Shown here one piece after another: positions 1-64,000 of a stretch of 64,000 bases of DNA. The number at the start of each line of letters is the position of its first letter. Position 1 is the first letter of the stretch. The translations under genes were made by a program, and so were the position numbers. The notes beneath the pieces were generated by a model that ran no database searches, was not told where the DNA came from, and saw only the letters and a program-made list of their open reading frames with translations. Source of the stretch: Perna viridis (taxonomy: Eukaryota); NCBI GenBank assembly GCA_037379345.1, contig CM074521.1:24204704-24268703 (forward strand), read 5' to 3'.

Positions 1-1020
1 CGTATGATTTTATGGAATTCCAGTCTTACCTTCAGGCGAATAACCGAAGTTAAGTTTTTCAGCAAAAACCTGCTAAATAAATGTTGCATCAGTTTTGAAT
101 CGGCACAGTTATGAAATCAGAAAATGAAACAATGAATAAGTGTGCCGGCATCTTATAGCAATTAAAAAAGATTAAACAAACAACTCCATGAGTATTACAT
201 TACATAAATGCAGCATTTAGTGTTCAGCTCAAGTCAATATCAATGACATTTTTTTTCAAAGTTTTAATAATACATTAAATTTAGAGATAAACTATTGCTA
301 AATGCATCTTTTTTTATATCTAACACACAAACACATGTCAAACTTAGGAAGAAATGTTTATAACGTCTATATAACATTAACTACAAAACTGTAAACAACA
401 TATTTTAGAAAAAATCTACAGCTGTCAAAAAGAAGAATTGAATTCTAATATATATATGTGTGTGTGTATAATGCTGTATAAAGAAGCATAAGAATTTTTT
501 TTTCAGAAAAATAATAATTGCATTCTTTCAACTATTGACTAAAATTATCTATTTTTTTTATTTTAGCAGAACCTTAATTGGTTAACATATATCCAAAATC
601 TATCTTAGACATAACTAAATTTTCATGGAAGCTCATATTAACTAAAATGTATACTTTGCCCCGAATGTTTTTTTTTTTTCATAACCTGTTGTCTAAACAT
701 TCGTATCAAACTAAACATATTTATAACATAAGTAAGTGCATGTGTTCAACATTCAGAATAAATAAATATGAAATGTTTACACGTAATTAAGGATGGATTT
801 GCTTTTATTTGTAAAGTAATCGGGCGTAAGATAAGGCACAATGCTCTTGACTTAGATATTAATGTAAAGCATGAAAAGGGAAAATGAAGTTTTTCTTACC
901 AAAACTCGTCACTAATAATACTTACTTGATATCCTTATATATGTAATTGCACTTAAATAGTAGACATCGAGAAAAAAACCAGGATGTTTTGATTTTTTTT
1001 CTTTTTTGTTTGTTTTTCTT

Positions 1021-1071
1021 ACATGATAAAATATCTGATTTTCCTGATGAAAATCAGATATTTTATTATGT
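1021..1071. repeat. Near-perfect inverted repeat (23-bp arms, 5-nt loop)
   Basis: ACATgATAAAATATCTGATTTTC-ctgat-GAAAATCAGATATTTTATtATGT; one G-T position. Confidence 0.9.
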
Positions 1072-1770
1072 CAGATTGTTGTACCTTAAAATTACGAATT
1101 TAAACTAGATACAGCCCCGCCTCAGATGTAGTTTCTAAGATATATGATATTAAATTCTTGGAAAGCTTCAAAACTATTATTAATAAAATGTATGTTGTAT
1201 TTAATCTGTTAAGTGTACTGGAACTATAGTTATTCATCTAATAGAAAACCCATTCGTTGGTCCGACTTGTGTCAAATATGACTCTCAGTGAAAGTACCAG
1301 GAGCAACATTGTGCACTCATAGGTTCGATTCAATAATGCAAAAAAAAAAACGTTTAAAGTAAATTGAAGTAAAAACAAGATAGGACACAAAACAGGTTAT
1401 TACAAATTCTAGATACAGGACCAAAAAGGTGACGTAAGACAATAAATTACAAAAATAGCTACAACATATACACAGATAGCTTATTTATTTTAATTTCGGG
1501 TTAACAATTCTACATGAAGATTTATTAGTTTATTGTTACGTATATTATTGAATTTATCTCTGTCGTTTCTTTGTACAATATCAACACATGAGGCAAAGTT
1601 GTAAATTTGTTACTTGTGTTTGTCATACCAGTTAAAGCAAAAAAAAAGATTGATACTGATCACTCAATACATTTATAAAACATTTTTTGTCCTGTTGTTT
1701 AAAATTTAAATAATACTAAGAATGTGCGTAGTTGGTGAAGAGGGAATTTTCACACAAGCCATTTTATGAT

Positions 1771-3437
1771 TCATCTAATCTTGTGAAACATGGAATCCAA
1801 CAGTAACGATACAGCAACTACAGACAGACTGCTTTTCTGGAGGGATGATGAGTCACAATCTGTATCAGGTAGTGGTGTTTGATCTGTGGAAGATAAAAGT
1901 AGAAGAATTTCTTTAGCAAAACCGACAAAACATGACAAAAATTCTCCAGTTGAACAAACAGCTAATATTAAATGAAACGATTTATATCATTATTCATTAT
2001 TAAAATGCAGCCTGAGTTTACATTTTGTTACATCATTATATCATATTTTGACTCAGCTTTTACATCTACACTAAGCAATAATGTGAGTTTTTTTGTAAAA
2101 ACAGATGATTGCACATAATTATTGTTAAATAATTTCAATAAAAGAATATATGGTGAAAAAACACTAACATATTATTAATCCCGAGACATTAAATCGATAA
2201 GTGCATAAAAATAAATGGCTTGATAATATTCTCAGGAAAAAGTCTTGATTAAAATTATAAAATTTAATAGATAATCATCAAATTTATTTAATACAATATT
2301 GCTATACATATAATTGCGATATTTTACGGGAAAGTATTCACCTGATTATTTTTTTTTCAGTCTAGACTCGATATTTGTAAACAAAAACAAAATGTAACGT
2401 ACATATATCGCGACGTTTTCGTCTCTCATTTGTTTTAATTGTATTATCGGTGCTACTCTATGCGTTTACAGCTGTGGTAGTACCGATTACTTCCTCTGTG
2501 GTTACAGCTGTGGCAGTATAAATTACTTCCTCTGTGGTTAAAGATCTGGGAAGATGACCCGTTGCTGCTTTATTGTTGGCTTGTTCTCCATTGGTGTGAT
2601 TCTGTGTCATACTACTCTTGGTTGCCGTGTGTGTACTACCTCCAGAAGGCTTTGTTGTAAGATATATCGCACGTTCATTTGTTTCTCGACTTGCAGTATT
2701 ATGTCGAAGATTTAAAAGAAAAAACGGCTTTAAGAACGAAGCCGATGTAAAAAAGACCAATTGTGTAAAAAAGGTTTATAATAGCTTAAGATAATGCCTT
2801 ACCGACACCTTATTATGAAAAAACAAAAACAAAAAAACAAAAAACAATCATATTTATAATGCAGATTTCGATATTCTGTACATGGGTTTCATGGAGTAAT
2901 AAACAGCATTAGAACCAAATATATAGGAAAATACAAATCAAAAAGAGCTGATTGAAATACAATTTAATTTAACCTAACATAAACCGCTTTCAGTTATTGT
3001 TAATTTGTCCATTAATTTATGTATGCTTCATTATGCTTCGATGAGACCACTTTCTATTTTGTGTAAGGCGTACAGCTAAAATTGGGCAGAGCTTGAAACC
3101 ATTTTTTTTTTTTTTAAATAGTACCCGCGTTTCGCATGTTGATTATGATATTAATTTCTCAATAGAACGATATCATTTTTTTTTAAAATAAGTATTCATT
3201 TTCGACACGTGAACTGCTTTAATGAATTCAAAATAAATAAATGGTTAAATATTAAATGTGTTTCTTGTGGTACGTAGTGGATGTTAGGAAAGCCAAGTTA
3301 ATGAATTGTCATCTATACAAACTTTAAACAACTGAAATAAGACACCATATGTAAGACAGCGGACACAACAAAGCCTTACCTTTTCTGTAACATTTTGCTG
3401 CTCCTATTCCGATAATGACGAGGAGCAAATACACTTT
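1771..3437 (-). pseudogene. Small secreted or GPI-anchor-like Thr-rich protein gene, apparently disrupted (exons 3437-3380, 2711-2403, 1883-1771; start codon not identified)
   Basis: Exon A KVYLLLVIIGIGAAKCYRK (ttcag/gtaagg, ends phase 1). Exon B is Thr-rich with an in-frame TAG at 2458-2460; the frame continues SSTDNTIKTNERRKRRDI to a phase-1 gtacgt donor. Exon C (ccacag acceptor) reads QTPLPDTDCDSSSLQKSSLSVVAVSLLLDSMFHKIR*. The exon B acceptor reads tttttcttttAA instead of AG. Confidence 0.62.
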
Positions 3438-4610
3438 CTGAAAAATATTGATAAAAGTTAACATTGAAATAAGAAAATTAATTTCTATATCTTTTGGTTT
3501 GTTTTGCCTTGCATTTTCATCATAATTAAGTTCTTAAAAATAACTATCCCAAGACGGAAAACATTTCGAAATTACTTTTAAAAGATTACACCCTTTCAAT
3601 TGTGTTACCTCTATTTGTTTTGCAAGTTTTTGTAAATACAAATATAAAAGAAGTGCAAATTATATTTTGACTGGCATCTGTCATATGAAGATTTTCATAG
3701 ATCTTTGAGAAACAATGTACCACACTAACTTGCTGTTTAGTGCCATGACAAGTCACTGTTTGCGTTATCATCAAACATAACGTGGAAATGATGCTGATAT
3801 AAAACCAGGTTATTTAAAATGATTATTCTCTTTGCTGTTCAATTAATATTACACCATGATTATACATGTACATTATCAACGCTGAATGATTAGTGTTACT
3901 TGTGAAACTTTGACAATGAGATGTGTTTTCTGTTCACACAAGTTTGTTCTCTGTGATATTTTGCAATTCACGCATTACACCAAAAAAAATATTTTAGGGG
4001 CATAAAAAATAACCAAAAGATACCTACTCCTTTCTGAAATCTATTTTCACAGATCGGAGTTATACGTGCATCATAGCAGAATCTGTAGTGCAGCTTTGTA
4101 TAATTTAACGTGAATCCGATTTATGAGAAAAGGTTTAGCGGCTATTATTTATAAGCTTGTTTTAGACATAATTAAGCTAAATAAATAGTCTTTTCGAACA
4201 TCTTTGATTATCTGTGTCTTTATCTTTTATTTGGATAAACTTATAAATTCATATAGGTTAAATCAGGGATTTCGGTGTGACAGAAGTATACGTTTGATGC
4301 TGGTGATCATTGTGTTTGACAAAGCATCAACACTGAACTTAATGTTACTTGATTAAAGTCATTTATAACTAAAATTTTCCACGTGAATCATCTACTTCAT
4401 CGTAGCAAATCCAAGTCTAGAGCATGGGACAAATGGCATCCCAACAAGTAAGAAAATAAGAAAACACCGTTCACCTTTTGGTAAAGTCAATCATAAGAAT
4501 GGAGCAAATACTATCTATTAAAATGTATTACAATGTCATACTTCCAAACTACTTACTACTCGTTCTTCTTTATAAAATAGAACGTCTGTGAAGTGGATCA
4601 ATAATTTTGT

Positions 4611-4613
<3 letters not shown>

Positions 4614-4660
<47 letters not shown>

Positions 4661-4812
4661 TCTGAAAAATTCCCAAAGATGTCAGAACTGTCAAATTTGC
4701 GATGCAAATTTTTGGTCGTTCCCTCCGCGGGACTCGAACTTGAACTGCTGTAACATCTATTGTAACGCCGCCTACACAAAGTCCAACGCCCTAGAACACT
4801 CGGCCAGCTAGG
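4614..4812 (-). mobile_element. tRNA-related SINE-like repeat ending in (TA)n
   Basis: Minus strand has an A-box-like TGGCCGAGTGT (4806-4796) and a B-box GTTCGAGTCC (4739-4730), followed by a (TA)n run at ~4614-4658; no clean cloverleaf; may extend further 5'. Confidence 0.7.
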
Positions 4813-5384
4813 TTATATAAAAAATATAGCTTTCGCTGGCCGGGTCATTCCTCCTCGTAGAATAAATCTAGGGTTGTAACTCAGTACATGATGTATGGTA
4901 GTACGGGACAGCTCATCTAGGTGTTGTTATGTAGGATAGAGGATCGAATTAACTATGCATGTCATCACAAATCAATATAATACATACGTCAGAGAATGTG
5001 ACCACTCTATTCACTTTACTGTTCCATACAAATGTTACAGATTAGAACACATGTTCCGAAGTAAAATAATATAAAAAAAGAAATATATGCAGCTTCACAA
5101 AACACATATTCTCTTTAGATAAAAGGTTTTTCTTGCTTTTTTACAATACAATAATAAAGATTTTTCTTTATCAGTAATGCCACACATCAAATATAATAAA
5201 TAGCCTTGCGGAGCGGTGCATTACTATGCAAATGTGAACATGATATTAGCTATTCACACTTGAACATAATTGGAAATCCAATTTTAGGTGAACGAAGTTC
5301 TGCCTTCAATACTTGTTTTGAAATATAAAAAAAAATTAAGAGATATTATACCTTGTGCTACCTTTAGGGATCGTACCAAAATGT

Positions 5385-5900
5385 AATTTTATTATCAAAC
5401 TATACGAATATGCGATAATTTTCATTCATCGTCAACTTGTATTTGCGCCAACATTCCTCCAGCACCTGCGCATGGAACTCGTACGTTTTGCAAGAGCTTA
5501 CCGAAACTACGCAGATTTTTTGAACCGTACTAGACTACTAACTGTTAGGATTCTGGAACAAGGTAGAGTCATCACTACAAAATGCTTGTGGTCGTCGTCA
5601 TAGACTCCTTGATAGTTACGATGTATACATCCGTACCATGAAAATCGAATTGTTCCACGTGCCCTAGTTTTCCTTTCCTCTTCCGTCTACATCGGACGGT
5701 ACATTTAATAGCCATCTACAAAAGCAAAGGACGCTAAATATGTAGTGCAACATGCTCTTCTGCTTTTGTTTCTTTGTACATGTTATCTCGTTTTGTTTTT
5801 GTCCATTGTTATTTTTGTGTTTGGTTTTCCTGTCTGCTCTTTGTCCTTGGAATATGACCTTTTGATTGCGGCTCGAATCATGGTTCCTTTGTTTGATCTT
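5385..5900 (+). mobile_element. Second, more decayed copy of the Penelope-like remnant
   Basis: LVRFARAYRNYADFLNRTRLLTVRILEQG aligns with 15609-15900 and is followed by the same 3' block. Confidence 0.68.
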
Positions 5901-7442
5901 TAAGACACAACTTCAAAAGGAACTCGGCGATATCAGAATCGGATTAACTAAACTATTTCTTTCAATTGTAATGACAACATACATAATCACTTTCAGCCTC
6001 GCATTTTTAAGAGGGGGGGGGCAACCAGTTATCGCAAAAACCTCCAAAACCTAAAGGACCCTCTGCTGCTTTGTTCTTAGGAACATTTTGTATTTGTTTT
6101 TAAATTCGATAAATTTACTCAACTTATCATGAACGAGCATTAAAAGGAGCCATCGACGACAGGGGGGTGTCATTATACGTTTGTATCATTTGTTTGTGAT
6201 CATATGCAAATGAATGGTTACCATCGAAAAATTAAAAAGATGCACTAATAGATATAACAATTTATAACATTTTAGATTCAGATAAAAACATACAATATAT
6301 ATATATATATATACAATGACAGGTAAACGAAAATGTTTTGTGTTTTTTTTTCCAGTCCTTTATTCAAATTAGACCCCTGTTAGGTCCTTAATTTTTTAAT
6401 GAAGTACAGCCAGAACCTCTCAGTTCAATCCAAGTATTCATTTGTGACATGAATGTCATAGTTATCCGTATGCTTTTACTAAATTAATGTCTGAACACTG
6501 TTGAAATGCTTGATTTCGGTCCTTGTTTGTCCTTATTTCCTAAGTAAAACGTAAAACGGTATCACAACCTCCAAAAATCGTTCTCATATTTATGATGTAT
6601 GGTTCCTTGTTGTACAGTTAAATATAGTTCCATACACACGTGTTTTGTTGTAATATGAAACCAAATAAAGGGGAATTAAGCATTTGAAAGGATGCAATTT
6701 GAATCAAATATTTTCATTCGTTTCAATATTTGATGTCGGCTCGTGTGGTCTGTTATAATATGTGTCACAGTAGAGTCAGCAAATATTTTGTTAAAAACGT
6801 TTATTCACAGATCAGATCTCTTCATGTCACGTCATGTAAGTATTTGTCAAAATTTCTCTGCATGTCCTAGGATTTTATAGAATTAATTTTATCTTTGATT
6901 GAACATGTTGACCTATGTTGACCTATCTGGATTAAGTTAAATCTCGAATATTTAACCAGATGTACTCATTGTGTGCAAATTCTGGTGATTAGGAATGTCA
7001 CATTTAAGTAATACATGAATGACAGTGTATCTACTTACTACAAATAAAAAAAAGCATTCCGTCTTACTTAACAGATTACAGTCGTAGTCCTTTTCTTTAT
7101 ACGCATCCATTGGATTGAGAACAGGTCCATGCAAAATCATGTAGTTCTTCAAATAGCAATGATATACCGAAGTTAACACGGGAACATTTGATTGTGCAAG
7201 GTTTTTTTCCACATGCACGTGTAAGAAACAATCCCAACACACTTAAAGATGCAGATCCATTATGTTAAAGAAAGATGCTATCGTTGGAAGGTTCGCTTAA
7301 ATTCACTAAAACGTTTTCATTTTTTATCATTTATTTTCTATGTAACCAATCACAAATTTCACTATCCTATTTAAGCACCAAATAATGTTTTATGAGTGTT
7401 CGGATAACACGTTGACTGAAAACTCTGCTTAAACTATCGAAT

Positions 7443-7692
7443 GTATTAGCACCAGCCTGGTTTTTCATATAATCATGCACTAAAATACAATCCAGTCCAG
7501 AAAATAACCACGAACAAAGTCTTTGAGTTTTAATGGTTTCCTATCTAATGCAACTGTGAGTTTCGGTATTAGCACCAGCCTGGTTTTTCATATAATCATG
7601 CACTAAAATACAATCCAGTCCAGAAAATAACCACGAACAAAGTCTTTGAGTTTTAATGGTTTCCTATCTAATGCAACTGTGAGTTTCGGTAT
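7443..7692 (+). repeat. Perfect tandem duplication of 123 bp (2 copies plus 4-bp GTAT overlap)
   Basis: 7443-7565 is identical to 7566-7688 by eye. Confidence 0.95.
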
Positions 7693-9510
7693 ATCATCAA
7701 TGACAGAATTTGGGTAAAAAAAAGTCAGAACACAAGACTGGTGAATACCATAAGTGAGTAGTATCTTCATTTCTCAATTCTATCACCAACAATCTGTGTA
7801 CAACATTTGTTAACATGAATGTTTTGTTCAAACCGTCATGAATGCAATGCTTGAATAAATTAAATGTTCTTATTTTATTTCTGTGACAGGGAATGAAAAT
7901 GGCCATTAGTGTTTTAATTTATAATGTAATATTCAAGTATTATAAATTTTATCTTATTCTTCATTGATGATACTTGTTGTCACATATAGGCTGAAGTGAA
8001 ATCGACTCGACACATTATCTTTAATTTATTATACATTAGATACAACGACGTGTTTTAATGATTTTTTCACGACCTATGTTAAGATACTACTTGACGTAAT
8101 TTAGTTCATTGGTAACTAATTAAATAATTGGAGTGAGATATTGTCATATTTTATTATCATTCCTAGTGATGCACGGTGTTCTGGTAATGAGTAGTACTCT
8201 CTCTGCTACAGAAAGCTGAAGCATTCGGGTTATATTCTGATACATGTAGCAGTCGATTGCTTAGTAAACTGACCTTTGCAGAAATACATAGTAGAGGAAA
8301 CTTGTAATGCCTGTCTTCAATAATTTATTTAATGACAAACACCATTTTTAAATCATACATTTATCAATCGATCAATCCAGTCATAAATCGTACAAAACAA
8401 TAAAACAAAGTGTGAGAAAAGTCGACTACACATGTTACTACCATTGTTTGTGAGACTTGATACCGCGATTTGCAATATATTGTCTTTTTGTTGACATTTT
8501 GCTTTCTTTTACATTTGAGTGAAAAACAATAACGTGATACCATAATGCTGAGTAGAAAAGCCATAATCAAGCATACGTAATATCATACGAACATTATACA
8601 TGCCCCTTTAAATCACAGCATATGGTGTGCATACATCGCAATGTAAAAACATAATCTACGTCGACGAAATATAAACATCTTAATCACAAATTCAGAAGAT
8701 TCAATCAAAATGCATGTACACTTAGCACAGAAGTTAACAGAAGAGTATTTTGCGTCAAGAACGATACTACCAATCGCTATAACTGTTAAGTACCTGTAGG
8801 AACACAAACTTCGGTGTTTAGTGTTCAGCATTATAGTTTTACAGCAAAACTAAAATTTACTAGATGTCTCCTTATGTTTCAAAAGAAATGCAAACACAAC
8901 GCTTCAAAATCATCCACACTGCTTAATTTTGATCAAAATGTAAATTACTAAAGAAAGTAAATGCCCACTGCAACATGACAAATATAATTTTAAATAATAA
9001 CACATCTTGTTTTGCCTTTTTAAACAAATAACGAAAACTATAAACAACATTAACTTTTCGCTTTCAATTGAGCTAAACCGAAAATTTAACGAGTATCAAA
9101 AATTGAATTCAGTGATAAAAAAAACATTAATGTGTATTTTGCCACACCCCAATAGCGTACGTTTCAATCCACTGCACCTCTGGAGGATACGTCATAAATT
9201 CAAAACCATACGTGTGAAAAAAATAATTTCTGAACTCAGATGCACTGATATGCATTTCGTTCGTATGTAAGACAAGACTTGCTAATTTCAGTTAGCAAAA
9301 GATTGGTCTGTAATAGAACAATGGTTCAAATATCCATTCTTAAAGCATTGCTATTGATGACAATGGAGTGATACAATATGGTTATTGAATGAGTATTCTT
9401 TACATAAACACAGCGTTTCTGCGACAGTAAGATAGCACATAAAATAGATTCGTTCTGAACACAAATATAATACAAATTTTACTCCATACTTTTTAACGAA
9501 TATAATCGTT

Positions 9511-12504
9511 CTAAACGTCCGTTATCTTTTTAGTCAATTTTGCTAGAGGCATTTCCAAACTGAACGAGTCGCTAACAGTGACGTTGTCAATATTAATGTC
9601 ATCAAAGTAGTCAATTTCAGAGTCGCTCACTGGATCTGGGACGAACAAGATATCTTCGTCACTTGCCATTCCCGGTCTGTAATTGTCGTATTCAGATTCA
9701 TATGCCGCTGATCCAGAGTCTATATGCATATTCGGATCACTTCTAGACATTTCGCTACTACTTGCAATAGACGATATACTAAGACTGTCAATTCCTAAAG
9801 CATTTCTACCAGCTAAATATTGCTCAATTTTCTTCGAAAACATTGGCAGTACTTCTGCGTACGCCTGACTCATTTTTGGACTTCCACAAGCAGAAGAGGT
9901 GGCAGAAGACAACGCATCTTCCCTATCACTAGGAATATAATCCAAACTTCTGCAATGACGTGGCGGCATCGTGTAATTTGCTCGTCGCTTGACTTGAAAC
10001 GGGTTCGGTATTGGAGGAGATTTGCCCAACTCACTTTCTTCACTTTGTTCTACAGTTTGCAGATCTTTCTGAGGCTGGGGTACTGGTTTCCGTTTAGCTA
10101 CTGCCTGATTCCGAGCTGCAATTCTTTGCTTTACATTGTCATAACACATTGGAGGTTTTCCACGGGGAACACTATTTCTAACATGTCGATCTTTATATTG
10201 TCTTCTTTCATGTTTTAATTTTGGAGAAAGCTCGGGATGTTGTTGATTCAAATAAGATTCTAGTTTAGCATTTGGATGCTCACTTGCAAGCTCTTTTAAT
10301 AGTTCTGTCAAAGATGAAGAGGTTGCGTTATTTAAAACAGGAAATTTCGGAGTTGATGGACATTTCGGTATTCCATATAAAACATCACTAGATCTTGATA
10401 CATTACGATTGAGATTAGAATACGCCAGATCAGCACTGGCAAGAAATGCTTTTGTATACATCTCATTGTTCTCATCTGGACTAGATAGCTGTTTAACTAA
10501 TGCTGGTCTAGCAAGCTTCAACTCTATCGGTTGTAGAAGCAAAACAGAAGACTGATCGCTGACACTTAAAGGTTTAGAACTAGTAGATTCTTTGTCATCA
10601 TCAGAATGTGGAAGAGCGGAAAGAACATCCTTTCTATATTTTTTCGGCGACGGTAAATTAGTCTGCTTTAATCTTGGACTTGAATTACTTCTACGTACCT
10701 CACTATATGGTTTAACTTCAACAGTGCGTTCTTTTGTGCTGTCGGATGGTACACGACGAAGTGGAAGTGGTGGAGGTTGATCCTGATCCATAGAATTTGT
10801 AGTTGGCATTATACACATCGATCTCCCGTCAATGCTTGCGACTAATGCCGACGTCGGTGTTAGAGTAGATCTTGATGAGCTGCTCCCTCTCGAACTCTCC
10901 GAAACTCGACGTTCGCCGGGTGGCGGCTTTGTGGGAGAGGACGGATTTGATACCCTATCTAGGAGTTGTTTGCTTAGATGTTGATTTGCACTATTTGAAG
11001 GTGACATATGTGGACTGGTCAATGGTGATGGTGTATTAGCGACATTTGCCGTAATTGGCTCTCTATATGTTGCGGTGACAAATATTTCGTCATTTCCTGA
11101 AAGGGGTCGATCTTGCTTTTTGCGGTGCGGTAAATGGGGACGATTTGGATCGTCTGGACGAACCACTTTTCCAAGTTCTTTAAGTATATCTTTCATTTTC
11201 AACTTGCATTCCGGTGGAATTTCTGGAACTTCGGTTTGATTTCCTGAATCTACAGACTGACTAACTTTCATCTTTGAAACATCTCCCTGAGGCCTTTGGT
11301 AAGGCGCAGCCTTGATTTTATTATGCAACGGCGGTGCAGCTCCTGTCATAACCAATGGGGTTGGTCGAATTATTGGTACCGTAGGATTTACGACTTGACA
11401 CGGTTTTGTCATAGGTGGACAACTTACAAAAGGTTTTGCTTGTTCCAAGTTAGCTTTACGTATTGGTTGAATTTGTGCATATTGTGGAGTATTTTGTGAA
11501 CATCTTCCTCTTGACATACTGCTGATGCGATCATTGTCTTGCAACACTGTTCGTTCAGATGGAGGAGGTCTACTCGGACGAGGAGGACTAGTCAGTCCAA
11601 CTCTCTGGGGTATTCTAGATTGTTTTGATTGTCGTGGTCTTGACATTTGAAGTTGTTCTATTTTTGCAACCTCCATATCAGTTTCAACGTATCGAGGCTG
11701 TTGCGGACTAATCTGACCAGTCGGAGACTCATCTCTAGCGTTGTCCTGGTGGTTTGATAGAGTATCCTGATTGCTATCAGATTTTTGCAGGTTGTGAAAC
11801 ATGGAATTTTGTACTGGGGGACTAGTTGGTGACTTAATATTCATAAAATGAACTGCAGGTAACTCGGGCGAGTTGGTCCTTGTGTACGTTGATTCTGCCT
11901 CAGATATGTGACCAGATATACAATGCGATAAAGCATTTGCACTAGTTTTTCGAGTAATAACCCTTGGGCTATCCGTGCTGTTTCTACGTTTACGATTAAG
12001 ACTTCCGGGTGGAGTTGGCAGTCCCTTTGTACTATCAATTGTTGATTGTCTATCACCGACAATCGCAGCATAGCATGGCGGCAGTCTTGAATTAGACCTA
12101 AACGAGTCATTTCTCTTAATGTCTAGACTAGCACTTCCCTGTGAAGATAACGACACTGCACTTGGATTCCTCACAACCGCCATCCTTTCTCTACTTCTAT
12201 TAGTACCAGTTTTTCCTCCTTGTTGGGAGGTACTTTGAAAAGATTCAGCGGAAGGTGGGCGTGGTTGACCTGGAAGCTCTGGTAAAGGGCGGTTATAAAC
12301 TGATGAACCACTTGGTGAGCCAGGTGAACTAGGAAGAGTGAAAGAACTGTTGAATGATCCAAGTGAAGGACTTTGTATTGCACTTGGATCCTTTCTTCCT
12401 ATTAGAAAATAAGTGATCATTTCTCCTTTTCCTTTCACCGTTATTTTGCCACGACATTGAAAGATGTATTTCATTCTTAAAAGGTTGTATACTTCCTCAG
12501 TTAC
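9511..12504 (-). CDS. ADCY1: AC terminal exon: end of C2a (VTEEVYNLL...[18 protein letters not shown]) plus ~970-aa Ser/Pro-rich C2b tail ending KKITDV*
   Basis: tctag acceptor at 12505-12506; 2994-nt open frame to TAG at 9511-9513; the ORF-track Met at 12474 is internal. Confidence 0.96.
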   Translation of the reverse strand, partial: VTEEVYNLLRMKYIFQCRGKITVKGKGEMITYFLIGRKDPSAIQSPSLGSFNSSFTLPSSPGSPSGSSVYNRPLPELPGQPRPPSAESFQSTSQQGGKTGTNRSRERMAVVRNPSAVSLSSQGSASLDIKRNDSFRSNSRLPPCYAAIVGDRQSTIDSTKGLPTPPGSLNRKRRNSTDSPRVITRKTSANALSHCISGHISEAESTYTRTNSPELPAVHFMNIKSPTSPPVQNSMFHNLQKSDSNQDTLSNHQDNARDESPTGQISPQQPRYVETDMEVAKIEQLQMSRPRQSKQSRIPQRVGLTSPPRPSRPPPSERTVLQDNDRISSMSRGRCSQNTPQYAQIQPIRKANLEQAKPFVSCPPMTKPCQVVNPTVPIIRPTPLVMTGAAPPLHNKIKAAPYQRPQGDVSKMKVSQSVDSGNQTEVPEIPPECKLKMKDILKELGKVVRPDDPNRPHLPHRKKQDRPLSGNDEIFVTATYREPITANVANTPSPLTSPHMSPSNSANQHLSKQLLDRVSNPSSPTKPPPGERRVSESSRGSSSSRSTLTPTSALVASIDGRSMCIMPTTNSMDQDQPPPLPLRRVPSDSTKERTVEVKPYSEVRRSNSSPRLKQTNLPSPKKYRKDVLSALPHSDDDKESTSSKPLSVSDQSSVLLLQPIELKLARPALVKQLSSPDENNEMYTKAFLASADLAYSNLNRNVSRSSDVLYGIPKCPSTPKFPVLNNATSSSLTELLKELASEHPNAKLESYLNQQHPELSPKLKHERRQYKDRHVRNSVPRGKPPMCYDNVKQRIAARNQAVAKRKPVPQPQKDLQTVEQSEESELGKSPPIPNPFQVKRRANYTMPPRHCRSLDYIPSDREDALSSATSSACGSPKMSQAYAEVLPMFSKKIEQYLAGRNALGIDSLSISSIASSSEMSRSDPNMHIDSGSAAYESEYDNYRPGMASDEDILFVPDPVSDSEIDYFDDINIDNVTVSDSFSLEMPLAKLTKKITDV

Positions 12505-15500
12505 CTAGAACAGAATAAAATTCGTTTTAGAAGCGTACGTATATTTGGCATAATAAAACGAAATATAAGCACACAAGTAGATAACAAGACTTTACATGGG
12601 AACATTCACAGAATACAAAAACATATGATGCAAATGTCGAAATGATGCACACGTGTTTCAAGGAGTAACCTCTTATCAGCAGCGTTTGAGAAAAAATAAT
12701 TATATCAACTAGACCTCACTCTAAAAATCAATTATATACAAGAAATACTTAAAAACACAGCAATCAAAATAGAAAGCCCACACCCATCATCGAAATGTTC
12801 TACCATGTGCAATACAAATAATGAAGCCCTAATGATTAAAGTATTTTCTAAATTTTGATATAGAAATTATTATTATTATATAGAAATAAATTCAAGCTCA
12901 TGTAATCAGTTTAAGATTTTCTATGTGCTTTTCCATTAGAAAAAATATTTAATACAGACTTCTTGAATATTGACTAACATATATACCGTGTCGCACACAT
13001 AACGCAGGATTTATGATTGCAAAATTAAAATCAAGGTTTTTGTTAGTTTACGTTAGATTTAGGCAAACGTTGAGTTAAATAGCTACGAAATTGTAAACCT
13101 CGTACTACTTCCATTTTAACTCATTATCAAAATATCTGGAATTCACAACAAAAACTTAAAAGTAAAAAGCAACAATAAAACATTCATATACAATTCGATT
13201 TAGAACCAATGATATTTTAATATATACCTGAATAAAATCTGGTTTGCCAGTTGACTCCATTCTGCTAGCAACATTGACGGTATTTCCCCAAATGTCGTAT
13301 TGAGGTTTCCTGGCACCAATTACTCCAGCAACTACGGGACCAACATTTACTCCTGTAAAAGATGACAAGACAATACAGAAAAATATCTAACTTTTTTGGG
13401 AACTACAGTCAAACCACATCAAATATATAACTAATCTTTATAAACTGATTGGCCTTTTCGGGACACTTGAATAGACCACGGGTGATTTTAAAGTTAAACA
13501 TATTCTTTATTTTCAACAAAATGCGACTATCTTGCGTAAATTGTACTCTTTAGTGTAATTTTCCACTATTATTAATGGAATAAAAACTAAGTTGGTTTCC
13601 CCTTATTTTGCCTACCCATAAAATATGTCCTATCCAAATAAATGTATAGCCATTTCCTACAAGATTTCTAAAAACAAAAATTCAAACTACCTTTTTTTAC
13701 TTCTTTGATCATGGTTTATATAAAATAAGATGAACTTTTGGGGGATAATACTTTCCCTACCTAACTACTCAAAGCCATAAGGTAGGGTCTGGTAAGGGGA
13801 AACAAACATTAATTTAAGAGTGGTCTAACATACAATTTTCGTATTTATTGATATAAAAGATACACCACACTTTAAATAAATAAGAACATAAAATTACCGA
13901 TTATAAATCCACTTATATTCAAATAATTGTTATTCCAGAATCACCAGATGTTTTAGTCTTATCCATGTGTGACACATCTCAAGATATGGACATTATTTGG
14001 TTGTAAAATAAGTTTGAAACATGAAGTGATTTACATACCGACTTTAAGGGCAAAACTATTATAAGAGTTCTCATTGATGACACGGAGTCTTTCTTTCATA
14101 GAAAATATAAATTCAACAAGTGTCTCCATGTAACTACTCATTGACGCTTCACTGTCAGCCTAAATAGAGAATAAAACATACAATTTTAGAGAATTGATTC
14201 TGTAAACAGCGTATTTAAAACAAATACCGTAGATTTTTTTCAAAACTTCCAATTTCCACAAACTGTTAGGTGCATACCAGGATGTGGGTTAAACAAAATA
14301 TTATATACATGTAGGCATATAAATCCGTAGTGCTATGTAGATACTAAAAGTGTTAGAAGATTAAATGAATAACACATCATGTTGCGAGCTACTGGTATAT
14401 TATTGTGCGTTCTAAATTTATCAAAAAAAATTGTGTAAATCGAATGATTTTAATTTTTTAAGATAATTGGATTTCTTTTAAAATAAATTCAAATGTGGGC
14501 AATCGTTTCAAGAGACATTTATATCTATAAATGATAAGCGATAAGCGACATATAATTTCTTTCCACGAATAAGAACACTGTGTAGGAGCGGAAAATGCTA
14601 CCTAAAACGAGCTGTTTTGACCCAACCTGAATTTTCATTTCTGGCATCAATCCAATGGCACCCATATATGTACTACCAATTGTTTTTATTTTGTCTACAG
14701 CTCGGAAACGAGGTTCGTTAAGGGCCTGTAATAAAAATTGAAATTTTTGCATGCATTAAAACGAAGCATATAAGAATATCAACATCTGGTTTCACTTGTG
14801 AGACATATTGTTTAACCAAATACAAAATAGTTGATGTTATGGTTACTCTAACAAAGGCAACTGCTTAATTTTGTTTTCTCAGATTGATAAAATGTTGAAA
14901 CAAAAGTTTAATTACAAACTATGAAACAGGGAAAAATTGCAATTCGAATATATCTACCTCATCAAAATCCACAATGATTTCATTCAATACCCGCATACAT
15001 TCAATGCCCTGGTTATTGGCATCAAGTTCCATGTAAAAATCAGAGAAGTTTGGAATGGAAGCAAAGAAAACTCCAACCTTGCTGTAATGCTGACTGTACA
15101 ATTCATCCTGTTAATGAATTATGAACACTTTTAAATACGTAGGATACAAATAAAATTTTGCTGTACCTAAGACTGTGTAGTTGTCACATTTGTCTATCTC
15201 ATTGAACAAGTCGCAGAGATCCATTTGAATTTATAGTACTTCATGTTATACCAAAAATTGCTAAATTAATCTCCTGTTACAATTACTAACTGGTATATAC
15301 AATGAACGGTTGAGTAATCCGGATTGTTCGAAAATCGTTGTCCATATATGTATGTGTGTGTGTGTGTGTGTGTGTGTGGTAATCACAAGAATGTAATCCA
15401 GGGACAAAGAACAGACATACACAACAAAGAAGCAACTAAAATCATACATACAAAGTAACAAAAGCAAATGAGCAACTCAGACTCCACTAAAAACTGGGAA

Positions 15501-18500
15501 CATGGACCAGGTGCACCGGTAAGGTAAGCGTCCTCTGCTTTTCTAGAAACAACCGCCGAGTTGCTCATAAAAAGTCAAGTCCGGGGTAGACAAACGAGGA
15601 AAGGAAAACTATGACCCGTTGAATAAATCAGTTTTCATGGTGCAGATGGATACACCATAACGATCCACGAGTTGATGATGACGACCATAAAACTTCTGTA
15701 GTGAAGATTTCAATCTTGTAACATACCCCTGTTCCAGAAGCCTATTTGTTTGAGGTCTAGCGTGATACAAAAAGTCTGTGTAGTTTCGGTAAGCTCTGGC
15801 ATAACGTATGAGTTGTAATATGAACACTCCATACGCAGGTGCCGAAGGGATGTTGCCATAGATGAAAGAAAAGTTGACAATTCTGAATGGAAAGTAACTG
15901 TACCTATGCACGATTTACATTGTAATACCAAAAGTCAAAAGCGCTATAATTGTAAAAGTGCTGATGTCACTGATCTGCAATAGTTTGATCATATCATTAT
16001 CATTAAAAACGCATTGAAAGTAGGAGACGTTCAGAGATAAAACGTAGTCATTTTGTGAACATTTTTATTGTATTATTGAAATCAGAGAAGATTATATTCA
16101 TAGATAACCAAATATTAACGCAATAAGATAATAACTAAGCATACTTTATCAAAATATTTTCGTTATAACAAACCGACATCCCAAAGTTATGGAAAGAAAG
16201 ACGTAGCAACGCCAGACATAAACGAGGATAAATCCGTTAATGATAGTAATACCATTGGCTTACCAAGTTGGATCTTGCTTGCAAATCAATAAAATGGGCT
16301 GCTACATGAGCTGGAAGCAGATTGCAAAGAATCTGTCTATTGTTTGTCTGTAGGTCTGTCATCTCGATTTTTTCCTGTGTTGCCTGACAAAATACATAAT
16401 ACCGTAGCGTATGTGTTGTAATGATATATACCAAAAAAGTATTAACTTTGTTTAAGTTTTATAGTTAGAAGAAACTTTATATGTAAATGATCATGGCATT
16501 TTAAAACAGGTGCATCAAACAGAATATAGTCCTTCCATCAAAAGTAAATCATGCGAAGGGAATTGTGCATGTTTCAAAACCATAACCACTAAAATGTATA
16601 ATTTACATGTAACATACTGCGGTTACATAAACATTCCTTTTTTCATCAAAACATGGCCTGAATAAGCACCTAAGTGCCAATGAGTCTTATCTAATCTGAC
16701 ACCGGTATCTTCCTCTAACCATTATATGTTATTCTCTGTAAATCTTACTGTTTACATTCACATCGGAAAATTAAAGGTGGAGGGTATAGATTATCATTCA
16801 GTCTCGACGGGATTACAAGATTCCTACACTGGAGATAAATAAATTTATCATTTCAACCCATGAGCTTCAGCGAGTGGGTTAAATCTAAATATTAAATATC
16901 GAGAATGGACAAATCTTGTAATCCCCGAGAACCTTAGAAGAGAATGTGAAATCCGTAGAAAACTCGGAAATGAAAAATGACTAGAAAAGTCTCACAGAAA
17001 TTTAATCGCTGCCGGGTAGTTAAAAATTCACGTGCATTTTTATTCACTGTCTTATAATTGGAGATTAACTCTTCTGATATAACATACCTGAGTTTTCCAG
17101 AGAAAATCTAACCTAGATGTCCACTCCTGTTGTCGCCCTTGAAGGTAGAGAGTTATTAGAAAAATAATGAGTACTACAGCGCCTGTAACGTGTGTTGGTA
17201 CGATGGGACTGAAATAAAAAGAACAATGAGCTGAAGTTTTACTGGCAACTTAATTTGTTATATTAAGTGAAGGATTACAATACATTGTCCGAACAATAAT
17301 GCAGATGAAGATTTTCCCTATAAATATAACTTTGTATGAGGTTCTCAAAATATCTGAACATTCTAATCGCAAGTAAGTAAATATTTAATAAATAAAAACA
17401 TAGAGAGAAAAAACAGAAACTACATGTAAATTGAAATCGATATAATTTTAGTTAATTTTAATTACTACGCTTATATTACAGTGAAATGCCAAGGAAGAGG
17501 CAATGACTAATTAAATATCCTTACTGGTATTTTATATCAAACTTGTTCAGCACAGCCACGTGAGTAATTTCCATAACAACGATGTACGCAGTCGCAATGA
17601 GAGCCATCAGAAGAACTTTGATACCAGCAGCTAACTTTAGGAATATAGAGGCGCATATGTACCCCATAATTCCACTGAGGTATATATATTGTGGAAACTT
17701 GCATTCTAAATGGTCGTCAGTTGAGGTGTAGGAAATACTGCCATTTGTTAAAGTCTTATAGAATGAGGAATCTTTACAGCAAAGCTAGAATGGGGAAAAA
17801 ACCAGTCATTAAAATTAAAGATTGTTTCAAGTTTTCAGTTTGTAAAATGCAAATGTTACTATAAAGAACATGTATTTACTTTTTTTCAAAGCTTCTGCAA
17901 TGTTAAATTATCATATTATTATAAATTTTTACTATCATAAAGGTATTTCAGAAATTTGTGTTGTAAATTCCGTATTGTCTTCCTATACCATTATAAAAAA
18001 CATTATAAAAGTCACTTCATTGAAGTACGTATTAATGTTTCCTTTTGATACTATGTAATGGTAGAAAAAAAGAGTTTAATAAGTAGGTACTAGGTATTTG
18101 TAGTATAGTTTTCATTCCCTGGATAAAATTGAAGTACATTTGATGTTTATATTTTCTTTCAATACTGATTACCCCTTTTTGCATTAACTACTTATAAGAG
18201 AAACATTTATTCATTCTGTGTCGACAGTTTTCAGTCATTGAAAGAAAGCAATGAACAGAATATTCAAAAACATGAGGTCATATCTACTTTCATTATAAAA
18301 ATATTCCTCCTTATCAAACTTAACAAAAGCAGCTCATTGGCTGTTACTCTCAGTACTGAAGGTGTTTCTGATTAGTGTAGTGATACAGGTTCAAAGATAA
18401 TTGCCACCTGACCGATTCTACTGCCGATACAGTTGTTCCATAATTTGACACTTGAAGGTAAAAAGTAACCAGAATAGATATTGGTTCTCGTATGTATTTC

Positions 18501-21500
18501 TGCCACGTTGTTGGAATGTCGAGTAAAATGATGATGCAGGTCCGAAACCGTGTTAAGTATCAAATTACAAATATAGTCAGAAGCTTTCTTATGCACCAGT
18601 TTATGAATCATAATAAGTTTATGATTCTTTCTACGATCTACGAGCTTTTCCCACCCTGTCTCAACGTATAATGTTGCTATAGAAGTTAGTTTAGTCCCAC
18701 CCGTTACTATTCGCAAGGCCTCGATTTGCACACTCTCAACTTTTTCAGACAAATGTTCTATATTGTTGTCCCAAATGGCGTCGCCTTATTCTATTAGTGG
18801 TCTAACGTACGAGAAATACATTTTTTTCGAGTGTAAATCTATCAAGAACTAATCTCAAGCGACGAAGTGAATTTACTGGGGTAAACGCTTTTCTGACAAT
18901 ATTGTCGATGTGATTATGCCACGATCCGTTATCTGAAAATATTATACCCAAATGCTTTTGGCTTGCCACTTCCGGTATGTCATGATCAGTCATCTTTAAT
19001 ACCGGATGTACCACTCATGTAGACCTACGCCAAATAAGCATCGTCTCGGTTTTCTGTGGATTACATTTAACCAGCCAAGTAGTTTCCCACTGGTGAATGT
19101 TCGCGAGGTCATTATTTAAGACACTCGCGGCAATAGCAGGTGAATCGACGGTTACGAAGAGGCTAGTATCGTCAGCAAATAACTTAATAGTTACATCTAT
19201 GTTTACAACGATGTCATTTATAAATATAATAAATGACAGACGTCCTACAATCGAACCTTGCGGTACGCCGGCATTTATGGGTGTTCATTCGGAGAGACCC
19301 CCATTCAACCAAACGCTTTGAGCTCCATGCACGTATGGATAGTACTTCTTTGAATACTCATTTATTTGCGCGAAATCTTGTCGATAACCCATATTCAACA
19401 TGCAGTCAATCTGAAACGTCAGCCCATTATCTTCTTCACTGCAACAAGTATGCAGCTATTCGCCAGACGTACATATTATCGTTAGATTTACCAATCCCGT
19501 TAACTCCAAAAATTTTGCTTCATGGATCAGATGCTCTGACTTTAGAGCAAAATATTTATATATTCACAAATGTGCAAAAGTATATAGTAGACAGTAAACG
19601 ATTTGTGAACACCTAACTATAATCAACTACTTATTAATGCATTTCATACCTTTTTTCCTTAACACTTTATTTTCTCCTCGCCACATATTATATCTTCAAC
19701 ATGTGAGCGTGCAATAGAACATATGTGCTAACCAAATTGCCATTCTTATAAGGAGACGGACTTAGTATAAGCTATGCTTGTTTCCGAATCCTTGTCTTAT
19801 TACTATTATGTCTTGTAATTTATTGTAATCAAACTATTTTTGAATAAAATATGTTTAAACTAAATATAATTGCCCTGGCAAAACATTTTCTTAAGACAGA
19901 GATTAGGGTCACGGAACAAATATTTGTGTCATTTAACATTTCTTCTTTTTTTTTGTTAACATTAATAATACTTTACTTACGACATTAATTTGTGCTGTAG
20001 CATAAATAAGGATGATAGTTGTGATCATGACAAACAATCGTAGTCCAGATGCCTTCCGAATGTCGAATGGAGCACACTGAAAACCAAATAACATTCAATA
20101 ATATATGATTAAATTTAAATTAAATTTGATACAAATTATATCGTTTCATAAAAGACACAAAAAATCAATTAATTTTTGTAAATTGTTTCAAATGCGTTCT
20201 CATGTCATGAGACGCTAATTTCTTTAGTAGTCTAGTACAAGCGTAATTACGGACCCAAGATACGACCGGAAATCAAAACATGTTCCGTTGACAAAAAAAC
20301 AGATATGGAAAACAGACACACACAACAACAAAAAAAACATGAAATAATCAAAATACCACACATAAAAACAACAGTAAACAAAGAACACGGACTACACTAA
20401 AAACTGGGAGCATGGACCAGGTCAACCGTTAGAGTAAACTTCCTGTGCTTTTCTTAAAACACCTGCCATAAAATGTCATGAACTTTCTTTACGTTAAAAA
20501 TGTTTTTAGGCTATTACTTAATGAAAATAAAAATATCATAACACTTAATCCTGTCTACAAAACATATTTTAAATAAATGCAAGAAAAACATATTAATATA
20601 TCTAAGAAATGGCTTGAAAGATGAAAGATTGACTTAAACAGATTCATATTACATTGAACCTGATATGAAACGAATTCAAAAGAGTATTTTTATAAAAAAA
20701 ATTTCCAGATTAAATAGTGCATAATATATAGGTTTCGTTGTATAATATATCAGATCGTCTTCATTTGAAAAGAATATTTCATACCATCCATACGTATGTG
20801 AGAAACATGAGATAGAAGATAAATTAAAAATATCAATCATGTATAAGTGCGCTTAATTATAATCAGACAAACATTCGTCACTATTCTGTCTTCACATCTA
20901 TCATTCTCATCATTTCAAAATTGTGATAAATATAACTGAAATGTGAATGAATGGTCACTTGAATCATTGGTTTCCCAAGTACAGGTCGACTGTAGTTCAG
21001 CTTAAAATACCACTTTGACAAAAATCAGTTCTACAAGTTATTATAAGCTTTTATATATAATGAGCATTAATCACAGAACTAATTCACAACACTAATCAAA
21101 AGAGCAATTATTGCCAGGGTTCGAGCGCAAAAATCATAAGAACGCAATGCAAGGATAAAAACCAGACGGGAAAAACACATACAGCTAAGAACACGAAACA
21201 ATCAACACAACACGTACAACGAAGCAAAAGTAAAAGAGCTACTTGGATTCCACCAACAAAATGGAAGCATACATCCAGTGACCCGGTAGGCTAGGCGTCC
21301 TCTGCTTTTCCAGGTACACCCGCCGGGCCCCTTATAAAATGTCAAATCTGTGTTTGACGTTAAAAAATCTACGTTTCCGAAAAATATATTTTGTTTAAGT
21401 TGTGGTACCGTCGAAAGGTTTTACGAATATCATTCATATATGAAATGGATTCCAAATAACATATTATCATAAATTCCTGTTAATTATAGTAAATCGGTTT

Positions 21501-24500
21501 ATAAGTATAGGATATGTTGGACGTACAAGATGTTAAAGATTTTCTGACAGAATTAAGAATATGCATGTCGATACCAGACAGATCATTTATTTAACATGCT
21601 CCCAGTTTTTAGTGGCGTCCGAGTTTACTTTTGTTACTTTGTATGTATGAATTTAGTTACTTTATGTTCTTTGTTGTGTATGTCTGTTTTCCATGTCTGG
21701 TCTTTGTCCCTGGATTACATTCTTTTGATTACCGCTACAACCTTGGTTCCCTTGATTATTCTTTAATCGGAAAGAATAAACTTGATCCTTACAATGTGAA
21801 AGAAAACGCAGATTTTTTTTCAGTATCACAAATAGACAACTCAGGATACAAGTTCAAAGTTCCATTACAAATCAACTAAACTATTAAAATGTCTAAAGTT
21901 TAGATTTTTTATGTCAAGTTCTTGTGCTTTCTATGTAATTTTTTCATTTGTACACGTTTAATCAATTATAAACCAACATTCACTCTAAAAAGAAAACATT
22001 AGAGAATGGAAAGGCTTGGCAAAACATGGGCACACTCTTAATGATACAAACTGGTAGAATCAAGAAAACAATTGGAAGAAGAAGAAATTAGTCATCTTCA
22101 TGACTTAGTACAGGCATCTCATAGTGAAATGGTGGGTTAAACCATGTGTATGTCCAACCATACGTCCCACTTCACAAGGAAATATTTACGCAACAAAAAA
22201 ATAGCAATGAAATGGATTTCAAACGTGCAGCACATTACAAAATACAGCTTTCAGGTGTCAGTATATTAGTACAGGCAATGTTGGATGTACAACATTCGGC
22301 AGATTATCTCACTGATTTAGGAGACACAAAGATAATTAAACTAAAGTACCTTGCTTTAGAGCACCATATCAGATACAAACCTTAAGTTTTACACTTAGCA
22401 GTAACATGAGTATTATTGAAATCCATACAAACGAGGCGAGGAATATCATCAATAATAACAAGGTCCTGTAACATACAACACAATGTATATCGATACACCA
22501 TATATTATATCTACTACATTTTTGTTTTATTTTTGTGCAGTAATATAAATCCATATTTTCCACATCATATTTGAATTGTTTACATCTTTCTATGATATCG
22601 ACATTATAATTTGACAACGCACATATAAGGTTTGAAATTGTATTCACATTGTAAGTACAATAACAACACAAATGTTGTTAAAATGGTTAAAATGTTAAAT
22701 GTTGTTTTTAGACAATTGTCGAAATCCAGGCAACCGTTTTGTCCTTAACAACGTTCTATGTGATACTAAACTTGATTTGTACCATTCAATATACCGTCAT
22801 TTTATATATCAGCAAGAAGCAAGAGTTCACTTTATAAATCTATATAGCAATGCTATTTAGTGAGGTGGCAACAGTTTCATGAATGGTTACATGTCTAACA
22901 GGAAACACGCCTACAGCAATAAACAGTGTGCATTTTATTTTGGAGCTTAAATCTTGGAAAAACCATTTGTCAATCAAAATTATAACAAACGAACATGAAT
23001 ATGGATTCCTTTTACTAAAGTTGGCCTCGATTTGTATTCACTACACATCACAAACCTTGGTAAAACCACTGTCTGCATACCAGCTGTACACAGTAACATT
23101 ATCAAGGAACATATCATACTGCTACTAAAGGCAAAGTCATCCGCTGCGTGATACTGTAAAACAATTGAAATAAACCTTTTTTTACGAATAGAAATATTAT
23201 AAAATCAACGGTGAAATTAAAACTTTAATAAAAATCTATTTCATATGCTCCCACGTGCTCGGTTGTCACAGAGTATATAGAGATAATACATTTAAAAGTA
23301 TATTCATATTTGCTACATGACTTCGTTAAATTTGGAATAACTAGAGAAACGTTCAAAGGGAAGAAACTCCAGTGCTACAATCGGCTAAACGTGATAAGAA
23401 AAAGTAGTTCTTACTCGAATCTCAACAAATGTATTTTGTTAGGTACTTTATTTCGTCTTTTAAAATTAAATCTATGTTATTTCTTACCCTGCTTTCTTTG
23501 GTAGAATCTTTAAACCTGAGGGTGAAGAAATTGACATGGTCTCTTTTTTCTCTGTCTACAACTCTCGCGGTCAAAGCTGAGGCAAGATATTTATTTACTC
23601 TGTCCTGCGGTTGTGGCTTATTTGCGTGTCTAAAAAACAAGTGTGGTTCTGAACTAAGGGTTTGAAGTGTGCTATTTATCTTCAAGCAAGTAACAGGGTT
23701 AAAGTCCAGGAATAAATTGTGTCTTGTTACTCGCAATGTTACTTGCTGTAACAGGTGGTCGAACATGGTTATCTTAAATGTGAAAAAGGGAAGAAGGCTT
23801 TGGATTTTGTAATGATGTAGAAGTCAAACAGTAAAATATAATACGAGATGGCTTACATCGTATCTGAGACCCTTTTACAGTACGTTTGGGTTATATTTGC
23901 AAACTAAATGATTACTATCACTTAGGCATTTAAAAAGGATGCAAAAATAAGATATTTATCACATATGCAAATAAACTCAAACAATGTTGCAAGTAGACAG
24001 TTGAAATAAGGACTTCTAAATATCTGTTTGATACTAATAGTTCCATTTCTACCACAACAGACCATATACCAAGCACATTAACGACTTGTTATTTCTTCCT
24101 GATTATCTGCATCCACAATTTTCATGACACTTAAGAATCAGTTGAAGGACAATATATTGTCTCTGTCAATCGATTCGTTTTACATTCTGAATGAACAAAA
24201 CGGTCAAGGCTAAAAATGATATATCACAACTAAGATGCCTTAAGCCACTGAGGTCTTGTAATGTGAAAGATTATTATATCAGCAGATGTTAGTGTATGAA
24301 ATTCTCATTTAGGTCTAACGTAACCAGTAGTAATGTTTGTTTTCTTCAATTCAAATCTATGTTCAGGAAGATCGTCTTCATTTGAAACGAACACGTGGTT
24401 GTAGTAAACATGTGATAACTTTGGGTCGTCCACTTGCAGGGCGTTTTATCAAATAAAATACCTCTATTTTGCATTCATTTTTGTCAAATATGTGCTTTTA

Positions 24501-27500
24501 TGTAGGCTTGATGGTACAAGATTTTCTATCTATTGTAGCTTTCAAGATAATGGCTTTAAACGTAAAAAATAACATCATGTTTCGCCTTTCAAGGACACCA
24601 ACTCTTACAAGATGTAGTCTTTCAACTTTGACACTTACAATTTTTGGACCAGTTTACATTGAATATGAACGCGTGGTATATAATATCAAAACTACATACT
24701 CTTAGGATGATTATGACTTAAAATTATCTTCACCAGAATTGTGGTGTCAAATATTTTTGAAAAAAAAGTTAACAGACGACGCACAAAAAGTAGTGGCAAA
24801 ACCTTACATGGACCTTTCAGGAATATATGAGGAATACTAGATATAGAAAAAGATGAAATATACAAAACGCAGTCTTTATAAGGAAATTAACAAGAGGTTT
24901 CCAGAAAATAACACAAACTTAGAAATCATCCTGTCTTCAGCTAAAGACATCTCAAGTGAGATGGTCACTACAGTTAAATACTGTACAAATGCAATACATT
25001 AGTAACAAAAATAATACGATTATTAACATCAAAACCGAAATTATGAAGAATGTAAGTGAAAATCATAATGATATATATTTTAAACAAATCATAAATTCTT
25101 GAATGCGTAGTTCGGTTACAAACAAGAATTTGAACCCACACTATAACTATTGATATGGACACTGTCGTAATTACAATATACATATTCATAAAATTCTTTA
25201 TATACGGCCTACACCTAATTAACAGATTGAAGCATATGAGAAAGTGTGGAAAATAACATATCATCCTAAAAGAACACAACACATAGTTATAGTGACAAAC
25301 TTATCGGGTAAAAAAACACAATTATTAGTGGTAGTGCACTATTTGGAATACAAACATATTCACCTAAGAATCATGCAGAGGATGATATTTTGAGTTGCTA
25401 ATATCTTTATTTGTCGAACCTTAGGTACAACACTAATTTTTATTCTTTTTATTGAACCTGTAATTAAGATGTACACAACCAAACTTTACTGGCCAAAGTA
25501 ATTCAAAAGTAACAAATAACTAATAAATGATTAATTATTTTTACATACGTCATACAGCTAAATGGGAGAGTCAAAGAATTCATAGCTCTCGCACACTAAA
25601 ATCTGGGAGCATATTTCATCCTATTTTCAGATCGTAAGTCCAGACAAAATATTTTAAAGATATAAATGGAAACCCAAAAAGTATATGTTACGTCAATACA
25701 CAAGATGAATTTTTGTAAATTAAAATTGACAATTGATGAGCAACTCGGCTAGAAAAGCAAAGGACGCTTAACCGCCCTATATACTAGGACTTTGCTCTCA
25801 GTTTTATGGATGTTTAGCGCTGTATAACCTGATTTAACCCACCATTTCGTTTGAAATGTCTGTACCAAGTCAGAACCATTGCACTACCAGGTGCTCCGGT
25901 GGAGCAAGATCTATTTTACCAGAATTATTTTGGAGTTGACTTGATTATGGATCAGGTTAGTGCTCGGTGTTGTTACCCTTATTTTTGTGAAATCCAGGTT
26001 GCTCATTTGTATCTTTGTACCTATTACTTTGATTATGTCAGGCTTTTTATTATGTGTGTCTAATTCCCTTGTCTAATCGTTGTCCTTGTATCACCGTTCA
26101 AATAGTGATTCCCTTGATTTCCTTTACTATAGTAGCATTACTAGGACAGCAATTACTTACATCACATCTACAGACGCTCGGGGTTTTATTAGTAATGAAG
26201 TTATGATAAATAATGTACAGTTACTACCCTCGATTACTTAGGATCATTATTTATAAAATAAAAAACATATATACCTTTCTTTAAAAGCTTTCCTCAGCTT
26301 GTCGGTAACTGAATATCCAAACTTTGTCTGCAAATAAATAACGTGAAGAGATAAGTAGCCAACATAATTAAGTTAAAAGTCAATTTAACACTTTGATGAA
26401 ATAAACGCAAAATGTGTCATGTTTTTACTTCATTTGTGTGGTAAAATGGTTGCTTGTGTACTTTTAGTCTCCTACAAGTATTTTGCGTCCTTTAATTTGA
26501 AAGGCTTCTCTGTTTCCGCTTTGGTTTTTTTCTGATGCATCTTGCAAATATTTATTTTGAATTTTGAATACACATCAAGTACTTGTTGTCCCTGATTTAA
26601 AATTCAATTAGTAGTCAGTACACAAAGGTGAAAACAACTTTAAATATGCATAAAATTGTACGTAATAAATGATTCATTACTCAAAATATTTGAAATATTT
26701 CAAAGAAATAATGATTTTCACTTTTAAAAGATGTCTAGTGACATTAAGGCGCAAAATGCAAAATGCATGCATACTTAAATTTTATTACTGGGGTTGTATT
26801 GTAAAAAAATATGTCAATTTATTTTGTTCTCTTTTTGTACAACATGCAAAATGTTCTAAAGCAGTTGATAACATAATTGAAGAGTTGTTTAATTCAATAA
26901 CTTGTACTCTTTGTTACACTTAGTATCGGTGCACTATGCAGGGAGGGAAAGTTAATATGGATAACGCATAACTCATTGCTAGGAAATAATCAATCAATTA
27001 TTTAGTTCATCTGCAAAGGAAAGACGACAAGAAGCATTTAAGATGACGACTGGCAACGACACAATCAAATTTGTAATCCATAATTCAATTTTTGGGACAT
27101 TTATGTTCATATAATCTATGTTCAAAAGGAAGTGGAAAATATTATTCCAATTGTAAATCACGTTCGTGTCAATATATATTCCGAATATGGTTTCAGAGGA
27201 TTGCCACGTTCAGAATAAAAATCAAAATTTTAGATATGAAAGGAAAGAAAGTTAAAGAATTAAACATAACATGTAACAAAGATAGGGAATTATATGAAAA
27301 ATAATGAACTCCAACATTTTCAAAGATATCTACTAAGATGTTGAAAATATACAAATCTATTCCACCAATGGCGACAAACACATTCTGTCAAGATAGACCT
27401 CCATTTTTTGCATGAACTGTTAGAATTTGTGCAACCAAAATAATTTCAGAAACTTGAAACGAAGCAAGTCACTTTACCATGACCTTTTCTAGCAGTATCC

Positions 27501-30500
27501 GGGGTAAAGGCAGTATTAAAAAGAACTAAACCATGTTTTTACCACTATTGTGTCTTCCCCATTGGACGTCTGTATAATCTATTAATAAGTAATTAATTTT
27601 CCAAGACAACCTAATGAATCAAAAGTCTACGTTAGAATCAGGCCAGGTTTGGAAAATCTAAAACATGCCTGTCAAAAACACTGATAATACATGTTTTACG
27701 TATATATTCTTCTATGATTAACATTTGGTGGCAACCACAAAGCAGAATTTAGAAAAAAAATCAATAAAATGTAAGAAAATTGCACTAAATGGCAAAGCTG
27801 CCCAAATTTATTTTTGTAGTTTATTTTTATAACAACATAATTCATTGCACCAATGGAGTTTAGATAGTGTTATTCACTTCTTCATATGGTTAAAGTTAAC
27901 TGTCTCAGTGAGATTGGTTTTGTACCCACTACCTGATTCTTAGACAGACTGGTACATAATATTTACAAATTTCGACGATCCATGAGCCTTGGTTTCTTCT
28001 GTTGGAGAATTCAACACATTTGAGAAAGGGATCTCAGCGTTAAATCTCACTGACTGCATAAGACGAATTACACAACTTGACACATTCCTGAAGGACAGCT
28101 TCTTTGCTCGTATGTTGTGAACATCCGACTTGTTTAGGAATTTGCTAGGAATCTGAATAACCAAAATATATATATATATATGCATGTAAAAATAAATTCC
28201 TTTAGAAAATAAAATAAACATTTGACTGAATTGATTTCAGATGTCATAGACACGTCATTAACGTATGCGCATATCAAATCACAATTTATAACCACATTTG
28301 ATAATGTAACTGCACGCCAGAACAAAGAAATATCAAAAACATATCAACTCCAATGATCATCCTAACCTTTAAATTAATTGAACAAAATGAATCTGAAGCT
28401 TTGGTCCACCTTTTGACTGTTAAATCTTTTCTTTTAATCCATTTGATATAGATATATCCACAGAGTTATGTTTTAGCTTTATTTACAAAACATTAGTAAA
28501 AAAATATTTCTTAAGAGAAAAATCGTTCTTTGATATTATATTTTTTTATGATAATTGCGTCACGATGAATCGACTCCTAACACAAATCTTATTTTTGTTG
28601 TTTTAAAACTGAATTGAATAATTTCTAGCATATTGTACTAGAGAATTTATAAAACATCCAAAACGTAATGGCCAATTTGAGGAATTATGCATGTCGACTT
28701 GCTGTAGATGTATTACCGATGAAAGAAACAAATTATGTTTGATGAATTATTACAAATATTGATATTTGGCAAAGCACGAAACAAATAAAACATCACTGGC
28801 CATAACGATGTTTGTTCATACAACACTTTAACACCAAGGTAATAAGAGACAAAAGCAATGATTCTTCACAATCCATATAGCTATTTGTGATAACCAGAAC
28901 AATCTATTTTATTTCATTATATCATCTTGTTTATCCTGAGGAACCAAACGTTTATCTTTTTGTAAAAATTCATCTATACATCTTTTTTAAGTCTGGTTTA
29001 AATTGGGCTAGGAATTGTTTTTTTTTGCAGTTGAGAAAAATGCAAAAGGATTACGGGAGATGGACAACAGAAGGACGCAAGGTAATGGGAAAAGCGCACA
29101 TGGACCTTTGATGCAGGTGAGCTAAAATGAATTGTTTATGATATTTGATTGAAAAATGCATAGATTGTAAATATAGTAGTTTGAACAAAAATATGAAATG
29201 TTCAGCACATCTTGTAGAAGCTAAAGATTACGATTATAACAGGATAACTAAATCCGTTGCCCAAATGAATAAAAAGCCTCCTTTTTCAAGTAATGTTTTG
29301 TTAAATTATTATTCTTATTACATCTAAGAACACATAGAAGTTAACAATATTGAAAAAAATTGTTCACAAAAGTTCAGATCAACAAAAAGGCAAAATTGAA
29401 TTTAACATCGAATGTATAATTGCATCAATGATAAAACTCATTTGATCTTGAATAACAAGAAACTGTTTCCGATGTTTTTTTTCCAATATATTTGTTCATA
29501 TTTTCATCAAGGTCATGCGTTTATTAAGTAAACGGAGTAGCAGATATAATTAAAACATCAATGGCCATATTGATATTTTCTGGTAAATACTGAAAAACTA
29601 ATGTGTACTTTGGAATGAAGTATATCTTTCTCTCAAGAGCGTATCACTACTTGTGATCTTACAATAAGCAGTTTGGCTATTCATCAATGTTTTAACAGTT
29701 TATTCAAATGTATACATCAGTCGCTAATACGAAGGTCATGAATATTCATTTATAATACTGGTACTTACACTCTAAGTAAACGTTTCTCGTTAAGAAAAAT
29801 ATATTTGAATTTTACTCATTTTAATTTTTGCCATCACATGTATTCGATCATTTTCAAGTATAAACATATACATATCTCCATCAGATGAAATGGTTAACAT
29901 TGTAGTAAAGAGTAATGAAGGGAACCAAGGTTCTGGCGGAAATTTATCAATTAATAATGACTACATACAACAACCAAATGATTATGGAATTTCCGCTTTT
30001 GCATTGAACCTGACATTACTAATTGAAAACAAAGTATTAAACACTTTGATGAACATTTTGAAATGATATTTTTTATGTTTTTGTAATTCGTTTCTTCAAT
30101 AGCAAAACAGAATGTTCTAGTTAAAGCTGGTGATTACGTGTTTGTGGTAATCAACAAAACATCTGAAACAACAATGTAGATCAATAAGCATTTCCTTTAT
30201 ACATCTGATAGAGGTTAACGTACTGTTCTCATAAATTTATTTTAAAAGTCCAAAAGATATTTCTTCTTTATCACNNNNNNNNNNNNNNNNNNNNNNNNNN
30301 NNNNNNNNNNNNNNNNNNNNNNNNNNNNNNNNNNNNNNNNNNNNNNNNNNNNNNNNNNNNNNNNNNNNNNNNNNNNNNNNNNNNNNNNNNNNNNNNNNNN
30401 NNNNNNNNATATTTCCGTTACTTTTTGTATGATTTTGTATTTTTAATCTTTAAATTGACAAAAGAAAAATCAGTTTCATCGAGTAACCTTAATATAACGT

Positions 30501-33500
30501 ACTGGGATAGAACCTTATACAAAATACAAATACGAAAAACCCATTCAAAGACAACTATGACATTTAAAATGCCTGAAAAGTTCCATCAATATTAATCAAT
30601 ACAATTTCTAAGAATAATTTTGCATCAGTATTTTTTTTAATATCATTTATTAGATGTCTAAAATATGATACATATAACAAACGGTGTAAATTGATTATAA
30701 GTTACAAAGTTAATCTCCCATGAGATAAAAACTTTTTCCGCGTTGATGTGTACTTTTAGTTATGCAATGACTTAAAAACTTACTCTGTCAAGAATGTATG
30801 CTGTCATAGGCGTAATGAATTACAAATTATTCTACCATCAATAACTAACTTACTCTGCGTGGATGTGTACTTTTAATTAAATATGTTTCTATTCCCTTTT
30901 CCTTCAGAAATGAATTTCTTTCTCCACCTTCACCAGGTTCTACCTCATATTCACCGTGTAAATTGTCAAGAACTTCCTTTGTAATGTGCACCCGACTGAA
31001 AACATAATGAGTACCAACTTTAGAACATCTGAATAAAATGCATTTTTTTATACTTCAGTTCGGTTGCCAGTCCTCATCGGTTACACTTCTGGTACATCCG
31101 TCACATGCATCTATTTTTAAAAAGGGCGGGACTGAACAGAAAATTTCAAATGTTCTATGTTTGATTATTGCCGTCTGTATTTTATTTTTGAAAGCAATCA
31201 ATGCCTATTAAAGTCCATATAATTTGTTTCTCTTTATTTTACCATGATTGTTAATTTCAGCTTTTGAATTTATGTATTAATAACTGCTTTAGCAACTCAC
31301 ACAAAAATGGCTTATACTTCATAATCGGATCATTACTAAATAGACAACAATTCCCAACAACATGCCATTCTGAAGTTTTTAGTACTAAATAATTGTTCAC
31401 ACCACAATTTTATCTGCAAATTAAAATTCATCTTTTCAAATTGCATAAGGTATCATTACGTATATGATAAGATAAAATGATATTAACATTTAAGGAATAA
31501 ATGAATAACTGTAAACTTAAATAGAAATTGGCATTTTTTTCTATACTTCCAACGACCTAGGTCATCACCAATGTTATCTAATAATTAGATTTTGCTTACC
31601 CAGGAATACCACCGCTCTCCATCTGATTAGCTAGGGTTACGTCATTACTCCAAACGTCATATTGCCATTTTTTCAGACCAAGAACACCACATAAAACCCG
31701 ACCTGTGTGTAGGCCGACTCTCATGTTCAGATGGACATCACTGGTTTCACAGACCGAGCTGGAACACATTATTAAAAATCAATTACACACATAATAATGT
31801 TTATGTCTTTTTTTGTCTTTTCTTGTTTTTATTTTAAGGTAACCATCACATCATCATAAATTAAAAATAAATTAAATACATAATGAGGTATATATCTCCA
31901 TTGTTTAGACGGATCTAAGTAAATGTTTGAATTTGAATTTAAAGTTTTGTAGATTTGTATTACACTAAACATCATTTTTAATACATTGGTTTAGTATTTT
32001 TTTATCAAGACTTTAAAGCTACACGTTGCATTTGATTATTTACGAAAATAAAAACAAGAAAATCTGTGAGCGATGGTTACTTATGATACCTTGACTTCCA
32101 ATCCCGATATCAGGAACATAAACGAAGAAAAATGAATTCCACTATATGGCATACCTACAGGACAAATGTGTTGAAATATAAGGCCGCTGTAATGAATGGT
32201 TGTTGACAAAAATGCGGCGAAATTTTCAACTTTCAAAATTTGTCAAAAATAAACAAAGTCCTCGGTAAACAGGAAAGTGTTTTTAATTTTTTTTTCGAAA
32301 ATTTATCCCACCATATGGCATACCTTAAGGAAGAATGTGAACAATTTTCAAGCCACTGTGATGATTGATAAGTTGCGGAGAAAATGTGACGAAAAAAGGG
32401 GTACGGAAACAAGGACAAACAGAAACACGCACAAGAGTAAAACAGTATATCCCTATCTTTCGAAGCGGGAGTATAAAAACATTAAAAGAAACTTCTAGAT
32501 ATCATATCATATAAACAAATCATATGTTTCAATTTAACATAAGCTAAAGAACCAGACGTCAGTTTCACAAAAAGTCGTAAGTGTAAAATTGATCGCAGTT
32601 ATGACGTAACAATGCTGTTTTCCGTTATGACGTCAATACTTACGACTGCCTTTACGCTTACGACTTTTTGTGAGATTGATGCCAGAAGATAAAATAAGAT
32701 GTGTTGTCTGACTTAGGAGGAATAGCAACAAAGACACAAACATCACATATAAATCGGATTTAATCGAAGTTAAATATTAATTCCGTCCTTCTGTGAAAGT
32801 AATACTTTTACGATAGTCCCTGTGGTTCAAGATTTAAAAAAACAAGTAATATGTCTACCACTTATGTTCTAAAATATAAAATATGCTTCATTACTTTAAA
32901 AAAAATCTCATGATAATTTGTTTAAGCGGACAATTCAACATTTTGCAACATTTCAAATTCTGTAAAGGTAGTACTAATTTTCGCTTTTTTGGGATTCATA
33001 AATCAGCACGAAAACGGTATCAACGCAATTGACTTATTGTATGAAGGAACTGTATTTATATTTAAAACCCCACGGAAACGTTCATTTGACAAACATTAGC
33101 TAAACTTAATACAACTACAGCAACTTAATTCTACCTAACAAATGAGAGTGTAAGAACTTGTTTTGAACTCAACTGAAAATAATTATAATATTAATTCATG
33201 ATAATAGTATATCATACATAAAGAGTGACTTCCCCTCGTCGTACGACATTGTCATGTGACCGTGTCCTTTGACCAAAACGATTCCAATTTTTTGACGACT
33301 AAATCTATCAAGTTTAATGTCCAATATATTTGATTGCTGATTCTTGAATGTTCACGGGAATGTTTCGGACTGTTATACAGGCAGCAGGCAGCAACGCAGC
33401 TTAATTTGCGAGGGGATAATGATTGCCCACAATATATGTGAACATCGTTTAAAAAGTAGGGTTCGGTAAAGACTTGCCTTGTCGGTCCTCCAACGTATTA

Positions 33501-36500
33501 ACCAAAGAGGTATAAATATAAGGGTTTGGTTTCCTCCCACGTATACACCAGAGAGGTATAAATAGTGAAGACTTTACAATGAAATAACATATCCCAGCGG
33601 TTATAATCAATTACAAGGGAAGCTTCGCAAGAAAAATAATAATTTATTGGGAATAAGCACGATTTATTCGACCATTAATATCTAAATCTGTACATCATTT
33701 CTCGTATTTCAAGTCTAATTTCCTAACAGATAACGAATTTTTAAATTTATCTGAAATATAAAATAACTTATTGATTTCTCACTTTAGAAATTCTAAATGG
33801 TGATACATAACGATATTCATCTGGAGCATATACAGAGGAAAAAGGTTACTAGATAAAACATCTTTCGTGAATTTATTCACTAAAAATCAGTTTCTTTATA
33901 CCGTGTTGCACAGCCATCCACTACAGACATTCTACATCATTCGTATGTATCTTGTCAGGGATGAAAACAATTAAATGATATCCTGTTATTCCGATGACCA
34001 TTCTAATCAGACATAACCTTCCGTACGAAAATAAAGTTTTGTAAAACAAGTTCGTTTATATAGCCAATCGGAATAAGAATCAGACATTGTCAATGGAAGA
34101 TGTTCAACAATACACAAAACTCATCGAACAAACAATGCTTTTTTCGGTCTACAAAAGCCACTATTTAAGGTAACAGAAGTTATTTATGTATTTTTTAGGA
34201 GACCACACATTTATATCCTTCGCCTTCTTCAATAATCAATTCACTTCAGAAAGATAACTCTTGCATAGTGCCAATTTCGTAAACCATCTATGTTTATTTG
34301 TCTCACGATTGCAACAAAATAATACTGGTTATGTGGTCTGTAAGTACTTTTGCATTAGAAATAAAACTGAATTTGGTGGTTTTTTAAGTTTGTATAATAC
34401 CTACTGCACGGTAATTATAAAGCAAACAGGGCGTATCCATTTAAGTGTTAAACAAATATTATCAATTTAACAACCGCCCTTTTCGTCATTCAGTGACCCC
34501 TAACTGACAAAAGAAAACCCTAAGCAAGGAAAAAAACAAAAACTCCACCATTAGCTTTGTTTTTTGACGTATACCATAATGCGTCATTTAAAACCAAGGT
34601 GTCGGATTAGGCAGACTCAACTACCATTTCTGTAGTGAGACATAAACTGTGGTGTATGATGTATATGCAGGTAGCACGTGTATGATATCATGTTTTATGT
34701 AAATTTACTTACTGGATGGCTTCTATCATATCTAGTCCCATTTCTACAACACATTTAGCATGGTCCGGTCGAGATTCTGGCAGTCCACTTACACAATAGT
34801 AACAATCCCCCAAAATCTTGATTCTCATACAATGATTTTTCTGCAAATAGAATAATTCGCATTTGTTTCATGAACAAGCTATTTGACAAATCTGATAAAT
34901 TGTACAAACCCCTCATTTGAATGTTATTCGATGTTCAAACGATAGCTTAAAAAACATGGAGCAAGCATTACCTTTTTTTAAATACTAAAACATTATCAAT
35001 AAACACATTATACATCCATTCTACTCGGCATTCATTATCCTGTAAAAGACAAACAAAAACCGAAACCAAGGAAAAATTCTTTTTAAAAATCCCTTTTAAA
35101 TTTTTTTTTAATATAGTTCAACCTAAAAAGCTCCTAAAAATAATAAGTGATTAACACATTTTCAGCACAAAAGTATTTGAAAAAGCACTCATTTGAAGAT
35201 TTCGATAAGAAAAGTGTATTTAAAAGTTGGGTGTAGAAGATATTTATAGCTAAACTTTTTTTTTAAAGTTCAACTTTGAAACTGTACGGACGTTTCCAGC
35301 TTATTTACATCTTAAACAGGTTAAATTATTTAATGATTGACAGCACTTCTATGGGCAAGAACGTCGCAGGTGTTATTTGAAATACAACTATTTAATGTAT
35401 CACATTTTACTTGACTTTCAGTAAGAATGATACTATTTAAGAGAATAAATCAAACTAAATAGAAAACTTAGAAGAAATGGACACATTAACCCATATGTTT
35501 AACAGCTTGATTCTTATACGATAACAGAACAAAAAATCTTCATTTCATTGTGCCTGCCTATGACAATGACTTTTGTGTGCATTTCTTAAACACAGACCTA
35601 GCGTAGATTAATAATCTTGAGAACTGTTACGTAAATAAAGTCATAGTATTAGCCAAATTAAATGCATTGTCAAATTTTCTTTCTCGGAGACAATCCTACT
35701 TACTTCAAGCAGTATTTCTACAACTTATACTCAATTGAGACGTTCATTTGTCTGTGTAAAAGAATTTGATTAATTGACAGATTCTTTTACTCTAAACAGT
35801 TTTTGATGATAGAAGCCACAAATACTGACAATCAACTTTGACCTTTCAATTACAAATCGTTCAAGCAGGAGTGGTCATGTAAAAACAACTAATAACATTT
35901 CCTAAGAATCACTTAGTTTTAGTTCTGTTAATTATTCTTTGGATTATGGTTTAAACATGAAGTAGAAATACTGTAAACGTATTAATTTTCGCGGTTGCAA
36001 ATTTTCGCAGATTTCGTCACGCGACCATATTCGTGGGTATCAATCTTCGCAGTTTAAAAAAAATGATTAATGTTACATAGTTGAAAAAACGATTTCGCGA
36101 ATACTATTTTTCGCGCTTTTCAGTTTTCTGCAAAAATAGCGATAACTAGTTAATCGCAAAAATTAATACGTTTACGTTAATTTTATATAATTCTTTATCA
36201 CCGTTTTATGATACTCATAAGATTTAATTGCAAAAGAAATACGGTTGGTTTAAGCTAATGCTCTCTAGCTGTGCTTCATAAAAAAGGAAATTTGTTTGGA
36301 TGACAAAGTGCCTTAATTCATTTCCTAGTCAAAAATGGCCTAGTTTTTCCTCTCAAAAAGTAATTTTATCTAATAAAGGCAGTAATAATTCAGGATTTGA
36401 ATTTTCAATGTAGACTGATGCGTTTTCTGTGTAATGTTGAATCCATTTGAATGTAAAGGTCGTCCAATCAATAGTGCCTAGAACGGATTGTGAAAAATGA

Positions 36501-39500
36501 AATTTGTCTTAAATTTCTATATTCGTATGTAATTCTTGAAAACAAATCACGACGTCCCTGGAAATCACTCCTGAAAAAATGCCTCCATTCTTCGAATACT
36601 TAAAATTTATTCCATGTTTTTTTCTACCTAATGATGGACTTTATGAAAGTTTAACATTTACAGAAGCAATATTGGAAGATTGCATATCTATAAATATAAC
36701 TTGATAGGCTCGCCATGTAGTATTTTGCATAAAATTGTTGTTTGCTTCTAAAATTACTTGAAAACGTCTTCCAATCAATTATGCTTTATTGCCATGTTAA
36801 ATAAATATGGTTTCTTTATTGGTTCCTGGCATTCTGCGTGAAATAGCAAGAATGATAAAATATCGGAACTTATCGGAACTTTTCACTTTAAGTCTGTCAA
36901 TTTACGTATCCATGCAGTACGAAGACTTAATGTTGCGGATGTGATTTACACACTAAATGGATCAGTCAACTGACATGAAATCGTACAGGGAAAAAAACTA
37001 AATTGAAATAAAATTGATGATGAAAGTGATAGATGATTGTATGTTAATTTCGTTAATTTTTCATCTATGTTCAGCAATTGCATTACATAGATTATTTCCA
37101 TTTGTCAGTGATAACCGACATTTTTACTGCGCCGTTTGAACAATTCTAATTTAGCGTTACGTCATCCAGACGAAGTAAATACAAGCAATTTTTCAACAAT
37201 AAAATTTCCCTTCCATATCAAGTGATTGTTGTTGATTTGTTTTTCTTATCTATTACAAAAGTACATTATATGAATGTAAAAAACTGATTAATTTGAAGTA
37301 TATAAAGTTTGTACAACACCATCACTGAACACTACATGAAAACCAATTATAAATGTTTGAATCACATCTAATATTTAATAATATCTTTGCTATTAATAAA
37401 CAATTGAATTCAATCTGGATTCAAATTGTCAATCTTCTATAAACATTGAAAAGTTAGGAATATTTTGCACGTTTATCAATGAATAACCTCTCATCAACAG
37501 CTGTAAAACAAAAGTCTAAGGAAGTTCAACATCCAAAATTATATTTAGCAATCAAAAGCAAAGTTATATGAATATGATGCAAAATCAAGCACCACGCAGG
37601 TTAACCATGTGCACTATAAGGAATAAAGCTAAGGTGTTTTAGACGTTTCAAATTATGTCCCACTGCAAATTTCGGTCCTTAGCTTCGACAATGCAAATTT
37701 ACTTTACAAAGACCTCTATTCATATTAGTATATGTTTTATTGCATTAACCTTATACAAAAATGTACCGCTATCTTCAACTCTCAAAGTGACTACATTTTT
37801 TGTCTAAGCATTTTATTGCGGCGCCCCTTATTTTCTCTTTCCGATGTTCCATGTATTCTACAGGAAGAATTATGCTCGTATTTACTTGTTGGTTATTTAA
37901 AACATAACTAATCCTTTTACTTTACTTAGTGGATAAATCAATTATATTCTATTACGATCATAATATTGAAGGTTTTCTTAATTTTCTTTATTTTTTAGCC
38001 GCTACCATTCAATGTCATATTTTTGATACTTTCATAAACGTACCTTACAGAAAACTATAAATCTGTAATAATCAATACCAGATGCTTTGCCACCTTATCG
38101 AGTAACTTTATCAAGCTGTCAATTTCGAAGTTTTTTTATTCCCTGTTGTTTATTTAATCATGATTGTTTAGTAAACAGAAATTAACATGTGGCTTATTAT
38201 AAAACCCATGTTCATATGAGATATAATTTATAAGAACTGCACTATTGAATTAAAAATTAAGGGAGACAACACTGTAAATTACACAGAAATACAATAAAAA
38301 CTGTTGGATTTTCAATGTGGATTGTCTCCTATGAGCAGATAGATTGGAATGGATAATTCTACACTTCATCATAACGACCTATAAAGCAACTTAACAACAA
38401 AAATAAAAACAGTTATCCTTTTTGGGGTGTTTCATATTACAGAATTTGCATGATTCTTACAACGACTAACCTCTTTGTTGATATCTTTCACACCGTCGAT
38501 TTTACTAAGTTTATACATTGTCATCCGTGTGTATGTTTGGAAGGGGTAAAAACGTTTTTAAGCTTCATTGCAGATCTGAACAAGATATTCTGCTTATCTA
38601 GGTATTGAAGGTACCTATATTGATTCATGCATATTCCAGTCAAGGTCGCAGGTAACTGTATATGTCTTTACAGTGTAAATGTATTTCAAGCAAACATTTT
38701 CCTGTGTTTATTACCTTATACGATCAAAACCAGATGGATTCCACCCTAGAGTAAGTATATATAAGCAGTAGCAACCATTGATCATAGACATTGGAGAACT
38801 TTAATTCGCAATCTAACAAAAACAAAAATAATTGTTCCATTCGGACACTTTATGTTTGATTGAATAGAACTACATTCAGATGACCTATTCAGATTTCTCG
38901 GAGTTTCCCCTTACAATAACGTTTTCACAACCATGAAAGCTTAAATATTATGGACTAATAAAAACGGTCATATGACGAGAAAGTTCAATTTGGTTTTATT
39001 AGATCCTGCAATGGACTGAATGGAACAATCTTAAAGTTTAATAAAATTCTTCGAAGATTTTTAGTAAGGTAGCAGATTTGTTTTTTCCTAAGTTTTACGA
39101 GCACACCTTGATATGCTTCTTACATGTATCTTCAGATTGTCCTGTAAATTCATCCAACATTTCGATGATTTGCTCCTATTGAGATAGTAATATTTTTGTT
39201 GGTGTTTAAATCAATCGAAATGCTTTTAGGATCTAACAACTCTCTTCTATTTTCTATTTGTTCAGGTGTAATTTTCAAAATCCTCATATGATCGCTTTCA
39301 CAATCATGAACGAAAAATTCTGATTGGGTAATCCGTAAAGTCATGTAGAATTGAGTACTATTAGATCCCACATGCAGTGCCCGAATGGAACAGCTAAAAT
39401 GTCCAACTTTAATTAGATTAAAACAGTACATTTCATTTTGCGTAATGATGATACTTTCTAGATCTATACCAGATGCGCTCCTTACCTTGGCGAGGTAATC

Positions 39501-42500
39501 AAACCGTCCGAACAATTCGTTTAAGATCTTGACAAGCTCTTGAGCAGTACAATGTGAAGACAAATTGGTGAATCCTACTATGTCAGCAAACAGAATACTG
39601 AAACATAAAAAGCCAAAGTAATCCACAGAAAAATATTTGGTAGCTATTTTGTAAATTTTTATTTTGTTTTCAATCACCGACGGAAAATTATATTTCTTGG
39701 CGTAATGGAGTCAGAATAGATAGTATTGCTAAATCGAAACGCAGCATATGTCGTTGTCAGTGTGAATTACCATGATATCAGGTTAAAATATATGTGACAA
39801 TGAAAAGAATCATTAATACATATACATGTAAATGTGAGGCACAATTGCCATTGTCGGTGTGCATGGCGTCATTGGCAAAATAGCGATAAACATAATTGAC
39901 TGTATAGATAGCAGTGATTTTCTGAATGTTCCCAGTGTAAAAATATCGATATTTCACATTGTTCAATAAATTCTGTAATCTCACTATTGGGCTTTCTCTC
40001 GCCAAAACATCACAACACAAATATCAATCCGCCATTCACAAAATTTGCAATTTATGTTGAAAATAGCAACGAATAGTGGAGGAAATCTATATAATAAATA
40101 GGATAATCAATTGGTTGTCGTGAATAACCAAAATATGATTACTTCTACCAAGAACACAGTTAGATTTAACACGTGCGCGGAACAAGTTCCGCACACTCTT
40201 TAAATCTAGACGTTCTTGGGCACTCGTAATCATATTTTGATTATTCACTTTCCAATTAATTATCCTATTATCATTTTCATTGGTCAGTTTAATTGGCTAA
40301 CGCGAGAAAATCAACAACCCAAAGAGCGTCAACAATTTCTGCATCGATCATCAGGCGTATGGCTTTTGCCCCGGTACTCAGCTCTTTTTACAAATGTTGT
40401 CATTAGTGGTCTGAATGTTAGACTACTACTTTTGTGACGTCAGTGGTATTAGTGTTCGTATAAAAAATTGGAAATATTCTTAACCATCCAATTCCTCTGG
40501 TTCATAATGGAATGAACCGTGAACAGATAAAGTCTGGATAATCAGGGTTACTGTAATCTATAAATATCAATGACAATTTTGTTAAAGATATAGGGTTTGT
40601 AAGTCTCGCTCTAGTTTCAGTTTTCCTTCCGAAATTTCCGACGTAGAACGTATTGAAATTCGATGACCGATCTGTAGTTTTAATTCCGGGAAATCAAAAC
40701 GCTGCATTCACAATGCAAAATCTTCCATTTTATGCTCTTTTTAACATGTTTATCATATATAACTAGATATTTGTCATTTTTCATCAGTATTTTTACACAA
40801 TTTTTTTTTTTTTTTTGCTTTTAATGTTAATAACGAATCTCCGTGCATTTAAATGGGAGACGAGGACCCATTCTCATAAAATCACGAAGTCACGTGACGA
40901 GACTTACATACCCTGTTACATTGACGTATGAAGATTAGGTCTAACGGTCCAGAGCGGCAAAATTTCTTTAAAAAAGTCAAGTCTGAGAATATTCTGAACT
41001 GTCATGGTGAATGACTCCGATCAAAGACTTTGAAATTGATGACGTCATAAACAGTAAAGAACATTTGAGATTTTTTTTCAAAGTTTTGTGGAGCTGAGGC
41101 CAGGACTTTAAAACATGTTTTGGTGTAATTTGATATTGTTTGCCATGTGTTTTACCAACTGTTGTTTTTGTTTATTGTTCAAGTGAAATGTTTTTATTGG
41201 CAGTGTCCAAAAATAAATTACCTTTATCAAATTCAAGGCAATAGACAAGAATAAATTGGGAGGAAGCACAATGTATCATTTGTATTACCGCATCGTTGTT
41301 TAATTTTAAATAATTTTAAATTATACTCTGTTTTTATGAAGTTGCTAATTTTCCTTAAATAAATAAGTTACACCTTTAAACCTGAAATAGTCCTAAACAA
41401 GAAAATGAATTCATTAGCATTTACCCTTAATCTGGATTTAAAATGATATTTTTTTAATTTGAATATCGAGTTCTAATTTTAGTGTTTTCGCCTAATCAAA
41501 TACATTTGTTGTTGTATTATTTTGGTTGAATATCACTCTGGAATTAGACACTTACATATGTAAACAGAGAAATTTTTGTGTTGCCAAACTATATTTTCCT
41601 CTTCTGATTAATTTATTTACGATGTCTAAAAAAACTGGTCGACGGACGCCAGAGATAGATGGATGAAATAAACAAAATGGTCGACGGACGCCAGAGATAG
41701 AAGGCTGAAATAAATAGGATGGTCGACGAAACAAAAAATAGACGAAACATAAGCAAAATGGTCGATGGTCTCGATGGTCGCCACATATTGATGAATGTAA
41801 ACAAAATAGTCGACGAACGCCGGATATAGATGAACAATAACCAAAATGGTCGACGGACGCCAGATATAGATGAATATAAACAAAGCGGTCGACGGACGCC
41901 AGAGATTGATGGATGGAATAAACAGAATGGTCGGCGAACACAAGAGATAGACGAAGAAAATAAAAACGATGAATGCCTGACATAGACCAAGGAATAAACG
42001 CGGAATATAAGATGAAAACCATAGTTATCTGTTAAAATTGTAAAATTCCTATTCGGTAGTGTCTAAAGTGCTTTAGTTTTATTTATTTTTTTTTATTATT
42101 ATTATTATAAAATTGAATATCTTTTCATATTGGCACCTTATCAATTACCTGACATTTTTGTGACATTTGATGTAAATTTTGTGGAATTGTCCCCTGGTTT
42201 CTGGTGACGTCAAATCATCTTTCATTTCTATGGCAACGTGTTGTGGAAGCACACTTAGCAACAGTTTCTCCTGCAAAATAAACACAATTATAAAAACAGC
42301 GTTTAGCTATGGCAAAGTTAGTGGTGCAATGTTTGTTCAGTATATAATGAAGGTTGTGTCAATGATTTAAATGACCTAAAATACGTCAGAGTTTAACCAA
42401 CTGTAAAGAAAATGATTTATATGCTAGAGAAAATGAACATTAAACAATTTGATGTCGTTGGAATGGACTCTAATTTTATGATAATAATAAAAAATATTAA

Positions 42501-45500
42501 CGTGTTTATCATTTTGTCTTTTCAACAATATAATAAATATCAAGATCAAATATCAAGCCTTCCATTTAGCAAATGATTTTTGTACTTTTCTGAAATACAA
42601 TTGAGAAAAAAAATTAAAAATTAGAATTTTTGAAAAATAGTGATAATAGTCCCATTCACTTGTACAATGAAACAATTCAGTTAAAAAATACGCAAGCCGA
42701 GTAAACGAGTCTTAAAAACCAAAGAAATTGGTAAATTCCATGACTCTAGTGTAGTTGGTCACAATACAAATCTTATAGGACTGTCCTCAATGACATCCCC
42801 AAGTCAAGGTTTTTGAGTCCACTTTCGCTCAAACCTGATTTGAAAGGATGCTTTAATTACCATTTCAATATCACTTCAAACCAAAGATATTCAGTCTGGA
42901 TATTTATGTTAAGTGTTTGTTGAAATTAAATTAGTCTAAGCTATCAACATTAGGATAATACATCAACAGATAAAATGATATCCTCCAGGAGCCCCTTGTT
43001 AGACATATAAATGTATCCAATAATTTAATTCCTGCTTCTTGTAGAATTGTAATTATTTATTCATGGAAAACTCAACATTTCAAATGAATTTTCGTAACTT
43101 TATTGCTTTTCGAGGAGATCTCCCTTTAAGCTATCGTCTACCAGTTTTAGACAAATGCAAAATCATTTCTTCAAATTCTCGTTTCCCTCAAGTTTTAATA
43201 TAAATGAAGTATCTAGTACTTGCTATTTTAGATGGTTAATAGTTTCATTACTTTTTTATTAGTCCTTTAAAATTAATGCATTTATCATTCTTTGGCTAAA
43301 AGCGGTAGTAGGCAAAATATAAATCAGATGTTCTCGTGTAAAAACGTTATGAACATAGAAGTCAAGTCTTTAAAACCAATGAACACGAGTAAAAAAAGGA
43401 GAAAGTATCAAAATGTAAACTAAAACGAAACAAAATATCTTATTGATAAATATGATGCGTAATTGCAAATGAAAAACTTCATATATGCCGTAAGTTTTTA
43501 CGATGCAAAAATTTTGTTGGACTGTATATGGATTGAATACAGGGGAAGATCCAGAGATATCAAATCTGGACATTTGTAAAGCAAAAAACTAAATTTTTTG
43601 TCAAAACTTGTGTTGACACAAGAGGCTTTAATTGTTGGAATATTTACTTTGGCCAAAACCTAAGGCACAGAAAAATGTCATAAAATAAAGTGTTTTTTTT
43701 TTCAAAATTTTGCTCCATTCGCATTAAGGTTTGGTCAAACAACACCTTGTGAATCAGAGATATCTACATTGTCAATACAAGAATAACGACTCCAAAAAAA
43801 TCTAAAATAAATTATTCCGTTCATACATGTAATATTTCGAAGTGACATGTAAAATCGAAATAAGATGAATATCATAAAACGAGTATATTTATATCAAACA
43901 CAAGTTTGCTGATGCTGGTAACATTCCTAACGTTAGTCACCTTGGCTTTAATCAAAAATCTGTCATGTTTTGTTATTACAAGATCTAATTTTTACAGAAT
44001 GTATGGGTGGTATCGTATCCAAATGCTTGTTAAATAAGAAGAACTGTTTATATAAAAACAAAGCCGCTGACAGACAAACAATTAGAGCGCATATACAAGA
44101 TATTTACCGTCTGAAGCTTTCCTACAATTTACTTGTAATTGTTTAACCCACGTTTCATGCAATGTCATGACATGTTGCTGTAATGAGACATAATTTCATC
44201 CGTTTTGAGCTTGTGTCATTTTGTGGCTGTCTAGATATGATAATACAAAGGTTTGCCGAGCACAGCACGATACGACCGAATGGTGATACCCTGATCATTG
44301 GCGGGGTGGGGGGTCGGTGGTTATGGCCACAATATTAATTTTAAGACACACGTAAGCATAGAGACTCACTATTTATTATAAATTTAAATGAATAAATTTC
44401 GAAATCAGACCAAAATGAGGGATCCAAGATTTTTTTTCAAATCGGACCATAAAATAAAATTGCTTTTTTTTCGGGTGTGGCCCCTTTGACTTCTTATAAC
44501 TCGAAGACCGTAAGAAATATCTGAAATCTGATAGAAGAACGCAGACAGGGATTTTTGTGAAGAATCCAATAAAAAAATCCAAATCGGACCATATTTATTT
44601 TTTAAATTTGATTTTTTAGGCGTTGCCCGACTTTGATCCACTATTACTTAAAAACGACCAAAACAAATAAGATCTGCTGATACAATTGTTTACCAAAATT
44701 CATTCAGGAACACAATAAAAAAAATTGAATTGATATCGAAAAAAAAAGATTCTACATGGGTTTTAATCAAACAAATATTTTCCCTCATTTTCGTCCTTTT
44801 TTGTAGGGCCACAAAGTCCAAATTAAATAAGAATCTTCTTTTAGTTGTAGGTAAATCATATCAAAATTTAAGAACAGTTGGTCAACCACAACTAAAGTTA
44901 TCGCACGGAGACGAAGTATCCCAAAACGACGACGACGCCGACGATGACTGTGCCATGACATTATACGATCGCAATTTTTTTTGCGGTCGTGTAAGAATTG
45001 GGAAAAAATGGATGATTTTTTTTAAACTGAAATGTGCCTTTACCACTACCTATCCTCAAGATCTGTTTCTGGTACCTCGGTTTCCACCAGTATTTTAATG
45101 TTTAACATGGTATCTCCCTTCAAATTATTAATTACAAGAAACGAGAATAGTCGATGACATAATGTTCAACATTACAATTTAAGTTAACAGTCAAAACAGT
45201 CAATGTCCTGTAAGGAGGACGTTGGAACTGTTTCCGGCAAACATGACATATAAGTTGTGGTCCAATGAAAGAAATCATTCTAAAATAGAAACTGACAAAA
45301 TGTCAATCTAGCAATGGATTACGTGCACAAAGACGAGTTTACAGTAATACAAACACAATCTAGACAGATGTGCAATAAAGTGCAGCATGAAAGGTAGGAG
45401 AAGACACCACCATCAGCATTCCAGACACCCGATGTTTAACGAAGAACTTTATATTTTGATAGTGTATGTTTCAGAACCTACTGAAGCTATTTGATGTCTG

Positions 45501-48500
45501 CTATCTTAGTGATAGTATAATTAGCAAATCGGAGGAAATGTTACGGATATAAATAAAACTGTGGAAAGATAAACAGAACCTGTGCAATATTTTAAGATTT
45601 CACAGAAATGTTATAATAATAAACATTGAAAAGATTACGTATGCTTAGCCAAAATGCCATCAGAATTAATCAAGGAAATTGTAAAAATTGGACATAAATG
45701 AACCAAACATCGTGTTCTTCGAAGCAGTAAATTTGCAACGTATCAATCTAATGTCACCTTGCCTTCCTCGTACCCGGCTGCTTCTCCATCGAAGAAAGAA
45801 GGGTTCAACGTTAACCGTACACATACCTTTAAACGTCCACTTTTTTTAACATCTCAGCCTCCATAAACTTCCCTACCCTAATCACCCAAAACCACTTCTT
45901 ACCCACAAATATTGTTCAAGTTTCACAATATATGAACTTTGAAATATTGAAACCTCGAGTGCAAGTAATAAAATTACTATGCTTGCAACAATGAAATGGC
46001 TTTAGAGTACCCTAAAGGGAATTTGTATTCACAAATGTTAAGTTTCCTTTTAGCACTATACCAATCATAAATCAAATAAAAGCACTTTCTGAAATGCCAT
46101 GAGAGAATCAAGAGGTTTACAGACAAGACAAGAACTTGACACTTACAGAATAATTTGCTCAAAACTGCATTTTGCAGTTTTGACTTACTATCATGAAATA
46201 AGTATCTCCAGTACAAATTTGAGTTAAGTGAGTTTGAAGTAAGATAGTCGAGAGAAAGTTCGGCCGAGGGTCCAGGGGAGCTAAAGATCAACAGTGGGTT
46301 CAAAGCAAAAACATAGTAAGGTGCAAGGAGGTAAGCCATGACATGATTTTGAAATACATTCCTTCCTTTAAAAGCCTCTTGTATACATTTCATTTCATAA
46401 GCAAAGTATGAGAAATATGCAAAAATGAATTCAGGAAATATGCCTTTTTTTAAATTGCGATATAATCGTTCGTTTTGGCTCTAATTTAATTATGAATCCT
46501 ATTAAAACACATGTGATATAGAGTTAGTTTCATATCAGATTTGTTTTTGTTTTATTTTATTTTTTGTTTTGTTTTATTGTGGTACTGTTTTGTTTTTGTT
46601 TTTCATTATTTAGATGAAAAATTTCATGAAAAGATTGCACTGTAAATTAGTTATCCGAATCAACATGGCATGAATATTTGATATTAATTTGTTATATGGA
46701 TAATGTGTTATTTTAACTTACATATTCTTGCAACCCTGCAGTCCCTTTCAACAAAGCCGATATGGGGTTTAATAAAGTATAAGATACAAACGTCGGGGCA
46801 AAAATTTAAGTTGATTAATTCAGGATTAAAATTTTGATCCTATGGCACCCTTTTAGGAACAAATTGATCCTCCCTGTGCGCATGAATCGATGCCCAATGT
46901 GTCCATATGTTGTAGTTATGAAGTAATAGTAACTACACCCTATTAGAAAGTAATTTCACTAAAGTGATATCTGCAACCATCAAGCACGTCTGACGTATTC
47001 AAGAACGAAGTTAATTGAAAGCATTTCCTTTCATAACCAAAGAAAACATCGTGCATAAAGAGACTGAGGTGAATCGGAGTTACAATGGAGGTACTGAAGA
47101 CTAAATAGGCCCGGATGCATGTATCACAATGGACTAAAAAAATGTACATGTATACACTAAAGTAAACAAATATCCCTCGAGGCCTCAATCATTCTTACAT
47201 ACTAGTACACACAGGCCGAGTGCATTTCAACTGCAGTTGATTTCAGTAAAATACATGTAAATGCATCTAAAATTCTAACATTGACTGAATTGTCCTGAAT
47301 TACTTTGTTATAACCTGTAATGTTGTTAATTGAAATACGAACGTGCCATTCATAGCGCATATTCAACTTTTGCCGGTCATATAAAATGATTTATAGCATG
47401 AACATTACAAATATTTACCCTCGCAGAATACAAGTTCCACTCGTAAGGTCGTAAAAAAGATTACAACCCTGACAACATTCTCAAATATGGTTTGGACAAC
47501 AATTGAAATGCTGTAGTTCTGTCCATTCAGTATTGAATGTCCAGTTCAGACTATATGTATAGCATTGTCTCCTCTAAGAGAGATTTGTTTTCAATGCAAT
47601 TTTTTAGATTTCTTTAACTTGTGAATGAAATTAGTATTTTATTGGAAAAGTCGAAGCAATAATTAAACTGTCGGAGTTAACAAGAGCCAAGATTCACCGT
47701 TTTAGGCAAGCCTAATGAGAACTTAAAATTTTTTTTTTTCATGTTTAATTTACAAACCCTCGTGTAAGTACTAAATAGCCTTGTGATTGAAGGCTTATTC
47801 TAAAGACCATATGAAGCACCAGAAACCTTGACAAATTCATGAAATATTTTAAAAGAGCGATTAATTTGTTGTTTATGATACAAATACCGACAAACCGTAG
47901 ACTTGAAAAAGTATTAAGTCTGACAAATCGAATCTGAAGACTTCCTTTCTCGATATTATCACGATAGTCTGATAAAAAACGCATGATTGTATACATGTAT
48001 CAAGAAATGATCTTACTGATGAAATAACATGTCAATCTAACCCATTGCTAAGACTCGGAATTATTGGCAAGAATTCTGACAAATGGCTTAAATCCATTCC
48101 GGTTGTGCCAGCTGGCAATTGATGAGTATGTCGTATACTATAGGTAATCTGGTTGTGTAATTGGTTTTCAAAAATGAAAGATATGGCGTCAGCAATAATA
48201 CAGTTAATATATTTACATGTATATGTAGACTAAATTTGTCGGGAGATAGTGGTGGATACGGGGTTTGGAGTTGGCTTCAATCTCCGCTCTAATTTGCAAA
48301 GCGTACCGGTACTTTGTCTTCAAAGGAAAGGACATCAGCAATGATCAGACTGCATCAATATTGTTCTTGAAAGTTTCATCGTGCAAGAAAGTTTCACCGT
48401 GGAAAACTGTTTTGCTTTAATCACGACAAGAATCTTAATTGCATATTTAACACCCTCAGAAAACTAAAATGCACCAACTCTTAAAATCTGCCACAGTATA

Positions 48501-48591
48501 TAATCCAACAGTTTAGATTATACCAGCATACACTTACGCGTCGCATTTTTTTTAATTTTTGTTATGTTATGTTTTGTTTTGTTTTGTTTTG

Positions 48592-48631
<40 letters not shown>

Positions 48632-51600
48632 GTTTTTGTATCCGCATGGATGCGAATTACATAATGTATCAAAAAGTAATCCGTCAGATAATATAATATG
48701 TTAATAAACCTTAATGTTCCGCTATAGGTACTTGGCAACCTTTTCACAGCAAATTCATGATAGTTAAAACTTTGTCAGTTAAAAAAAGAATTTCAAATGA
48801 TAATATAATAATAACACAAATCGACGCTTTACGTACCACTCCAGCTAAGGATCAAAATGTGATTTATGGGTAGAAAGCCTACATATTTTTATTTTTTATA
48901 TTTTGTTTGAAATGTCATAGAAAACAGAAATTAACATGTGGTTTTTCATATAACCCGTGCTCTTTGGAGATAAAAATTATATAGAATGCACTGTAGATTT
49001 CAAAATTAAGGGCGATAACCCTGTAAATCACGCTCAAATACAATAGAATCTACTGGATTTTCAATGTTGATTATCTCCTAAGAGCAGGCAGATTTGAATG
49101 AATAATTACTCATTTCATAGTATAGACCCATAAAACAACTTAATTACAAAAATAAAAATATGAAGCCTTTTTTGGGGTGTATCACATTTTTCAGATTTTG
49201 CATGATTCTTACAAAGACAGCTACTTCATATTTGAAAAGATCACACAATTGGCGAAACTAAATGGATGTTAGACAAAAAGTATCAATTTCGTGTTAAACG
49301 TAGTTCTCAATTTATCTTATTTGATGCAACGATTTGTGCTATAATTTGATGTAATGGTAAACTTGTGAAATTCAAATCTGAAGCAGTAACACCAGAATGT
49401 AAGGGTGTCTATATTGTCACCGACTATTACAATTTTAGTTAGTATGTGCACTCAAATATCTATAATTTACACAAACATTTTATATCGGCTAACTTTGTAG
49501 GAATTTAAGGACACTTAATTTTCTAGAATAAAATGCTTTGCTGAGCCAGCTTGTAAGACCGCAAAGGTTGAACCCTTAACAGTTCGGGCAAGGATTGACA
49601 CACGATACAACTTGATACATATAACAAATTCGGTTGCGATTAGACATTTTCGATAGGATAAAAATTTGAGCAGAATCAAAGTGGTCCATTTATTTTTAAT
49701 TCATACATAATTCAAGTTACAATCCTTATCAACCATTCCTAGACTTCCGATGGAGGTTTGGCACTTCGTGGTACAGTATGGCAAAATAATATATATTCAC
49801 TTTCAGTTAAGTTTTATTCTTAAATAGTTCAAATGACAACTCCCAAAATCAATTCCAACTTACCCTGTGTAGACAATGGTACAACTTCATAAAGATCCAT
49901 TCACATAGTTTATGATAAAGTTATAATTGCCCGGAAATCATGAAAATGTTTGTTTCTGGCCAGTTTTTGGTCCCTAATTCCTAAAAGGTTCAAGTCACAA
50001 CCCCCAAAATCGATCCCAGATTTCCTTTTGCTGGTATATCAACCTTTGGATCAATTTTATAAAGATCTTTCACTTATAAACCGGTTATAATCATGTTATT
50101 GTCAAGCTATCATAAAAGTGCATGTTTCGGGCACCTATTTGACCTTACCTCTTACAAGGTTCAAGCCACAACCCAAAAATCAAGCCTAGCTTTCCTTTTT
50201 GTGGCATGGTTTCCGGTGGTATAATTTCATTAGGATCCATACACTTACATCCTTGTGTTATCGTCTAGAAATCAAATTATCTAAGGACGACGATGAAGAC
50301 GATGCAGACAACGACAGCATGATTTCATTATACGACCGCAAGTTCATGTGTTGCCGTCGTATGAAAATGTTTCCCTGATAGACATAATTTTTCTGCAAGG
50401 GCCTTCTAATCATAGATGGGTCCGATCCCCTTTTTCAAGCTCTAAAATTTACTTGATTATAATGAAGTAAACTGGATATCAAAGGCGCTATTCCGAATTT
50501 CAGCATCCGCCATTGCTAGTATAGAAAAAGATTTTTCAAATGCTGGGTAATGAAGTATTAACTGTCTTTTAAGAACCAGTTGATTACAGAAGTAGCAGAA
50601 GGCTAACTTGATATTGTTCATAAATATTTGTTACTTAGTAATAGATAAACAATCATCGCAGACGATATTTTCGCGAGCCAGCGAATAGCAAAAATAACAG
50701 CGTTGCCGAACTTATTGGTAAAGCAATACAAACCTCAACAGTTTGTAAGAAACACATGTGCTAAAATCTGTGCAAAGAATTCAGATAATTACATAAATCA
50801 CACATCTTAGTAATGCTCGTATCTTATACTTTTCAATTTCTTGTATTTATAAGAAATCATCGTATGTCACCAATTACATAATTATGTCATATAAATCTCC
50901 TACAAGTACGCAAAGGATGTATTAATCACAAATGTTACGAACAACGATTAAAAAACATGCATACGGTTCGTAAAATTGAAAACTGAACATGCATGCATCA
51001 GACGTTTGAGCCTCGTGCAGATCCGGGTGTTAAAAGAATAGGCCTGCAGCAGCACTAAGCTTGTCGTAAAAGGCGACTAAATAGTGCTCAGAACCCTAGC
51101 CAGGGGCTAGAGCGCTCTGCCCACAGAGCAACTGGGATGTGTGCCCCAGGTGGTGGAATGGGGTACCCCTGGCGTGTTACATGCTGGGGTTGTCAGGCTA
51201 TAATACGGAAAACCTGATTGCCAACCATAGTGGTGCACCGTGCTGGGAAAAATGCCACGTTCCTCGCACTCTAAAGAACCCTACTGTGGTATTCTCCCCT
51301 GAGTAGGAACCATAGGGTTCCGCCACAGAAGGCTAAATTGCCCGACCCTACCCACCTCTCCCCATTTCCAGTGGCAATCAAAATTTGTCGACCCCATTGT
51401 CCTTGTGTCCCATCCCTTTTTCATTTCATCATCGTTTCATGTTCATTTTATCATCAATTTCATGTTCATCGTCTGAATATAGCTGAAATAGTGCTGCTCG
51501 GACGTTAAACCCCAACAAACAAACAATCAGACGTTTGATTGATATTTTATAAGAATTGCTTCTTTGTGTTGACTGTGTTTAATCTTGCGTTCAGTGTTTG

Positions 51601-54600
51601 GCTTTATTGTTAATAAATGCGAACAAGGCAAAATCGTTTCAGGAATTTTATACAAGGAACCATTAGATCAAAAGCGCAAACAAAATGTGCAATATTTCCA
51701 ATAGAGCCTTGGTTTTGAAGGTCATCAATGGTGAATAGGAAAAGAAAGAGACTCAGACAAGCATGTACAAACCAAATAAATGGCAAGTTCTTGTTGTTTC
51801 TAGTTTTTGTCATGATATTACGTCGCTAGCGAAGCTCAATGTATCTTATGGCTATAGGGCAAGTCAGTACCGTATCAAGGCCAATTGGGAGTAAATGCAT
51901 TTACAGCTTCCTATTATAGTAAAATGGTCAATATCCTGCAAACTTATTTTACGAAGAGTGCAGTTGCTCAATTTGTAAATATGGTAAGGCATTGATCGTT
52001 GATAAAGACCGGAAGTGAGTTTCGGCGGAAGTAACTCATTTTTCAACCCTTCTTCCTTATTGCTTTTCAAGTGTTTTTATGTTCATCATTTGCTGTTAAT
52101 TTTTTAAATAACAAATTACTTACAATTAAACCATAAAAGACTTCCTGAAAAATCTGCGCTTGGTTTTACCAAGTTATAAATCGAACATTAAGCTCTATAT
52201 TTAGAAGAGTTCCCGCCATTACGATGGTACTGTATGCTATAATTAGACCACGTTATAGTCTAGCGTTGGTAAAGTTATAGTGATTTCATTACCAATATCA
52301 TGATTTTGTAAAGAAAAACGACGTACAATTGACTATTACGAGATCATCAGCTCGTAAAACTGAGGTATATATTTGAATCACGCAATGTGCGAAATATTCA
52401 ATATTCAAAAGTCAACACTGCAACTGATGTGCTTGTCTCTTAATTAAAACGGATTAAGAAACTTGTACGTTCCTATCATATACATGTAGGTATAAGTCTC
52501 CCGACCTTTGCTATCATTGATCGTTTGCCTCGAATAATGTTTCACGTATTGCTGTGGTATGTAAAACCACTGGGATGAATTAAGAGACTGTCCATTTAGA
52601 AACCAGGCAGTTCCTATCACATGGATGGCACATGGTAAATTTTATCGAACTGAATTTTTTTTTTGTTCCAATGTAATGTTTACATCATTTATAATGTATG
52701 TGCAATAGCACAAGTTTTTTTTTGGTTTTTTTTAATAATATTATTCTAAACTTCCCTATTAAGTCAACAAAATTTTGCAGGAAAATGAAAGAGTTATCTC
52801 CCTTTTTCAATGAATTTGAACCGTGGCAGTGAATCAACCAACATTCTTTGAGAAAGGATGCATATGTGATATGAAACAGATGATGTTTTATTAAAAGCAT
52901 TTCAAATTTTGTTATGTGCCACCCACTGCCTGGTTTTTGCGTTGACACCCATTTAAAGAGAAATATAAATAAAACGCAACTAGCTTCCCTAAAACTGAGT
53001 GACATTTCATTAAGATATATACCTTTACAAGTTTATAAAGATCTAAACTGATGTCTTATTGGGAATGGTACTTGTACCTTCTCCAACATAAGATAATGAA
53101 TAACACATCTTAATTATTGTCAATAAAGATTCCCAGATTCATCCAGAGTATCAGCAGAGTAATAACACGAAACAAAATTGATTAGTATATTACTTGTGGA
53201 GACTTAATTAATTGTCTTTGATATGATAGCTTTATAGTCACTAAAAATAACACGGCTTTATTTACAGTTCCTTTAATACCGGTAGACTCATCCTTCATAA
53301 TCTCCAAACAAATTCTTCGACAGACAAATATGCCAACTCATTTCAAGGGGGAATCTGGTTATCTTCTATACATTTTGGACCATCAGTAGAGAGCTTAAAC
53401 TAAGCCAACTATTTACAATATATATGCGCCTACTAAGTGCATACGTCCTTGTACATCTGATCATTTTTGTACCGATTGTTCATTTGGTTGCACCGATATC
53501 TAAGCTCTGTTTAACACCAAGGCTGTAATTTTATATACACGGAATTGTGATTCTTCTTTTAGTGTACACAGGACCCTTCAAGTAAAGAGGTTTCTTTTAA
53601 AAGAGCATCTTTTAGTTTTGTTTTTGGGAGTGGAAGGGTATTTCATTTATTTATTTATTTATTTTTTTATTTATTTATATTTGTTCGTTTGTTTATTTCT
53701 TTCTTGTTGTTTTGTTCTGGCTATATAATTTTAGATTTTCTCTGTTGCTACTGAATTAAACATTCTGACTATTACCAAGCGACTTCTAGGATCAAACTAT
53801 TCATTTCATTTCAAACAGCAACAAGTTCAAACAGTTGAATTTTATACACCTTAAAATATTACACTTAATTGTGTGAAACCCAAATCCCAATAAGAGACTT
53901 GTCGGCCAGTGTTTTGTGTTCAGACTTACTGCCATGTTTATTTTATAATCGTGTAACTTCTTGGGATACGGTTTAATATGAAGCAAAGCAAAAAATATCA
54001 TAACAACAGACCGGGAATATGTCGGTAGGAGCACTATTGGGCTTCATGGACCAAATTATTTCTCTAACAATAAACAATTCTTTATTACACGACGACAATG
54101 ACTACATGGGAAATATGATATTAAAGAATAAAGATATACAGCAAAAATGTTGAAATTCAATTCCGTCTCGTCCAGTGACTGTTACTTAATGTAGCAATTG
54201 CATCAATAAAATTCATTTTATATAATAGCACATTGAAATCTGATTATCATTAAAACACGCCTACGTCACATTGCGGAGATATATTGCTTCATGTACTTCT
54301 TAAAATTCTAACGACTCTATACATAGTATTTATGCTTAACAATGTATTAAGTTTTTAAATCTTGCAATTCAATTTTTTTCTGAAACTACAAGTAAGTCTG
54401 AGTCAAAGTGGATCTAAGGAAGCCTTTGGTCCGCTTCTCCTCGCTTTATGACAGAAAAGTCTGGTCAACTATACAGAAAAAAATAGGAAATCACTGGACT
54501 CAGAAGTTGTCCTCCCCTATTTAACCAGCCCGCATAGCCACACATCCCCACCCCCAATCATTTCGGAGTTTCTGGATGCGCTGCTGTTAACTGGTCCATG

Positions 54601-57600
54601 GACGACCAATCTAATTCAGAGGAGTTGGGTAGAATTAAGATAAATGGGTTGGGATGCAAACTCACGAAGGAATATCTTACCCAAGATATGTCTACAACCA
54701 TTGACAAATGTCACATCTATAGACCAATCATGGCCTTATTCAAGATAAAACTGTATGTCTTTAATCCACGATCTATGCCATATCCACATACACGTTTGCC
54801 TATCTCGTCTTGCCCAATATACATGTAAATCGACAATCTTTGATGTATAACGCACCCATGGCAATCATGATAAATCTTAAATCCTTAATCTACAGACTCG
54901 TTTGCCAATCATGGCAAAGTCCAAGATATGTCTACGACAATTGATCTGTGCCATACCTTAACACCCATTTACCCATCATGATCTTAGCAATTCCCTCAAT
55001 ATGTCAATCTTAGGCCTATTCCACAACTACTGACCCGTTTCCTCATCATAGACATACCCAAAATATGTCTACGATAATTGATCTCTGCCACATGCACCTA
55101 CAAACCCGTTTGTCCATCACTACCTTATCCTATATATGGTTGGATATATATCGTGACCATATCCACAATATGCCTACAGTAGTTGATCTCTGCCACACCT
55201 ACAGATCTGTTTGCCCATCATGGCCTTAACCAAGATATGTTTACGTGATCTCTTACATGTACAAATTTACAGACCATTTGCACATCATGGACTTACCCAC
55301 AATATGTCTATGTAACACCCATACAGACCAGTTTGCTAATCATGTCCTTACTCAAGATAAGTTTAAATGATTTCTGACACAACTACAGACTCGTTTGCAC
55401 ATCAATGACTTAACCACGATATGTCTATGTAAAACCTACATAGACCCGTTTAATTGCGGATCATGGCCAAACCCAAGATACATGTATGTCTACAATAATT
55501 GATCTCTTCCTCACCTACAGACCAGTTTGCCCATAATGGCATAACCCAATACAATGTATATGTTTACATGATCTCTGTCACACCTAGAGACGCGTTTGCC
55601 CACCGTGATATTATACGTAAGATATGTCTACAATCATTGACCTAGCTATGCCACAGACATATAGACATGTTAGCCGATCATGGCCTTACCTGACCTAGCT
55701 ATGCCACACTATACAGACATGTTTGCCCATCATGGCCTTACCTAAGTCTGAGTAATTGTCATTGGCGTAGGGCATTGCCATCCTCGGAATAAAACGGTTA
55801 TAAAAACAAGAAATCAATTTACTTCAGTAATAAAGGAAGGTCATCATGAGACCATTATCTGTACACGTAAAAAAGTAAAAGCAAAAAGATGTTATTGATG
55901 TACAGAGCTGCATATAAATGCCATTTCTGGTTTAATGGTTAGCCAGCTAGCCATAATAAATGTTTCTATTACGCAAGCTACATATTACTGAGACGGGTCG
56001 ATTCTTGGACATTATATTTGGTCTTTTGTAGATGATATAATATAAATGGTATCTTTTCATTGGCTAAAGAAACTTATTTTTATATATTTGACAAAGGAAT
56101 AATTTATTGGCCAATTTTATCTCCTTGTACATTCTTTAGCTAGTTCAGTTAAAATTCCGATCACCATGATCACTCTACCTCTTCCGGCCAGTCATGCACT
56201 GCATTTCAAATTCTAACTACAAATGTATATAGATATATTCTGGTCAGTAATTGCATTTCAAATCCTACTCAGGTCTAAATTCCAGATCTAGACATTGCAT
56301 TTTCAATTTAATCTCTTTATTTTGGGTCAGAAATTACTTTTTTTTTAGTTCATATCACTTTCCCGAGCAGCCATTAGATTGATGATATAACCTGAAGACC
56401 GTCGATTTCACGGTGGCAACTTGAGTTGACGTGGGACGCGTAAGCGGAGCTGGTAACCGAACATTTACGACAATTACGATTGTCTGCAATTGGAAATATA
56501 TTTGTGAAAATAATAGCTTGGGATCCGGGCTCCTGACTAATCATCATACATTATGAGTGTTCTTGCAGTCAGCAAAAGTTGATGAACTTCAAATTACAGA
56601 ATAAAAAAAATATTTACAGAAAAAATCTGATGAGTCAATTTTTTTTACATGCGAGTGAAAATTACATAAAAATTACATTGATTTTTTTTTTTAAGAAAAA
56701 CAAAAAATGTACATTTTTTCATTTTTCACTACCGCGATCACGAAAGTTTTCATATTAAGTTTTAAGGAGATAAATTTGAAGTGATGTAATTTCTTTGCCA
56801 ATCAGCTTAAAGCTTCTTAACAACAGCATGAAAAACACAAAATACTTGTCAAATCAAAATTTGAGATGTATTAATTTAATCAAAGAAACTCTTGAATTAA
56901 ATTCGATGACAAAAACTATGGCAATATCATTAACTCTAGTGACATCATAGTACCGTAGCTCTTTTCAAGCGCATTTCGGTCTTAAATTTGATAATAAGCA
57001 ACTGTAACCATTCAATGGTTTCCAATTTTACTTTAAAACCTGTTATTTGAAAGACAAATTATTTATTCATTTCAGCGTCTTGTTAACGTTTTTTTTTTAA
57101 TTCAGTACGATACGATTTTCGATAGAATGTCCTTAGATGGAAGTACAAGTGTTATATCGCCTGGTGTACATACGGTATATACTGCAGTAAAGGATTATAC
57201 TAGGTTCTTAAAACCGGTCACGATACAAAATTCAAACCAGTAAACAATGTTCTAAAACGTATTTTTCTTCAAAGTGTAGGCTTTCTTTAACAAGACGAAA
57301 ACTCCCCTTGCTCAAGTTCATTTGCAGGTAAAAAAGATTTTTCTCGGTATCCTCCCCCAACTCAAATTTTCTATACCAGTCAATCAGGATCGTTTGAACT
57401 TAAATTGTGCTCTCAAGGATCAGAGAAATATCACAAATTGAGATTTGTCTTAAACCAGGCTAAGTACATACATTCAATAAATGTGAGACATATTGTTAAA
57501 CATTATAGAACTACATTGGGTGTCCATATGTAAGCGTTTTAATAAGCTAGTGGCCAAGATGTTGTCACGTCAAACAAGGTCATCTCAACCCCTAAAAATG

Positions 57601-60600
57601 CACACCCTGATGGGGTTGTAAGGATCCCCACTTCATCGTAACGTCGACGATTTATGCGTCGGACAACACAAACAGATTGATAGACATTGTTCGGATTGTA
57701 ATAGAAATTACGTAAACATGATTATTTCTTTGGAAAATTTCTATTAATCGCCATTTTTCATTAATTGTTCCTAAAACGAGACTGGTAATCAGTCATATTC
57801 CTACAATAATTTGACTAGAATAAGTATAATTTGCATTTAAAATTTAAAACTAGGCTCTCTCCACTCTTTCGAAACAAACTTGTTGGCTAGATCATGCGAT
57901 CACAGTATTTATACATTTAGAGTTACACTGCTTCAAAAAGATATATGCCCATGCTGTTCCGGGCGTCAAAAGAATAGGCCCGCAGCAGCGCTAAACTTGT
58001 CGTAAAAGGCGACTAAATAGTGCTCAGAACCCTGACCAAGTGTAGGGCGCTCTGCCCACAGAGCAACTGGGTTGTGTGCCCAAGGTGGTGCAATGGGGTA
58101 CCTCTGTCATGCTACATGCTGGGGTTGGCAGACCATAATACGGAAAACCTGACCGTAAACAATAGTGGTGCAACGTGTTGGGAAATATGCCACGTTCCTC
58201 GCACGTTAAAGAACCCTTCTGTGGTATTCTATCGGAGTAAGAACTCCTGGTCTCCGCCATAGGAGGCTAAATTGCCCTACCTTACCCACCTCTCCCTATT
58301 TCCAGTGGCAATCAAAATTGGTCGACCCAATTATCCTTGAGTTCCATCAAATTTTTCATTTCATCATCATTTCAAGTTTATTTTAAATGTATCAATGTAT
58401 CATCCATTTCATGTCAATCATCTGAACACGTCTGAAATATTGCTGCTGGCGTTAAACCCCAACAATCAATCAATCAAAAAGAGATGTACTTGATTGCTTT
58501 GTACAGGTTTTGGATGACATTCAAAAGGTTTATTTATGATTCCAAAGGTTCCATATTCTGGTAGACGGTAGCGACTTCTGACTTTAATTGGTTTAATAAT
58601 GTTATAATCACCAGATAAGTCCGAATTTCTCAGTTTGACCCTTCAATCTTCCTGTTCTTATGAACACTGATACGATTGCCAAACCCGACATACCAGTAGA
58701 AAAAGATTGCAGGGACAGAGGAAATTCTGATTTATCATAAAATCGAATTATGAATGAACTTACTGAATATTTTTAACAATAGTGTGTTATCGTAATTTTT
58801 CATCTCTTATTGAAATTGCTGACAAAGACATTATAGACGGGGTGCCGTCTTTCCGCCTTCTGTTTAACACCGTATTTAGCGGACTTTTTTTCATGCCATG
58901 CATGCACGGCGACCTGTCCTCTAACCACTTATGTATTTATACATGCAGCTTGAAAAACTTTGCACTCAGATAATTTCCATATCATCTATATTATACACAA
59001 AAAAGGCAAAACATGAGACAGGACCAAGTACTGCAAAAATTGTTTGATTCAATCAGTCCTGAAAATGTGTTTCCATGCTAAAATTATCACAAGGTCTTTT
59101 TGGCTTACTTTTGTTCTTAGAATATTATTACGCTATTTCTAAGTAATTTAAGCAAGTGTAAATAAAGCTTACGGTACAGGATTTGCCCATTCATCAAATC
59201 TACCACGGCTGTGCTAATATTACTTATTACAGATTATCTCAATCAATCTCCCTAAACAATTATCTGCTACAATACAAATCCGATGAGATACGATCCGCTT
59301 AAATAGTCATATAAATAGGTCTGAGAGATTCTATGATTATGTCTCAAATTGGGACACATTTTTGTTTCGTACGACCCTTATGCGGTAAAATGAAATAATA
59401 GTAAAATAAAATTGGCATTTCTGAACAGAAGGTTTCTTGACAAAAACGCTACAAGTTCAAACAAACCACGTCTCAAGCTAGTTTCTTTTGCTTGCTCCCT
59501 TAGTTGGGATTGCTATTTTTACTTAAATGATTAATACAATTTCTAACACCGTCATATTATTGTACATGTAACAATGATGTACAATGTATCTGAAATTAAA
59601 AGACGAAAATATATAGTAATGGATTCATCAGAGATACAATGAGACGAATCAGGAAAACTTTCATTGCTTTCGCTGATTCTAAATTTTCCACATCTCATTA
59701 TTTCAAGTATACAAGTGCATGCTATACATTTGTACATAAAAAGGGAACATAATCCAAACAAATTTCTAATGTTCCCAGTTTTCTAAGGAGTCCGAGTTTA
59801 TTTTTGTTGCTGTGTACGTATTATTTTGGTTATTTTATGTTCTTTGTTGTAAGTGTCTGTTTCCAATGTTTGGTCTCTGTCCCTGGTTTACATTCTTCTG
59901 ATTTCCGCTAAAATCTTGGTTCTCTTGATTACTCTATTATATACAATGTATCAGGAACACGTATTTAACAGGAAATACCAAAATCTTAGGCAAAGTAAGA
60001 AAAACAAAGGAGAACAACTAGAACTACCTCTACAAGGAATTTTAACATTTTAAAATGTAGCGGGTACCGTAACAATTCTTTTGCGAAGATTATTGAGACA
60101 AAAATTTAAGACAATGCGCACAACCTCAATATAACGATCTAATACTGGGAAAAGTTTCATAAAACCCAGTGAGTAGGAATTAGATTTAGCTCAAATGTGA
60201 ATTTCCAACCCATCGTTAAGTCTACGAAGCATGCAACCTTTACCAATCCACTTTCGTGTCCTGTTTCAAAGGTCATCTTGGTTCATTTCAAATTAATACA
60301 GCAAGATTGAAACAAACTCTGTTAGATCTGCAAGTGATAATGTCGCTATAAAAAGCAATTCAAATTAAAGTCTTTTCAAGTATTTAGAGCTTGATATAAT
60401 ATGTTTGTCAACAACAGGTGCTTTCAGTTTTATCAGTTGTTCAATACGATTATATTAAACACTTGCATGCTGAGCAAAGTCTTTGAAAAACCAATCACTG
60501 CAAATAATTTAAGCATGCAAACTCTAGATTATTTGAAATGTCACTGACATCGCAGTAGGATGTTAAGTTTGAAAAGTCTATGCATTTTCAATCAATTTGT

Positions 60601-63120
60601 CTAAAAGACATGGCTCCAGTTGTTGTCATTAGAGAACATTTAGTCGAAATTTGAGAACAATTTCAGAAATTTGCATGCATTATAAATAGCAAGTTTCTTA
60701 CATTTTCAAAAGTAATCTGATCAAAGTTGGCATTCGAAAGTTGTTCATACACTGCATCTCATGAATATGCATAAATCTGCCATTGTCGTCAGTACATGTA
60801 ATACAAAATAACAAATACACGTCTGATTTCTATCATTCCTTATAATTATGACTGATTACCCTAAGGTACGTCTGTACGTCTGTCAAACTTTTCCGCGCCT
60901 AACAGTCCTGTATGGTAGTACTATACCCAACGGAAGTGTATTTTTTACAATACTGACTAAATGTACAACAATTAGGCAAAGTTTCTGCTAATGCAGCCAC
61001 CATCTGATTTTCGGGAGGGGGGCTTGAAGGGGGGTATGGATTTTTTTATTGATGCAGAAACTATAAAGTTGATTGGAAACGATAATGAGACGAAAACATC
61101 AAGAAACATAAACTGGGAATTAATTCTGAAAGTGAGATTGAAGATACTGAACATTGAGTTTTTTAACTAAATTGTATAAAAGTTTGCCAATAGGGTACAA
61201 AACTCGTGTGTTCTCCGCATCACATACATATGTAAGACTCGGAAGTGCGATGGGGGCGTCGAAAAGCGATGATCGCTGATCTGCAATGGTCAACGCTGAA
61301 AACCGTTGGGAGTGTAACGCTGATACGCGGAAGTGCGTTGGTTTATATTGAGCGAAGACTCAGAAGTGCGTTGGTATCCCATTCAACGTCGTCACGACAT
61401 TTTACGTGCATAATCTATAATGTAAATAAATGTTGCACTTTATCTTGTACAAAACTAGGACATCAGCTTAAAGACACCCATTTTACTTTACTCTACAGCT
61501 ACAGCTTGTTTCAAATGAATGAAATCACAAAAAAAACATTTATTTGAGGCTTCTGATACATTACGATTGTACATGTGATTGACAATTTGACATTATTTTC
61601 ACGCAAAATAGTAAAATGTTTCCAGGTAGTACAAGTTTGTTACAAATTTATCTTACTGCAAATATATTGTTTCCTGTATAAAAACGTAGCATACATCATT
61701 ACTACTTTTGAGTGGTAACAATATACATGCATTTGATGCAGTACCAAAACTTTAAAGTTACGAAACAGTACTGGAGGTAATCCAAGACATAAACTGTAGC
61801 TACGGGTAACAAAAGATAGAGGATACCGAAAGTCGTAATGCATTCATCATGAAACATGTTTGATATGTCTTTTTTTCAGGCTTAGATACATTGTATCACA
61901 TAACTAAACTTCTAAGATGTTTGTATAAAAAGCTATGATATATTGACAATATCTATAATTTATAAGTTTGCTCGAATCATGCAATACAAAATGCGACTGA
62001 CTAATTATTTTGTTCTCCAGTGCATGTATTTTACTTTTGTTAAAACTGTATCAAATATGATTAAAAGAGTTGCTGGAACCACTTCGTCATCGTTTTATTA
62101 CTAATAGCAAAAAATGTTGCTTTTTTATATATTTTAACCTTTTGAAAAAAGTAAGACATGCTTTCACAACGAATCATCGAGCCTATTCTATGCGAAATAG
62201 AAACAGCAATATACGAGTTCAATGGGTATATCAGAATGTCGAAGACAAAAATAAAATTCCGGTGGGAGGGGGGCAAACCTTTCTCACGTTTTTCCTTATA
62301 TTACGTATAGTCGGTAAACCAATCAAAAATAGACCAGCAGCATCAATCATTCTTTGATAACCTTAGCAGCGGTGTACTGGGTAACACACAGAGAGAAAAA
62401 GCGCCTTCTTTTCTACATTTCATTAGTATTTACATGGACTATAGATTATATGTGTTTTATGTAGTACGTGTAGTTAAAACGCTAATACAGAAGAGCTATT
62501 GACAGCCGTTCTATAGCTAAGCTGGTAAATACATATTTACATGAAAAAGAATACTCGTCCTTCTAAAAGTGCCTGCCAGTTTTGCTCAAGTTGCTGCCAA
62601 GTATAGGAAAAATGAAAGTAAAATATTTTATTTTTTTTGTTTTTTTTAATAATTTCTGAATCCATCTAGATAATTATCATATCTGTAGAATTTCAAGATA
62701 ATCGTATATTTACAGTACCAACGGAAAAATCTACACGAGAGTCAAAATAATTCAGCGAAGTACGAAAAAGAACGCACCTCTCAATAGTGATAAATGCATT
62801 TTCGCGGCGCGGCTATTGACATCCAACAATGATTTCTAACCATCGCATTTCAGCGTGATCATAAACCCGCTTCGTGTTCTACCATCGTCCTTCCACGACA
62901 CCATCGTACCCCCGCGTCCCGTGTTTCATATATATACCCATTCAGCTGCTAAAATATAAAATTATCTTACTAGTTTTTCGTTCTCGTCTTCTATTTCCTG
63001 TCTAGCAGCAATACAGTTCCGGGTGTCTATGAAAGTTTTTCGTTGAGATCGTTGAGTCACATTATGGATGAAGACTCCAGTCACATTTACACACAAAAAT
63101 AGAATCGCATTCGCACCAAG
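9511..63120 (-). CDS. ADCY1: Membrane adenylyl cyclase, type-1/rutabaga-like (Ca2+/calmodulin-stimulated clade); 5'-partial, 20 exons in window
   Basis: Exons 63120-62971, 42270-42149, 39597-39486, 34840-34713, 31758-31600, 30995-30854, 28152-27967, 26327-26275, 23629-23488, 23153-23056, 22465-22381, 20076-19981, 17784-17525, 17208-17088, 16383-16264, 15107-14958, 14725-14627, 14159-14039, 13352-13228 and 12504-9511 join into one open frame with GT-AG borders. C1a metal-binding Asp motifs ([18 protein letters not shown]) and C2a residues ([26 protein letters not shown]) are intact. The C1b helix followed by AEIPFSNV resembles AC1. The symbol is an orthology inference. Confidence 0.93.
13228..13352 (-). 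CDS. ADCY1: AC exon 19 (C2a): [42 protein letters not shown]
   Basis: tacag/gtatat borders, 125 nt, phase 1-0; catalytic Asp/Asn/Arg. Confidence 0.97.
14039..14159 (-). CDS. ADCY1: AC exon 18 (C2a): [40 protein letters not shown]
   Basis: tttag/gtatgt borders, 121 nt, phase 0-1. Confidence 0.95.
14627..14725 (-). CDS. ADCY1: AC exon 17 (C2a): [33 protein letters not shown]
   Basis: tacag/gttggg borders, 99 nt, phase 0-0; ATP-specifying Lys. Confidence 0.95.
14958..15107 (-). CDS. ADCY1: AC exon 16 (C2a): [50 protein letters not shown]
   Basis: aacag/gtagat borders, 150 nt, phase 0-0. Confidence 0.96.
15378..15900 (-). mobile_element. Penelope-like retroelement remnant (post-RT helical region plus 3' non-coding repeat)
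   Basis: Translates to [42 protein letters not shown]...[30 protein letters not shown], a segment typical of mollusc PLE-type RTs; followed by a non-coding block that recurs across the window. Confidence 0.75.
16264..16383 (-). CDS. ADCY1: AC exon 15: [40 protein letters not shown]
   Basis: gtcag/gtaagc borders, 120 nt, phase 0-0. Confidence 0.96.
16802..16930. repeat. Fold-back repeat (probable MITE remnant)
   Basis: TCTCGacGGGATTACAAGATT ... AATCTTGTAATCCCCGAGA with a central AACCCA...TGGGTT hairpin. Confidence 0.65.
17088..17208 (-). CDS. ADCY1: AC exon 14 (TM12): [40 protein letters not shown]
   Basis: ttcag/gtatgt borders, 121 nt, phase 2-0; RLDFLW motif. Confidence 0.96.
17525..17784 (-). 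CDS. ADCY1: AC exon 13 (extracellular loop with NGS sequon, TM10-11): [19 protein letters not shown]...[48 protein letters not shown]...
   Basis: tctag/gtaagg borders, 260 nt, phase 0-2; CxFPxY and FLKL motifs. Confidence 0.93.
18406..19865. mobile_element. 5'-truncated, 5'-inverted CR1/L2-type LINE fragment (degenerate RT plus 3' end) with TSD
   Basis: Minus strand 19321-18406 encodes [11 protein letters not shown]...[11 protein letters not shown]...KHLGIIFS...ALRIVTG...[11 protein letters not shown], with stops and frameshifts. Plus strand 19322-19616 encodes the ORF2 C-terminus (LHAR...[10 protein letters not shown]...LLHG...SKRF), then a 3' UTR ending aataaaatatgtttaaactaaa. ATAATTGCC is repeated at 18397-18405 and 19866-19874. 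Confidence 0.9.
19981..20076 (-). CDS. ADCY1: AC exon 12 (TM9): [32 protein letters not shown]
   Basis: ttcag/gtaagt borders, 96 nt, phase 0-0. Confidence 0.92.
21594..21765 (+). repeat. 3' non-coding block of the Penelope-like family; other copies at ~20270-20470(-), ~21100-21330(-), ~25735-26130(+), ~29908-29945(-), ~59768-59935(+)
   Basis: Shared motif catgYtcccagtttttagtggNgtccgagtt...tttgtccctggattacattct...cttggttcccttgatta; boundaries approximate. Confidence 0.75.
22381..22465 (-). CDS. ADCY1: AC exon 11 (TM8): [28 protein letters not shown]
   Basis: tacag/gtttgt borders, 85 nt, phase 2-0. Confidence 0.92.
23056..23153 (-). CDS. ADCY1: AC exon 10 (TM7): [33 protein letters not shown]
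   Basis: tacag/gtttgt borders, 98 nt, phase 0-2. Confidence 0.92.
23488..23629 (-). CDS. ADCY1: AC exon 9 (C1b): [47 protein letters not shown]
   Basis: tttag/gtaaga borders, 142 nt, phase 2-0. Confidence 0.93.
26275..26327 (-). CDS. ADCY1: AC exon 8 (53-nt small exon): [18 protein letters not shown]
   Basis: tgcag/gtatat borders, phase 0-2; needed to reconcile the phases of exons 7 and 9. Confidence 0.82.
27967..28152 (-). CDS. ADCY1: AC exon 7 (C1b, calmodulin-binding-like helix): [62 protein letters not shown]
   Basis: ttcag acceptor, gtaaat donor (donor position less certain), 186 nt, phase 0-0. Confidence 0.88.
30275..30408. other. Assembly gap (134 N)
   Basis: Run of N in the intron between AC exons 6 and 7; flanking exon phases match (0-0), so no exon is required here. 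Confidence 0.99.
30854..30995 (-). CDS. ADCY1: AC exon 6 (end of C1a): [47 protein letters not shown]
   Basis: ttcag/gtaagt borders, 142 nt, phase 2-0. Confidence 0.96.
31600..31758 (-). CDS. ADCY1: AC exon 5 (C1a): [53 protein letters not shown]
   Basis: tccag/gtaagc borders, 159 nt, phase 2-2. Confidence 0.97.
32050..32480 (+). mobile_element. HINE-like element (different subfamily); similar architecture at ~28778-29128
   Basis: Starts aaacaag; ends with a degenerate 4-nt microsatellite, a short imperfect hairpin and an A-run; boundaries approximate. Confidence 0.45.
32556..32682. mobile_element. 127-bp MITE, PIF/Harbinger-like
   Basis: ~32-bp imperfect TIRs (core TCACAAAAAGTCGTAAG / CTTACGACTTTTTGTGA), flanked by CAG on both sides (32553-32555, 32683-32685). 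Confidence 0.75.
34713..34840 (-). CDS. ADCY1: AC exon 4 (C1a): [42 protein letters not shown]
   Basis: tgcag/gtaagt borders, 128 nt, phase 0-2; second catalytic Asp (GDCY). Confidence 0.97.
35971..36177. mobile_element. ~207-bp MITE with TA flanks (Tc1/mariner/pogo-like)
   Basis: TIRs ctGTAAACGTATTAATTTTcGCGgTT / AAtCGCaAAAATTAATACGTTTACgt; internal TTTTCGCG repeats; TA on each side. Confidence 0.75.
38173..38466 (+). repeat. ~295-bp dispersed repeat; second copy at 48922-49218, same orientation
   Basis: Collinear from AAACAGAAATTAACATGTGG to TTTGCATGATTCTTACAA(C/A)GAC with scattered substitutions. Confidence 0.85.
39486..39597 (-). CDS. ADCY1: AC exon 3 (C1a): [37 protein letters not shown]
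   Basis: ttcag/gtaagg borders, 112 nt, phase 2-0; first catalytic Asp. Confidence 0.97.
41637..41968 (+). repeat. Minisatellite, 8 degenerate units of 39-48 bp
   Basis: Units start GGTCGACGGACGCCAGAGATAGA or variants at about 41637, 41679, 41721, 41760, 41808, 41848, 41887 and 41929. Confidence 0.9.
42149..42270 (-). CDS. ADCY1: AC exon 2: [41 protein letters not shown]
   Basis: tgcag/gtaatt borders, 122 nt, phase 0-2; LLLSVLPxHVA and FHKIYI motifs. Confidence 0.96.
44243..44998 (+). mobile_element. HINE/DINE-like (Helentron-associated) non-autonomous element
   Basis: Subterminal ATACGACCG near the 5' end; (GAC)n microsatellite, then terminal hairpin TTATACGATCGCAA...TTGCGGTCGTGTAA (44961-44994). 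Confidence 0.62.
48561..48640 (+). repeat. (GTTTT)n microsatellite
   Basis: Direct read; other microsatellites are (TG)n at ~15353-15378, (TA)n at ~6295-6313 and (ATTT)n at ~53645-53680. Confidence 0.95.
49527..50367 (+). mobile_element. Related HINE/DINE-like element with internal ~150-170-bp degenerate tandem units
   Basis: 5' end resembles 44243; repeated 'acaacccccaaaatcaa' units; (GAC/GAT)n then hairpin ATACGACCGCAA...TTGCCGTCGTAT followed by GAAAA. Confidence 0.6.
51010..51525 (+). mobile_element. SINE-like non-autonomous retroposon, copy 1 (non-tRNA structured head, Deu/Nin-like body, (CAAA)n tail)
   Basis: Perfect 13-bp TSD ATCAGACGTTTGA at 50997-51009 and 51526-51538; GC-rich against the background; collinear with 57947-58473 over its whole length. 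Confidence 0.88.
54670..55745 (+). repeat. Degenerate tandem array, ~60-70-bp unit, roughly 15-17 units
   Basis: Approximate consensus TACAGACCCGTTTGCCCATCATGGCCTTACCCAAGATATGTCTACAATAGTTGATCTCTGCCACACC. Confidence 0.85.
57947..58473 (+). mobile_element. SINE-like non-autonomous retroposon, copy 2 ((CAAT)n tail)
   Basis: 14-bp TSD with 2 mismatches (TCAAAAAGAtATaT 57933-57946, TCAAAAAGAgATgT 58474-58487); contains GCACGTTAAAGAACCC, which I recall as the Deu/Nin SINE-domain core. Confidence 0.85.
62971..63120 (-). CDS. ADCY1: AC exon 1 in window (TM6 + helical domain): [50 protein letters not shown]
   Basis: ttcag acceptor, gtaaga donor, 150 nt, phase 0-0; typical AC QRxxFxxTRxCIxAR segment; absent from the ORF track. 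Confidence 0.95.
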
Positions 63121-64000
63121 CTGAAACAGAAAGATCATTAATATATGTAACAGTTAAAATTTGTAAAATTAAACATTAAAATATACCCATCCCCGTCAAT
63201 TTGAAGAAAAGACATTCGATTGCCATATTCTTGTCGGTTACAGAGACAAATATTCCTAGGAATCGAGCTTCACATCAACTGCACATGAAATTGACGTGAA
63301 TTTCATATGAGAAGTTCAGATAACATTCACCTGATGGTTCGATTCACACGAGTTCCATATAAACTCTGTCACAAATTTTATTTACTCAATTCAAGTGAAA
63401 ATCGTGCAAAATCTGTGCAAAAAAACGTTTGATTTGCTAGTGAATCAGAAAAACAAAATTATAGCATGTTACATTTTTTTCATTAAAACACTTGTTTGGA
63501 GTAAAATGCTAGGAGTAATCATGCATTCAGTGTGAAGAAAAAAAATCCCCTATATACCCAAAACCTGTTTATTATTGTAGAACCAGGAAGAGAAAACAAA
63601 TGATTTATATATGTTGGCCTTATAGCTGAAAAATGTGTTAGTTATTTTTTTATAAGCAAGACTTGTTTTCTATGGCCATGCAGTCATATGGGTTATCTGC
63701 AATGAAGTGGTGTATGACAAATCATTACGTGCCACGTCCATACAGAACAAGCAAGTGACATGAGTGAGATAAAGACGTTTGAAGGACTGGTTTGCTAAGT
63801 TATCACTGGTTTTTGGTCCATTAGGATACTCTTATCGGATGATTTTTTGTTTTGTTAAAAAAAAAGCACAATTCGTCCAAATTTTCATAAGCCCTTTACT
63901 GAGACTCCTCTTTTCTTTTCACTTGCCTTCGACAATGTGCAATTTCACAAAACAGATCAGCATTTTGGCATACACCATGGAAGATACAGACAAAACGACT

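Follow-up and report, generated by a model that had tools for sequence, protein, structure and literature searches.

The closest described relatives of the retroposon analysed here are the LP-type SINEs and the SINEs with a Deu/Nin body; the papers cited in this report were accessible in part, and what is said of them refers to the accessible text. For the LP-SINE Sgl_LP, that text proposes a presumed promoter in the head and gives neither an RNA structure nor a viral occurrence (Matetovici et al., 2016, PMC4758252), and for the Deu/Nin domain of BivaMD-SINE1 it gives no structure (Nishihara et al., 2016, PMC4824008). The accessible literature treats the function of both modules, the conserved body domain of SINEs and the LP head, as an open question. 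The window, i.e., the whole 64-kb stretch of DNA that was analysed, carries two copies of such an element on its plus strand. Copy 1 (51010-51525) is a non-autonomous retroposon of about 515 nt assigned to subfamily A, with the 5' start common to its family and a 3' tail (51476-51525) ending in (CAAA)n, a type common to bivalve SINEs, and it lies between identical 13-nt target-site duplications at 50997-51009 and 51526-51538. Copy 2 (57946-58474, end approximate) belongs to the same family and is older and more decayed, with an identity of about 85% to its own best relatives; for copy 1, 40 scored matches out of 6172 candidates gave identities of 95-100%. The head model matches copy 1 with 64 bits and copy 2 (57946-58028) with 58 bits, and ARAGORN found no tRNA gene or tRNA head in the 64-kb window.

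The family is abundant in its own genome (G000, 723 Mb), probably that of a bivalve-like mollusc, where the 15-mer linker core of the body has 11,144 exact matches (reversed control, 4) and the head pattern 6,737 (control, 0). Target-site duplications of 8-15 nt flank 63 of 83 near-complete copies, 40 of which start at the same base, exactly 3 nt before stem S1 of the head. Subfamilies A and B account for 80 and 52 of the 135 rows of a biased sample and differ in two blocks 3' of the body pseudoknot strand, and searches of this genome for other Deu or head-bearing families gave almost only the LP-type family of copy 1. A dense cluster of the SINE occurs at 3.33-3.53 Mb of G000:C1 (0.2 Mb with about 40 core matches, where the average is about 15 per Mb), and the family also adjoins, and sits inside the flanks of, a young LINE of the same genome. 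Within the window, exons of an adenylate/guanylate cyclase gene (minus strand, 9511-12504 and 39150-39710; Pfam Guanylate_cyc) have both SINE copies upstream of them and in the opposite orientation. Another interspersed repeat is present in both orientations (5476-5894, 15378-15814, 20294-20501, 21258-21767, 25749-26119, 29906-29943 and 59762-59940), and degenerate tandem arrays occupy 41585-41971 and 54681-55746, with units of about 42 nt and about 60-70 nt.

Judged by its sequence, the element combines two known kinds of module: it is an LP-type SINE, and its body is of the Deu/Nin type. Like Sgl_LP, it combines a head of about 70 nt that is common to LINE 5' ends, of the Nimb/I type in LP-SINEs, with the lack of a tRNA head, target-site duplications, a partial Nin/Deu body and a tandem-repeat tail, although it is 515 nt long against 256 nt for Sgl_LP (PMC4758252). 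The duplications are variable, the tail is a short tandem repeat, and the same head precedes ORF1 of a LINE with reverse transcriptase, endonuclease and RNase H (L490/L541). By eye, the scallop and snail heads in the supplement of PMC4758252 have the same layout, and both stems are present in the scallop head. The first-pass annotation had called the body a Deu/Nin-like domain of a retroposon, and this agrees with what we found: a 16-base core and a downstream motif are common, by eye, to the supplementary sequences of BivaMD-SINE1, Lottia_Nin, Lsa_Nin and Nla_Nin, and the core also occurs in the fetched loci of other families. With DeuSINE/Nin-DC and BivaMD-SINE1, the copy-1 family shares the GCACG-UAAAGAACCC core, an upstream hairpin and a downstream C(U/A)AAAUU; unlike BivaMD-SINE1 it has no tRNA head and no Meta domain, and its loop and downstream strand differ in sequence (PMC4824008).

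The helices of the body segment (51240-51339, plus strand) were then compared with the pseudoknot that had been proposed for it. Copy 1 does contain the hairpin P1 (51240-51269) with its outer GTGC/GCAC and inner GGGAA/TTCCT helices around a 10-nt loop (51250-51259), the complementary P2 strands CCTACT (51280-51285) and AGTAGG (51302-51307), and the pairing of loop AATGCCAC (51251-51258) with pseudoknot strand GTGGTATT (51286-51293), which comprises 8 pairs, one of them G-U. An A-rich conserved linker, GUUAAAGAAC in the family, follows P1 at 51270-51279 and is common to other families. RNAfold predicted P1 and P2 on 51240-51307 with a z score of -2.26, in line with the view that the domain is structured, and gave P2 a probability of 0.94 in the majority sequence of subfamily A. 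The loop/strand match reaches 9 pairs when the last base of P2 is borrowed; such a run arose in 0 of 1000 local shuffles, and whole-element dinucleotide shuffles, in which any match between loop and downstream sequence was counted, gave at least 9 pairs in 1 of 150 and at least 8 in 7 of 150. The match of 8-9 bp is above chance. Copy 2 had been said to keep the pseudoknot, and it retains seven of the eight pairs, the eighth being lost to a T at 58186. The C-G to U-G change noted between the copies is not a compensation: U-G at 51243 and GT at 51270-51271 are the rule in the family, and an alignment with 30 close relatives places private changes of copy 1 at 51243 and 51270-51271, so that the comparison of the two copies shows no compensation.

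The strand at 51280-51290 is also complementary to 51322-51332, a pairing absent from the earlier annotation, and the resulting nested helix, followed by a conserved CUAAAUU (51280-51339 in all), gives both copies and subfamily B their minimum-energy fold once the stretch is extended. With pseudoknot loop penalties left out, subfamilies A and B total -37.7 and -38.7 kcal/mol under the pseudoknot model and -29.6 and -33.1 kcal/mol under the nested model; set against the best knot-free fold before loop penalties, the pseudoknot is ahead by 4-6 kcal/mol in A and B, ties in copy 1 and loses in copy 2. Overall, the pseudoknot and nested models lie within about 5 kcal/mol of each other in this SINE family. 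Subfamily changes at 51251 and 51283 preserve their pairs as G-U. Within the family, two-sided changes number 2 in 1209 pseudoknot cells and 0 in the other helices, and the copies decay without informative covariation by which the folds could be judged; among the representatives, no covariation of P1, P2 and the pseudoknot was found. The subfamily-variable blocks at 51294-51300 and 51310-51318 are, by eye, complementary to each other in A, B and copy 2, with a conserved AGUARGAA between them, possibly forming an inner hairpin with covariation.

For the comparison of the two folds across families, a metagenome scan supplied at least 122 matches at no fewer than 121 loci. Nine loci, single and partly decayed copies, were chosen by eye for a duplex test, eight of them from other families and one (L207) from the family of copy 1; bacterial chance matches, L129, L133, L139, L154, L221 and the other BivaMD-type copies were dropped, 34 of the last being pooled into a majority sequence. 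The conserved linker and the C(U/A)AAAUU-like motif downstream served as anchors for the strands. A longest-helix test without anchors discriminated poorly (nested p 0.002-0.98), and an automatic alignment of the body left the nested helix out of register. Within the copy-1 family (copies 1 and 2 and L207), p was 0.002-0.004 for the nested helix and 0.05-0.10 for the pseudoknot. Among the eight other-family rows, the nested helix reached p <0.05 in three (L155, L222 and L205), for a total of 6 of 11 rows, with p values of 0.054 and 0.098 in two further rows and no signal in three; the BivaMD-type majority sequence gave 0.12 for the nested helix and 0.34 for the pseudoknot. The proposed test, whether loop/strand complementarity persists across families, has a negative outcome in these rows: the loop/strand duplex is no better than shuffles in all eight other-family rows (p 0.31-0.97). 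P2 equivalents pair at 3-5 of 6 positions in the eight rows, those that retain the AGUAG strand included. At its third pair, the nested helix has U-A in the copy-1 family and the BivaMD-type rows and A-U in L155, L222 and L224, the published Nin consensus sequences are compatible with this helix by eye, and most other-family rows fold an equivalent of P1 that ends in GCACG. By this comparison, the predicted P1 hairpin is conserved, and the predicted nested helix is the better conserved partner across Deu/Nin families. A Nin 5' part (GGAUGAGAC...AAACCGAGGUC) lies upstream of P1 in L155, L284 and the published Nin consensus sequences and is absent from the copy-1 family. We take this part to resemble a hammerhead core with G replacing U4. 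A scan of viral sequences with the body core gave 47 loci, all judged by eye to be chance matches.

The loop/strand pairing (P2 at 51280-51285/51302-51307, pseudoknot at 51251-51258/51286-51293) may thus be a family-specific alternative fold of the copy-1 family, because it is energetically competitive there. A stronger form of this reading, in which the pseudoknot is the non-catalytic working fold of the copy-1 family's body, or one of the two states of a switch that bivalve Deu-type SINEs have conserved, appears doubtful to us. The above-chance match, the competitive energy and the G-U pairs retained at 51251 and 51283 speak for it, as do matches seen by eye in L155 (7 of 8 pairs) and in the published consensus BivaMD-SINE1_TeGr (8 pairs, in another register), but the duplex is not kept in the other-family rows, the register varies between families and the loops of some families (L205) are too short to pair. 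A further point against the pseudoknot is that the element contains GCCAC twice, which gives one and the same strand two complementary sites.

A predicted pseudoknot in the head, backed by covariation, is a stronger result than the pseudoknot of the body. The head (51010-51080, plus strand) is predicted to begin with an H-type pseudoknot (51010-51047) made of stem S1 (51013-51015/51024-51026), a one-base loop (51016) and a 7-bp stem S2 (51017-51023/51041-51047), with a conserved AGAAUA at 51035-51040; the copy 1 version has two private changes. This is followed by a hairpin GUCG/CGAC (51063-51066/51074-51077) with loop UAAAAGG, then UAA, and an enclosing helix 51051-51056/51083-51088 (51051-51088 as a whole). 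Pairs were counted in 11 sequences, which came from retroposons, the 5' UTR of a LINE, the 3' UTRs of RNA viruses and a large DNA virus. Paired cells made up 93.5% of 154, with 29 two-sided changes; all seven S2 pairs and one of the three S1 pairs change on both sides, and none of 500 shuffles reached the score; controls with slid partners for the head stems paired at 25-55%. RNAalifold recovered stem 2 and the hairpin unaided, the letters of the hairpin being invariant partly by construction because the search pattern fixed them. Rfam returned nothing in the element, the head included. HDV-like ribozymes are defined by a nested double pseudoknot (P1-P2-P3-L3) with a cytosine in J4/2, and strict and relaxed descriptors of this fold gave 0 matches to the head on both strands. 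The literature searched, with most subscription papers outside reach, yielded no description of the head structure or of its occurrence in viruses.

The viral search used a pattern of 19 bases from 51062-51080 and gave nine viral contigs, seven of which also carry, unasked, the CCG-U, the 7-bp stem, the CGG and the AGAAUA of the head pseudoknot. Six distinct true matches scored 9-10 of 10 pairs with the descriptor, against 4-8 for 105 chance matches; looser viral patterns gave no new head member among the matches listed, and a blastn of phages with the head gave seven records at an E value of 9, i.e., chance. In five viral contigs the head begins on the sense strand 7-102 nt past the last stop codon, with 27-119 nt left between it and the contig end, and Pfam identified an RdRP or an RNA-virus capsid domain in four of them and nothing in the fifth (L294). 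The head thus has the property, shared with xrRNAs, of a predicted pseudoknot located in a viral 3' UTR. One contig (L285) carries a second, compensated copy in tandem and two separately named contigs (L286 and L291) have the head at the same place, which argues against assembly chimeras. A further copy (L287/L296) is intergenic in a 212-kb DNA-virus contig. In the genome collection, five of 20 loci carry the head, all in animal-like DNA inside microbial bins: three (L471, L473 and L468) are SINE-like head units with duplications, L481 is a head unit whose tail is (GAA)n, and the fifth is a LINE (L490/L541). We rejected a bacterial origin of the head, as the carriers show microsatellite tails, duplications and a LINE. 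The contig ends of two soil bacterial bins (L488:1-620 and L489:3300-5900) hold SINE-like units and microsatellites, and these animal-like ends are likely chimeric assembly.

At LINE 5' ends, the head was found in the 5' UTR of one element (L490/L541, G003:C4:518900-525000) that encodes an endonuclease, a reverse transcriptase and an RNase H and whose own 5' boundary is not fixed, an 8-nt and possibly chance duplication being all that marks it. It is an apparently intact animal-type LINE with an ORF1 of about 520 aa and an ORF2 of 1238 aa, on a scaffold whose title names a bacterial gill symbiont; the LINE is there either as misassembled host DNA or a real insertion. The young LINE of about 6.07 kb in G000 (L505-L510; copies 99% identical) encodes endonuclease, reverse transcriptase and RNase H in an ORF2 of 1247 aa that is 52% identical to that of the head-bearing LINE; in the one family fetched, neither the head nor a match to the SINE tail was found. 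Its first 60 bases (e.g., L505:953-1012) take on an HDV-like double-pseudoknot topology in all six copies, which passes the relaxed descriptor (1 of 500 shuffles) and fails the strict one at a non-canonical J4/2, and Rfam gave no match at this 5' end. We regard this predicted fold as a candidate ribozyme, and related LINEs appear to exchange 5' modules.

The presence of the head in RNA viruses points to an action at the RNA level. By analogy with viral RNAs, a block to 5'-3' exonucleases is the most likely role, with self-cleavage as its main rival; the position of the head in viruses and its tandem copy speak for the former (PMC8374639, PMC11702639). xrRNAs are located in viral 3' UTRs and depend on a pseudoknot (PMC8374639), and since Xrn1 is not stalled by frameshift pseudoknots (PMC10321173), a plain H-type knot would be insufficient. 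We put at about even chances the joint explanation in which the head RNA sets or protects the 5' end, preferably as an exonuclease block, and the Deu/Nin hairpins of the body are a structural or protein-binding module. The element would be transcribed by RNA polymerase II, either by read-through or from within, and the upstream leader would be trimmed back to the head pseudoknot; the Deu/Nin hairpins would act as a structural or protein-binding module, and the SINE tail would recruit a Nimb/I-type LINE protein for target-primed reverse transcription. An xrRNA has a ring of 15-16 nt around the 5' end and stops Xrn1 in vitro.

That the head is instead a self-cleaving ribozyme of an undescribed class, which would cleave at the 5' edge of the head and so release the retroposon RNA from a longer precursor, seems unlikely to us but deserves weight. 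The 5' start is exact whatever the flank, unpaired residues are conserved, and related LINEs bear either the head (L490/L541) or an HDV-like topology at their 5' ends, the sister LINE, with an HDV-like topology from its first base on, favouring self-cleavage as the shared job; there is precedent in L1Tc Pr77 (PMC3185411) and in ribozymes in the UTRs of linear RNA viruses (10.1101/2024.05.16.594327). Such a cut just past the last stop codon, however, would presumably remove the 3' end of a linear RNA virus, known viral ribozymes are mostly in 5' UTRs according to the accessible text of the same source, and the head matches neither Rfam nor an HDV-like descriptor, the J4/2 of the sister LINE being itself non-canonical. 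Quite improbable is a head with no part in end formation, acting solely as a DNA-level internal promoter or as an element bound by the translation machinery or the reverse transcriptase. A promoter was proposed by Matetovici et al. (2016, PMC4758252), the copy between genes of a large DNA-virus contig (L287/L296) would suit one, and Pr77 has dual promoter and RNA roles, but a DNA promoter cannot account for compensated stems retained in the 3' UTRs of RNA viruses.

The first-pass annotation had also likened the body to a pistol ribozyme, while rightly leaving catalysis unproven. In pistol ribozymes, P2 is separated from the pseudoknot strand by a short loop of four bases that includes purine 32 (PMC11300833), and G40-C41-G42, P3 and a fixed junction come after that strand (PMC4604425, PMC6154101, PMC11300833). 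At the place of the four-base loop, which in the hammerhead is taken by CUGANGA, the body has zero bases, 51285 and 51286 being adjacent; CTC or CGA follows the pseudoknot strand, so the catalytic GCG is, as had been noted, not evident, and a descriptor found nothing. The loop/strand match and P2 are present in the family, with a 3-bp possibility for P3 in subfamily A and none in B. The Rfam pistol model, suggested as a check, gave no match at E values up to 1 in the 64-kb window or up to 10 in 51000-51540, Rfam on 18 related loci gave nothing except one tRNA head, the hammerhead core CUGANGA is absent from both strands of copies 1 and 2 and the majority sequence, and descriptors found no HDV-like pattern in the element. 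Pistol identity is rejected for the missing loop between P2 and strand, the missing G40-C41-G42 and the missing Rfam match, and it is extremely improbable that the body is any pistol-like or pseudoknot-hammerhead-like ribozyme: it shares with both the order of P1 with a pairing loop, A-rich linker, P2, pseudoknot strand and P2' (PMC4604425, PMC6154101, PMC11300833), but unlike them it is a SINE body without catalytic loop, conserved P3 or cleavage junction, its pseudoknot is not kept across families, and an internal cut would presumably split head from tail of an RNA that needs to be copied whole.

Altogether, two short testable RNA models emerge, i.e., a pair of exclusive folds for the Deu/Nin core and a predicted, covariation-backed pseudoknot for the head. 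On balance, we lean towards the head being an undescribed class of self-acting RNA, either exonuclease-resistant or newly self-cleaving, which would have been swapped among LINEs, SINEs, several unrelated RNA viruses and a large DNA virus, would have replaced an HDV-like ribozyme at related LINE 5' ends and would exist in thousands of copies in an animal genome. If the head cleaves, it would be a new ribozyme class; if it blocks exonucleases, xrRNAs would exist beyond viruses, something that the accessible text of PMC8374639 names as not yet found. Either role, if true, would explain the exact 5' ends of tRNA-less SINEs and link the non-coding modules of retroposons and RNA viruses. Like xrRNAs of classes 1-3 and coremin, the head is a compact predicted knot that starts a viral 3' UTR, occurs as a tandem pair and has a flush 5' end (PMC8374639, PMC11702639, PMC10321173), while unlike them its 5'-most strand pairs right after the 7-bp stem strand and it occurs also in LINEs and SINEs. 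Although the LP-SINE head does not match the HDV-like descriptor, unlike the Pr77 ribozyme-promoter of L1Tc/ingi, it resembles Pr77 in being a short 5' module that is present across different retroelements and sets the +1 position (PMC3185411).

What the first reader, a model, noticed from the sequence alone, without database searches (positions are those of the whole stretch)
51010..58473. Two full-length retroposons with no tRNA head, the same 5' start and a structured-RNA head
Seen: copies at 51010-51525 and 57947-58473 are each bounded by a 13-14-bp TSD, end in a 4-nt microsatellite tail, and start at the same homologous position (GCC...). No Pol III A/B boxes are visible. The head folds as stacked hairpins. 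Copy 2 has TGCTG/CAGCA plus CGGGC/GCCCG around AAAAGAATAG. A stem AGCACTA/TAGTGCT (AGCGCTA in copy 2, a G-U-compatible change) encloses the invariant GTCG-TAAAAGG-CGAC-TAAA. Next come CTAGC/GCTAG (replaced by CCCTgAC/GTAGGG in copy 2) and GCTCTG/CAGAGC. Established: TSD plus simple-repeat tail indicates LINE-mediated retroposition; most SINEs have tRNA/5S/7SL heads; some non-LTR elements make their 5' ends with self-cleaving ribozymes. From memory, unverified: TGTCGTAA(A/G)AGGCGACTAA also occurs in arthropod repeats. Inference: the head is a conserved RNA device (ribozyme, internal promoter or RT-recruitment module) defining a SINE-like class that is not tRNA-headed.
Basis: partly seen in the sequence, partly recalled or inferred. 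Interest (0 to 1): 0.8.

Follow-up and report, generated by a model that had tools for sequence, protein, structure and literature searches.

The report
SINE with a LINE-derived structured head
These are two copies of a very abundant ~515-base retroposon that a LINE enzyme copies and that starts, not with a tRNA, but with an ~85-base folded RNA module shared with LINE 5' ends; this element type was described in molluscs in 2016, and what the module does is still unknown.

Summary
Both copies (51010-51525 and 57947-58473) have target-site duplications, 4-nt repeat tails and the same 5' start. Genome-wide the family has thousands of copies that start at the same base. No tRNA, 5S, 7SL or other Rfam family matches the head.

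The kind is already known. Matetovici et al. 2016 (PMC4758252) described mollusc "LP-SINEs", whose first ~68-70 nt come from the 5' end of Nimb and RTE LINE 5' UTRs. An earlier report of this scan, on another copy of this family, reached the same reading.

What I add:
- The invariant 19-mer of the head occurs in at least 120 animal-derived metagenome contigs.
- There the heads again sit at the 5' terminus of TSD-flanked SINE-like elements, and at one LINE-like element.
- Two helices covary strongly across families (87% of cells paired versus 27-38% in slid controls; 0 of 500 shuffles reach the observed score). A third, invariant hairpin lies inside the second helix.
- A model built only from metagenome heads recovers this genome's heads.

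The head is therefore a conserved structured RNA. It matches no known ribozyme, and neither an HDV-like fold nor a 5' pseudoknot is supported. Promoter, ribozyme and protein-platform roles all remain open.

Verdict: a new member of a known kind, with moderate interest.

The parts
50997..51009 (+). Left target-site duplication of copy 1 (13 bp)
   Evidence: It is identical to 51526-51538.
51010..51525 (+). Copy 1 of the ~515-bp retroposon, full length
   Evidence: The best genome-wide matches are 95-97% identical and cover nt 1-516.
51010..51092 (+). Head module of copy 1: the ~85-nt conserved structured RNA shared with LINE 5' ends
   Evidence: Model R1, built only from metagenome heads, matches 51011-51092 at 48.7 bits, E 9e-10.
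51016..51048 (+). Hairpin A: 5' strand 51016-51022, 3' strand 51042-51048, with a conserved loop containing UCCGGG and AGAAUAG
   Evidence: It appears in the MFE and centroid folds. All 6 pairs show changes on both sides across families. Copy 1 carries one G>A mismatch in the stem.
51051..51088 (+). Stem B (51051-57 with 51082-88) enclosing an internal loop and hairpin C
Evidence: All 5 modelled pairs covary and 91.9% of cells pair.
51062..51080 (+). Invariant 19-mer that includes hairpin C (GUCG / UAAAAGG / CGAC) and UAA
   Evidence: There are 2 matches in the window against 0.01 expected. The same 19-mer, with R at one position, occurs in at least 120 metagenome contigs.
51417..51421 (+). 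Internal T5 run
   Evidence: A T5 run would terminate Pol III before the tail, which argues against Pol III transcription.
51476..51481 (+). AATATA, a variant poly(A)-signal-like hexamer upstream of the tail
   Evidence: It is absent in copy 2. PMC4758252 notes such hexamers in LP-SINEs.
51500..51525 (+). 3' tail box (GGACGTTAAACC) followed by the (CAAA)n microsatellite
   Evidence: The same tail box precedes the (CTCA)n tails of head-bearing SINE-like elements in metagenome contigs. The tail 24-mer occurs 10,328 times in the genome.
51526..51538 (+). Right target-site duplication of copy 1
57933..57946 (+). Left target-site duplication of copy 2 (14 bp, 12 of 14 matching)
57947..58473 (+). 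Copy 2, an older full-length copy that is 83% identical to copy 1 and has a (CAAT)n tail
57947..58028 (+). Head module of copy 2
   Evidence: R1 matches at 34.3 bits, E 4e-6.
58474..58487 (+). Right target-site duplication of copy 2

Best explanation
**What it is (odds about 0.85-0.9).** Both copies belong to a young, very abundant family of non-autonomous non-LTR retroposons of the 'LP-SINE' kind. A partner LINE's reverse transcriptase recognises the 3' tail box plus the (CAAA)n repeat and copies the RNA into a nicked target. That produces the TSDs.

**The head.** The first ~85 nt are not a small-RNA (Pol III) head. They are a module shared with the 5' ends of LINE 5' UTRs. The module is a structured RNA made of:
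- hairpin A, a 6-bp stem that closes a conserved loop;
- stem B, which encloses an asymmetric internal loop;
- the invariant hairpin C.

**How it most likely works (inferred, odds about 0.4).** The module fixes the 5' end by acting as an internal, Pol II-type promoter that travels with the element, as in I, jockey and L1Tc-type LINEs. Its transcript fold is additionally needed in cis at the RNA level, for stability, RNP assembly or 5' completion.

**Shown:** the element anatomy, the copy number, the uniform 5' end, the cross-taxon conservation and the covariation.
**Inferred:** the polymerase, the promoter role and the partner LINE.
For: **Anatomy and copy number.**
- TSDs, tails and the shared start are seen.
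- Thousands of copies exist. The 5'-terminal and core 24-mer counts are nearly equal (6,702 versus 6,875), so there is no 5' attrition inside the head.

**No Pol III head.** No tRNA or other Pol III head is found, and an internal T5 run is present.

**Literature.** Mollusc SINEs whose first ~68-70 nt match the 5' end of Nimb-17_LMi, I-3_DR and RTE-9_CPB are described in PMC4758252. That paper mentions TSDs, tandem-repeat tails and poly(A)-like hexamers, and it proposes Pol II.

**Own data.**
- The invariant 19-mer occurs in at least 120 metagenome contigs.
- The heads there start with the same (G/A)CCCCGUG, directly after unrelated flanks, and TSDs are visible for L066 and L120.
- One head lies about 230 nt upstream of an ORF1-like frame and 2.2 kb upstream of a LINE endonuclease domain on the same strand (L184).
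- Model R1, built without any sequence of this genome, hits this genome's heads at 50-59 bits.

**Structure.**
- On the model-fitted alignment, 87.1% of cells pair versus 27-38% when partners are slid. There are 132 double-sided changes versus 18-44, and 0 of 500 shuffles reach the observed score.
- The MAFFT-only alignment gives the same picture: 89.5% versus 31-46%.
- RNAalifold predicts the three stems on its own.
Against: - I could not compare the head directly with the Repbase LINEs named in the paper, because neither the sequences nor the figures are held. Identity with the published LP head therefore rests on description, length and position.
- Covariation shows selection on RNA pairing, which a DNA promoter alone does not need.
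- No Inr- or DPE-like motif sits at the expected distances.
- No transcript 5' ends could be read. All available runs are contigs, and the 5' junction there is joined to many different flanks.
- The partner LINE in this genome was not identified.
- Single-sequence folding energies are not exceptional (z from -1.5 to +0.8).
Confidence: 0.6

Rival explanations
1. The head is a self-cleaving ribozyme of a class not yet described. The element is transcribed as part of longer host or read-through transcripts. The module then cuts immediately 5' of its own first base, which releases an RNA with the exact 5' end seen in all copies.
For: - There is precedent at LINE 5' ends: HDV-like ribozymes in R2, RTE and L1Tc (PMC3185411, listed) and twister variants heading Perere-3, with TSDs abutting the cleavage site (PMC8501958).
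- The element's first base coincides with the first base of a covarying, highly conserved module that has about 35 near-invariant unpaired or paired positions.
- According to PMC4758252 the module also heads an RTE, a clade known to rely on co-transcription. That paper itself raises the L1Tc promoter-plus-ribozyme parallel.
- In two lineages the module sits upstream of a tRNA-like part that could have supplied a promoter.
Against: - No Rfam ribozyme family matches, even at E<=10, on this copy or on 8 related loci.
- The strand order does not fit HDV: there is no room for P3/L3 between the candidate P1 strands.
- The conserved twister loop (GUCCCAAGC) is absent.
- A long-range P1 (nt 1-7 with 149-155) exists only in this genome's family and not in the F1 or F3 families.
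- The 5' pseudoknot is not supported.
- Contigs of putative RNA runs still join the 5' end to varied flanks, although they may be DNA.
Confidence: 0.2
2. The head is a binding platform for LINE-encoded proteins or a host factor. It is kept by LINEs and SINEs alike because it helps RNP assembly, protects the 5' end, or promotes the template jump that completes full-length insertion. Transcription would be supplied otherwise.
For: - RNA-level selection is shown: compensatory changes maintain both stems, while the loop sequences stay invariant.
- The fraction of copies with an intact 5' end is high: head-to-tail 24-mer ratio is 0.65-0.67, and there is no attrition within the head.
- The same head is combined with the same tail box in distant hosts, as expected if both ends serve one machinery.
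- From established knowledge: the R2 protein binds a structured 5' RNA.
Against: - According to PMC4758252 the module heads LINEs of two different clades, Nimb and RTE. That fits a clade-specific protein partner poorly.
- This reading does not explain how new copies get transcribed from exactly nt 1.
Confidence: 0.2
3. The head is a strongly diverged tRNA, 5S, 7SL or snRNA head with a cryptic Pol III promoter. The family would then be an ordinary SINE.
For: - Most SINEs are built this way.
- A loose A-box-like 11-mer lies at element nt 142.
- PMC4758252 describes a tRNA-derived remnant inside the pectinoid relatives.
Against: - ARAGORN and Rfam find nothing, even at E<=10.
- No B box is found within 2 mismatches, and the A-box-like site is about 140 nt from the start.
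- An internal T5 run would stop Pol III.
- The same head precedes LINE coding sequence in L184.
Confidence: 0.03

Closest known systems
LP-SINEs and pectinoid MESC SINEs (Matetovici et al. 2016, Genome Biol Evol, PMC4758252)
   Same: - Short, TSD-flanked elements with a tandem-repeat tail.
- No small-RNA head at the 5' end.
- The first ~70 nt are shared with the 5' end of LINE 5' UTRs.
- About 520 bp long in scallops.
- A poly(A)-signal-like hexamer lies before the tail.
- Found in molluscs.
   Different: - The host here is another genome; other notes of this scan call it mussel-like.
- I could not align to the published consensi.
- The 88-bp CT-rich segment described after the head in scallops is not evident here.
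- The paper reports sequence conservation of the head only, without a covariation-supported fold.
Pr77 / L1TcRz of trypanosomatid L1Tc, NARTc and ingi (PMC3383444, PMC3185411)
   Same: A ~77-nt module at the very 5' end is shared by otherwise unrelated LINEs and by their non-autonomous derivatives. It defines the RNA 5' end.
   Different: Pr77 is shown to be both a promoter and an HDV-like ribozyme. Here neither activity is shown, the HDV-like fold is not met, and there is no sequence similarity.
Twister T-variants heading Perere-3 (RTE clade) in Schistosoma (PMC8501958)
   Same: - A structured RNA sits at the LINE 5' terminus with TSDs abutting it.
- The layout is outwardly similar: a helix, an internal loop with UAAA-type purines, then a hairpin.
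   Different: The conserved twister loops and pseudoknots are absent, and there is no Rfam twister match.
HDV-like ribozymes of R2 and RTE elements (one is reported for an RTE of this same genome by earlier scan note s1-753431)
   Same: They are 5'-terminal structured RNAs that set the element's first base.
   Different: The nested double pseudoknot cannot be threaded onto this head, and there is no match to Rfam HDV-like models.
SINEU (snRNA-headed SINEs that share their head with Tx1 LINEs; Kojima 2015, PMC4494074)
   Same: SINE and LINE families share the same unconventional 5' head.
   Different: The SINEU head is a recognisable U1 or U2 snRNA. This head matches no cellular RNA family.

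Membership tests
Classical SINE (Pol III-transcribed, small-RNA head) | Short and non-autonomous, with a LINE-type tail and TSDs | tested here: met
   The element is 515 bp, has (CAAA)n or (CAAT)n tails and 13-14-bp TSDs. No ORF was examined inside it.
Classical SINE (Pol III-transcribed, small-RNA head) | A 5' head derived from tRNA, 5S, 7SL or snRNA, with internal A and B boxes | tested here: not met
   ARAGORN finds none. Rfam finds none at gathering score or at E<=10. No B box is found, the A-box-like 11-mer lies only at nt 142, and there is an internal T5 run.
LP-SINE (PMC4758252) | A TSD-flanked short retroposon with 3' tandem repeats | tested here: met
LP-SINE (PMC4758252) | [quoted passage not shown] | not testable with these tools
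   The Repbase sequences and the paper's figures are not held, and no supplements are held. Indirect support exists: the same head model matches the 5' side of a LINE-like element, L184, which has an ORF1-like frame and an Exo_endo_phos_2 domain on the same strand.
LP-SINE (PMC4758252) | A poly(A)-signal-like hexamer upstream of the tail repeat | tested here: inconclusive
   AATATA is present in copy 1 at 51476-51481 and absent in copy 2.
Pectinoid MESC SINE (PMC4758252) | A 68-bp LINE-derived head, then an 88-bp CT-rich segment, a tRNA remnant and the 95-bp MESC domain | not testable with these tools
   No MESC consensus is available. The length is similar (515 versus 520 bp). A CT-rich segment is not evident after the head.
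HDV-like ribozyme | A nested double pseudoknot (P1-P2-P3-L3-P1.1-P4) with cleavage 5' of P1 | tested here: not met
   No Rfam HDV, CPEB3 or drz match at E<=10. Only 2 nt lie between hairpin A's 5' strand and the only local partner of the 5' end, so P3/L3 cannot be placed. The alternative long-range P1 is not conserved in other families.
Twister / T-variant ribozyme | Conserved L1, L2 and L4 nucleotides (such as GUCCCAAGC) and two pseudoknots | tested here: not met
   The motifs listed in PMC8501958 are absent from the head, and there is no Rfam twister match.
Conserved structured RNA (general) | Helices maintained by compensatory changes across independent families | tested here: met
   Searches support stems A and B. 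Stem C never varies, so it says nothing either way. The 5' pseudoknot was tested and is not supported.

The most novel reading that the evidence does not exclude
The ~85-nt head is a new class of RNA device that generates 5' ends. It would be either a self-cleaving ribozyme or a signal for a cellular endonuclease. It would have been exchanged among Nimb and RTE LINEs and many SINEs of molluscs, of the unidentified animal hosts behind the metagenome contigs, of arthropods and of vertebrates.
Probability: 0.2. Interest if true: 0.85.

Novelty: new member of a known kind. Interest (0 to 1): 0.5.

Why it matters
SINEs are defined by Pol III heads taken from small RNAs. Elements that instead carry a LINE 5'-UTR module are the main known exception, and they have hardly been studied since 2016.

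This work shows that the module is a structured RNA under selection across distant animal hosts. It always sits at the first base of the element, and it is paired with a conserved tail box. Together these turn an old open question (promoter, ribozyme or protein platform) into a set of direct bench tests, with a concrete fold and compensatory mutants to try.

If the module cleaves itself, it would be a new ribozyme class and a widespread one. If it is a portable Pol II promoter with an RNA function, it explains how a SINE can spread to thousands of copies without Pol III.

Tried and rejected
- **tRNA or other small-RNA head:** rejected.
- **HDV-like fold, local or with a long J1/2 (P1 nt 1-7 with 149-155):** rejected. 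It cannot be threaded, and the long-range pairing is not conserved in other families.
- **5' pseudoknot (CCCCG with CGGGG in the loop of hairpin A):** attractive by eye, with one compensatory case in L073. Helix length is no better than in composition-preserving shuffles (4.25 versus 3.83), and the helix shows little covariation. Not supported.
- **Thermodynamic stability as evidence:** z-scores run from -1.5 to +0.8, which is not informative.
- **RNA 5' ends from public runs:** only Logan contigs were on offer, labelled RNA by guess. They show the element deep, the unique flanks empty, and the 5' junction joined to many flanks. There is no information on starts.
- **Partner LINE and other head-bearing families in this genome:**
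  - A pattern search that excluded the SINE body gave mostly mutated SINE copies plus a few odd contexts.
  - L048, a head followed by 1.5 kb without an ORF, is not a LINE.
- **ORFs downstream of heads in metagenome contigs:** most are host genes or have no family. Only the L143/L184 locus gave LINE features.
- **Text search of papers:** the 15-mer core was not found in any paper. No supplements are held for the two SINE papers.


Full report
**1. Observation**

Copy 1 (51010-51525) is bounded by a perfect 13-bp target-site duplication and ends in (CAAA)n. Copy 2 (57947-58473) is bounded by a 14-bp duplication with two mismatches and ends in (CAAT)n. The copies align end to end from the same first base and are 83% identical.

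No tRNA is found in the window. No Rfam family reaches its gathering score. At E<=10 the 600 bases around copy 1 give only two chance-level matches, neither a tRNA, 5S, 7SL, snRNA nor ribozyme.

A motif scan finds one loose A-box-like 11-mer at element nt 142. It finds no B box within two mismatches, a T5 run at nt 408, and AATATA 40 nt before the tail of copy 1.

**2. Family in this genome**

The window lies in a 723-Mb, 46-contig assembly. Copy 1 gave 5,888 first-look candidates. The 40 that were scored are 95-97% identical and begin at query nt 1-10. In the 32 near-full-length copies extracted, unrelated flanks and TSDs directly abut the same start, (G/A)CCCCGTGCAGG.

Exhaustive exact-word counts, with reversed-pattern controls of 0:

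| 24-mer | exact matches |
|---|---|
| nt 3-26 (extreme 5' end) | 6,702 |
| nt 54-77 (head core) | 6,875 |
| 3' tail | 10,328 |

Copies that keep the head core therefore almost always keep the very first bases. About two thirds as many heads as tails survive. This is the usual picture of mostly full-length SINE copies plus some 5'-truncated ones, and incidental fragments in the fetched loci agree. The family is young and large.

**3. What is already known**

An earlier report of this scan on another copy of this family (s1-759812) pointed to 'LP-SINEs'. I read the source, Matetovici et al. 2016 (PMC4758252). It reports the following:
- Scallops carry 520-bp TSD-flanked SINEs whose first 68 bp resemble the first 68 bp of the 5' UTR of the locust LINE Nimb-17_LMi.
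- Littorina, Haliotis, Ostrea and Saccostrea have SINEs with the same head. A Ceratitis SINE has it too.
- The authors propose a LINE promoter, possibly Pol II. They name L1Tc's Pr77 (promoter plus HDV-like ribozyme) as the parallel and call for experiments.

I found no later paper on this head. So the kind of element and the origin of its head are published.

I could not align this head to the published sequences, because figures and supplements are not held. Other notes of this scan call the genome mussel-like. I therefore do not claim that this is the scallop family itself.

**4. Relatives outside this genome**

These contigs are animal DNA: they carry C2H2 zinc-finger, LRR and PSMD12/CSN4-type genes. 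The host animals are not identified by the tools.

About 50 sequence clusters of heads appear. The full heads again begin with (G/A)CCCCGUG directly after flanks that differ from copy to copy. Elements with visible TSDs are seen in L066 and L120.

Several of these short elements end in the same tail box as here (GACGTTAAACC), followed by a different microsatellite.

One head heads a LINE-like element. All of the following features lie on one strand in L184:
- the head at 4699-4789;
- a 273-aa ORF1-like frame at 5021-5842;
- broken frames after that;
- an Exo_endo_phos_2 endonuclease domain at 7034-7759.

A feature search of the ORF1-like part points to arthropod-type clusters, with a PRE_C2HC cluster at 0.88. 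That is a lead only.

**5. Structure**

Across families the helices change sequence but keep their pairing:

| helix | this genome | other families |
|---|---|---|
| Stem A | UGCAGG/CCUGCA | GUGGGU/ACCCAC, GCGGGC/GCCCGC, GCUGGC/GCCAGC |
| Stem B | GCGCUA/UAGUGC | CCUGG/CCAGG, CCAGG/CCUGG, CCUCCU/AGGAGG, CCCAU/AUGGG |

The enclosed UGUCGUAARAGGCGACUAAA stays fixed.

I built covariance model R1 from 14 metagenome heads only. It finds this genome's heads over the full model at 50-59 bits, E about 1e-8 genome-wide. It also finds both window copies.

On the model-fitted alignment of 107 distinct heads:

| measure | observed | controls |
|---|---|---|
| cells paired | 87.1% | 27-38% when partners are slid |
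| cells with changes on both sides | 132 | 18-44 (slid) |
| covariation score | 0.240 | at most 0.047 (slid) |
| shuffles reaching the observed score | 0 of 500 | - |

All 11 pairs of stems A and B show changes on both sides. Stem C never varies, so it carries no covariation evidence.

That alignment leans towards the model. I therefore repeated the count on the plain MAFFT alignment: 89.5% paired versus 31-46%. RNAalifold predicts the same three stems on its own.

Folding energies of single sequences are ordinary, so the evidence is comparative and not thermodynamic.

**6. Ideas that failed**

- **5' pseudoknot.** The 5' CCCCG can pair with CGGGG in the loop of hairpin A. Helix length is no better than in shuffled loops, and there is almost no covariation.
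- **HDV-like topology.** It needs a P3 hairpin between the two P1 strands, and only two bases are available. A long-range P1 (nt 1-7 with 149-155, with a G-U at the top) exists in this genome's family but has no counterpart in the F1 or F3 families.
- **Twister.** The conserved twister loops listed in PMC8501958 are absent.
- **Rfam.** It reports no ribozyme on eight related loci.
- **Public runs.** They were available only as contigs and cannot show RNA starts.

**7. Reading**

The element is a LINE-dependent retroposon. Its 3' tail box and microsatellite recruit a partner reverse transcriptase. Its 5' ~85 bases are a LINE-derived, structurally conserved RNA module that always supplies the first base.

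What the module does is not shown. My estimates:
- **About 0.4:** a portable internal Pol II-type promoter whose transcript fold also acts in cis. This is supported by the need of thousands of dispersed copies for their own transcription, the purine start, the internal T5 run and the literature.
- **About 0.2:** a new self-cleaving or otherwise processed 5' end.
- **About 0.2:** a protein-binding platform for RNP assembly or 5' completion.
- **The remainder:** other roles.

**8. Verdict**

The class, however, was described in 2016 and had been recognised before in this scan. It is a new member of a known kind.

The added value is the cross-taxon, covariation-supported fold and the exclusion of the known ribozyme folds. 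Together these make the open functional question directly testable.

Noticed in passing
G000:C15:5518022-5572573 (not in the window): About 18 matches of the head core, each followed by TAAATCC(A/G)AA instead of the SINE body. They lie at roughly 2-3.6 kb spacing on one strand, which suggests a tandem array of a longer unit that contains the head.
   Followed up: no
G000:C1:9836031-9837566: Four 5'-terminal 24-mers lie at exactly 504-bp spacing on one strand, so SINE copies stand head to tail in a tandem array.
   Followed up: no
G000:C1:3.33-3.55 Mb: Copies are packed very densely here, with dozens of head and tail words within about 200 kb on both strands.
   Followed up: no
L066:2498-2810, L120:230-571, L172:1395-1660: The ~300-nt SINE-like elements in metagenome contigs share both the head and the tail box GACGTTAAACC with this genome's SINE, but they end in (CTCA)n-type repeats. 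The same two LINE-derived ends are therefore combined with different bodies in distant hosts.
   Followed up: partly
L125:741-900, L117:1199-1360 (also L076, L137, L142): In one metagenome family the head is fused directly to a segment with A-box-like (TAGTCTAGTGG) and B-box-like (GGTTCTACCCC) motifs. ARAGORN and Rfam do not call it a tRNA. The layout parallels the scallop MESC SINEs described in PMC4758252.
   Followed up: partly
L153:778-922, L069:867-1007, L086:121-257, L121:1143-1287: One head family carries a ~60-nt insertion, which includes a (TAAG)n microsatellite, inside the loop of hairpin A. The stems are still found by the model, so this loop tolerates large insertions.
   Followed up: no
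L044:1447-1640: This copy has a partial internal duplication of the head. The head core is followed again by nt ~10-70 of the head.
   Followed up: no
window 51240-51307: Another first-stage note (s1-780820) proposes a pistol-like pseudoknot inside the body of copy 1. I did not examine it. The Rfam scan at E<=10 shows no pistol match there.
   Followed up: partly
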